Below are positions 1 through 64,000 of a stretch of DNA of 64,000 nt, in pieces. The notes under the pieces are model-generated. The model worked only from the letters and a program-made list of their open reading frames with translations, was not told the DNA's origin and did not search any database. Origin of the DNA: Octopus vulgaris (lineage: Eukaryota). The position numbers were made by a program, and so were the translations under genes. The first letter of the stretch is position 1. The number at the start of each line of letters is the position of its first letter. Where the stretch lies: contig OX597820.1 of the NCBI GenBank assembly GCA_951406725.2, positions 26,040,001 through 26,104,000 on the forward strand, in the 5' to 3' direction.

Positions 1-69
1 AACAGTAACACTAAACTGTGAAACAAGGTCAAACTGATACTTATTTTTTTTTTTTATTTTTTTTTTTTA

Positions 70-513
70 CCCTTTTGTTACCAACCCAGCTTAACTCTTT
101 AGTGTTCGCATTATTCTGCCAAAATTAATCCTTTTTTATCTAAATTGTTTTGAACTAATCATGCATTATCTTGAATCTATGAGATTTTGATGAGGTACCT
201 GTAATTTTTAAAACGATATTGTAGGGTTAGTGTGAGAGACCAGATCTGGCCAGTCTGACCATAAAACAGGCAGAATACTTTTGGCCGGATATGGCCGGTT
301 TAAAGGCTAAAGGGTTAAACCAGCTCTGGCTCTGAGTACAAATGTCTTGTTTTCATAAGTTTTGAATTAAAATCTTCCACCAAACCTTAATCACAATTTA
401 TGTTCCTAACACTAGCTGAATGATAACTAAGTTATTTTACTTAATTCATTGTTATATTTAAAGTAATTGAAAGAAACACAGAGCATCTCAAAATGAATAC
501 AGTAACGAAAGGG
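70..513 (+). mobile_element. piggyBac-type MITE family E, interrupted by a family D copy
   Basis: TIR cccttttgttac / gtaacgaaaggg followed by TTAA (514-517); matches the copies at 646-859 and 23785-24005. Confidence 0.8.
95..314 (+). mobile_element. piggyBac-type MITE family D nested in family E
   Basis: TTAA at 91-94 and 315-318; termini ctctttag / ctaaaggg. Confidence 0.8.
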
Positions 514-529
514 TTAAATGTGATTTTAA

Positions 530-952
530 CCATTAAGTATTCAGATTGCTTGGTTAACCATAATACATAATTTTCACTTGTTTTGAGTTAATCTTGCTTT
601 ATCTCATAGCTTTGAGATTTCAATGATGCTATTGTTTATCTTTAACCCTTTCGTTACCAACCTGGCTGAAACCGGCTCTGGGTACAAATGTCTTGTTTTC
701 ATAAGTTTTTAATTAAAATCTTCCACCAAACCTTAGTCACAATTTATGTTTCTAACACTAGCTTAATGATAACTAAGTTATTTTAATAAATTCTTTGTTA
801 TATTTAAAGTAATTGAAAGAAACACAGAGCATTTCAAAATAAATACTGTAACGAAAGGGTGAAAATAAGTGTGAGAGGCTAGATCCTGCCAGTAGTAACC
901 TAGAACAGGTAGAATATTTTGGCCAGATATAGCTAGTTTAAATGCTAAAGGG
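530..952 (+). mobile_element. MITE family D copy interrupted by a family E copy (646-859)
   Basis: D body on both sides of an E copy that has TIR ccctttcgttac/gtaacgaaaggg, TTAA on the left and TGAA on the right; D ends ctaaaggg-TTAA. Confidence 0.75.
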
Positions 953-1029
953 TTAATAAACTTTACATATTTTTGCTTATTTTTAAACTTGCTTGGTCTG
1001 CAGGAAGAGGTAGTGTCCTCTTTGACCAG

Positions 1030-1465
1030 TAAGATTGGTGCCATAAATGGTACTCTTGAACATTTGGGCCCTTTGGAACACCTGTGGGGTCCCAGAGGGC
1101 CAATGTCCTGGGAAGGAAGAAATAGGTGTAGTGATTAGTGTAGGACTTGGGGTGGAACATGGACATAAGGAGGAAAATGGGAGGTGGACAGGAATGTTTG
1201 ATTGACAGGTGTCCAACCAGCTCCAGGGAGCAGAGCATATTATAGTACTGGTAGAAAATGTTGAGAGAAGTGATAGCACGTCTAGGAAAGATCCTGGGCC
1301 ATGTCTTTGAATAATTTATGTCAAATTGATATCCTAGGCTATCCAACTATGTCCCAGGCCTGAGAGCAACACTTCATTTTAGGCCTCAGCTGAGCTTTGC
1401 AGCACATCTAACTGTTGGGGGCTGAAGTATCTTCTCACTCTAAAGAGACTGGCTAGTTGTCGGAT
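1030..1465 (-). mobile_element. Decayed CR1/L2-group LINE, RT C-terminal region
   Basis: Frameshifted translation LFRVRRYFSPQQL..KAQLRPKMKCCSQAWD ... RRAITSLNIFYQYYNMLCSLEL ... NHYTYFFLPRTLALW; same family as 42990-43600. Confidence 0.75.
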
Positions 1466-2366
1466 GAGGTACTATGTTGAATTAAATGTAATCTAATTCC
1501 TTCAGTTCAGTGAAGGCTAGCCTAGTGCTCAACTGCAGTTTATGTACACTATTGATTGATACATAAAAATACCTAAGGTGTAAGATTTCTTTTAGCTCCA
1601 TCTTCATTGGGTTTAGATAAGATTAATCCTCTCTTACATAGGACACCAGTCTGTCCCAGAAGATTTAGAATCTGTTTCCTCCTAGATAAATGATGTGAAG
1701 TACATTAAATTATATTTCCTGCTTAAGGCTCATTGCTTTTAATTTCCTCTTTCATTTCACCTCCACTGCTCTAATTTTATAATAACCTTTATTAAACTTT
1801 TGACACTTAAGGATACGTACAAATTGATTAAGCTTAGTCATATGGGCAGATTTGGATGAGAGCATAATAAACTGATCCTCTTTCATTGTATTTTTAATCC
1901 AACTCAGCATTAGAATAACTTGTAGAGAAGTCTTAGTGTTAGGTATTTTGCTGTATATTATCCTCTTTACCTTTTTGTTTTCTCTACAGCGTCTCTTACA
2001 GAAGTTGTTTCTCTCACCATTTAATATTACTAACCTTCATAAAATAAGTAGTCCATGCATTTTTGTTTCTGCTTTTCTCTTTAGGAAAAAAATGCTGGCA
2101 GTGTTTTATGCTTTGGCCGGTACAACACAATATCTCCAGAAAAGATATCTGTACACATAGCTTAGATAGAGCTGCAAGAAGACACTACATAGATAATGTT
2201 CCCTTTTTTGTTTTGTGTGTGTTTTATATACTCTGGGTGGGGAGGTTATGTATTCATGATACTAAGTTCAAATCCTCAACCAGTCAAGGTGAGAATAACT
2301 AGTTCAGTGTATTGTCTAAAATTATATGATCTCTTTTGATGATGTTGCAATAATGTGGTGGGTTTA

Positions 2367-2562
2367 AGGCAGTTAGCACACTGGGTGAAATGCTTAGCAA
2401 TATTTTGTCTGTCTTTACATTCTGAGTTCAAATTCCGCTGAGGTCAACTTTGCCTTTCATCCTTTTGGGGTCGATAAATTAAGTACCAGTTGTGTACCAG
2501 GGTCAATCTAATCAACTGGCCCCCTCCCCAAAAATTTTGGGGCTAGTTCCTAGAGTAGAAAA
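2367..2562 (+). mobile_element. tRNA-SINE family A (Nin/Deu-like core); other copies ~18265-18447(-), 18507-18670(+), 24805-25033(-), 28371-28976(+, split), 38170-38380(-), 41555-41700(+), 52172-52377(-)
   Basis: Shared B-box gagttcaaattcc and core gaggtcgactttgcctttcatcctttcggggtcgataaa-ttaagtaccag in all copies. Confidence 0.8.
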
Positions 2563-3127
2563 GAATGTGGTGGATTACTAGCCTAAATTGTCAAACTTAC
2601 CCCATTGATGTCAACCCACATGAAATCGCTCTTGGTTTTTATGAGTCATGCTTCATGATTCAAAGTAACCTAAATTACGTTTTAAATCAAAATTCTGAAT
2701 CGTTTTATGCTCCAGCTTGATATAACAAAGCATTTTAGTAGATCCTTAATTTTCTAAATAAACTGAAACAAAGTCAGTATATTTCAACAGAAATATGGCA
2801 ACAAATGAGTTAAACCAAAACCAATTGTCAGGTGAGATTCAGTCTTTATTAAAGCTTAACCAACTCTTTTGATGCCAACCCACTCGATTCAAAGCTGCCC
2901 ATTTGAAAATGTTCATATTTAAATTAAAACTACAAACGATTCTTTTATGTAAAATCCTTTTGTTATAAACACCAGTTTAATAGTGGCAGTTATTTTCAGT
3001 TATTTTACTAAATCACTTTAAATTCTTTATTTACAAAAGGAATTGAAAACACTTCAGCAATACATTTTATTAAAAATGTAGTCAGCAAAGGGTTAAGGAT
3101 TCTGTATTTTAATTTTTTTTATACTCA

Positions 3128-3516
3128 ATTAGCAGTATCGCCCGGCGTTGCTCGGCTTTGTAAGGGAAATAACTATATAAGCATTTTTAGAGATGTAAAG
3201 TATAATAGCCATCTCAATATGGCTAACAACAAGGGGGGGGGGTGTTACTGTAGCTTTTTATGTTCTGAGATTTAATAATAAATTTTTAGAGAGTTACTTC
3301 CCAAAAGTGCATTAAAAATGGGAGAAATTGATGGTAAATTTTTTTAAAAATCATAGACTCATCGTAGACACGCACTAATACCCAGAAGGGCTCGATATAA
3401 ATCATGACTATAAGATACCCGGTTTTGGTTAAACTGCACCGCAAAATGTGGGAGTAGTTAGGAATCTAAATCGTAGGAGACAGACAGCACACAACCTCAC
3501 TTTTATATATAAAGAT
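3128..3516. mobile_element. Non-autonomous Helitron/Helentron-like element
   Basis: One end a(t/c)tagcagtatcgcccggcgttgctcgg (GC-rich subterminal stem), other end cagacagacag..ttttatatataaagat; no TSD. This architecture is typical of invertebrate rolling-circle short elements. Confidence 0.5.
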
Positions 3517-3703
3517 TAGCATTCAAATTCTGTCAAATGTAATGCATATCGTTTTGAATTAATTGAATATTATCTCATAGCTTCAAAATTTCAATGATAT
3601 AAATTTATCTTTAGAATGGGGGTGAGAGGCCAGATTTAGCCATTTTGAATACAAAACCAGTATGATATTTGGGTTGGATGTAACTAGTTTAAATGCTAAA
3701 GGG
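3517..3703 (+). mobile_element. MITE family D, 5'-truncated
   Basis: D body ending atgctaaaggg-TTAA. Confidence 0.7.
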
Positions 3704-3935
3704 TTAAGTGAATTGAATGGTTTTCATGTTAGTTATTAACCATGGCTTCTGTGTTTCTGTTGAGAGTACATTTTGGTAGTTGTGCTCTCAAATGGGAATT
3801 CAGTTTTAGACTGAAGTCTTACATACAAATGCCGATATTTGGCAACTGTATTGATTGATATATGTAGAATAGTTGGAAGGGTTATTGTCTCTCGCTTAAA
3901 ATTTATTTCTCTTAAATCTTCACTTTTTCACAGAC

Positions 3936-4166
3936 ATGGCAGGAAATATTGGTTATGAAGATGGACACCCCAACATAAATTCAATTGGGCATGCTAAACC
4001 ACCATTAAGACGTCAGCCTTCGTATTATACTCCAGACATGGAAGATCGGATGCGACGACGTTTGAAGTTCCATTTTATGGACCCCATAGAAAAATTAAAA
4101 GCCAAAAAACGAATACCATGGAAGATGTTGTTACAAGTGGTGAAAATTATTTTGGTAACAATACAG
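3936..4166 (+). CDS. MCOLN: TRPML coding exon 1 (MAGN...VTIQ; PI(3,5)P2-binding basic region and start of S1)
   Basis: Acceptor ttttcacag ends 3933, ATG 3936, donor CAG|GTAAGT after 4166. An upstream exon (UTR or short coding) is implied but not located. Confidence 0.95.
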
Positions 4167-5811
4167 GTAAGTTTACTCCCAATTATACATAAGCATGGGC
4201 AAGGCTATGTGATTAAGAGGCTCACTTTGTAACTACCTGGTTTTGAGTTCAGTCCCGCCTTCAGCAAGTGTCTTTTACTATACCCCTGGGGTGACCAATG
4301 CTTTGTGAATGAATTTGTTAAATGGAAAATGTGTAAAAGTCTGTTGTGGGAGTTTCTTTTTGCCAAAGCTTGACAACTGAGGTTGGTTTGTTTACATCCT
4401 CATAATTTAGCAGTTTGGTAAAAGAAACTGACAGAATTAATTCCAGGCTTAACAAATAAGTACTGAGGTTGATCTGTTTGACCAACCAACTTCAAGACAG
4501 TGCTCCAGCATAGCCACAGTCCGATGACTGAAATAAGTAAAAGACAAAAGAAAGATATTCTTATTTAATGTTACTTGCATTTTTATGTCAGTTTCTCCAC
4601 TTTTAGCATAAGTTGGACAGGAATCTTTTGAGCCAGTGATTCCCAATCATCTGCCTCTTTTGATCATAGGTTTGTTTCATCAGCGTTGTAGTTGTTGAGC
4701 GAACAGTCTTCGTCTCAGAGCTCGCAAGATGGGAGAAGTCCGAAACGTGGTCCTTTGCTATTCGTAAGACCCGCAGAAGAGAAAACAGGTCAACCCCCGA
4801 CACCGAGAACATCGACAGATGTATGAATGCGCATTCAGGCTCAGCGGTTGCGTAGGAAGTCGGGGACAAGAAACAGGAAGAAAGCGTGAGAGAAAGTTGG
4901 GGCGAAAGAGTACAACAGGGGTCGCCACCACCCCCTGCTGGAGCCTCGTGGAGCTTTAGGTGTTTTTGCTCAATAAACACACACAACTCCCAGTCTGGGA
5001 ATCGAAACTGCGATCCTCTGACCGCGAGTTCGCTGCCCTAACTACTGGGCCATTGCGCCTCCACTTTTTCATCAGGGTTGATCTGGGATTAAACAACAGA
5101 ATCAAAGACAATGAGCCAGCATGGGATCCTGTGTCTGATAATTCAAACTGCTAGAAGTAGCAGTGCAGCCAAATTTCTCTTGATTTACATTCCACTGCCT
5201 TAACAATCAAAGGATTACATTGGATAAGATAGTATTGAGGTTGGAAATTCTCTCCTTGAAGATCTGCTCATTTAAGATCAGATTTTAAGATCAACAGTAA
5301 GCTGCTGCTGCTGCTGCTGTTGTCACTGTTATCAATGCCCTTGTCATCTTATCTCTTTTGTTTATCAGAAAATTATTTTACTAATTCTCAATAAGATGAG
5401 CAAATTTAAGACCATCTTTATGTGGAGGGACTGGGGCGAAGGTGAGGCAGTGTGGTTAAGATGTTCGCTCCCTAATGACATAGTTTTGGATTCAGTCCCA
5501 CTGTATGGAATCTTGGGCTTCTCCTAAAGTGCTTTCTACTATAAAGCTTTAGACCAACAAAAGCCTTGTTTGTGGATATAATTGACAGAAACTGAATGAA
5601 GCATTTCATCATATGTGTTACTCCTTGACACTTGCATAATAGTTGTAAAAGTATCACCATGATACAAGTGAAGTTCTTCATTTCCAGTCGTCTGTGAAAA
5701 TATGTTTGGTGATGGGGAAACATTAATCCTACTTGGAAACCGGTAAAGGTTGATGACTTCAATAAGTTACATCTGACCCATACAAGCATGAAAAAGTGGA
5801 TGTTAAAAGGA

Positions 5812-5846
<35 letters not shown>

Positions 5847-8800
5847 TTTAATGATTTCAATAATTTATATTAAGATTTTTATAATTATCTTCTTATCTTA
5901 TATGTATTGAATTATAATGTATATATGTATGTTATTAAGGTTCTCATTTTTGTAAATGAATAAATAAGTCAACATTCTAATATCCGAAAGCTGATGAACC
6001 AACTAAATTGTTTCTCCATTTTCTTATTTGTATTATAAATTAATGGTAAAATATTTCTTTACCTTCACCCATTAATACAATAAGTAAGTTAATTGCGTTG
6101 CAATTAAAAACACTTGTGTATTCAGAATTTGGGTATTATACCAACAGTATATTGGATCGGTATTATCCCTTAGTGGGTTGGATCCATAACCCCTAACTTA
6201 CTTGGTATATATTTTTATATACATATACATACACATACATCTCTTAATGTAAATAAATTGGAATTAAATTTGTAAAAGTAATTAGTATAAATGCTACTGA
6301 GCTTTGACTAAGCAAAACACAATATTATTTTTCCTGGATGTTATTTTCTATGAAATTTTTTTTCTATGTTAATTTACTTCATCAACATTGAAGTTGAGGG
6401 TTCCCCTAGTGACGTTTGAACTAGAATCAGACTGAATTAGGTGGCTGCTGAAAAACATCTGGTCTCTGTCTGTCTCTCACTCAACATGGAAGATATTTTA
6501 AAACCACTTCAAGTGTGTGTTAAAGAACGAGATACAAGTTGGTTGTAGTGAAGGTGTCCTCCAAAATAAATGGGGGTGGTTGCTGTTTAAACCCAGATTC
6601 ATCTGGGTTGAACTGAACTATGACTGAAGACCTTCCAGCCTTAACCATCTTGTCTATTTTCAGGCATGATCTAGTCTAGATACCCTGGACTAGTTTAATT
6701 ATCAAATGCATCTCTGCTGTGATGTTGTGGATGGTTTGGTTGCTAATTGTAACAAGTGTAGGAAGCACACAGAAATTGTCAGTTTTCATTTCACAAATGC
6801 TTACCGTATGTGCTAATAGAAAACTAGTGTTTTGACAAAATTCTGTTGTAAAACTAATTATTTCAAGCTAAACTACTAACTACTTAGAAAATAGCTTCCT
6901 CCAATTACTCCTTCATATTTTTATAACATCCGCATCAGCCAATGGTGATACCTCTATGTAGTCACTGACCTGCTAGAAATGGCAACCAAACTTCTCATGT
7001 GATACACTAGCATCTTGAAAATGTAAGGAGACCTATAAATCCAGGATTATGTAGTCCTGAATACATTAGACTTCAAACAAAAGTCAGATGGTCTGGGGCT
7101 AAACAAAAATATTTATATTCAGATCTCTGTTTTCATTATCAAAGCTGTACGATATTAAAATAAATTTCTGCTCTTCTGCCTTTTATTTACCAGAAGGCTG
7201 GAGTCATTCAACTTAAATCACATGACAAAATTGTAATGTTGTAATGATTGAATAGATAACAGATGGTTGAGGAAGCTATCTGCTATATACTAGTTTTATC
7301 CTGGGAGATCTTTGTCCCTAAAACCACTCTACATTACAGAACTTTGAGCTGAGTACCAAACACAGTACAATTTGTTGAGAGCCAATGAGGTACCTGCTGT
7401 GCTTGGCACGCTAGAAAGAACAACCAAATCTCCCTCAAATCACATGTCTTGAAGTAGGATTGATAATAGAGAAATGTTACTTGACTTGGAAATGGGTGAG
7501 GGTTGGCAACAGGAAGGGCATCCAGCCATGGGGAATCTACCTCAGTGAATTCTGCCTGACCTATGCAAGCATGGAAAATTGGACAGCATTAGGATAGAAG
7601 TGTGTGTGTGTGTGTTGTACCATTGTCTGAGAAGATTGAATATTATTGCTGAAAGCCATCTGTTCAGTTAGGGATGACTTGATAAAGCTGTAAAACATTT
7701 GATCTAGCCTATGTCTTTTTTTTTTCTTTTAAGGTATTTCAATGCTATTTGAGAGAGGGAGAGGAAAAGGTTGTTATTTTGAAAAAGCTAATGCTTAAGT
7801 CTTCGTTTAACTCCAGGTCAGCAGCAACTCTAGGATTCAAATTGTATCTAATATTGTTGTTGCTACTATTTTTCAATGACCGGTGTCATACAACTGGCAC
7901 CCATGCCAGTGGCATGTAATAAACACCTTTTGAGTGTTGGGCCTCACAGAGGCTATGACAAATGAAACCATGCCAAATCAGACTGGAGTCTGGTGGAGCC
8001 ACTCAGCTTACCAGCCCAAGTCAAAACCATCCAACCCATGCCAGCATGGACAACACACACTAAATGATGATGATGGAAAAATGGACATAAAACTAGTAAG
8101 AGTGTGTGTGTGTGTGTGCATGCATGCTCATACATTCACATACTTGACTGCGGTAAGAAGTTTCTTCCCAACCACATGGTTTCAGGTTCAGTTTCACTGC
8201 ATGGCACCTTGGTCAAGTATCTTCTGTTTGTTGCCCTCAGCCAATGAAAGCCTTGTGACTGGATTTGGTGAACAGTAACTGAAAGAATCCCATTATAGGT
8301 GTGTGTCTGTATTGTTGTCTCCAAGCCTTGACATCTCATAGTTGTAATTGAGTAAGATGTGTCCTTCATTTCCAACCTCCTGTGGAAACATGTCTGATCA
8401 TGATGGAAAATATTACCTCACAAGGTAACAGGTGAGGGTTGCTGAGATGTAGTGCATCAGGCCATAGAAAACCTACTCTGACAAATTCCATCTGATCCAT
8501 GGGAAAATGGATGTTGAAATATTAATTTCATGTAGTGTTGTGTTTTTAATTTTGTGCATTGTTTTGAAGATGGTTATGATAACTTACCTTCTGGTTTTTT
8601 TGAAATTTTTGTTTCCAGTTGTGCATTTTTGGTTTGGAACGAGGAAACTTTGTGGACTATGTTGAGAAAAATACAATATCATTGAAGCACCTATTTCTGA
8701 AAGACTGGGAAGCTGCCTATGAAACCCTTCCTTACCCGCCTGCAACTGGCACATATGCTGTCTACGAGATCAGTTCTGTTTTTGAACATATTGATTTTGT

Positions 8801-9227
8801 ATCAAATCAGGTAAGTTACTAATTTGCATGTTAGAGAGAGAGAGAATGTAATATTTGTAATGTCTTGGGAAAGTGTCTCCTGCTATAATCCCAAATCAAC
8901 CAAACCTTTATGAATAGATGTGGTAGATGGAAATGGATAGAAGCCCATTGTGTGTAATACCCTTTAACATCCATTTTCCACGTTGGCATGGGTTAGACGG
9001 TTTGACCAGAGCTGCACCAGGCTCCTGTTGGTTGTTTTGGCTTGGTTTCTATGACCTGGATGCTCTTCCTAACACCAATCACTTTTACTGAACATACTGG
9101 GTGCCTTTGGCGTTAGGAAGGGCATCCAGCTGTAGAAACTCTGCCAGATCAGATTGGAGTCTGGTTTGCCAGACCTCAGTCAAATCGTCCAACCCATGCT
9201 AGCATGGAAAGCGGACGTTAAATGATG

Positions 9228-9258
<31 letters not shown>

Positions 9259-12200
9259 TCACATGTGAAGGTGCGTGGCTTGGTGGTTAGGGCATTCGGG
9301 TCATGTATTCGATTGCTAGCGACGTGTTGTGTCCTTGAGCAAGAAACTTTATTTCATGTTTCTCCAGTCCACTCAGCTGGCAAAAATGAGTTGTACTTGT
9401 ATTTCAAAGGGCCAGCCTTGTCACACTCTGTCACACTGAATCTCCCTGAGAACTACATTAAGGGTACACGTGTCTGTGGATTGCTCAGTCACTTGCACGT
9501 TAATTTCACGAGCAGGCTGTTCAGTTGATCTAATCAGCTGGGACCCTCATCGTCGTAACCGACTGAGTGCTCCTTATATATATATATATATATAATATGG
9601 AGGGATAGGTATGTCTCTCTGGCTTGACATCATATGATGCGTGTAAATGAGAATTGTCCAATCACAGGGTAACATTACCTTGCTTGGAAACAGATGAGGG
9701 TTGGCAACGGGAAGGGTATCCAGCCATAGAAAATCTACCACCAAGAAATTTCATCTGACACATGCAAACCTGGCAAAGTAAATGTTATGATAATGAGAAT
9801 TTGTGTTATTAGATTTGTGTATATTAGAAAATTATCTAACAAGAATGATAATACAATTAACTCTTTAATAAGTGTTTAATTACCACCTCAACTGCCTGTA
9901 TCCAAACAAACTTTTACTGAGTCACTGTAGGTTGCATTGATTCAATACTTTTTGTGTCACTGTCTGTTTCTCCTTGTCTCTTCATGCTCCCTGCCAGTTT
10001 TACAGACATCAGTGATCATGAACCTCCATACCAAAGCCTGAAAACTCCTGAATATTTTTTGGAAAGATAAAGCAGTGGTTTCCTATTGCCTTCTGTTAGT
10101 GTATTCAGTTTACTCTGGTACATTCTGCTGTTCTCCCAAGCTTAACTTTTGAAGCATAGGGCATATTTAACCTTTAGGCAGAGGGATTAGTTCTGGTTTC
10201 ATCAGGGCATGCCCACACACCATTAAGCCAGAGCAGATCTGAAAGTAGTGTTCACCATCATCAGAACCAAAAATTTCAAAGCCACCAGAAAAGAAAAAGA
10301 AGAAATCAGACAAATGGAGAGAAAGGCTTGACAAAATCAGCCTTGTCCTTTACCGATATTACCATGCAATCAATGCCATTGATTCTACTATGCAAGAATT
10401 GGTCTAGTCATCAACTTCCATAAAGGAAGTATTCAGCAAAGAAAATAAATTCTTGAATATGACTATGGAAAGTCACTAAGGTGTGACTCCATATTCTACA
10501 AACCTCTTAGATTTCCAAGCTAGAACCTGACCACCTGATGAAGTTTATTGCCTTGCCTATGATGTTTGCATTTTTATCTTACCTTAATTCTTAATTATGA
10601 TATCTAATTACTCTTCAATGTCATGTTATTTACTAGTTTCAATCCTTCAGTTGTGGTTTTGTTGGATCACTGTTTTTAAGGGATTTTTCTCAATTATATC
10701 AGCCCCAGTTCTTAGTCTGGCACTTCAATCATCTGTTTATTGAATGGTTAAACCTTCCTTTGACATAAAGGGACTATTTTGTTTGACATACCAAATTACA
10801 AATGATATATCATCATTGTTTAACGCTTGTTTTCCATTGCTAGCATGGGTTGGACGGTTTGACCGGGGTCTGGGAAGCCAGGAGGCTGCACCAGGCTCCA
10901 GTCTGATCTGGCAGTGTTTCTACAGCTGGATGCCCTTCCTAACGCCAACCACTCCATGAGTGTAGTGGGTGCTTTTTACGTGCCACTGGCACAGGGGCCA
11001 AAGGAGGCTGGCACAGGGGCCAAAGGAGGCTGGCAACAGCCACGATCAGCTGGTGCTTTTTACGTGCCACCGGCATGGGTGTCACAACTACAATTTCCAT
11101 TTGATTTTGATATTGATGTACTTGACTCAATAGGTCTCCTCAAGCACAGCAGGTCACCATATATATATATATATATAATCTGTGAGCTGCTTTTTTTAGC
11201 AAGTTATTTGATCATATAGAGGCTTTATCATTACCTAAGTGTCTGATACATAATATACTGCTGTTCAGCAAGTAATGTAGAATTAAACTGTGATTAACAC
11301 ATCAATAAACTTTTTATTTTTATCTTTTATTACAGTACAGTAAAATGAATCGCATAGCAATTGGAGGATACCATTTCTGGCACCACAATGCTTCTGCAAT
11401 TCCAACTGTTTCAATGTGCAAAACTAATTATTATTCTGGATCTTATTTTCCTAACGGAACATTTATTTTCAACCCAAGATTAATTCGCAGTAAGTATTTC
11501 ATCAGAATTACCTTTCATTTTTTTTTCACTTTTCCTGTTTTTTAAAAATATATGTATTTTTTTTTCTCATATCTTTTCTCTTATGTAGATTCAGGTGTTG
11601 CTGTGTGGTTAAATTTGCTTTCCAACTGCACCTTCTTGACTTATGAGCAAGTTCTGTTCCAACTGACAGGTCATAAGTTAATCTGGTCATATGTTGGGTA
11701 GCTGATGCTTGACAGCAACTGAATGAGGCAGTGACAGGCAGTAGATACCTGGGTCTGAGGGAGGCCTGCATTGTCAGATGCTGCCATAGTTATCATACAC
11801 ACAGTCCAATACCCAATGTCCAAAAATCGTTAAACTTACTTTAAACTTTATCTATTTTTGTGGTCGTAAGTGTGGAAGGTCATCAGTTGCATAGGTCGTA
11901 AACCAAGGTGTGCAAAGTTTCAGGTTCAGTCCCACTGTGTGACACCTTGGCCAAATGTCTTCTGTAGCTGGAGGCTGATCAAAACCTTATGAGTGGATTT
12001 GGTGGATGAAAACTGAATGAAGCCTCTGTGTATGTGTTCTTTGTGTCTTTGTCATGACATCATGTAATGTGTGTCACTGTCACACAAGCAGTGTAATTTT
12101 TTTTTCCCAAATATTTTGCAAAAACCTGTCTGGCCATGAGGAAATATTACCTTGCTTGTAAACGAGTAAGGGTTGGTGACAGGAAGGGCATCTCCTTCTA

Positions 12201-15200
12201 GAAAAGCTGCCTGGACAGATTCTGTGTGACCCATGTAGGCATGGGAAGTGGATGTTAAACAATGAGTGATGAGTAAACTTGCAGTGATGCAGAAAGTTCT
12301 GGATTAATCTGTTTACAAATTATCTTCAGACAATATTTAAATTTAAATAAGCATTCCCTGCTATTGCAATTGAACATATAAGATCATAGCCTAGTAAGCT
12401 AAATCTATCTTCCAAAAATATCAACTGCTTGTGACTTATGCCTTCCTACTCTGTAAAGGCTTTTAGTAATTTCTATGATTTTACAATTTAAAACAAATTA
12501 TTCCCTGTATGATATTGTACATCTACTTAGTGATTTTCTTACAACTACTTCAGCAAGTATTTGAGAAATCTATGCTTCACAGAGGAGGTCTAATAAGATT
12601 GAAACATGTTGAAAGTTGTCTCCCATATTTTCCATACTTGCCTGAATGATTAATGTAATATTGTATAATATTGGCCATTGAGCTAATATTTGCTTTTCCT
12701 CACCACATTATAGCCTCAGGCCAACCATTATTTTTCATCAGCTTTTGATAATCACTGTATTAAATATATTAATACCATCACCTGGCACCTTGGGTGCTTT
12801 TAGCATTGTCCACTTTGTTGCAGGCATTTGTCTAGGTTTTTGGTTTAATGATACCTTCTTCCTGCCATGTTTCTGGTATATTCTTCAATTCATGGGCAAT
12901 CTTGATTTAATGAGAAACAATGGATGGATTTTTTTTCTTTATATGACTGACACCTCAAAGTAATTTCCCTCTGATTATACTTATCTACTTTATTTTCAGC
13001 ATGTGCTAATGTAACACAAGTTGATTTTGGAAATGGAACAGTGAAGTTTGATTTTAAAGAATTTCTGAAACGAAAGAAGATCCGTTTAAGCTTGGATCGG
13101 TGAGGTTCCTTCTTTTTGAAAATATATATATATAAAAAAAATATTCTAAACAAAAATTTTATTTTAACCATCTACATATATATAATGCACTGGTGCCACA
13201 TAAAAAGCGCTTGGTTCACTCTGCAGACAGTGAAGCATGGTGCAGTCTTCTACCTGGCCAGCTCCTGTCAAACTATTCAACCCGTGCCAGCATGGAAAGT
13301 GGACATTAAATGATGATATATGAAATCTGTTCTTGCTAGTCTGATTAAGACTCAAGTTCCTTTGGTGCACCTCTTATATTAATCGATCTTTATGGAAATG
13401 TGCTTCCATCAGAAATATGCCAAAGTTCAGGCATGGCCATATGTTTAAGAAATTTACTTAGTTACAACATAATTTTGTATTCAATCTCACTATGTCACCC
13501 TGAGCTAGTATCATCTACCACAGCTTCTGGTTGGCCAATGCCTTGTAAGTAGAATTTGGTAAATCATCATCATCATCATTTAGCGTCCGCTTTCCATGCT
13601 AGCATGGGTTGGACGGGTCAACTGGGGTCTGTGAAGCTGGAAGGCTTTGTCAGGCCCAGTCAGATCTGGCAGTGTTTCTACGGCTGGATGCCCTTCCTAA
13701 CGCCAACCACTCCGCGAGTGTAGTGGGTGTTTTTTACGTGCCACCTGCACAGGTGCCAGACAGAGCTGGCGAACGGCCACGAACGGATGGTGCTTTTACG
13801 TGTCACCGGCACGGGGCCAGGCGATGCTGGCAACGGAAACTATAAAAGCCTATTGTGTGTAAACACACACACTCTAATAAATATTATGCATCTCATGGTT
13901 GCCACCCATCAGTGGGACTTCAGGTCTTTCACACACACACACTTCCATACATATAATGAGCTTCTTTCAGCATACATCTACCAAATCCACTTATAAGGTT
14001 TTGATCAACCTCAAGGCTGTAGTAGAAGACACTTGCCCAAAGTGGCATTCAGTGGGACTGAACTCAAAATCACATGGTTACAAAGCAAATTTCTTAACCA
14101 TTCAGCCATAAGTTTACTGTCACTGGTTTCAGTCTTTGGACTGTGACCATGCTCGGTCACCACCTTGCCACAGACTTCAAAAAAACCACTTGCTTGGACA
14201 GTTCTTTTACGTTAATGTTTAAATGTATAGGAATCTTCTCTTTCATCGTAACTGAGGAAAATGGCATAAAGATAGAAGAGAAAATAGTTTGATGCTTTTT
14301 CTCTTTTTATATTTTGCATATTTTTCAATGTAATAAACTGACTGACTTTGTATTTTACTTATAACTGTCATTTTGTTCTCTAGATTATTGAAAATTGAAC
14401 TCAACTTCTTGGTGCATACAGTGCGTCTTGAGCTAGATGTTCCTCACCGATGTCCTATCTGTTTCCTGATGAATGTTTCAGTGAGTTATCGTTTTAATTT
14501 ATTCATGTTCACATATATTATGTTATAAAATGTTTTGGTACTATTTTTCATCAATTTTCCAGTTTGTTTCCCCGGCCACTACGTGATACCTTGGGCAAGT
14601 GCCTTCTATTATTATAGCTCCAGGCCAACCTAAACCTTGTGAATGGATTTGGTAGATGGAAACTGGAAGAAATCCATCGTGTGTGCATGTGTGAGATTTG
14701 CCACTGCATGATAGTTGTAAACAGCATCAGTAATACAATCAGTGCCCATGCTCAGTCACAGCCAACTTGGGGCTAAACAATAGCAGCAACCCTGGCTGAC
14801 CAGACAAAAGCAATTGGGGTTTTACACACATACCGCACATGCTCTTTATCCAGCTGTATAACCATAAATTCTTTGTAGATACAAAAGTGATTGTTGAAAG
14901 TTTGCTCCATGAATTATCTGCTTTCAGTTTCATTTTAAATATCCAATATTTTATAAATACGTTCCTGTTCTATATTTCCATTGTTTACATGTTAAGTACT
15001 CTATTGTAAATTGTTGCTGTGTGAGCGCATTCACCTATAAGTAGAAGTCATAAATTTCCCCACTTAACCCTTTAGTGTTAAACTGGCCATATCCGGCCAA
15101 AGTTTTCTACCTATTTTATGTTTAAACTGACCAGATCAGGGCTCTCACACCTAACCTACATTGACATTATAAAAATAAACAATCACATCATTGAAACCTC

Positions 15201-18200
15201 AAAACTATAAGATAATACATGATTAATTAAAAACAATTTGAGTAAAAAAATATTACATTTAACAGAGTAATCTGAACACTAAAGGGTTAAATTAACTCGA
15301 GGCTGTAGAATAGTGTCCTTTATTTAGGCATAGAATGCAAGGTTAAGCTTTTAGCTTGTGGCTATGTATAGATAGTTTCTCATAAGTTTATGGATTTTTA
15401 AATATTTTTATGTTTAACTACTGAACCAGTTACATGACCTGTTTGTAGATACTACACTGAATGTATCTAGATAATAGGTATTGACAAATGTGTTTTGCCA
15501 AAGAGTACTAAACCAATATTAAATGTCCTCATTGGACATGACCAACCTTGGAGTAGTTTTCTTTTTAATATATAATTTACCTGTTCCCGTGTTTTTTCTT
15601 CAATTTTCTTTGAACAGATTACATTTGACAATAGTGACCGCAATGGGCAAATGCTGGTGTTTCTCAATCCAAACATTTCTGAAGTAGGGTGTCGTGGAAT
15701 GATAATAGGTGAGTAACAGTGTTTTCTGAAGAGGTTATCCAAGTAGGCACCAGTTTTGCACTACTATCGATTGATAATTCTGGTCACGTAGGCAAAAAAG
15801 AACTTAATATGACTGCACAATGATTGAAAAAGTGAATATTCTATGTGTATTCTGCTTTCTTTAAACTATTAAAGTGATGGTATGTTGTCATCTTAATGTG
15901 GCAGTCCCATGAAAGGGAAGAATGCTACTATTATTTAGCCCCAGGAAACACCGTTCCCAGTTGGCCGCGACACATTTTCTGTGTCCTTATGCTTTCAAAG
16001 GGGAGATCAGAGCACCTCTACCCAGCAAAGCCAGCATTCAGAGACTAGTTTCAGAGTTATTGCTCATCATCAGTCTGGAGTAGCATGGTTTGCTAACTGT
16101 CAATGCCTGTTCGCCTTTGAAAACATATATATTTCAAGTGAAATACATTCGCTGATTTTGAAAATAGAAATATTACATTTTTAAATCTCTCAGAGAGACT
16201 TACTCAGCAACAGCACGATAAAGTGATGGTATGTTGTCAACTTAATGTGATAGTCCCATGAAAGGGAAGAATGCTCCTGCTATTTAGCCCCAGGAAACAC
16301 CATTTCCAGTTGGCCATGTCACATTTTCTGCTGGGTGGAGGTGCTTATCTTCCCTTCTATGGGACTGTCTCATTAGGTTGACAACATACCATCACTTTAT
16401 CGTGCTCTTACTGTATAATACTCTGAGATATTTAGAAATGTAATATTTCTATTTAAACTATTAGTTATATATATATATATATATATAATAGTTTCACTCC
16501 TCTCCATATTACATGGAAGTGTCCATCTCATCAGATGTCAGAATGAGATGAACGTGTCATATGGAGCTGAGTCAAACTTTTCAAAAATGTATATGCAACA
16601 TCTACCAAATGTGTTGAGTGCCACTTGCTTTCATTTGTCCACTCACTCGTGTGTATGTATACACAAATCTACACGTGCGCGCACACACACACAGTCTGAT
16701 CAAAATATTTTGAGGCTGTTGCTATGGTAACAGAGCTAAAGTATGTACAGTGAAGCCACTTGGCACAGATTGACCTTGAATTGTCATTCATCTAGATTGT
16801 TATAACATTCTCGCTCACTTCCATTATTTATAGCAGTGCTTGGAAGTAGTGTGGTCTTATAGATGCATATTGTGCATCTATTACTGTGACCCCGAAACCA
16901 AGGTTCAGTCTTTACCTTGGAAGACCTCCAAGAAGATCTCAAGACATTGAGGAAATCCAAAAGAATGTGATGAGGCAGCTGCTCTCTAATCCAAAGAGGA
17001 GTTCCAGGAATGCTTCCATCAGTGGAAACGATGCTGGATAAAGTATGTGGCTTTAGAAGGAGATATTTTGAAGAAAATGAAATGCCAACTTGATATGTAT
17101 TGTAGTTTTCTTTTTATTGCACCAGGTCCAATACATTTTGATCAGACCTTTGTGTGTGAATAAATTGGTCACTTCAACCAAGTTTTTCTCATTTGAATAG
17201 CTTGACATCATCACCATCCTAGTCAGGTGTCGCACTATGCGATGCTGTGGTCATCCCGATGTCTGCCACCTTCTCCTGTCCTCTACCCCATGGACAGCTG
17301 AGAATAAAGACAATCCTGTGGTTGCGATGTCTTTCAGCCAAGAAGTGGGTGGTCTGCCTCTTTTATGTCTGCCATTCACCTTGCCAGTTATGATTCTTTG
17401 CTCAAGTCCATCCTAGCGCATGACATGGCCAAAGAACCGTAGCTTCCACTTCATGATGTTTCGTCGAAGCGTCATCTCGCAACCGAGCTTTTCTAGTACC
17501 CATTTGTTCGTCCTTCTCTCCGTCCACGACACTCTAAGGATTCTGCGGTAACACCACATTTCAAAAGCGCTCATTCTTTTCTCGTCTGCTTTCAACATTG
17601 TCCATGACTCTCAGCTGTACATCGTAATAGAGAAAACGGCAGCCTGAAGTAGCCTTATCTTCAGCAGCATTGACACGCCATGACTCTTTCAGCTTGACAT
17701 ATAGTATATATATATAAAAATAGAGAAAAAAACCATGATGATGATGACCTGGAATTAGAAAATTTAGGGAACCAAAAGCCATTGTATAAAAGACAACTTG
17801 GTTGTTTTCCTCCCATCTCTCTCTTTTTTTATTTATTTTATTATATTATTTTTTTTATAAGCTGTCTTCCCTGTAGAAAGATTCATGTAAAAGCCAGACA
17901 TATGTTTGTTCTGCAGTTCAGTAACATGTTAACATAATCTAAAAGGTAAACTGAAAAATAATGCTATATTGTTATCACTGAGACTGTTTCGTTGTCTTTT
18001 TCTTCAGGCTTAAATGAAACAGAAAAGAAGAGAGTCCAGACAGCCTTTGATATTTTTATCATAATTGTCAGCACAATGTCAAGTATTCTTTGCTTAAGGT
18101 CAATATGGCGAGCTCAAAGTTTAAAACATGTAAGTGAATAGTTCTTGTGTAGTTATGCATGTTTTGTTCCTTCTTTCTCTCTCTCTCTCTCTCGCATCAA

Positions 18201-21200
18201 ATGAAATTTTTAAATGTTTTAATTGTTTTGTAGATATTGCTCTGGACTTATAATATTGGTTTCAAATTTTAGTATATCACCAACAATTTCCAGAGAGGGA
18301 TCAATTACATCAACCCCAATATTCATTTTATTGACCCCAAAAGGAATGAAAGGTAAAGTTGATCCTGGCGGAATTTGAATGCAGAAGACAGATGAAATGC
18401 TGCTAAGCATTTTGCCCAATAGGCTAACAATTCTGCTAGTTCACTGCCTTCTGGGACTTATATGCTGTTTTAGCTAATATGATTTTGTATCAATATTTAG
18501 CCACTTTAAGGCTGGCAGAAACATTAACACATTGAGTGAAATACTTAGCGGGATTTCGTCTGTCTTTACATTCTGACTTCAAATTCTGCCAAAGTCAACT
18601 TTGCCTTTCATCCTTTCAGGGTTGATAAATTAAGTACCAGTTGTGTATTGGGGTCGATCTAATCAACTGGACTCGCGGTTGTAGGATCGCGGTTTCAATT
18701 CCCAGACCAGGCGTTGTGAGTGTTTATTGAGCAAAAACACCTAAAAGCTCCATGAGGCTCTGGCAGGGAGTGGTGGTGATTCGTGCTGTACCCTTTCGCC
18801 ACAACTTTCTCTTTCTTCTGTTGGCCTGCTCACTTAGCCAGTGGGGTTGCGTCATTTGGAGGCTAAAACAATGCAAAGCGCATTGTGACAAGTGATGTGT
18901 AGCAACATCTGATAGTCTGGTCGGTCACGGTGATGTATGTATGTATGTATGTGTATATATATATATATATATATATAGTTATAGTTATTTTTTCTTTCTG
19001 TGTTTCTGTGTCTTTCAACATATAGACAATGCAACAGATTTTCTAAGACTTACTCTTTGAACAATTTATGAAGGTACAATGCATGATTAACAAATACTTT
19101 TTACTGACAGGTAGTGACAGGCAACAACCAAGTACAGCATAAAAACTAGTTGAGGTTTTGAATTTCTGTTGCTACCACTATGAATGTGAAGATTATAGTT
19201 TAGAAAATTGTTTGCGTTTTAAGGAAAATGTGCACTGAATGCACAATGAGAGTATTTTAACAAACCCCTTTTCGAATTCCAGGTCAAGTGCTTTATTCAT
19301 CCACTTGACATACAAAGCAGTTATGTTTGGTTTTTTTTTTGTCTTTCTTTCCACCCACATTTCTTCACAATACTTTCTCAGTATAAGGTAAAAATGATAC
19401 TGTTTACTCGTTTGATATTTGTTCATTTATTTTATGTGGAGAGAGAGAGTGTGTGTGAGTACATTGAAATTTCAACCATAACAATTTGTTTTGTGTTTTC
19501 ATTCAATTGTTTGACTTATTACTTTGTTTATTTTACACAAAAGGAAACTGCCAAATTTTTCAAGAATCATTTTCGGAAAGTATTAGAGTGGTATGACCGC
19601 TTGGAATTTCTGAACATGTGGTTTATCCTCATTGTTATAAATGACTGCCTTACCATTGTTGGATCTTGTTTTAAAATCAAAATAGAAACTCGAGTAAGTA
19701 TTGAAAGAAATTATCAATGATTCTAGTGGTAAAATACGCAATAACAATGACTTAAGTGGATGTGTTTTCAGCTTTCATTGTATGATTTTCTTTGTTGTTG
19801 CAGAATAGTTATTGTTTTTTTTTAAATTAATTCACTGAAATTAACTCCTGATAATAGTTTGCTGTGATCAACTTTAAAACATTTTATTTATGCTTGCACT
19901 TGCCAATAAATAATCTTCCCTCTATTTTCCTCTCATTTTTCTCTCTATTTGACATTTTTGTTTTTTACTGCAAACTGGTTCCTTTCTTTTTTTTATTTAC
20001 TAGCTATTCTCATGTCCCTTTTCACTTCTACCAGTTAATTCTTCTTTTTTTTTTTTTTTTTGCTCTTTTAACCATTTTATTACCATATTTCTATTGACAT
20101 GCACTACTTTTTGTTTTGGTTCGAAACCTAAATTAACATGAAATTTGTATGGAAGTTTTTAATTTAGATCACTTCAATCAGCATTCAGATTATTATCAAA
20201 TGTAATGCTTATTCATTTCCATTGTATTGAATTCATTAAGCATTATCTCTTAGCTTTAAAATTTCAATGATATATTCTTTTAGAATGGCATCATAGGGTA
20301 AGTGTAAGAGGCTGGATCTGGCTGGTTTGAGCATAAAATAGATGGAATTTTTGGGGCTGGATATGGCAAGTTTACATGCTAAAGGGTTAAACAGGAATTT
20401 TATATCATAGTACCAGAGGCAGTCTCTGGGTGGTTGGTTACAAAGGATTTAAGATCCTATCTAGTTTCCTTTTACTGTTTTCTTGTCCTATCCATACAGA
20501 CAAAGATGCAGTCATGTATTAAATACTCCTTATATACTTAAAGCTTGCTCTCCATAATCAACTTTTTACCAGTTTTAAATATGGTCAAAAATATCTATAT
20601 TTAAATCAATTTTACAAAATTATGAAATGCTCAATCAGCTTTAGAAACTTTAATCTTTTTTTTTTATGAATTCTTTAAATTCCAGTGTTGTAAGTGCAAG
20701 GTAATTATAAGAAACCTGCTTTTAACTCCAATTGTTGTTTTCATCATTTTCATCCCAACCTCTTTCATTTGTTTACCCCTTTTAACCTTCAGATACTTTA
20801 CACTATTTCATTTCCATTTTGGCAATTAAGATTTAAAAAAGAAAAATAATTGTGAGCAAATAGCGCTTGATTAATGTGCATCTGGCTCTTCTTGAAGAGC
20901 CGCTTTGCCATACTGAATCTGTTGTATACCTTTTCATCTGTACTCCCCCTGTTACAACCAGATAGTCTGCCTGACTGATCTCAAAAGTACTTCCCCACAT
21001 AGTGTGATTAAAGGTATGTAATGTCCAGTTCAATCACACCAGATATAAGCCACCATCTCTGTTCGATATGGAAACCTTCACTCATTGATTTTAGCACTAT
21101 CATTATTGGGCTCTTTTTATACTCTCAAAGATGAGCTTCTCTCCAACTCTGCTGAACCTTTTGAAGGTGTTTGAAACTACCTACATGTCTTGAATTCAAT

Positions 21201-24200
21201 TCCATTTGTGCTATAAAATCTTAGACAGTTAATTTGCTTGACCAGCATAGTCGGGTATGTTTCAGTTCTGCTACACAGCAGGACATGACTTAAAATTATA
21301 CTCACAAGGGTGACTGGCATCCAGCAGGATAGCAGTCCAAATTTACATTTCATTTAGTCTTCTGATATGTGACTGACCCAAATGTCACTGCAGGTCTGCA
21401 GTAAATATTTTTGGTCTGTACTGGTTGTCGTGCTACCTCCGTGCTAGCTAGGCATTTCCTTGGCATACCATTCTGAATGATGTGAAATGTAGTTTAGACA
21501 TGGCTGTGTTTTTTTTCTGTAGCAACTGAAGCCAGTGGGATTAGATGTGAAGAATGACAAAAGACCAGATGGCATCATTAGTATCAAATTCTGAGGTGGC
21601 AAATATTTAATCCAAGGATGGGATTTGTAGTGAAAGCAGGTAGACAAAGTACTAGTTACTATCAAACATGTTTTCAAACTTATAGTTGTGGAAACAACTG
21701 ACATTCTGTCCCCTCCTCACAAATGACTTCCTTATATAGTTTAGTCAGATTAGAGATTGCCATCCACAAGAACAAACCCTTCAAGGGAATTCTTGTTGCT
21801 GTGTAACCCTTATCATTTTTTAGGGTAATACATTCAATATTTTGCATTGGGATTACAAGACATTTGCAGTCTCACTGTTAATAAATATCTCATTTTATAC
21901 AAGGTCCATTTTACTGAAGAAATAACATTTTCTACTAATTATAAGTGAAAATTATCTGAATAACAAAATTACCTAATTCCTCTAAAAAGACAACAAAAAA
22001 AGATAAAAACAATATTTTGTTTTCTGTGCATTTGAGCCGTATATATATATATTCATTCAGCCATTTAGACATGGAATATGAGATCCCACTTTCTAAGACG
22101 TGTTGCATGCTTCCACATCTACTTTTTGCAATGTTGCAATTTTTTTATTTTTTAATCTTTTTTTAAGCACCATAACAAAATCCTCTCTGCTCTTATTTAG
22201 GCCAGCTGCTTCAAGTTTTCTTTCCTCTAACCCAATCTTTGCCATAAAACTTAACACTTTTACATTCAAATTTCATAACATTCATTTATTTTTCTACTTT
22301 TTTTTCTTTTTTTTATTCCTTATTATCTACATTTCTTTTCTGTTTTTATTGCCCACATCCCTATATCCATGAAATGTACATGCCTATGTGTATGTGTGAT
22401 CATCGTTGAAATGTTCACTTTTCCTTGCTTGCATAGGCCAGAAAGATTTTCTGTGGCAGTACCCTTCCTGTCACCAACCCTTGCTTGTTTCTGTACGAGG
22501 CAATATTTCCCCATGACCAAATATGTTTCCATGGAAGATTGGAAACGTATGACACTGCTTCTATGACAGTGATACTTATTTATATGTATCACATGGTTGC
22601 AAGACAAGGTAGCATGAACACACATACACAATGGGCTTCTTTCAGTTTCCATGTTCCAAATATTTGATTGATGTTTTAATCAGGGATCAAATTTTGTAAT
22701 CTCTTTCGGAATTTATTAAGCAATACTTGATAGGACAATAAATATTAAACCTGTAATTTCAGAAAGGAACCTGTTTAGTATCCAGGTCTAAAAAGAATTT
22801 TTACCTTAGCAACAAAGGCAAGATATGGGAAATTTTTTAGTTATAAATATCTCCCAAAATTGGACTGAAGCCATGCTGGAGTACTGCCTTGAAGGGTTTA
22901 AGTAAATTAGCCCTAGTATTTATATTTTTTTTTAAAGTTTGGTACTTGTTCTATTGTTCTCTTTTGCAAAACTACCAACTTAACCAATACCAGTTGTCAA
23001 ATGGGGAGGTGGAAACAAATTAAGAGTGGCCAGTCAGTTTTTCACAATTTAAAACTCTTTCTCTCTCACACACAATGTGCACCCATACACTTTACAGCCA
23101 ACAAATTCATTCACTAAGGCATTGATCAGCCGGGTGTTACAGTAGAAGATACTTACCCAAGGTGCCATGCAGTGGGGCTGAACTCAAAACCACATAATTG
23201 CAAAATAAGCTACTTAGCTACACAGCCATCTCTGTTCCTATAATTTTTTTTCTTTTGTTGTCTTTTGTTCCTTCCTTCCAAATCTTGTACCAAATTAGCA
23301 TACCCTAAATTAACATTTTATTTCATAACATCCATAAGCTTTTAAACTCTGAAATGTGCTTACTCCTTGTTTCCTCAATAATTCAGTTGCCTTTAATATT
23401 CATCATCATCATTGCTTTTACATCTATTTTTTTTCTTTGCTGACATGGTTTGGACGAGATTCCTGGAGTGGCAGATTTTCTGCGGCCACATACTCTTACT
23501 CTAGTCATACTCTTGTTTTTCAGTAAGGTAATTTTCATTCCACAAGTGGAGGCACATGGCTTAGTGGTTAGGATGTCAGCATCATGATCATAAGATTGTG
23601 ATTTCGATTCCTGGACCGGGCGACGCATTGTGTTCTTGAACAAAAGACTTCATTTCACGTTGCTCCAGTCCACTCAGCTGGCAAAAATGAGTAACGCTAC
23701 GATGGACTGGCGTCCTGTCCAGCTGGAGAACACATACGCCATAGAAATCAGGAAACTGGGCCCATGAGCCTGGCTAGGCTTTAACCCTTTCGTTACTGTA
23801 TTTATTTTGAGATGTTCTGTGTTTCTTTCAATTACTTTAAATATAACAAAGAATTTAGTAAAATAACTTAGTTATCATTCAGCTTGTATTAGGAATATGA
23901 ATTGTGACTAAGGTTTGGTGGAAGATTTTAATTGAAACCTTAAGAAAACAAGACATTTGTACAACAGAGCCAGAGCCGGTTTCAGTCCGGTTGGTAACAA
24001 AAGGGTTAAAAGGGTGCATTTATTTATTTTTTATTAATTTTCATTCCACCAGTCTTCACTCACAAAATCCAATGTGGCTGCTGAACTGGTGAGCTTTTGT
24101 TTACTGAAGATTATAAAAAAAAAAATCACCATATTTGCTCTCAGTGGTAATGAAATCAAGGGAAACACACTCATACTTGCACACAAACATGCACTCTTGC

Positions 24201-27200
24201 ATGCAATCATACACATGCACAAATACATATAAAATAATAATAATAATAATAATAATAATTGTGTACAGTGCTCAGGTGCACTACAACTCATCTAAAGTGT
24301 ATATATAATCAGGTGAAGTTTCGGCGGATTTCGGAAAGCATGAGGGCCTTAAAAGATGCAGTGTCATGGCAGTCAACAACTGACGCAGGCAGTTTATTCC
24401 ATGCTTCAGCAACTCTGAGCGTGAAAAAATGTTTCCGAAAGTCATGGGAGCTGTAGGCTTCTACACAATTTCTGTATCAGTTTCCTCTAAGTCATTGATT
24501 AGCTCAAGACTAAGTAAAGGCACTGATCCAAGATGTCAGATACTTGGACCAAACCCTAAATTTAGATATCTGTATGCATATTTTTTTCTTGGTCATTAGG
24601 CTGCAATCATTCTGGAGGTACCACCTTGAAGAATTTTTAATTGAATGCATGAACCCCAGGACTTATTTTCCTTTTTTTTTTTTTAAGCCTAGTACTTACT
24701 GTCAGTCTCTTTTTCTGAACCACTAAGTTACAGGGACATAAATGCACCAGCACCAGTTGTCAAGCAGTGGTTGCACATGCACGCATGACGGGCTACTTTC
24801 AGTTATTTCTTTATTGTCCACAAGGGGCTAAACATAGAGGGGATAAACAAGAACAGACAAAGGGATTAAGTTGATTATATCGACCCCAGTGCATAACTTG
24901 TAGTTAGTTTATCAACCCCGAAAGGATGAATGGCAAAGTTGACCTTGGCGGAATTTGAACTCAGAACGTAACTGCAGACAAAATACTGCTAAGCATTTCG
25001 CCTGGCATGCTAACGTTTCTGCCAGCTCGCCGCCTTTCAGTTTCTGCCTACCACATTCACTCACTAGGCTTTGGTTGGCCTGAGGCTATAGAGGGCACTT
25101 GCCCAAGGTGCCACACAGTAGGACTGAACCATGAGCCATGTGGTTGGGAAGCAAGCTTCTTACCACACAGTCATGCCTGCATCTATGTATGTATTTATGT
25201 ATGTATACTTTTTCTTTTATTGGTGGCAGTCATTGGACTGCAGCAAGAGCGTTAAAGATTTTTAGGGAATTATATCACCTCCAGTACAATGTCTGGTTGT
25301 GAAGCAAGCTTCTTACCCACACAACCGTATCTGATTTAATGGATCTTGATACGAAAATGCAATTAGACAGTTACTTCAGGGGAGGTAACTCAGTAAGATA
25401 CTACTACCATAGGATGTTCCCGTTTGAATTTATTATATATGTTCACTCTCCACTGATATAAACATGCAATAGGCTTTCCCAGTTTCTACCTTCTAAATTA
25501 ACCTCGTAATTCATTGGTCAACGTCTTGATAGAAGATGCACACTTACCCGAGGTGCTACACAGAGAACTAGTTGAATTTGCTTTGTTCAAATATCTACTG
25601 TATAGCTTTTACACACACACACAGAGTGAGAGATAAATATATACCATATGGATAGTTCTGTGTTCTTTTCATGAAATTTTCAAATGTTTGCTTCATTTTA
25701 GAATGTACCCAATACATCCCAAAACTACGATCTCTGTGCCATTATGCTTGGCACAGGAAATCTCCTAAGTTGGATTGGTGTTCTCCGCTATCTTGGATTC
25801 TTCAAAAAATATAATGTAAGTTAAAAGCTTTTCACTTTATTTTCATGCAATTATCATTGTACTTGTCATAAATTTATCTTTTTTCCCCCAATCAAGAGGA
25901 AAAGCAGATACAAACGTCATTCAATGTTATGACTTCTTTTCCATGCTTGTTGCATGGGTTAAATCAGTGGTTCCCAAGCTAGCGTCTGTGGACCCCTGGT
26001 GGTCCATGAACTAATTTCAAAATTTCATATACATACACATACATAATGATAAACATATTAAAAGGGATCTGTCAGAAAACTCATTTAAATAAATGGGTTG
26101 GGAACCACTGGGTTAGATGTCATTGAGGTATTGTTTTACAACTGGATGCCCTACTTGTTGCTAACCCATTACTGTTAAGTAACAGGTCTCTTCATGTAAA
26201 TTCTAAAGGTGTGAAGCAAGTGGGTGATTTCCGATACCTAGCAGAACTTCCTATGTGCGGAAAATGTTGTAGACATGAGCAAGATAATGAACTTATTGTA
26301 CTCTGTGCACCTGAGTACTGTGTACACTATAATCATACACACACACACATTAATGCAATCACACACACACACACACACTAACGCAATCATACACACACAC
26401 ACACACTAACGCAATCATATGCGCACACACACACTAACGCAATCATATGCGCACACACACACTAACGCAATCATACGCGCACACACACACACTAACGCAA
26501 TCATACGCGCACACACACACTAACGCAATCATACGCGCGCACACACACACTAACGCAATCATACGCGCACACACACACACACTAACGCAATCATACGCGC
26601 ACACACACACTAACGCAATCATACGCACACACACCAATGCAATCATATGCACACACACTGACGCCATCATACATGCAGTGATTGTGTCAGTGTGTGCACT
26701 GACAAATTGAAATGACTGTCTTAATCTCTGGACAGATAAATGGTGGGTATGTAAGCTCTGAAGAGAATTCCCAATGAGAACTCAAACCAGTTTCGCCAAA
26801 ACTTTGTCTAGGGAGAATTTAAGACATTTGTTTACATTTTTTCCAGTGTATTTTATTACATATCACAGCAATTGCTAAAATCTAGTACTTCTTGCATAAG
26901 GAATATCCTATTACACATTTCCCTTACCCAAAATGTTTTCCTTAGTGCATAAATTATAATTTAGATATGCTGGGCTTACCAAACAGATAGGAGCAAGGAA
27001 AGCTTTATGAAATTCACAAATAGTCTTATTGTTTAAATCTATGCCAACTCTATCTAGCAGATATTTGACCAAAAACATTCCAGTTATGACAATCCCACCT
27101 TTTTAAGTATACGTAAGGGTACATTATTTTACTTCATGTGTCCTTACCTGATATAAGGTAATGGAATATGATAATGTTTTGTGAGACTGGTTGCTTTTTT

Positions 27201-30200
27201 AGCAGGTAGTGACTACATAGCTGCTACCTTGTTGACTTAGTATTTTACAGTGGTAAGGATGAGATCAAGTTTTGAAGTGGAATTAGTTATACAATGCTGC
27301 ATAATTTTATTTCTGTTTTCAGATTTTGATATTGACCCTCAAGAGAGCTGCACCAAATGTTTTACGTTTTCTTACTTGTGCTCTACTTATGTACTTTGGA
27401 TTTGTGTTTTGTGGTTGGGTTATATTAGGTCCTTATCATATAAAGGTAAGTAGACTTTATTGGTGAACACACCACAGCACACACCATACCACACACACAA
27501 CCCACCACACACCACGACACATATGTGCACGCACAACACATATATGCACGCACAACACATATATGCACGCACAACACATATATGCACGCACAACACATAT
27601 ATGCATGCACAACACATATATGCATGCACAACACATATATGCATGCACAACTCATATATGCACGCACAACACATATATGCACGCACAACACATATATGCA
27701 CGCACAACACATGTATGCATGCACAACACATGTATGCATGCACAACACATGTATGCATGCACAACACATGTATGCATGCACAACACACATGTGCACGCAC
27801 AACACACGTGCACGCACAACACATATGTGCACGCACAACACATATGTGCACGCATAACACATGTGCATGCACAATACATGCAAGGACGACACAAAAAATC
27901 CATGCACAACACATGCAAGCACGACACAAAAAGTGCACACATACACACAAATTGCACATGACACACAAAGCGAATGCACGACACACACACAAAGCGCACA
28001 CACGAGACACGCGCACACAAGACTCGCACGACATACAAGCACACACACACATGTGCATATAGACCCAAGTGCACGTATGCACAAGCACTGCATGCACACA
28101 CAAGCGCACATGCATGCACACACAACAAAGTAAACTCTCTGATGCTGGTGATATGTTGTACACAGTTCACTCTGTAATTTGGTTGGTGTTATAAAGGGCA
28201 TCTTGCCAGAGAAATCTGCCAACAATGGATTGAATGAACATGTGGTCCAGGAACTTTTCTATGAGGGCAGTGACTACAAATAAGAACTCTAAATTCTTTT
28301 TTCTCTATCTTTCTCAACCTGCAAGTGAATTAATTAGCATATTCTTTTCTGGATTATTATTATTAAAAAAGGTAGCGAGCTGGCAGAATTGTTAGCATGC
28401 TAAACAAAATGATTTCTCTTTTATCTCCTTTACTTGTTTCAGTCATTTGACTGCAGCCATGCTGGAGCACCACCTTTAGTCAAGCAAATGACTGAAACAA
28501 GTAAAGGAGATAAAAGAACTGCTAAGTTACAGGGACGCAAACACACCAGCATTGGTTGTTAAGCAATGTTGGGGGGGACAAACACAGACACACAAACATA
28601 TACACACACACACACACATATACATACATATACATATATATGACGGGCTTCTTTCAGTTTCCGTTTACCAAATCCACTCACAAGGCTTTTTGGTTGGCCC
28701 AAGGCTATAGTAGATGACACTTGCCCAAGGTTCTATGTAGTGGGATTGAACCTGGAACCATGTGATTGGTAAGCAAGCTACTTACCACACAGCCACTCCT
28801 GTGCCTTCGTAGCATTTCGTCTGCCTTTACCTTCTGAGTTCAAATTCTGCCAAGGTTGGCTTTGCCTTTCATCCTTTCAGAGTTGATTAAAATAAGGACC
28901 AGTTGAGCACTGGGGTCAACATAATTGACTTAACCCTACTCCAAAAATTGCTGTCCTTGTGCCAAAAATTTGAAACAATTAAATGTTAAGTATAACAAAA
29001 GTTGATTTTATTTCAGTTATTCTAGAATATTCAGTAAATTTACCACACACAAATATTATAAGCAATTGTACCATTTCTTTATTCTTGTTATTAATCTGAA
29101 CACTTTTGTTTTGTCTTTTCTACCAGTTCCGTCATTTGAGCACCACATCAGAATGTTTGTTTTCTTTAGTCAATGGTGATGATATGTTTGTGACTTTCTC
29201 TGCATTGCAAACCAACAACAGTTTCATTTGGTTTTACTCCCGTGTCTATCTTTACTGCTTTATTGGCATCTTCATCTATGTTGTGCTAAGTTTATTTATT
29301 GCTGTCATCATGGATTCTTATGAAACAATTAAGGTAAGAACTGCTATTTGTAGATATTTACCTTAATTTTTACATTTTTTTTTTGTTTTAATTGAGCTGC
29401 AGCTCTTGTACATTTGCATATAAAAAAAACAGTGTCTATTTTATCACAGAGCATTTATTGTTTCAATGCCCACTTTTGTATTCTTGCATGGATCGGATGG
29501 AAAATGTTGAGAGTGATTTCTCTATGCTTTGATCTTCTTTTCACCAACCCTCAGTTTCCAAGTGAGGTAATAGTCTCCTGAACTATCAGACAATAAATAG
29601 CCCAGACATAGTTACAAGACATTTTGTTTACATAAATCTCAACATGTCAAAATGTGTCAAGAAGGCTGAACATTCTTTCCCAGTTGACTGCAGACATATG
29701 ACACTGTATTGAAAAAAAAAAAAAGGCTGCAGTTTTGTTTACAGACACCAAACACTTGTAAGGACACGGGAAATACACACACTAATACAATCATACACAC
29801 ACACTAACAATCATGTACACACACACTCTGACACTATCACATACTCACACTAACACCAACACAATCACATACACACACTCCACAATCACATACACACACA
29901 CTCCACAATCACATACACACACACTCCACAATCACATACACACACACTCCACAATCACATACACACACACTAACACAATCATACACTAACACTAACACAA
30001 TCATACACACACGCACACTAATGCAATCATGTACACACACGCACACTAATGCAATCATGTACACACACGCACAATCATGTATACACACGCACACAAGCAC
30101 AATCATGTATACACACACACAAATAATCGTACACGCACCCACAATCGTACACGCACCCACAATCGTACACGCACCCACAATCATGTATACACACCCACAA

Positions 30201-33200
30201 TCGCATACACACACACACACAATCGTATACACACACATTAACATACTCGTACACACATGCACTAGCCCATAAATATATGCATGCATACACATGCACAAAT
30301 ACACACACATGCATGTACATATGCACGCATGCACACACACAGCCTTCATTTTCTGCTTACCAGTTTTACTCCTAAGCATTTGATTGACCCATGATTATTG
30401 TATACAACATTAGCCGACTGTCCTCTCAGTGGGACTGAATCCCCCTACCATGTAGTTTCTGAACCAAACAGCTATGCTTATACATATACCACAGCACAAT
30501 TTGAGGATCCCTGCTGTAGCTTGAAGGGTAATAAATCCTAAGTCTAAATCTTTCATCTGACAATGCCTCACCCTAAGTAAGCTATGTTCTTTTAGTCTTC
30601 CGGATTCACTGAACATATGTAAATACTAAATAAATTTAAAACTAATATATGCAGGCATGTCTTTGTGGTAAGTACATGGTTCTGGGTTCAGTCCCACTGT
30701 GTGGCACCTATGGCAAGTATCTTCTACTATAGCCTCAGACCAACCAAAGCCTTATGAGTGGATTTGGTAGGCGGAAACTGAAAGAAGCCTGTCATACATC
30801 TATATGTATCTGTTTGTCCTCACACCTTCGCTTGACAACTGATGTTGGTGTGTTTACATCCTTGTAACTTAGTGGTTTGGCAAATGAGACTGATAGAATA
30901 AGTACTTGGCTTACAAAGAATAAGTCCTTAGGTCGATTTGTTTGACTAAAGGTGGTGCTCCAGAATGGCTGCAGTCAAATGACTGAAACATGTAAAAGAA
31001 TATAGATAGAAAATCTTGTGAACAAAAATGCAAATTATGTGAATACCATCCAATGAGAGCTTCATTCTGCTAGAAACGGCAGCCAAATCATCTAAAATAA
31101 CACCTTACCATCTTGAAAAACAAGATGGTATAATAATGCATAATACTTTTGACCATAGGCTGGCTCACTTGAAGTTCACCCTTACATTTTATTGTCATCA
31201 CCAATGCCATCTTCATCATTTTATCTCTGTTTTCCATACTGGTCAACAAGATTCAATAAATTGGAAGGCCACATGAATTCTGAAACCCATCCAATGCTTG
31301 CTAACAGAGAAAATGTTTATAAAATTGAAGAACGAAAAAATAATTCTCAATGAAATTCTTTCACAAATATTTTTTTTTCTCTTTTGAACTTTTTTTTAGC
31401 ATTATTATGAAAATGGTTTCCCACGCAGTGAATTATTTGAGTTCATAGATGAATGTACTGATCCTCCTCACTCAGAGATTTATCGCCAAGAACTACGGGG
31501 TTGGGACTGCAGCACTGTGTTTTGTTTCTGTTGTAAAAAGTAAGTATTTATTGCTTTGAACATCTCCATTTAACGACTGTTTTCCATGCTGGCATAGGTT
31601 AGATGTTTTGATTGAAAATCTGATTTGGCAAGGTTTCTATAGCTGGATGCCAACCACTCCGAGAGTGTAGTGGGTGTTTTTTTACTATAGCGTCACATTT
31701 GGCTTGACATAGACGCAGGAGTGGCTGTGTGGTAAGTAGCTTGCTTACCAACCACATGGTTCCGGGTTCAGTCCCACTGCATGGCAACTTGAGCAAGTGT
31801 CTTCTACTATAGCCTCAAGCCAACCAAAGCCTTGTAAGTGGATTTGGTAGACAAACTGAAGGAAGCCTGTCGTATATATATATATATCATCATCATCGTT
31901 TAATGTCTGCTTTCCATGCTAGTATGGGTTGTATGTGTGTGTATATGTTTGTGTGTGTGTGTTCCCCATCAGCATCGCTTGACAACCGATACTGGTGTGT
32001 TTACATCCCCCATAAGTAGCGGTTCGGCAAAAGAGACTGATAGAATAAGTACTAGGCTTACAAAGAATAAGTCCTGGAGTCGATTTGCTCGACTAAAGGC
32101 GGTGCTCCAGCATGGCCGCAGTCAAAATGACTAAAACAAGTAAAAGAGGTCTACACAAGCATGGTGTATCACCAAATGTCTCGGTCACCTGTCATTGTCT
32201 CCATGAGGCCTGATGCTTAAATGGTGCCTTTTACGTGCCACCGGCATGGGTGCTAGTCAGATGGCACTGGCATTGGCATTGTCCACAACTATGATTTCAC
32301 TTGGCTCGACAGGTCTACACAAGCACAGCATATTGCCCCACTGTTGGAAGGGTGCTTTTTATGTGCTAGTTATACGACACTGGCATCAGCCTTGACTATG
32401 ATCTCACTTCGCTTGACAGGTCTTCTCAAGCACAGTATATTGCCTTAGTCACTTGTCATTGCCTCCATGAGGCCCAAAATTCTTAATCTTTTTATCAGTC
32501 CTCTACACGCATTTCTCTTATTGGAAGCCAACATTTCAGTTGTGTTTAAAATCTGCAATGATTGCTTGATTAGTGACTAGACTGCAAACCAAGAAAGGGA
32601 GCCTTTACGTGTTGGCTCAATCCACTAGCAATAACAGCCAAATCTCCCTCAAATCATACCATATTGAAGGGCAACATTTATCTAATGTTGCCATCGTTAA
32701 ATTAAGCCTTAGAAAATAAACAAGATGATAATGGCTTGAGTGCTTGTTACGCTACGTTTGCTCGATCAGGTGTGACTTAGATCAAACAACAATCACTAAG
32801 TGAACTCGTCCGTCTTGCTAGCTGTGTGAGGTTGCCATTAAACAAGGGACATAACTTTGTCAGATATTCACTCTAATAACATGTTTTACCTCATTGTTGT
32901 ATACTTGGTCTTAGAATGAATACGTAAGCATATGACGTGGGTACAACAGGGTATGGATATGTGTTGGAGACATGATGAATCTCTCGAGATGTCATAAAAC
33001 ATTGTTTTAGCCTAATCTACGTTTATCCCTAACTACAGTAAGTTATAGGGTAGTTGAACTAGACAGATTATGTGATTAACAGATCAAGTTTAGTAAATAA
33101 AGATTCTATGTCTACGGTAAACTTTTTATGTTGCTTTATATTAACACATAAAGCGCGACGGGTCCTGATAGAGGCCGTCAGGCCACGATCGTGGCCCAGA

Positions 33201-33817
33201 TAGATGCATGTAATTTATGGGCGTTTGTTAATTCAACTAATGACTTTTCAGATGATGTAAAACTTGCCACCAAGATGATTTTTTTCTCTGCTGTTCTTGA
33301 CCCTTGGCTATCTTTTCTGCTTCTCTCAAGTTGTATCCTTGCTTCTTGCAGCTTCCATTCAGATTTTGCTGCACCACATCATGTCTCCCTGAGAAAAGGC
33401 CTTTCTCTCCCAGGTCTTGTTAGTTTTGAATTGTCATTGAAGCATCTGTAACCATTTTTTTTTTTACTAGGTGTGGGTTTTTAGCCTGACACAAGTCCAT
33501 TTTCCTCTCTGGAAAGAGGTGATTCTTATTTGTCTGGTCTTTATCCTTTGACCTATTCGGCTCCCCACTTGGAGCTTGTATTCAGCTAGCACATGAACCC
33601 CCACCCCTACTCCCAACAAGGACTTGACCTTGTGGTGAAACACATTCTAACCATTTATTAAAAAAAAAGCATGTCAGTTAACAGAACTTTCAAATCTATG
33701 CATTAAAAAAAAAAAGACATTGTTACTTATAGTAGTTTTTTAAAAATCTTTTTTTAAATTTATTTTTTTAGTCGAAATCCAGAGGAACTTGAGGAATCCA
33801 CACGTTTGATTGGCTGA
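3936..33817 (+). CDS. MCOLN: Mucolipin / TRPML endolysosomal cation channel; 13 coding exons, 1767 nt, 588 aa (whole gene span)
   Basis: Manual splicing of 13 GT-AG exons gives one open frame (intron phases 0,0,1,2,0,1,0,0,0,0,0,2). Hallmarks: polybasic [20 protein letters not shown], luminal ITFDN, S4 [12 protein letters not shown]5 [11 protein letters not shown], pore [15 protein letters not shown]6 [19 protein letters not shown], Cys cluster CFCC. Paralogue number not assignable (invertebrate gene). Confidence 0.96.
4685..5064 (-). mobile_element. Young full-length tRNA-SINE (family F1); related copy 18670-18932(+)
   Basis: A-box tggcccagtag and B-box gtttcgattccc on the minus strand; CpGs retained; flanking repeat tttcatcag at 4675-4683 and 5067-5075. 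Confidence 0.8.
8619..8810 (+). CDS. MCOLN: TRPML coding exon 2 (LCIFG...VSNQ)
   Basis: tttccag| ... CAG|GTAAGT; 192 nt; contains the [12 protein letters not shown] motif. Confidence 0.95.
9265..9572 (+). mobile_element. tRNA-SINE family F2 (MetaSINE-like core); related copies ~23546-24020(+), 39465-39740(-), 54645-54890(+)
   Basis: Head tggcttggtggttaggg plus core gtgttgtgtccttgagcaag..cacgttgctccagtccactcagctg shared between copies; tails differ. Confidence 0.75.
10810..11157 (-). mobile_element. SINE/LINE-tail family C with (ATG)n tail; other copies ~8960-9230, 13564-13835, 49445-49660, 57130-57270
   Basis: Recurrent catcgtttaacg..ttccatgctagcatgggttggacgg..ctggatgcccttcctaacgccaacc. Confidence 0.75.
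11336..11489 (+). CDS. MCOLN: TRPML coding exon 3 ([12 protein letters not shown]...NPRLIR)
   Basis: ttttattacag| ... CGCA|GTAAGT; 154 nt; ends phase 1. Confidence 0.9.
13000..13099 (+). CDS. MCOLN: TRPML coding exon 4 (TCANVTQ...LSLDR)
   Basis: tattttcag| ... CG|GTGAGG; 100 nt; phases 1 and 2 fit both neighbouring exons. Confidence 0.85.
14384..14480 (+). CDS. MCOLN: TRPML coding exon 5 (LLKIELNF...CFLMNVS)
   Basis: ttctctag| ... TCA|GTGAGT; 97 nt. Confidence 0.9.
15068..15286 (-). mobile_element. Intact piggyBac-type MITE family D
   Basis: Perfect 12-bp TIR ccctttagtgtt/aacactaaaggg; TTAA at 15064-15067 and 15287-15290. Confidence 0.9.
15618..15708 (+). CDS. MCOLN: TRPML coding exon 6 ([12 protein letters not shown]...)
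   Basis: tttgaacag| ... G|GTGAGT; 91 nt; ITFDN motif. Confidence 0.93.
15872..16451 (-). mobile_element. Hammerhead-bearing non-autonomous retroelement (retrozyme / Penelope pLTR-like): 349-bp unit, partial second unit and inverted segment, 12-bp TSD
   Basis: taaagtgatggtatgttgtca starts at 15870 and 16219; 16348-16454 is an inverted copy of 16162-16270; direct repeat tttaaactatta at 15860-15871 and 16452-16463. Confidence 0.75.
16024..16095 (-). ncRNA. Type I minimal hammerhead ribozyme motif (predicted GUC cleavage between 16043 and 16042)
   Basis: Minus strand reads CAGA-CUGAUGA-U-GAG-CAAUAA-CUC-U-GAAA-CUAG-UC-UCUG. Stem I CAGA/UCUG is extended by CCA/UGG and AGCAAA/UUUGCU; stem III is the palindrome ACUAGU. 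The 10.1-11.1 pair is U-U (non-canonical). Confidence 0.7.
17206..17697 (-). mobile_element. RTE (BovB-like) LINE 3' fragment
   Basis: [38 protein letters not shown]...[31 protein letters not shown], then a (GAT)n-like tail. Confidence 0.9.
18008..18129 (+). CDS. MCOLN: TRPML coding exon 7 (S2: [23 protein letters not shown])
   Basis: tttcttcag| ... CAT|GTAAGT; 122 nt. Confidence 0.93.
19544..19693 (+). CDS. MCOLN: TRPML coding exon 8 (S3: [24 protein letters not shown])
   Basis: Acceptor ttttacacaaaag|, donor CGA|GTAAGT; 150 nt. Confidence 0.92.
20180..20386 (+). mobile_element. MITE family D inserted into an older piggyBac-type MITE (~20110-20452)
   Basis: D body ending ctaaaggg-TTAA, flanked by the halves of another TTAA-type element. 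Confidence 0.65.
20860..21790 (+). mobile_element. Highly decayed CRE-like (restriction-like endonuclease) non-LTR retrotransposon, 3' part
   Basis: Broken frames give [18 protein letters not shown]...HTILND (CCHC-knuckle-like), [16 protein letters not shown] (RPD motif), [14 protein letters not shown] and RLEIAIHKN, in the expected order. Confidence 0.6.
23785..24005 (-). mobile_element. Intact MITE family E inserted in the tail of an F2 SINE
   Basis: TTAA at 23781-23784 and 24006-24009; TIR ccctttcgttac / gtaacaaaaggg. Confidence 0.88.
24235..24453 (-). mobile_element. Young CR1 LINE 3' end with (TTA)n tail
   Basis: Minus translation [35 protein letters not shown]...*, followed by a (TTA)n tail. 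Confidence 0.85.
25702..25815 (+). CDS. MCOLN: TRPML coding exon 9 (S4: [30 protein letters not shown])
   Basis: cattttag| ... AAT|GTAAGT; 114 nt. Confidence 0.95.
26330..26670. repeat. CA-rich minisatellite, ~23-29-bp unit (CA)n-ctaacgcaatcatacgcg
   Basis: About 12 visible tandem units. Confidence 0.9.
27323..27445 (+). CDS. MCOLN: TRPML coding exon 10 (S5: [41 protein letters not shown])
   Basis: gttttcag| ... AAG|GTAAGT; 123 nt. The ORF track shows the wrong frame here. Confidence 0.96.
27515..27880. repeat. 19-bp minisatellite atatgcacgcacaacacat, decaying to ~28125
   Basis: Visible tandem units; source of the Cys/Val- and His/Thr-rich spurious ORFs. Confidence 0.92.
29127..29333 (+). 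CDS. MCOLN: TRPML coding exon 11 (pore helix, NGDD filter, S6)
   Basis: ttctaccag| ... AAG|GTAAGA; 207 nt. Confidence 0.97.
29775..30340. repeat. CA-rich minisatellite (18-25-bp units, e.g. cacacacactccacaatcacata)
   Basis: Visible tandem units sharing the caatcat core with the 26330-26670 array. Confidence 0.88.
31400..31539 (+). CDS. MCOLN: TRPML coding exon 12 ([19 protein letters not shown]...CFCCK)
   Basis: tttttttag| ... AA|GTAAGT; 140 nt; ends phase 2. Confidence 0.93.
31713..32147 (+). mobile_element. tRNA-SINE family B; other copies ~4195-4545, 5445-5810, 8145-8520, 11920-12265, 24590-25180(-), 28415-28805(-), 30651-31000, 49680-50015, 55515-55825(-), 60990-61295(-)
   Basis: A-box tggctgtgtggt, B-box gggttcagtccc, core ggcaccttgggcaagtgtcttctactatagcc..ggatttggtagacggaaactgaaagaagcc, internal microsatellite, then one of two tails. 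Confidence 0.85.
33772..33817 (+). CDS. MCOLN: TRPML terminal coding exon 13 (N)[14 protein letters not shown]
   Basis: tattttttag|; phase 2 fits exon 12; ends TGA TAA; encodes the [DE]xxxL[LI] motif ESTRLI. Confidence 0.85.
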
Positions 33818-36555
33818 TAAAAAACCAGAAGATAGCTATAACTGGGTGAAAATAACAGAAATATGGTGTAGAGTTAAAGATTTTTTTTTTCTGTCTTTTT
33901 TGTTGATAATTTCCTTCCAAGGAACCAAACCAAACCAAACCGACAGAATTTCTTTAAAATAGAAAATTGTAAATTTTTCTTGACCTAATTTATTGTAAAA
34001 TAGTTTTTTTCATTTTCTTGCAGAGTTTAATTTTTCAAAGTGAATTTTTTTTATAGCGAAAAATAATTTAAATAGAAAAGAAAAGCTGACAGCTACCTCT
34101 TGGAAAATGTTTGGTAATAACTCTAGAAAAAGTAACTGAGTGCATCCAACCACAAATACGTGTATATTTGTAATGTTCCTATATTCTAAATAGGTATGTG
34201 AATTCACTATTTGCTACATCATATTCGTGCCTCTATGTACTTCTTGCCATATTAGCAAAGAGTATTGTGCACTTATTTGTAGGGATTTAGTAGAAATGTA
34301 CACACACGCAGTTGGTTTGCTCTCCACTCATTACTTTGGTATTACGAAGGGGATATATACACAAATATGCCATTTTGTAGTCATTATTTGTATGATGAAC
34401 ACTGTTAGAATTTATATATGAATTTTTAATTTATAATTTCCCCCCTCCCCACTGCCATCTGTTATAATACTCAATACATCTCTTATATACTCAGTGGAAG
34501 CAAATTCTATATTTGGTAAAATTTGTTTCAAATAACTGTGGTTATACAGGAAACCCCCTGTCTGCAAACAGAAGGTGATTTAAATGATGTGTGTATTTGA
34601 ATGAACTGCACCAGTCTCCAAATATTTTTATTTGGGAATATACAAATGATATATTGTGTTCTAAAAATTGTTATCACCCTTGTTAACTCCTGTGCAGGAT
34701 CGGAGACTGTTCACTACATGTAATAGTATGCATACATCACATTGCACTATATAACTATTACTACTGCTATGCTATAACAGCCTTTATGAAAACCTAGACA
34801 TCCACATTTCAATTTACTAGTCAGTGCATAGTACAATAACAGGAGCTTACTCATTGCAATACATCAATACATAACCTGTGTACATGTAACACACACACGT
34901 ACAACTGTTGGTTCAGTTGATTGTGTCCTTTCCATTGCAAATGCATGATGTTGTCAGTGAGAAATCATTACTTTTATTTGTGAACTGCTTGAGAATGTAC
35001 ATAGATTTACTAGAACTCTTATCAGTACTGCAATATTACATACATAAATGACATATCACTATGGCATTATTATATGCACTGCATTGAAATACATACTACA
35101 GCATGAAAATCATGCTGCTCCACACTGCCACATTGTTTTTCTTCAAGCTATTCCAACTTGTCTGTAATATGCTGTGCTTATAGCATCACAACATTGGAAT
35201 GCATCCACCTCATCACATGATACACTGCATTGTTAGTGCCAAAAACTGCAATTATATATCTATCTTCATAAAAGTCTATATGTAATGTTAATCTTCAGTC
35301 TTTATTGTTACTCCTTACTAATGTACTCAGGTATAACTATCACAGACAAGAGGTGTATAGTGACAACATGTATTCAATGACAGGAATTCATTACCTGGTT
35401 TCAATTCCCAGTCTCATTTCATTCATATCAGTGTGTTCACAGAAGATATGTTTTCATCTCATTTCCCTGTCCCTCAAAAATATCCCAGTGATGTTGGTCA
35501 GGCTACCTGCCAATTGAATGATACCGCCAATTAAAAAAATAAACTCTTGGAGACATAATTTAGTTGTGAAATTACAAATAGATTTGTTCTTTAAATGATT
35601 CTGTCCATAATTTGGCAGTGCCACAGCTTCAGTATATAGTGTTTACTTTTTTCCAAACTACACCGGCCAAATCTTGCAGTTGACCTTTGATCTCTTCAGG
35701 ACTGATAAAATTAGTTGGTTATGCCTTTGCTATTAAAATTGCATGGCTTTGTGCCAATGAGAAATAAGTATTACCACTCTTAGTAAATTGCTTGTGTATG
35801 TACATAAAACACCTACATTAAATATATTTTCATATCTCCGTCCAGCTTATACCAGAATGGAAAAGTAGGTATAGATCTTACATTGTTTTTGACTATGAGC
35901 ATCTGAGATTAGACTCCAGTTGCTACTTATTTTTATGTCTGTGATTACTTGCTATTGTCTATATATCAATCAAACCAGTTCTAAGATGTGGCTCAATTGA
36001 TCACCCTGAAGTATGTGCTGTTTGGCTTCTCTTTAGCTCCTGGTGAGCTGAGCTTTTGACTGGAGTTTTTGAGTTCAGCAGTCATATTTTGAACTAAATA
36101 ACAGTTGTGTAGTTTACTGGATTATAGTGACAAGATTTGCATTTTCCATAAGGAGAATATAATTAATTTTTCATCCCCATAGATCACATATTTCATGCAT
36201 AATTAAGGGATTTATTATCTTTTTGTTTTTGAATTGTGCTGATTGATAGACCGGTTTCACCATGAAGAAAATAAACTGAGCCTATTTTAACAAATGTTTT
36301 TCTTTGTGGTTGTTGATTTTCATGTAAAAAGAAAACAATTATATAAATTATCACTTAGACATTTCTTTCATGTAATATTAATTTACTGAAATTGTTATGA
36401 GATTTATTCGATATGAAAATATAAATAAAAGCCATTAAAAAATCGTGTATGAATAATTTTTTTTTTGTGGTGGGAGAATGTAAATATCATGTGATTCTGA
36501 CTTCCACTACATCTCATACTGTCATTTTGGAACAATAAAATCAGATTGAATAAAG
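33818..36555 (+). other. Probable TRPML 3' UTR with poly(A) signals
   Basis: ~2.7 kb without the SINEs/microsatellites that fill the introns; AATAAA at 36270, 36424, 36534 and 36549; repeats resume at ~36585. Confidence 0.6.
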
Positions 36556-37032
36556 TTTCTTTTTGACTTAGTTCTTTAGAAGTGTCTGTCTGTCTGTCTG
36601 TCTGTCTGTCTTTGTGACCACAACATAACTAAATGGTTAAGTTTGTTTTGCAATCATAAGGTTTGGTATCCTTGACAAAAGGTATAAAGTAAAATTGTAT
36701 GGAAACTGTATGGAAGTCAACAGGATGGATTGTACCTGGTAAGGCCAAGGTATGGCCTTGCCATACACATTATCTAGGGTATCTTCAGCCACGTATTAAT
36801 TCAGTTTGTTAAACAACTGAATCCTCATTGTTGAAACAGACCCATTCAGACTCTTACAGGGATCTAAATATCTTTTATGTACACTTTACATCAGTTGGAG
36901 TGTTTTGTTCATCAAAAGCAAGAAAGTTGACTTAAACAATTGTATTTTTGTTTTTTTTTATTACATCTCATTTCACACATTAGGTTTTTTTAATGTTTCA
37001 ATCAGTTAAAATAAGGTTTCATAAAAGTAAAC

Positions 37033-37063
<31 letters not shown>

Positions 37064-38379
37064 ACCAGCAAATGAACCCTGGTAAAGTATTTATTCCAAA
37101 AATATTTCTTTAAAACATTTATTACTTGCAACAAATAAGTACTATATAATATCATTGTTTTTGTAAGTGGCAGGGAGCACATTTTTGTGGGTTGCCCCTG
37201 GCACGGTTTACTCTAGCTGTGCCACTGCTAGAGACCAAACTAATCAAAAAAGGGAACAGATATAAATATTGAAATTTTTTTTATATCTAATAATTAATAG
37301 CCTGAAAAATTATTTTTTTTAATGGAATTATTCTTTGACAATTATAGTAATTGAATAATATCCATGCCTCTACAGGTATCACAGTAAAAGTAAACTACTT
37401 TGAAGCTCAGTCTATTACCCTGCTTTGATTCAAGTTCTAATAATTTACTGTCAAATATTCCACTTCTCTTCCATTATAAATTTATAGAACAAGGTTACAT
37501 ACCCAACATAGTACCCTTAGTAATGCCATCCTTATCAGGACTGCCACTTTACATTGGCAAATAGACTTTTTTGCGGAAGTACTGTTACAACTTATTTCTA
37601 GCTCAGATATTTAAAACTAATTGTTTTTCTCTTAATTAGAAATAATTAAAATTATCCTAGTTTTCCAGCAAGTATGGGGAACAACTCCAGGCATGTTTTA
37701 ATTTTATAAGACTTCATCAGAAAAGCAAAGACTCCACCATTACTTGCTAAAGTAATGAGTGTAAATGTACCAGACCATATACAAATATGCTTGAAAATAA
37801 GCATAGGGTATTTTCTGTTTAACACACTTTTTATTGAAACTTCCAACACAGATGCCAATTATGAAAATTGCAACCACGTTTTCGTAGGAATTTAAGTTTC
37901 AAACTCAAAAGACTGAAATTTTAGCCTATCAGATTTATCGATTCTCAACATCCTATCCAGCCTATTATGGAAGTTGTATATGTTCCCATTGCAACCAACT
38001 AAAACCATGTTAGGGTTTATGGTGCATTGCAAAATTTCTTTGCAAATGTTAACCTGTTTTCTTTTATTAAATATCCTCATTTTTATGTTTTGTAATGTTT
38101 TTGTTAATTTCTCATAAAAAAATAATTAAAAAATTGCCATTTTCAGTACTTTGGGTATCATAATAATAATAATCCTATTATAGGCACAAGGCCTTAAATT
38201 TAGGGGAGGGGGATAGTCGATGACATTGACCCCAGCACTCAACTGGTACTTAATTTATCAATCCCGAAAGGATGAAAGGTAAAGTTGACCTCGGTGGAAT
38301 TTGAACTCGGAACATAGTGACAGGTGAAATACTGCTAAATATTTAATCCAGCGTGCTAACGACTCTGCTAGCTTGCCGC

Positions 38380-38413
<34 letters not shown>

Positions 38414-39160
38414 ATAATAATGGTTTCAAATTTTCGCACAAGGCTTACAACTTCAAGGGAAGGAGTAAGCTGATTAAATCGACCCCCCCCCCCAACACCA
38501 AGAGGACGAAAAGCAAAGTCAACTCGGGTAGCATTTGAACTCACAGCATAAAGATGAAGAAAATGATGCAAAGCATCTTGCGCTTTCCTTAAAATTGTTA
38601 CGGTGTGTACAGGATACATGAGTCTGACAAAAAATTATCAAAAATAAGAAATCAATTTAAAAAAAAAAAAAACAGGCCAGAAAAGCAGGAGAGGTTTAGT
38701 ATATAAGACAAGTAGAGTAGAAAATATTGTATATTTACTAGTTATGACCTATGTCTTATTTGAAGAAGTCTAAAATTAAAATGCCTATTATAAGGCAGTA
38801 TAACAGTCTCTAGAAAGGAAGATTCAAATATAGTTTTTAGTTTGGATACCTCAGTGATTTTGTGTGAGAATGCCAACCATCACGGCACCCCCTGCATGTT
38901 AATTTCTCAACATTTGCATGTATATTATATATACATTATGTATATATAATGCTTTCTCTCCAAGAATTTGAACTACAGTTTTTGCCTCTGTAGGAATGTA
39001 CTACTCTATGACTCACGTCGGTGGACAGGGAGAATAATAGATCTCATTTGTATTTTTGGATTCGCTAGTACTAGGTGTCTGGCATGGTTTGTCCGATGTT
39101 ACAGATATCGGACGGGTATGTTTGATTCTTAGTATTTTCAAATCTAAATCAGAAGAAATC

Positions 39161-39222
39161 TCTGAGCTGATGAAGGAAAAGTGGCGTTTTACCCACGAAT
39201 CCAGAAACAGGCTGTCCTCGGG
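39161..39222 (+). ncRNA. Second type I hammerhead ribozyme-like motif (predicted GUC cleavage after 39216)
   Basis: CUGAG-CUGAUGA-A-GGA-aaa-GUGG-loop-CCAC-gaa-UCC-A-GAAA-CAGGCUG-UC-CUCGG. Stems I and II pair; stem III is near-palindromic (ACAGGCUGU); 10.1-11.1 is A-A. Confidence 0.6.
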
Positions 39223-42200
39223 TATCTTATATGGATGTGATCTTTCATTGTTTTTCCCTTATACCTATGTGAGTTATTTTCTGAGTATGCATTGTCTGGA
39301 GACTTTTATTTGCAGTTGAAGAAATAGCCAAATTTTTGGCTACTATTTCTGAAAAGTTCGGTGTGTGGTAAAGTGAATTTTTACTTTACCATATTTTTAT
39401 AAATTAATACTTCTTATATATATATATATATATATATAAATGTTTGTATACCAAGTCATATAAAGGGTAAAGACCCCCTTCGGTCATGAATGACCATGGG
39501 ATTGCACCTAGAAAGTTACCCTCCTAGACACAAGTCCGGGCAAGGTTGTTTATGGAAGACCAGCAGTCGCCCATGCATAACGACCTCCCTCTCCACGCCA
39601 CCAGTGTTATCCAAGGGAAAGACAAAGGTCGATACAGCTTGGCACCTGTGACGTCGCAACTTATTTCTACAGTTGAGTGAGCTGGAGCAACGTGAAATAA
39701 AGTGCCTTGCTCAAGAACACAACACGCAGCCCGGTCCGGGTCATATACATACATGCATATGTTCGTGAAATTTATGGATTAAAAAAAAACGTGGCTATGA
39801 ACTGTCGGCTGCACATTTGATGTGAACGATAATTCTAGTTAGACAAAGATCGGTGTACGTTTTAAATAGTTTGTATTTGTTTGAAGTAGAAGTTAAACGT
39901 TGTTCTGTTTACCAATTTTCTTCTACAAAAACATCTAAGTTAGATTACCTCGAAAAACTTGCTTACCACTTGTTTGCATGAAGCAGCTCTCAACACAAGT
40001 CTTGGAATAAGGCTCCACCTTCATATCGTAATCACTTGCCCGGCGCCAATTGCCTCTACTACACAATTTCTCGTACTTACGGAATTATATCGACAAACAT
40101 TTTTGATATGATTTTAATTCTTTTTAGAGAAAAAAAGTTATCCATGATCTTTAAACTGAAAAGTCAATATTAGATTCTGCATAGCAGTACTCGTTCACCA
40201 AGGGAGATAACTCACAAATACACACTCCAATTCTCTGATTTGCTGAGACAGTGATTAAAACGTGTAGCATAAAGCAAATGATCAAATAAATCTTCATCTG
40301 AATAGCGTATCAGTCTATCGCAGTTGAAATTTCCAGATCATCTAGTACCTATTCCGTATGATATGTATCACTCAATAACCAGAATTTCAGTATATTTTCA
40401 TATATAAAAAAATGGTGTATATTATAAAAGAAATTGCAAGGACTGTCTGTCTTATATGAACCTCGACAGGTTATTTATTTCTTTTTACCATTTCTCCAAA
40501 TATCACAGTATATACATTCCTTTTAACATAGCCTTCTTCCTCTATGAAAATATTACGAGGTTCTGGCTGTGACAGATGTAAGACAAAAACCTGAAAAGAA
40601 ACGCTGAAGATTTTACGTCACTAAAGAATACTTTGGTGTAGATTTATGTAGCATAGAAATAGAAACACATTTTTCGCTAAATAAAATAGATTATCGTATG
40701 TAGTTATCTTTAAGCTAACGAATTAGTGTTAATATTTATACCTACTTAGATTTAGACGGTCTCGACCGATGGACCGCTGTTGATTTCGACATACATGTGC
40801 GTGCCCCCACTCTCGATTTTGTTTCCTCATAACTTTTAGAAAAATGTATTTTTTTTTTAATGAAAATTTCAAGTTTCATTTTTTAAATATGCATGTGATG
40901 TGTGTAAGTATCTATGTGTGCGCGCCGGCATTTAAAAAAATTTTTTTTTTTTTACAAATTAAGTTCCGATATAATCGTAAATCTACAACCATCTGAAAGA
41001 TATTAGTAAAATAGCTCTTTAGTAATATTCATTTGTCGGAAAGTTATGCAACATCAAAGTCAGCTCGTGTGAATTATCCGAAACTCCTTTCCCCACCTCC
41101 GAAAAAAAAAAATTACAACGAATTCCTTTATAATCTGAGAAAATATCCATTTTTCTGAAAGTTATGAGAAAAGAAAGCTATGGGAGGGCAGGCTGTGTAG
41201 GTATACCGTGAATTCTTTGGTTGGTTGTCTGGTAATCCCTTTGATACTATGAAGCGTTACCGAAATAACTTGCAGGTAAATCAAATTTACGATTAGTGAA
41301 TTGTCATCCAATATCACAAGGACATTTTGAAGAGGCTATGTATAACTTCAGAAGCTAGAAAAAAAAGACAAAAAAAACCCACAAAAACAAAACGAAAATA
41401 CTTGTATGAATACGGAATAAAATTTTAAAAAATCAAAATAATCTTCATATAGATTATTTACACGAGATATTAGTTGATGTGTTTAAGATAAAATTATTGC
41501 AGTACTTATGTTATCATTTAGATGGCAACAACCCGCGACGCTCTTTTTGCTATCTTACGTTCCGAGTTCAAATTCTACCGAGGTCGATTTTGCCTCTCAT
41601 CCTGTCGGAGTCGATAAAATAAGTACAAGTGGAGTACTGGGATCGATGTACTCGACTAACCTACGCCCTCAAAATTGCTGGCCTTGTACCAAAATTTAAA
41701 ATCATTTTCGTTGCGTAGAATAATTTATTTTTCTATTCAGATATAATTATTGCTTAATATAAATTATTGGCTTTCCTCTTGTATAGGTATGATATTATCA
41801 ACAGCTTAAACCTTATTCCTTCAGATGAGAATGTTTAAAGATTGTATATTATTGCGATCGCGCAAAAAAGAAAAAAAAAATGAATAAATAAATAAACACT
41901 TTTCAGCGGCGGAGTATTTTAGCACTCACCTGCTTCCTTTTCCTAACTTTTCAGTTTTGATTTTCTCTTCAAAATATTTTTAGATCTATGTTTTAAACAT
42001 CCGAAATTATGATTCTTCGAAAATATCATGCAGCTTAAATCAGAAAGTTCTTTTTTGAAAGAAAGTCAAAACTGAAAAACTACCGTAAGGGGGCGGAGAA
42101 ACTGCCTCTTTCCCCCGCCCACTTTTTTTTTTTTTACAAATTGATTATCTACGATACGTAAACATATTCGAAGAAATTAGGGATTTTGGCGCACTAGATA

Positions 42201-42989
42201 ACGTCCCACTATATTCTGTAAGAACGTCCAAAGTATTATTAATGAGAATGTTTTTTCTCTCCCATCATCTATATTAATTCTTTATAGTTATCTTCAAAAT
42301 AAAACTGTGAAACTTCAAATCTAGTCAAATATTCTTTATTGTTGTCACTTTCTATCGCATTATCATCTGCAGACGCATGCTTCAGTACTATAGCGGCTGT
42401 AGCTCTGCTACAGTTCCGTTACTGGTACACCACACGAGGAATTAGTAAATTCAAATAAAAATCATTTTCTTTCTTTCTTTTTTTTTTTTTTTCTTGTCCG
42501 GAAAATGAAGTGAAAGAGGAGCTATCGAAGGTATCTTTTAAGCTGGATGCGTTTAGCAACATTTATTTATTTTTGTTAGGGAAGTTCATGGTCACTTCTG
42601 TATTTCAATTAAATTTTCCTACGTTACCTTGACTGGCAACTTTTTTGACTTCTCACACGCTGCACCAATGAAACATAAAGGGGTGGAAATGTGTATTGAC
42701 ATTAACTTTGAACCGCCAAGCAATATTTCATGTTGAAGATTAATACAAATTACAACAGAAAACAATTTTTTCATAAATACAAACTAGGGAAGGTATCACC
42801 GTCTTATCGTAATTTTTCGGTTTTTACTTTTTCTAATTTTTTTTTTCAGATCTACGTTCGAAAAACAAATCATTAATTTTAGTTGTATCTAGCAAAGATG
42901 AAGAAAAGAAGAATATATATACCATTTAAAAGACGCAAAAGAAAAATGCTTTATAAGCCCGCTTAATAATGAGCAAGAGACAACCCAAC

Positions 42990-43600
42990 AAACTGCTCGA
43001 AATATTCGGCCACGCTACCACCGCTTATCTCTCCTGACACAAAAATATTCTTAACATCGCACCTCACACGAATGGCTGTGTCTTCTCTTCAGACAAAACG
43101 ATACACCAGTCCCCGCAAAGCTCAGATGAAGTATGCAATGGAATATTGCTCTTTCAAGTGGGATGGTGCTACTATTTCACAAATGGATATTCTAGACTGC
43201 ATTTAGAAAAGGGCCACCCGACTGACAAGCATAGTCTCACATAAGCACGGCCTTTGATCCACTTGTGCGCTGTCTCATCTCTCTGTCTTAAATAAAGGTT
43301 AAGGTCGCTCGACTCATCGGTTACTACAATGACCTCAGTTCCTCGGATATGACTGAGCTCCTGCCACCTTTACTCAGACATTCACGACCCACTCCTCTCT
43401 TCTTTCATATTCCTAATTCCTTCAGATCCTCACTAACCACTACGTCCAGTTCTTCCTTCCTAGAACATCGGCTCCCTAGTATCCTCTTTTCTGCTTATGT
43501 CTTTTCCGCATGTATTAACGTGCAAAGGTTCGAGAGGAACATTAATGACATCGATCTGCTTACCCTAAAGAGGTTCTGTGAGGGCCTTGGAAACTGACTT
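42990..43600 (+). mobile_element. Decayed CR1/L2-group LINE 3' fragment
   Basis: KAQMKYAMEYCSFKWDGATISQMDILDCI*KRATRL ... NHYVQFFLPRTSA ... VQRFERNIN. Confidence 0.8.
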
Positions 43601-46600
43601 TTCTGTTAGTTATACCAAATAAATATATGCATTAATGATAGAAACTGAATCAAGAATTAAAAATAGGAAAACCTTCGCTCCATTTTCTAACTATAACAGC
43701 ATTTAGCTATAAGTTAGAGTTGGGATATGGTTTCGCATTAAAATAATTCCACCGCACAACAGACGTTGATATTTTACCCATACTAAGCAAAAACGTCATC
43801 AGTTTAAAATAACTTCTCCAGTGAAGAACATTTTAAAAATAAAATCACTTGATCGATAGAGAAATAAAATAACGAGAAAATTATGTCTAAATACTGATTT
43901 AAAATTTGAATAATTAATTTACGGTTAGTATGTGTTCATTCTAACGTTTTTTAAACTACAAACTAAACGCGCGCACACTCACAGCATCTATTTTATATAT
44001 ATAAGTTAGCTACCTTACGTGGTTTCGTTTTTCGTTCTCCGTAAGAACTAGTTTTAGTGTAACTGAAATAATTATTTGACACAAGGGAGATAAGATCATT
44101 CTAACAAGTAAACATCTGGAAGTGTTCAAGCTTTTGAATATTTTCGTATAAATATTATTATAATTTAAGCTTACAGAACTTTTTAAAATAAATTTAAATA
44201 TTTCACACATATATAAATATATTCAAAGGGTTTATTTTCAATTATCATAAAAAATGTGTGAATATTTTTTTTGATTCCTCATTAATAATTAACGCGTAAT
44301 TTTAATAGATATTTTATTTTTAGTTGTTTTAAAGGTGTTTACAACAATTTTATCAATTTTTATTTCAAAAGCTTTTAGAATTTTGAAGACAATTTTAGTA
44401 TAAAAGATAAATAAAGGTTAAGGTCGCTCGACTGATCGGTTTCTCAGCAGATAAAAGCTTATGTCGTCATGGTTGTTTTGAGCTAAGATAGCATTGATTC
44501 AGCACACATCCCATCAAAGGCACTCCAGCCATGAAAATTCAATCTCTTTAGGGCTATGTAAGATTATACAGTCCAGCGTGTCCTTTCTTTTTCCAAGACA
44601 GCGTGTAAAATAATATAGATTTGGCTGCTATTTCTAGCAAATCGAGCGACCACTTATAGGCTCGCACGTTGGTTCGTTCTTTATTGTATCGTGTAAACAA
44701 TTGACGTGTTTATCTCCCCTTAAGACCACGGACCATCTGGGCGGAGAGGGAGAGGGGGAGAGAAACCGACAACAAAAAGAGAGGGAGAGAGAAAGAGTGA
44801 GTGGACGAGAAAGAGAAACAAAAAGAGAGAAGCTGAGAATATAAAGCGGGAAGGCAGCAAAATATTACAAAGATCGCCGAATAATAAATAAGTGTATTGG
44901 CATATTAATGTCGATTTTGTTGATGTTTATTGTCTCTTCAACACATCTATTGCAATAGGTTTCATATGAATCATAACAATGGATGGAATTTGATCTGTTG
45001 TGAATGCAAAGAATTTTTTTTCTTCTGCAAATGTTTTTTTTTTCTTTGGAAGAAGAAATTGTTATTTATTATAAATTAATATACGCATGTATATTTTTTC
45101 GCTATTATAAGAAATAAATATTTAGTCGCGTAAGCAGAAATGAAAATTTGGTAGTAGTTTTAACTAAACAGAAGCGATTATTTTGTTGAATTAAAACAAG
45201 ATGTTTTAATATTTCTATGAAATGAATGAAAGATTGATTATTCTAAAATTAAAAGCCTTCGTAAAATTATTTCGCTCTTCTATTAAAAAAAAGGCTTTAA
45301 TTGTTGATATTTTAAATATTTAAAAATCGTGAAAATATTATTTATTTGGTATCTATTTCATCAGCTTTGACAAATCAATGAAAATTTATAATATTCTTTA
45401 ACTAAAGGCTTTATTTTTTTACTTATAAATACAATATATCTTTGTCCAAAAGTGTTACTAATACATAAAAAAGTCCTTTATCTTTTAGGCATATTTCTTT
45501 GAATATTGTTAGAGGTATGAGGTAAATTTGATATTAGGAAAAATTTATAGAAAATTAAATTTTCTCACAAAGTTGAAAGATAAAAAATTTATTCTAAAGT
45601 TTCTGTTGGTAATTTTTCAAATGCAAAAACATTTTAAATTAGCATAAGGAACACTAACGCTTGAAAAATTCCGTCACAAATATATACTTTGCAAATAGAA
45701 ACTGTCAGGGTTTAATCATCCCAGTTTGAAACTTTCATTTACTCTCAACATAATTTCTGCTATGTTATTTCTCTCCTCTACTCATATGTTTTTCCCTGCT
45801 CTATTCTTTTTTTTTAGAGCATATTTGGTATTTTACACATTGTTATACGAATCCCATGAAGTTTTTTTTCTCTCTTCAAAATCAAATGGTTGATAAAAAT
45901 TTCTTTTTTTAATATTATCATATTCTCTGCGTTTTTTAGTTTTCGAGGCCACATGAAAGCCGAAATGTTTACCTTGTTAAAAGCGAAGTTGTTTTCGTAA
46001 ACTAAAAAAGAAACGGGACATTCTTAATTATGATTTATTTATTACAAATAACCTTATCTAATATTTTTAAATAATTGTTCAACTTCATCATTAGCGAGTC
46101 TTCGATGATAGTTATCCCCACCAGAACCAGGACAAAGTCGAATGCGATGATGAAAGAAGGCCATTATTTAGAAGCCACTGTCTCATTTTCATGTTCTGAT
46201 AGACTCTTCTTATCAACATTCGTTACACTTGGGTAGTTAATGTCCATGCTTTTTCACGTTAATTATGAATATAATAAAATATTTGGCGAATCCTACTGAA
46301 TTGATACAAATATAGTGGATACTAACTATAACGTCTACGCATTACTGGTTCCTTTTAGAATTGAAACACATTCTGTAAGAATTCCACTCACTTTTCACTA
46401 ATAAAAAGTATTGAAGATCGAAAGTTTTCGATATTGTAAAGAAATAGTGAACACCAGAGAGCTGGATTGATATTAGGAAGCATCTACTGTGCCTTTCCCA
46501 TTATTTCAAACGAATCCACCAAACATTTTTGAAACTATATATATATATAATTAACATCAGTAAAACATGATTATTAACTAACCAAGTATATCAAATGTTA

Positions 46601-47624
46601 ACAAAAGGGAGTCAGAGAGGTTAAGGGCAAATAAAGGAGGTAATTATTTCACTTCAAATTTACTGCCTTCGTCGCTTTTGATCTGTCCTGGATGTACTGA
46701 GGATATGAAATGAAAGCTCATCAAAGTACCTGCGAATGATGGATATGAAAATGATTTTTGAATATATCAAGACCATTTATTATTTGTAGTTAATAAATAG
46801 CATTTTTTTTTCGCCCAGAAAAACACCTTCCCCTATGACAATGTAAACACTTACTTTCATCCCCCCCCCCGGAAACGAAAAAAAAGCGCCAAATTCTATA
46901 ACGTCAAAGGTTTGAAGGCCATCATAAATAGGCATATTTTTTTTGTTTACACCGAAGCTTTAACGGAATAAATGATTTTATTTATTTTTTGCTTTAATTC
47001 CATAAGGAAGAAGAAATACAACAAATAAACATGGTATATGCTAGAACCCATTATCAAGGAGACACTCCTAATTATGATAATGTTAATAAATCCGATAAAG
47101 ACAATATCGGTAACAGAAGACAGTTACTATTTTATCAATCTGCTTTCAGGTTGGGCATGAATTTCAAAATAATAAACCACCGAACGAGGGATCTTCTATG
47201 CGGTCACTCGGCTTGCTAGAAATACCAGCTAAATCTCCATCAAATCACATCCGCTTCAAAAACCAGAACATGACACATTCGATGAGTAAAAATAGGATGG
47301 TCACTCATGATAAAATAGCTTTGATCGAAATTTTCTCATTGAAATTAGATCTGGGGATAAAAACGAGAACAATTATAAATCAAAACTGATCTTGTTTCAT
47401 CCATGTGTTCCGATGTACATTTTCATATAACCATTGTGTAAACCGTTCTTTTTTTCGTGAGCAAAGAATCGAAAATTAATCACTGTGAGATTAACAAAAA
47501 TATAAGGACAGTACACTTTTCCAACACTTTATTAATTCATTAAAAAAGTTTTGATAGTTAATCTTTTAATTACAACTTCTATATTTATTTCGATCAACTA
47601 GATTCTATTGCAACACTTTCAAGT

Positions 47625-47848
47625 ATTCATTTCTGGCTGAAGGCCAAGCTGGTTTGGTTTGCTCGAGTCGAGAACGTGACACGCGCCAGCGAGCATTGCC
47701 GAAGCTGTGGCGGAAAGTGCCGAACGCCTTTGCCGGGGACACATAACCTTATTGTCTCAAAATGGCGCTTGCTCTCGATAGTCGCAAGCCATGGAAAGGA
47801 GTAATTGTTCGTTAACACACCCCTTAGGGTGATGTTTCGACGACCGCA
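47625..47848 (+). promoter_or_regulatory. GC/CpG-rich promoter and 5' UTR of the ASXL gene; YY1-like AAAATGGCG (47759-47767); upstream AUGs
   Basis: Abrupt GC/CpG-rich island in AT-rich DNA immediately 5' of the ASXL start codon. Confidence 0.65.
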
Positions 47849-47923
47849 ATGCAAACGGAGAATTCTAGAGATAAGCAATCGAAGAAAAAGAAAAGTCGAA
47901 CTTGGTCAGAAGCATCCAAAATT
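47849..47923 (+). CDS. ASXL: First coding exon of an Additional sex combs-like (ASXL/Asx, PR-DUB subunit) gene; start of the HARE-HTH domain
   Basis: ATG..ATT|GTAAGT encodes MQTENSRDKQSKKKKSRTWSEASKI, matching the vertebrate ASXL N-terminus (DKQKKKKERTWAEAARL), with a phase-0 intron at the equivalent residue; in-frame stops upstream. Exon 2 not found in the window. Confidence 0.85.
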
Positions 47924-49415
47924 GTAAGTTGAAACTACTCTTACCTGTCTCTTCGTCTGTGTAATGATGTATATTATTATTATTATCATGGTTATTATTC
48001 GTATCATCGTTATTTTTGTATTACAGCGACTCTAACTTCTTTTGTTCTTTCTGTTTTCTTCTTCGCGAATACATATATTAATAATGATCTATATTAGGTC
48101 AACGAATGTACGTCTACGATACATATATTTATACATACATGTATATATATCTATATAAGATAAAGGCGACGGGGCGGGGGAAGCTGATGGTGGTCGGTCG
48201 GTGTTGTGAAAACCTATGTATTATCTCCCCAGAGACGCCGATCGTAACCTCTGAGTTGGAGCAAATATACCCACATAATCTTTGTCTCACCATCACTCCA
48301 GCTCTATCTATCTATCTATCTATCTATCTATATTTATCTATCTATCTACACACACACACGCAAACATACATTTGAATCTTAAGCGGCTTCAGCAACCTTT
48401 ATCATCATCTCTTTGTGTGTGAGATTTATATAGATATATATATATATATATACGCATATTTACACACACACAATATATAACCTATATATGTACATGTGTA
48501 TGTATAATATATTTGTAAATACATTTGTGTGTGTGTATTTATACGCACACACATATACGTGTCTATGTAAATTTATGTATGGTTTATATATATATATATA
48601 TACACGTTTGTATGTTTATGAATATGAGAGTAGTTAGGTGGGTGATTATATTATGTATATTTTTGTATGTGTATATGACTGCAGGTGTGTGTGTGTAAAT
48701 ATATATATATATATATAATGTGTATGTGTCTAAATCTATGTGTATGTTAGGAACAAACTGAAAGATGGAGTTTTAAACAATGAAAAAGTAGATAAGCAAT
48801 ATTTTTAACTAGAATTTTGTTATCGTTCTGTTATTCTCATCGGTTTTAGTAGTGGAGTGTCATTTGTGTTGTAAATTCTGGTTTTAAAAACCGCTGATCT
48901 CCATCGTCATGAAACCGTAGGTACCAGAACGGTATCAAAAATTTCATTCAAACGTTGACGGTACATACATATATATATATATATATTGGCAACCTAACCC
49001 AACGTCCCTGATTCTTCTATATCTACGCTCCCTTCTGTTTACCTTCTAGGATATGGTATCGTGAGAGCATCTTCTCTCACCTTGTCACCACCATATTTAC
49101 TTCACATTCTGCTACTTCCCTCTATCCACCTCTATCTACCCTTGTAAAATGTGAGGTAGACATGAATCTTCACTACACTAAACCTGTTCCTGCTTCTTCC
49201 ATTAACATCTTGCATAGACTGACCACCCCATCTACTATCCTTTGTCTCTCATTTGAGGGCACTCGCTTTAGCTACAAGGTGACAACACTAGCTGTGGTGC
49301 CATGAAAACACTCAGGACACTCTGTAAAGAGGTTAGCATTAGGATGGAGACCCAGCCATATAAAACCATGTCAATAAGTATATATATGTGTATATACATA
49401 TGTATTAGTCTGAAT

Positions 49416-49446
<31 letters not shown>

Positions 49447-50173
49447 GTTCATTTAACGTCCGCTTTACATGCTGGCATGGGTTAGACGGTTTGAGTGGAA
49501 ATGGTAAGCTGGAGAGAGCTGCACCAGGTTCCAGTCTGATTTTGGTTTGGTTACTACGGCTGGATGATCTTCCTGACACCAACACTCTGAGAGTGTAGTG
49601 GGTGCTTTTTATGTTACCGGCACTGATACTTTTATGTGTCACTGGCATAGGTGATTTTACATGTGTGTATGTGTGTGTGCTGTATGGTTAACAAGTTTGC
49701 TTTCCAATTGCACAGTTTTGGGTTCAGTTCCATTGTATGGCACCTTGGGCAAATATCTTATATTGCCTTAGGCTGACCAAATTTTTCTGAGAGGGCTGAA
49801 AGAAATTAAGTTGATGTGTCTGTGATAGTTGTGTGTGTATGTGTCACCATCGAGTCATATCTTTCATTTCCAATCTGTGTAAATATGTCTGGCCAAGGAA
49901 AAATATTGCTTTCCTTGGAAACACATGAGGATTGGTAACAAGGACATAAGGCTGTAGAAAATCTGCCTCATTGAATTCTGTCTGTGTAATGCAATCATGA
50001 GAAAGTGGATGTAAAGACAATGTGTGTGTGTATATATATATATATATACATACACATATACACACAAACACATATGCAGGTAGGTGTGTGTATATATATA
50101 TATTGTATGAATATGCATATATGTATGTATACATATATACACCCACATGTTTATATATATATGTATATATGTG

Positions 50174-50207
<34 letters not shown>

Positions 50208-51120
50208 CTTTTCACACTTTTGTGAGCCTAACCATCCAGCCATCCTTGATTCTACTCCTATTTCTTTATCCACTTTGTACCTTAAGGGTATGCTCTGACA
50301 CCTCTCTACTAAACTTTCTTTCTTTCCGGGATGACCATGTGTCTCCTCTACAACAAGGTACCTCTTCCTGATTCTTTGTTATACTTTTAACCTCTTAACA
50401 TCTGGCACAAAGTCACTTCCTTCAGTACTGCACTCCCCACTCTGTCAAGGGGTTTTGTCTTGAGAGATATTTGGTGATGTTACTTGTTCTGGTGCCACAA
50501 AGGTGCACCTGCTATACTCTGTGAATTGGTTGAAAATCGTAAGGGCATTCAACTGTAGAAACCATGCCCAAACAGACATGAGAGTTGAATGCAATCCTCT
50601 GGCTCGTCAGATCATGTCAAATTGTCCAGCCCTGCCAGCATACATGTGTGTGTATATATATATACACACACATACATTTATGCATAAGCTTGTCGCTGTT
50701 ATACAAGTGGCATCCTTTGTTTTTAGTCTTTCATGAAAACATGTCTGGGCAAGGAATAATATTACACAGCTTGGAAACAGGTGTAGTTTGGTGACAGGAA
50801 GGACAGCTAGGTATGGAATATCTGCCTCAACAAATGCCATTTGTCCCATACAAGCAGGGAAAAGTTGATGTTAGAACATTGATAATGATGTATGTGTATA
50901 TATACACATTGTGTTTATTTGTGTATGAGAGTTGCACCCAAAATTTAGTGCTAAATCAGTACAAAATGTTTTCCCTTCATAGTTTTAGCTTTGATACTTG
51001 TACCTCATTCTTTTTCAGTTAGAATTAGTTTAAAATAGTATGACTTGTACACAAGTAAATACAGTATGTATGGATATACATATGTGCAAACAAATGATAT
51101 GTGTGGGTGTATGTAAATAC

Positions 51121-51159
<39 letters not shown>

Positions 51160-53509
51160 CATACAGCCCTGTGTGTGTGTGTGTATATATATATTCAAGT
51201 ATGTATATATTTCATATGTGTATGTGTATTTATATTCCATGCGTATGTAGATGTAAGCATGACTATGTGGTTAACAAGTTAGCTTCACAACCGTGTTTTC
51301 TTGTTCAGGCTTTTAGACTGCATCCAGGGCAAATGTCTGCAAACATATCCCTGGCCAACCTATATGTTCTGTGTGATTTTTGTTGACAGAAACTATTGGA
51401 ATTTCATTGTATATGTATACACACACACACATATAATGTGCATGATTGAATGTGTATGAATGTTACACTTGAGTGAAAGACTGGTTTACATTCCTTGTTG
51501 ACATTTTGGCCAGTCATGATGACTTTTCAAAGACATGTAGAATAATGAATCCTTTACTTGAAGAACATGTAATGGTTGGCACTAGGAAAAGTATCAAGCC
51601 ATAACATCATGCCATAAATAAGTCCCCATCCAACCCATTCTGTTACAGTAAAGCAGATGTCTAAATGGATGAATATAGATATATTTGATATTTATGGATC
51701 TATCATAAATGCACATGTGTGTGTGTGTATGGACATATATATTATGTAGTACTTGAAAAGTAGATGCTGCTGTTGAAGCTCTTCATGATAGAGTTTAAAG
51801 ATAATTTCACATTCATTAGTCTGTGGACACAGTACACTTACACAGACTCAACTTGTTAATCATGAAAGGTCACAGCAATAGACCAATATGTAATGTTAAT
51901 ATGCACACAACTCCAGTAGCACCAACAGAGCACTATTGTCCTCTATGTAGAAGGGTATGCTCATCTACTGCTGAGCTAAAATCCATTTTAAATGGATGCC
52001 AAAGGGCAGAGTTACTGTTAGTGTGATTCCTGACCAAATTATGTGCATATTATTTTATTAAAGGCCTAGTGTTGTTATCTGTGGGTCTGTGTAAAAAAAT
52101 ATTATCAAACCTGTTACAGGCTTAGGCCTGCAATGAAGTAGTGGTTATGCTTGAAATAGGGTTGATGATTCTATTCTACTCTAGGCGCAAGGCCCAGAAT
52201 TTTTGGGGAGGGGGCCAGTCCATACATCGACCCCAGTATGCAACTGGTACTTAATTTATCGACCCTGAAAGAATGAAAAGCAAAGTCGACCTCGGCGGAA
52301 TTTGAACTCAAGAACGTAAAGACAGACGAAATAAGCATTTTGCCCAGTGTGCTAACGTTTCTGCCAGCTCACCACCTTAATAGGGTTGATGATTGTCATA
52401 GGAGTGTGTGTGTACACTACATACATTCTATGTCTGCTTTTCTGGTTGTGAATTCCTATACAGATCATACATTGCTTGTGCTTCCCATTATTTCAGGGGA
52501 TGAGGGGCAGGTATTCTACAGATGGGTACCTTTTCTATTACAAACCAGTTTTAGTGTATTGGATGCATTTATTCTTGACATTAACATTAGATGTGTTGCC
52601 TTTATCCCAGCAACACAGTCCACGTTACCCTATGTTATTTCCACTTGTTTTTTTAATCCAGTAACAGAAAGTTTCCTCAGCTCCAGCAAGATAATGTATG
52701 ATCTGTCTTTGCATTGTTCCCTTAAGTTTCTCTCTTTGTTGCCTACACAAGTGGTAGGGATCAGAGAGCCAGAGTGGGAGCATGATAGAAAAGTGAAAGA
52801 AAAACTTCAGTGTTAGGAGTGAAAGACAGGTACATGATGATTGCTGGTAAGGAGTTTGATCAGAAACAGCATCAGGTGTATTGGAAGCGACAATATGGTA
52901 AGAAGTTGATAGACAAAGGAGTGTTGAGAGAGATGGATACCAATGTTAAGTGGTAGAAGGGTAATATCATAGAGAATGGGGGTTAGGAATTAAAGTTGGT
53001 GGTGACAAGAGATTGGTGTCAATAATGAGTGATAAAGAAGGGAATAGCAATGTATCAAGTCATATGTGCATGTATGTGTGTATATATGTATAAAATACAT
53101 GCGCATTAGGGGTGTAAGTTACTCTTATGATCTGAATCCCCCCCCCCAAAAGGTAGTGATCAGGCAATGCATGGAAAAAGCATGTAAAAATATGTTGGTG
53201 CTCATACACATATATGCTCACATAGACACTTGTGTGTGTGTGTGTGTGTATACATATATATATCTATAATTAAACAATGGTTCACATTTGCGTTACTAAA
53301 AGCTTCGCACACATACACATGAGCACACATTTAAAGTACATCTGATCATTCAGACACACTTCATGAATGTGTTTGTAAGGTTACTTCTTATTGGTCCAAG
53401 TATGTTGTGAGGATGAAGTTGCTCTTGGCCCTGCAAAATGCTATGGGAGACTACCTGAGCAAGATATAAGCTGTCACTGAATATGCCTGACCAAGATATA
53501 TTCATTGAT

Positions 53510-54470
53510 AAGGAAGTCTGCTATGTGGCTGAGGAGGTAAGCAATGTCCAGATATGGTGGCAGTTGGCTAACTTTTTTAATTTTCTGTTGAAATGTACTG
53601 CAGTCTGTTTCACATCTAGAACTTTTCAGATAAGCAAAGCCTACAGTTATATAATTTATTGGAATATGGATTAACATTGTCAGTAATATTCCAAGTTATT
53701 GCTGAGTGGTAATGTCTTTGGTCACTGGATTTCCAGATCAGTTGAGACAGTGAAATGAGTTTCTCTGCTTTTTACATTTAAAGGAATGCAGCTGTTGATT
53801 GTGACATAATTTAAAGTACTTAGTTATGATCCCTGTGTAGCTTCTTTGTGTACTATTTACTGATGTTCGGTATATTATCCTTTGAAGAGGCAAGATTCCT
53901 TCAGCTGATATGTGAATTGATTTTGACAATTGCAAAATGGTTGATGGTATAGCTGTGTAGATGTATGTTTCCAATTATGAAATTTGATGATGGAAGCAGT
54001 GTTATCAAGGCAAGAATAATTAACCTTAATATTGTGTGCATTAAAGAGCTTATGATATTTCTTTCTTGGTGTAAATTGACAAATTACAAAAGAGAAGAAG
54101 AAATACTAAGCTATGTTTATAGAGACATTTAAATGATGATAGGGTTTAACCAGATTATTTTCTCCTTAATCTTGTGATTTTGAAGTGATAGTGGGGATTA
54201 TGTAAACTTGCGTCATACTGAAGCTGCTCTTGGTTAGTTCTTGGAAATTACTTTACCTGAGAAAAGGTTAGTCACCTATTTATATCAGTTATTAAATTTT
54301 TAATTACTGCTGGAATGTGGCTTGGACTTTTATGGATCTATTCTATGAGCTCAATTGTCTTGCTATAGTAAATGTGCTTATCTCCTTTGCGATCTAATGT
54401 AATATCTAGAAAGTTTGGTATCATTAGTTTTGTATTAATAATTTTATTTAAACTTTGAATATGCCTAAAA
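53510..54470 (-). mobile_element. Decayed Penelope-like element: RT C-terminus, linker and GIY-YIG endonuclease
   Basis: Broken frames in order: NFLDITL ... SHIPAVIKNL ... RKIIWLNP ... KYHKLFNAHNIKVNYSC ... ASIIKFHN ... CNCQN ... IIYRTSV..SYTG ... ITWNI..NPYSNKLYNCRLCLSEK. Confidence 0.75.
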
Positions 54471-57424
54471 GGTGCCCTCTAAAATCATCATCATTTGACA
54501 TCCACTCAGACAGTAGACCTCATTTTGTTCCAGTGTCTCAGTTTTAGCATAGTTTTTAGGCACTGTACAAAGTATATGGGTGGTTTTTATTTAGCATCAA
54601 CACTAGAGATGTGATGTAACTTGCAAGACCATCTCTGTGTGCGCATGAAGGTGCATGGTGTGATGGTTGATGTGCTGCACTCAGGATTGCAAGATTGTTG
54701 GTTTGTTTCCCAACTGGCTGTATGCTGTATTATTGAACAAAACACTTCATTTCAAGTTACTCCAGTCTACTCAGCTGGAAATGGTTAACCCTGCATTGGA
54801 CTGGTGTTCCATTTGGGGGCAATGTTGGCCTGCTTGCCTGACAAGCCAGCAGTATTGGCATCATTTAAAAGTCACAACAATGTGAGGAAGTGCATATATA
54901 TATATATATCCCCATAACTATACATACATATGTATATATACATATTAGTCCTGACAAACATGTCAGCATGAAAAAGTATATGTAAGAATGAAGATGGTGA
55001 TATACACACACTCTTAGTAAAAAGTTAACCTGTCAGTTTCGATGATGAGTTTTCAATTAGATGAGCTGAAACCTACTCATTGAATTAAGTCTTAAGTGCC
55101 TGAGTATTCCACAGACACAGGTAGTCTTAATGTAATTCCCTAGTAGAATCAGCATGACATGGTGTATGACAAGGCCGGAACTTTGAATGCTAGTAGAATC
55201 CATCCAGTGGACTTCCACACAGTTTTTGTCTACTGAGTTTTACTCACAAAAGCTGTGGTTGAACCAAGATACTTGGCCAAGATGCTACACCAAATGTGGG
55301 ACCTTGTGATGCCCTGCTTCTCATGTTCGAGGAAGACCATCACCATCATCATTTAATGTTCACTTTTCCATGCTTGTATGGGTTGGATGGAGTTGTTTTG
55401 AATGATTGAAAAAGAAAATGAATGCAAGTAATACGTGTGCAGAACCTTAGATCCAATAAAGCTTATACACATACACTTTACCTATGTGTATATATATATA
55501 TATATATACACACACTTTTACTTGTTCCAGTCATTTCACTGCAGGCATGCTGGAGCACTACCTTTAGTCGAACAATTTGACCCTGGGACTTATCTTTGTC
55601 TCTTTTGCCGACACCACTAAGTTATGGCAACGTAAACACCAACATTGGTTGTCAAGTGATGATGGAGGTGGGTGGGGGTAGAAACACAGACACACAAATA
55701 CACACACACATATATATAATGGGCTTCTTTCAGTTTCCATCTGGTCGGCCCGAGGCTATAGTAGGTGCCACACAGTGAGACTGAATTTGGAACCTTGCGG
55801 TTCTTACCACACAGCCACATCTGCACCTATACATACACAGGCACAAACACATACATGTGTACAAAAATAGACATATATTTATTATTCTTTAACAAGAATA
55901 TTATTGATGTGATTTCGAAGCTTCTGACAATTATGCCATCATTGGACTGGCCGAAACCTCAAAGTCACTATTGATAATATTCTTGCTTAAGAATAGTAAA
56001 TTTGTACTCTACAAAAGTATAGGTTAACAAATTAGTTTTATTATAACTGAAAATAAAACAAACATTAACATATATATATATACACACACACTCACACATA
56101 CATATATACATTCTCAATGTTTTAATGTTTGATTCTTCATGCTTGAGTCAGATTTCAGTTACTGGATTGAATGTCCTTCTTGTTGCTAACTTATGCCTGT
56201 TTCCAAGAAAAGTAATATTTCCTCTTGATCCAGCATGTTTCCCTGGAGAATTGGAAATGAATGGCACCACTTGTATGATGATGACACTCATCTGCAACTA
56301 TTGTACAATGTCAAGACAAGGAGACCCACACATACACACATGATGGGATTCTTTCAGTTTCCAAATCCACTCGCAAGGCTTTTGTTGAGCTGGTGCTATA
56401 GTAGAAAACACTTGCCCAAGGTATCTGAAAGTGGGATTGAAACTGAAACCTTGTAGTTGGGAAGTGAACTTCTTAATCACACAGCCAAGCTTGCTTGATG
56501 AGGCTGGGGTCATCCCGGGTTAGTGGTCCCAGAGACATCATTATGTGTAGCGCTGACCAAGTCCATCAGTGCTCTCCATTACTGATGGTGTGTGTGTGTG
56601 TAAACACATGCACATACGAGGAGCATTGAGCCACAGAAACTATGCTAAAGTAGACATTGGATCTCGTCAGATCCTGTCAAATCGTCCAGTCCATGGAAGA
56701 ATAGAAGACAAACATTAAAACATGAAATGATGACGACTAGTCTACGCTACATATATATATATATCATCATCATCATCGTTTAACGTCCATTTTCCACGCT
56801 AATAAAGCTAACAATGAATTTGGAAACTGAAAGAATCCCATCGTGTATGTATGTGTGGGTTTCCTTGTCTTGATATTGCACAATAGTTGTAGATGAGTGT
56901 CATCATCATACAAGCTATCAAACTTTCTGTTGTATAAATGCAACCTAGTCACTGATAACAGTCATGCAGTTGTAGTGAAACTGTGTCAGGTTGCAGTTCT
57001 GCAACAGAATGTTGACACCTAATGAATGTAAATTTAAAGGGAATTTCACAGTTTTGTGTGTGGTTGCTTCTCTTTTAATACATTGTCTCGAATCAACATG
57101 CTAGAGAAGTACATCTTTGAAATATATATCATCATTGTTATTATTTAACGCCAATTCTCCATGCTAGCATGGGTTGGATGGTTCCACAGGAACTGGCAGG
57201 TCAGAAGATTCCACCAATCCCTGCTGCCTACTTTGGCATGGTTTCTACTGCTGGATGTTCTTCCTAACATGCACTTATGCTTGCATGTGTCTTCATTTTT
57301 TAATTTTTGTGTGTATATATGTATCTATCTTTATACACACACACACACTGTGTAATGGTGTTAGGACAGACATCCAGTTGTGGAAACCATGTCAAAGCTG
57401 ACATTAGAACATGGTATAGTGAGG

Positions 57425-58410
57425 AAATGACTCCATGTCAAGATCAGCTGGTTCTCATTCATGTTGTCCATCATGCTCAGAATAGCAGCTTTCAACAAGT
57501 CCTTGATATTGTGGGGGCTGTCATTTAATCTCACTCTCTCTCTTGAGGATGTCCAAGATGTACTATCTGAGCATTTTGAATTGGGAATTCTAGAAGACTC
57601 CTTTGAAAATTCTTGGTCAGCCACTTTTGGGTTGTGAAGGTTATTTGAGAAGAAACTGAGTCCTGGTGGAATATATATAGCCTTCTTGTGCCACCTTTTC
57701 AATCCAAAACTTGACCACCATGTATAGCAGCTCTATATAAGCAATGCCATTAATCATGAAGCTCTCCAGGAAGAAATCAGGCAGTGTGACATGGTCTGCA
57801 TAGTGCTCTGAGCCCAGGATTATTAGATATGATGGCATCTAAATGTACAATTTAATGATACCTTTTGGCCATCTGGCCCTGGATGATGTTTTTCTCATTT
57901 GCAGTACATCCAGAGCATAAATGGATTTCTTTGGCTGCTTGAGTTTGTTTGCACAATTTTCTCAGGACTTTCCATATATGAACTGCTCTGTCCTCAGCAT
58001 TTAAAACTTGATGTCTCTCTGCTTGATATGTCTTGTATAAGTCTTTGTAATCTTGAGCTGCTCATTAATAGCTCTTCTCAACTAAATGGAGTTATCCTTG
58101 ATGATGTTCTAGAATTGCTGTCTTTATGGCGTCTAACTACTGAAAGTATGTCTTTCTTATGACCATGGGTGACATATAGCCGCTATATCCCCCTAGCTCT
58201 TTCCTGATATTGAATATGGAGGAACGAACTGGCTATGTTCCAGAAACTAGTGATCTCTATGTAACCGTGGCTGGTTGCTAGATACAGGAGTATGACATGC
58301 GCTTTTCATTTGCCATGTCAGATAGGAATCTTGCCATATGATGTCAATTACATTAGGTCATCATCGTCCACTTTTGGCCTGCTCAGCTTGTGTTCTATTA
58401 TGAACGGCAC
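57425..58410 (-). mobile_element. Decayed Tc1/mariner (maT/DD37D-like) transposase
   Basis: EITSFWNIASSFLH..RKEL (HTH region), HVTLPDFF...AYIELLYMVVKFWIEKV, YIFHQDSVSS..TTQKWLTKNF, HNIKDLLKAAILSMMDNMNENQLILTWSHF; multiple frameshifts. Confidence 0.8.
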
Positions 58411-58465
58411 ACGCTATATATATGTGTGTGTATGTACATGTATGTTAATGGATGGATATAATATG

Positions 58466-58530
<65 letters not shown>

Positions 58531-59145
58531 TATGTGTGTTGATATGTATGTTTGTATATGTATAAATGAATGTATGTAACTTGTATTATATCGGTAACGT
58601 TTCTTTTAAACATCTTAGACTTGAAAGACGGTTGTTTTCTCTCTTGTTAGGGATTTCATTAACTTAGCAAAACGCTTGCATCACTCACCATCACTGGATT
58701 ATAATGATATTCAATAATAATAATAATAATGATTTCTTTATTAACCACAAGGGTTTCGTATACTACAAGAACCAGTTTTCTAACCATTAGGCTTTCAATA
58801 TATTCTGTATACCGTCATTGTGTATTGAAGTTCGTATTTTCGTTACAACCAATAGAAAGTACTAAGAAAAGTGAAGGCACACATTTCCAACGAAGGTACT
58901 TGTAGTAGAAGTAGTGAATACACATACAATACACGTACGCAACTATAAACAACATTGTGTATTTGAATTAATATGCCTTGTACGCGTGTACTCGCACACA
59001 AACGTATATATGAATTACACACACATTCATAAATTACATGTATATGTATGTATAAATTATATTTATTATAGGCCTGAAATTATATGTATTTAATATATAG
59101 TTGACAACATATAATATATAGTTGACTATATATATATAATATATT

Positions 59146-59210
<65 letters not shown>

Positions 59211-60396
59211 GCTCTTTCTTTCTCTCTCTTTATATATATATATTGAAAGGGAGAGATTGGTTGTGGGTATGTATATAGACAACCGGCTTTAGTGTGTGTG
59301 TGTGTGTATATATATATGTATATAATGCATGCCCATGGTATGATGTCCATAATCTTTTTACCTCTACGACCCAGGAGGCATAATCGTTGTGTTATGAGTC
59401 AGTCTGACGGACGAAAGACGTGTGGGATTGAGCTGAGAATATAGACATTATCTTCATCAGCACTCGCGTGTGTGTGTGTGTATTTGTGTGTGTACACGTA
59501 TACGTACGACTGATACCTGCACATATTACACAGCTCGTGTATTCACTGACACACATACATACTCTTTCATATTTCACACCCCCAACTTATATATATATAT
59601 ATATATATAGCAACTGAAATGTTGCGTGTGTATGTATGTATGTATATGTGATTTACACAGGGTATGACGCATCGAATTTATTGGTCGTGGTGGTGGTGGA
59701 AGGCGGGAGGTCGTGACAACTATGCATTTCACTAGGACTGGTTGATAGCGAGTCTAACCAGGAATTGAAAACAGATCACGATACTCCTTTTCCACCAAAT
59801 ATATATTAGCACAAATATTTGGTTATAATGTTCCAGCACGCTTACATACATCCCTGTGTGTGTGTGTATTTATGTATATGATATGCATATATATATATTT
59901 TTAACCATGTATTATAAGCATAAGCGTCACATGAGAACAATCTTGTTACGCCGACACAACTGCCCACGTTACGCATACACCTTTATATACGCATGTCTCT
60001 CATCACTATGAAATATATACATGTATATATACATCTATATACATGTGTCAATATTTATGTATACATCTATGTAGAGATATATAAATAAGTGTGTGTATAT
60101 AAACTGGAACAAACGAATACAATGCACGAATGTCGTTAAATATTTAAGTGAAAGAAACAACAATACGTCAGATATGAATTTTTAATAAGGTTTCTTATGT
60201 ATAAAACATGTAATTGTATATAAAAGAAATATTTATCTTTCAAGGCCCCTACTGTGTTTGACATGCACCGTACCCTAAGAATGCTCATTTTAGGAATTAC
60301 GTACATGCAGCGGTTTCTTGTTTCGTCGCCTCGAACAAGAATCTGATTGAATCACTCACAAGACTGGATCACGCTATACTATCCTTGTTAAACACA

Positions 60397-60398
60397 AT

Positions 60399-60441
<43 letters not shown>

Positions 60442-60562
60442 ATGTATGTGTATATATGTATGTGTGTATGTATCTATGTATGTGTGTGTGTATGTATATA
60501 TATGTGTATGTATCTATGTATGTGTATATATATATATATCTATGTATGTGTATGTATGTATG

Positions 60563-60614
<52 letters not shown>

Positions 60615-60925
60615 AGTGTATGTATGTGTATATATTATATATATATATGTATGTATGTATAGTGTATGTATGTATGTATATATGTATAGTGTATGTATGT
60701 GTATATGTATGTGTATGTATCTATGTATGTGTGTATATATATATATATATGTGTATATATCTATGTATGTGTATGTATGTATGTGTATATATATATATGT
60801 ATGTATATATATGTATAGTGTATGTATGTATGTATATATATATGTATGTATGTATGTATGTATATATATATATGTATGTATGTATATATATATATATGTA
60901 TAGTGTATGTATGTATGTATGTATA
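60397..60925. repeat. Compound (TA)/(TG)/(TATG) microsatellite
   Basis: Direct inspection. Confidence 0.95.
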
Positions 60926-61306
60926 GAGTTGCAGGAACAATGAATTTGTATGGATGCTTGTTTTGTATTTCATGTGTGTTTGTGTCTGAGTTGTTTCAGT
61001 CAGTGGGCTGCAGCCATACCAGGGCACAGCCGTGAATCGTTAGCCAAACGAATCCCCCCCCCCCCCCAGTATTTTAAAATTTTAGTGCTTATTCCATCGG
61101 TCTCATAAGCCGAGCCGCTAAGTTATGGGGGCATAATAAGCAAGCCAACACCGGTTGTCAAGCAGTGGTGGGGAACATATACAGACACACGCACACACGA
61201 CGGGCTTCTTTTAGCCTCCGTCTACCAAATACATTCAGAAAGTTTTGGCCAACCCGGGGTTGTAGTAGAAGGTACTTGCCCAACAGTCACGCCTGTATGT
61301 ATGTAT

Positions 61307-61340
<34 letters not shown>

Positions 61341-61459
61341 GGTTCTCTGTTTCGTTGCTGGTGGGATCACCAAAGAAAAAATAATAATGAATAGAAGTAT
61401 TGTATCCAGTGAGAGATAATACAATTTAATATATGAGTTACTAACAGTTTTCGAAGGAC

Positions 61460-61968
<509 letters not shown>

Positions 61969-63904
61969 TTCGTCTGCAGGTCTGTTCTGCGATGCTAGCC
62001 AGCACCACCAGCTCTATGTACACGTTACAGCTATTTTGTTGTACGCTAGTATGGCGCACACAAGATAAATATATGTTTAAACTAGCTTGCATTCCCCCCT
62101 CCTCCTGTTTCTCTTTTTAATATGCCAACGTGCATCTCTTTCGTTTATCAATCTATCATCTATACACTCAACTCTCTCTCTCTCTCTCTCTCTCTCTTAT
62201 TCTCCTTTGTTTCCTTATCTTCACATAGATGTAGATAGAATTATCCGTCTCTCTCTCAGCCTACATTTTGCGACGTGAATTGTATTGAAATGCACTAACG
62301 CTTTATTTATTATTATTATTATTATTACTACTACTATTTTTACTTTGGAAGAAAATAAGGAGTGTTAAAATAACTTCCAAAGAAATAAAAAGATGTGTTT
62401 TTGTATATTTCTCACGAAACAGTGGAGAAATCTGAAATATAAAAGAGCAGATTATAAAAGAAACCTTGACTTGAACAAATTAGGTTTGTTATGATAATAC
62501 ATATGCTAAAAAGAAACTAATTTTTTGCGCGCATGTGAATTTCCCTTTCTTTCTCTGTATACATATGGTTAGATACGTGTGTTTATGTGTCTGTGTATGT
62601 CTATGTGGTTAGTATATGTATACACGCAGGACAAACAGTCGATCTATTTTCGTTGGTGTATATAAACAGTTTAGAACTGTACTTTTCTGAGTCTGTATCG
62701 CAAGGCTGAAAATACAAAATTCTGTATACGCTGTGTGCGCCCGTGTCCGTGTGTCTGTAAATGTTAAAACTGTTTATGCTGACTGCATCAACTCGTTCAT
62801 TTTGTTGTCATGTGGAATTTTGATGGCTGGTTATGATGCAAGGCTTGGATGGCTAAAACATGATAGGGTCTTTGTAATAATTTCAGATGGCGATTTGTTT
62901 TAATTCTGGATTATATCGAGGTTAAATTTACAATTTTTCATTGCTGTATTTAGGCACAGAGATCTCCTGATTCAAAAGATCTTTAATAACCTGAAGACAT
63001 CCCAGGTGTGATCATTTTCAAGATAGTATGGTTTGAGGGGGGGGAGTGTGGCTGCTATTTCTAGCACGTCGTGTGACTGACTACAGAGGCGCTTGTTCCT
63101 TCGTTGGTCGTTGTCTCTCGCTCATTTCAAATAGATGATAACTGAATAATATATGTCCGTGTCGCGTGTATATGCGAAAATAGATGACAAACGGATATTT
63201 ATTTTGTCGTTACTAAGGTGGGGGAAGGAAATATGTGAGTTTATTAAAAGAAATTTCAGTTTTTAAAAATGAAAAAAAATTGTGAACCTCTATTAAAATG
63301 TCGCCTTACTATTCCATAATTTTAGAAAAACCAAAACAAAACAAAGTATTTTAACAAATTATTCATTTTAGAGCAACGGCGCACTTTCTCACCAGCACCA
63401 CAATCACAGTGCACATGCACTCATTCACATTGTGTGTGTGTGTGTGAGAGTTTGTGTTTTCTAGGAGTGACTCTTGGTACTTAAGCAGAGCATGCAGTTT
63501 TAAAAATCAGTCATTTAATTGAAGCAGGGCTACATGTAACATGTATCGACCCTTTTTTCGAGCTATCTCTCATAATAACAGTTTATATTAAAATGGTATT
63601 TATTATGTGCATTTATTTGAAGTATACAGTGCCTACATTGCACTCATGTCTAAACACTTTATACATACATATTAACACACGGCCACATATATACATACAC
63701 TCTGCTGCTCCCCCCCCCCACACATTTTATTCGATTGCCGTTTCTGATCCTGTTTTTAATTTATTTCAGCTATAATAGTAGTAATATTTTTTTATTCGCT
63801 TCGATGGCCACAAAACGAATCACAATACAGTTCCGTGTAAATAAAGCACCATATCCACACGCACACATTCCAATGTGTGTGTGTGTGTGGTGTAATATGT
63901 GTTT

Positions 63905-63936
<32 letters not shown>

Positions 63937-64000
63937 CAGTCAATACAAGTAAATAATAATACTAATAATAAATTGGTAAAGGCGATGTTGGGGGTTGTGT

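Follow-up and report, generated by a model that had tools for sequence, protein, structure and literature searches.

The last intron of the Octopus vulgaris mucolipin (TRPML) gene is probably an ordinary, constitutively spliced intron whose removal gives a 588-amino-acid channel, and the shortened TRPML3 ends of placental mammals and many fishes likely arose by read-through of the same, apparently ancestral splice site. The gene lies in a 64,000-nucleotide stretch of contig OX597820.1 (the window), and all positions are window coordinates on the forward strand unless stated otherwise. The proposal that the donor of this intron toggles between two channel types in Octopus found no support.

Results

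We modelled 13 exons of a mucolipin gene, with canonical AG/GT boundaries at all 12 introns. The first coding exon in the window (exon 1, 3936 to 4166) opens with an ATG at 3936 directly after an AG acceptor, and a further exon upstream is likely; a tblastn search of the window did not credibly place the 38 additional N-terminal residues of the O. bimaculoides isoform X1. Exon 2 (8619 to 8810) holds the start of the extracytosolic domain. It is followed by coding exons 3 (11336 to 11489), 4 (13000 to 13099), 5 (14384 to 14480), 6 (15618 to 15708), 7 (18008 to 18129), 8 (19544 to 19693), 9 (25702 to 25815) and 10 (27323 to 27445), and by exon 11 (29127 to 29333), which by homology would encode the pore and the last transmembrane helix. 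Exon 12 (31400 to 31539) encodes the cytosolic tail with its Cys cluster and ends in phase 2. The coding part of exon 13 (33772 to 33817) carries ESTRLI at 33794 to 33811 and the TGA stop codon at 33815 to 33817. The putative 3' UTR (33818 to 36600), free of window repeats, contains AATAAA at 35538, 36270, 36424, 36534 and 36549 and then a TGTC-rich stretch. A Pfam scan of 102 open reading frames, mostly from the 178 listed outside the gene, returned no family.

TRPML channels carry a PI(3,5)P2-gated endolysosomal cation conductance. In the Octopus gene, exon 2 matched MCLN_ECD (E = 1.2e-5, a fragment below the cut-off), and exon 11 matched Ion_trans/PKD_channel and 11 PDB mucolipin sequences at E values of about 1e-22 to 1e-23. 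The O. bimaculoides X1 protein, which is 98% identical, contained PF21381 and PF08016, and its matches to 11 mucolipin sequences in the PDB had E <= 2.3e-114. The CFCC of exon 12 (31523 to 31534) aligns with the Cys cluster of the TRPML1 and TRPML3 chains. A tree of 23 rows placed the window protein inside a mollusc clade (99/99) and all the vertebrate paralogues in a clade of their own (100/100) that excludes it; on that tree, the Octopus gene does not form a group with TRPML3 that leaves out TRPML1 and TRPML2. The TRPML triplication is placed later than jawless fish in the account of PMC7312350. Annotations of the gene and of its spliced product already exist.

The sequence at the intron 12 donor was as first described. 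Exon 12 ends TGT TGT AAA AA/GTAAGT, and the donor GTAAGT (31540 to 31545) contains an in-frame TAA at 31541 to 31543. Reading through it gives a 574-amino-acid product ending in CCKK, and splicing to the acceptor AG at 33770 to 33771 gives the 588-amino-acid product with ESTRLI. However, a phase-2 GTAAGT produces such a stop codon automatically. All 12 donors of the gene begin with GTAA or GTGA, and read-through of a phase-2 intron in this gene therefore meets a stop at once; intron 4, the only other phase-2 intron, gives R and then a stop. The final K of the read-through end is likewise inevitable, since AA from the split Asn codon plus the G of the donor encodes Lys. Phase-2 GTAA and GTGA donors are thus a general trap, since each creates an apparent stop. 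The donor was not weak: in AAA/GTAAGT the intronic part equals the full consensus, a sequence that 8 of the 12 donors have. The exonic base at position -1 is an A, which two other donors of the gene also show, and this base counts against reading the intron as ordinary.

Intron 12 (31540 to 33771) spans 2,232 nucleotides. Dispersed repeats begin 21 nucleotides past the donor and cover 41% of the intron, while the distal 1 kb is repeat-free; this resembles most introns of the gene, among which coverage ranges from 0 to 55%, and coverage is 0% from 33818 to 36600. The two intronic AATAAA hexamers cited in favour of intronic polyadenylation are present at 32715 to 32720 and 33096 to 33101, but they do not raise the poly(A) signal above background. 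Their density is 0.90 per kb (2 in 2,232 nucleotides), compared with 0.82 per kb across the 12 introns (23 in 28,115 nucleotides), and a first-order Markov simulation gave P(>=2) = 0.23, no more than chance. Both hexamers lie outside the detected repeats, which counts against the ordinary-intron reading. Alternative acceptors at 33424 and 33471 were weaker, gave short tails devoid of the motif and were rejected.

The spliced tail was found in all four cephalopod protein rows, each with a [DE]xxxL[LI] motif. Two of these rows look transcript-derived, since they lie on short contigs spanning many exons. The mucolipin-3 isoform X1 of O. bimaculoides (626 amino acids; XP_014776211.1 in Table 1 of PMC13402157) is a close relative of the window protein and not the same sequence: it has 38 more N-terminal residues, is identical at 575 of 588 residues, and has the same spliced tail, in which none of the 13 differences falls. 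The same table gives the TRPML of O. vulgaris and O. maya as 588 amino acids. At the junction, decapods have CCQR and not CCKK, so their read-through peptide would differ, although a stop at their donor is to be expected by chance in any case. The putative signal ESTRLI lies in the cytosolic terminus, is conserved in orthologues and fits [DE]xxxL[LI], the form given for the sorting-signal consensus in PMC8946281. Among the other named molluscs, 19 had a CC anchor and 14 of these a canonical tail motif; a canonical dileucine was absent from all 14 locatable mollusc N-termini (of 22 rows). Unnamed rows, fragments lacking the C-terminus, fused models and rows with no CC anchor were dropped before counting, and the rows counted here and below are not independent, as several isoforms per species are included. 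Models from Lottia, the pearl oyster and the old Pacific-oyster annotation end or diverge at the junction, either as real isoforms or as gene-model misses.

We infer that intron 12 is spliced constitutively and that the motif in the resulting tail is functional. The Cys cluster is predicted to drive palmitoylation, and ESTRLI would mediate adaptor-dependent endolysosomal sorting. On the other hand, the last intron may be retained at a low, unregulated level as splicing noise, with a little 574-amino-acid protein and no selected role. The read-through frame stops cleanly, and because no junction follows a retained last intron, the transcript would likely escape nonsense-mediated decay; annotations in Lottia, the tailed frog and the green turtle (X3) end at this site. 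The same ends arise, however, when gene predictors miss the 46-nucleotide coding exon, and no retained form occurs among the four cephalopod rows; we consider such noise unlikely.

On the toggle reading, regulated retention of intron 12 or intronic polyadenylation would let one gene make both tail-less channels, located more at the surface or in early endosomes, and dileucine-sorted lysosomal channels. Mostly one TRPML is listed per cephalopod in PMC13402157, and no canonical dileucine other than the C-terminal motif was found in the mollusc termini, so losing that motif would matter. Read-through would also retain the Cys cluster and equal a viable placental end, and the TRPML3 annotations of turtles, squamates and fishes vary at the same site. 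Against this, the stop codon and the AATAAA pair are at chance level, the donor is a full consensus, the repeats start 21 nucleotides into the intron, the four cephalopod proteins have the spliced tail and decapods lack KK. A regulated switch in Octopus is not supported by these observations and is very unlikely. It is similarly improbable that the last mucolipin donor is an ancient hybrid internal/terminal junction, still a switch in single-gene invertebrates such as Octopus, whose read-through was later fixed repeatedly in TRPML3.

The CCKK end given for TRPML3 agrees with the solved chain 6aye, whose last residues are CCCKK. We then counted ends at CC+2, two residues after the Cys pair, the position of the putative intron site. 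TRPML3 had its stop at precisely this point in 48 of 50 placental, 50 of 93 euteleost and 3 of 66 other vertebrate rows. A KK end was found in 44 of the 50 placental rows, in none of the 93 euteleost rows and in none of the 66 anchored non-placental, non-euteleost rows; judged from these rows, CCKK followed by a stop is a placental end and not a TRPML3-wide trait. The tail is kept in sharks, bichir, gar, bowfin, coelacanth, reptiles, birds and monotremes. At protein level, these ends support fixed read-through of an ancestral donor as the origin of the TRPML3 end in placentals and, separately, in many euteleosts, but not in vertebrates generally. No canonical dileucine was found in the tails of 209 anchored TRPML3 rows, so the signal was likely lost before the tail itself. 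The idea that an N-terminal dileucine makes up for the short euteleost end found no support from a correlation: the motif was present with 32 of 56 short ends, compared with 23 of 33 longer ones. The last exon of mouse Trpml3 is described in PMC4270466 as exon 12, containing codon 531; since this last exon is the one matching Octopus exon 12, the placental end would be fixed.

Several annotated proteins run on past the junction: to RYV in a turtle TRPML1 model, to RSV in the pearl oyster and to RLV in three squamate TRPML3 models, with a squirrel TRPML2 model also running on to RSV one residue further along. RYV, RSV and RLV permit phase-2 donors at 5 of 6 consensus bases, as do 1.2% of 600 random triplets, although these cases were picked after the ends had been seen. 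The misfits were the duck (phase 1 only, 6 of 6), the hawksbill (4 of 6) and the old oyster model (3 of 6). Green-turtle isoforms split at the junction into KR, KRS and KRSIGH, each followed by a stop, and fish TRPML3 ends split there into G-stop and the G-CRKKM type. The boundary between exons 13 and 14 of human MCOLN1 presumably falls at codon 569. Taken together, an intron two residues after the Cys pair appears to be ancestral.

Discussion

Placentals and many fishes likely lost the TRPML3 tail through read-through of the donor site that matches the Octopus one. In the mechanism we propose, the dileucine decayed first in vertebrate TRPML3, and the remaining short last exon would then have been lost by donor read-through at least twice, in separate events in placentals (ending xK) and euteleosts (ending xG or xR). 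The placental end could also be a nonsense change following precise intron loss. The match between the Octopus read-through end and the human TRPML3 end is, on this comparison of sequences, convergent and not a shared switch, because read-through here always stops at the same residue count and both have Lys. In the literature searched, we found no earlier statement of this account, in which the TRPML3 C-terminus likely ends at the ancestral donor, was shortened independently in placentals and euteleosts and had lost its dileucine before that.

The likely earlier loss of the dileucine from TRPML3, and its retention in the tail of molluscs, point to C-terminal dileucine sorting as the ancestral state and to tail-less TRPML3 trafficking as a derived one. 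Were the Octopus toggle real, splicing in one invertebrate gene would do what paralogues do in vertebrates, and were the last donor an ancient switch, that switch would predate the division of labour among TRPML paralogues.

Compared with known systems, Octopus intron 12 differs from the hybrid internal/terminal exons and terminal intron retention of PMC8769537, a known kind of switch that the proposed one would fit, in that no weak donor and no enriched poly(A) signal were found in it; the turtle and fish TRPML3 annotations do resemble such exons. Placental TRPML3 is like the Octopus read-through form, with CC-x-K and a stop where the Octopus codon is split, and its C549-551 is reported as S-acylated in PMC10903462. 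The placental end is fixed, however, whereas Octopus has a conserved coding exon after that point, and non-placental TRPML3 mostly keeps a tail that lacks the dileucine. Vertebrate TRPML1 is like Octopus in having a short last-exon tail after the Cys cluster, and the turtle model points to an intron at the same CC+2 phase-2 site as Octopus intron 12. The TRPML1 residues C565-567 are described in PMC10903462 as S-acylated and required for internalisation, and PMC12799467 attributes targeting sequences to both the N- and C-terminus of TRPML1. Unlike TRPML1, molluscs have no canonical N-terminal motif in any of the 14 locatable N-termini, and the Octopus gene is, from the 23-row tree, not specifically a TRPML1 orthologue.

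Structure and predicted products of the Octopus mucolipin gene

The Octopus vulgaris mucolipin (TRPML) gene spans 3936-33817 on the plus strand in 13 exons, with canonical AG/GT ends at 12/12 introns and boundaries matching tblastn with the O. bimaculoides protein. Exon 12 ends TGT TGT AAA AA, followed by the donor GTAAGT, whose in-frame TAA occupies 31541-31543; the final exon begins at 33772. The spliced product has 588 aa, with ESTRLI 4 residues before its LI-G terminus. If intron 12 (31540-33771) is read through, the product is 574 aa ending in CCKK, and the solved TRPML3 chain 6aye has the C-terminus CCCKK. On all these sequence facts the original prediction was correct.

Aligned with mucolipin-3 isoform X1 of O. 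bimaculoides (residues 39-626), the spliced protein was identical at 575/588 positions, including the whole tail. A cephalopod TRP survey gives TRPML lengths of 588 aa for O. vulgaris and O. maya and 640 aa for O. sinensis (PMC13402157); the Octopus gene and its spliced form are already annotated. Since the first ATG lies 2 bases past an AG acceptor (3914-3938) and the 38 extra N-terminal residues of isoform X1 had no credible match anywhere in the window, an upstream exon probably precedes the window or, here, does not code. In a 23-row tree the protein fell within a mollusc clade, lying outside the clade that unites the three vertebrate paralogues with full support; this agrees with a triplication after jawless fish (PMC7312350). 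The label "mucolipin-3" reflects best-hit similarity, not orthology.

Stop codon and poly(A) signals in intron 12

It was proposed that regulated retention or intronic polyadenylation of intron 12 toggles between the two products. However, nine donors of the gene begin GTAA and three GTGA, so each would place a stop directly after the split codon, were it phase 2. Read-through of intron 4, the other phase-2 intron, indeed gives R and then a stop, and the final Lys at intron 12 necessarily arises from the split Asn codon's AA plus the donor G. The donor stop is thus no more than chance gives. The AATAAA pair (32715 and 33096) is likewise at background, with 0.90 per kb (n=2) in intron 12 versus 0.82 per kb across all 12 introns; a first-order Markov simulation put P(>=2) at 0.23. 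Both signals lie outside detected repeats, which counts against our own reading; dispersed repeats cover 41% of intron 12, from 21 nt past the donor, and 0-55% of other introns. The donor is a full GTAAGT, and the acceptor has a long T tract.

The 2.8 kb 3' of the exon 13 stop contains no such repeats and has clustered AATAAA and a TGTC run at its end. It resembles a 3' UTR, on modest evidence because nearby bins are also repeat-poor (4-13%). The repeat-poor stretch at 33400-46000 (0-13% per bin versus about 30% elsewhere) continues well past this inferred 3' UTR and could harbor a regulatory region or a neighboring gene. The scanned ORFs matched no Pfam family; two short ORFs in intron 6 (17254-17610, minus strand), without a Pfam match at E 0.001, resemble the C-terminus of LINE-type retroelement proteins.

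Tails of mollusc orthologues

Among the best 120 of 399 matches to exon 11, 4/4 cephalopod rows carried the spliced tail with its motif, although a 574-aa Octopus form would fall within the same 15-member 90% cluster as the Octopus row. Two of the four are unnamed proteins from contigs of 1.3 and 2.5 kb that span many exons and therefore look transcript-derived. The decapod junction reads CCQR, so that decapod read-through would differ from CCKK. With an automatic stop, background AATAAA, a consensus donor and spliced cephalopod rows throughout, the regulated toggle is unsupported and very improbable. Unregulated low-level retention is unlikely, and we consider it quite probable that intron 12 is spliced constitutively.

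In the same matches, 19 of 21 other named mollusc rows had the CC anchor; 14 of these 19 carried the canonical [DE]xxxL[LI] tail motif, and none stopped two residues after the last CC pair (CC+2). In Lottia, the anchorless model stops at the equivalent place, and the pearl-oyster, Nucella and old Pacific-oyster models end unlike their relatives; such ends could reflect real isoforms or last exons that the models missed. The canonical motif was absent from the 14 locatable of 22 mollusc N-termini, so the tail probably carries the chief dileucine signal in molluscs. Among protein rows P0010, P0013, P0021, P0024, P0027 and P0065 and unnamed insect-like rows, bivalve tails often read EYTSLL, in which a tyrosine-type YxxL overlaps the dileucine. 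The named midge Contarinia and many of the insect-like rows end instead in GYETL or GYESL, a tyrosine-type motif; lineages thus seem to have exchanged one type of sorting motif for another.

TRPML3 ends across vertebrates

We then scored residues after the last CC in TRPML3 rows from sharks to placentals (best 120 of 1631 and best 120 of 1521 matches; several isoforms per species, so rows are not independent events). Placental rows stopped at CC+2 in 48/50, 44 of them as KK, and anchored euteleost rows in 50/93, with G or R last in 48. Of the 66 other anchored rows, which came from sharks/rays, bichir, paddlefish, bowfin, coelacanth, basal teleosts, amphibians, reptiles, birds, monotremes and marsupials, only 3 did so, none as KK. 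The idea that the vertebrate TRPML3 end is a fixed read-through thus likely holds for placentals and many euteleosts, but not for vertebrates generally. In the same searches, the canonical motif occurred in 0/209 anchored TRPML3 tails; bichir has a near-motif, and bird TRPML2 has the canonical form.

An N-terminal [DE]xxxLL (ESEPLL and DREQLL types) was seen in 55/89 scored euteleost rows (P0277-P0388) and one shark TRPML3, and was absent from the inspected bowfin, gar, bichir, paddlefish, coelacanth, eel, bird and mammal examples; euteleosts may have regained a lysosomal signal in this form. Several bird and sturgeon entries (P0269-P0274) are fused TRPML3-TRPML2 gene models, reflecting the known tandem order of these genes.

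Human MCOLN1 presumably has a phase-2 intron in codon 569. Four protein-level signs point to an intron at the CC+2 site in vertebrates. Green-turtle TRPML3 isoforms diverge at the junction, stopping after KR, KRS or KRSIGH (P0431, P0433, P0436, P0437), so that genuine alternative processing of the donor is most plausible in this species. Squamate ends stop after KRS or continue as KRLV and onward. Twelve euteleost rows run past the G/R where most stop, 11 with a C-x-x-K-x type tail and one with CK. A phase-2 donor at 5/6 consensus bases is compatible with the run-on ends of three squamates, pearl oyster, turtle TRPML1 and, shifted by one residue downstream, squirrel TRPML2, versus 1.2% of 600 random triplets; the cases were picked after the ends were seen, and two fit poorly. 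For the duck TRPML3 run-on (P0486, P0448), phase 1 alone gives a perfect donor, one base 5' of the phase-2 site deduced for reptiles; the intron may have slid in birds. The last exon of mouse Trpml3 is exon 12, which holds codon 531 (PMC4270466), so the mouse counterpart of Octopus exon 12 is terminal.

Discussion

The ancestral state was likely tail-bearing. The dileucine motif would have decayed early in TRPML3, likely leaving the small last exon dispensable, and donor read-through would then have become the normal end in placentals and many euteleosts. Alternatively, the placental end may be a nonsense change after precise intron loss. The CCKK match between the Octopus read-through and the human end is therefore convergent, at an intron position that the two share.

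A literature search that covered few subscription papers returned no report of a mucolipin C-terminal splice switch or of TRPML3 last-exon loss. By analogy with TRPML1, whose acylation at C565-567 promotes endocytosis (PMC10903462), the constitutively spliced Octopus channel would undergo acylation at its Cys cluster, with sorting directed by its tail motif. Dileucine motifs set the localization of TRPML1 and TRPML2, while TRPML3 depends on heteromers (PMC8001254). Hybrid terminal exons are a known kind (PMC8769537).
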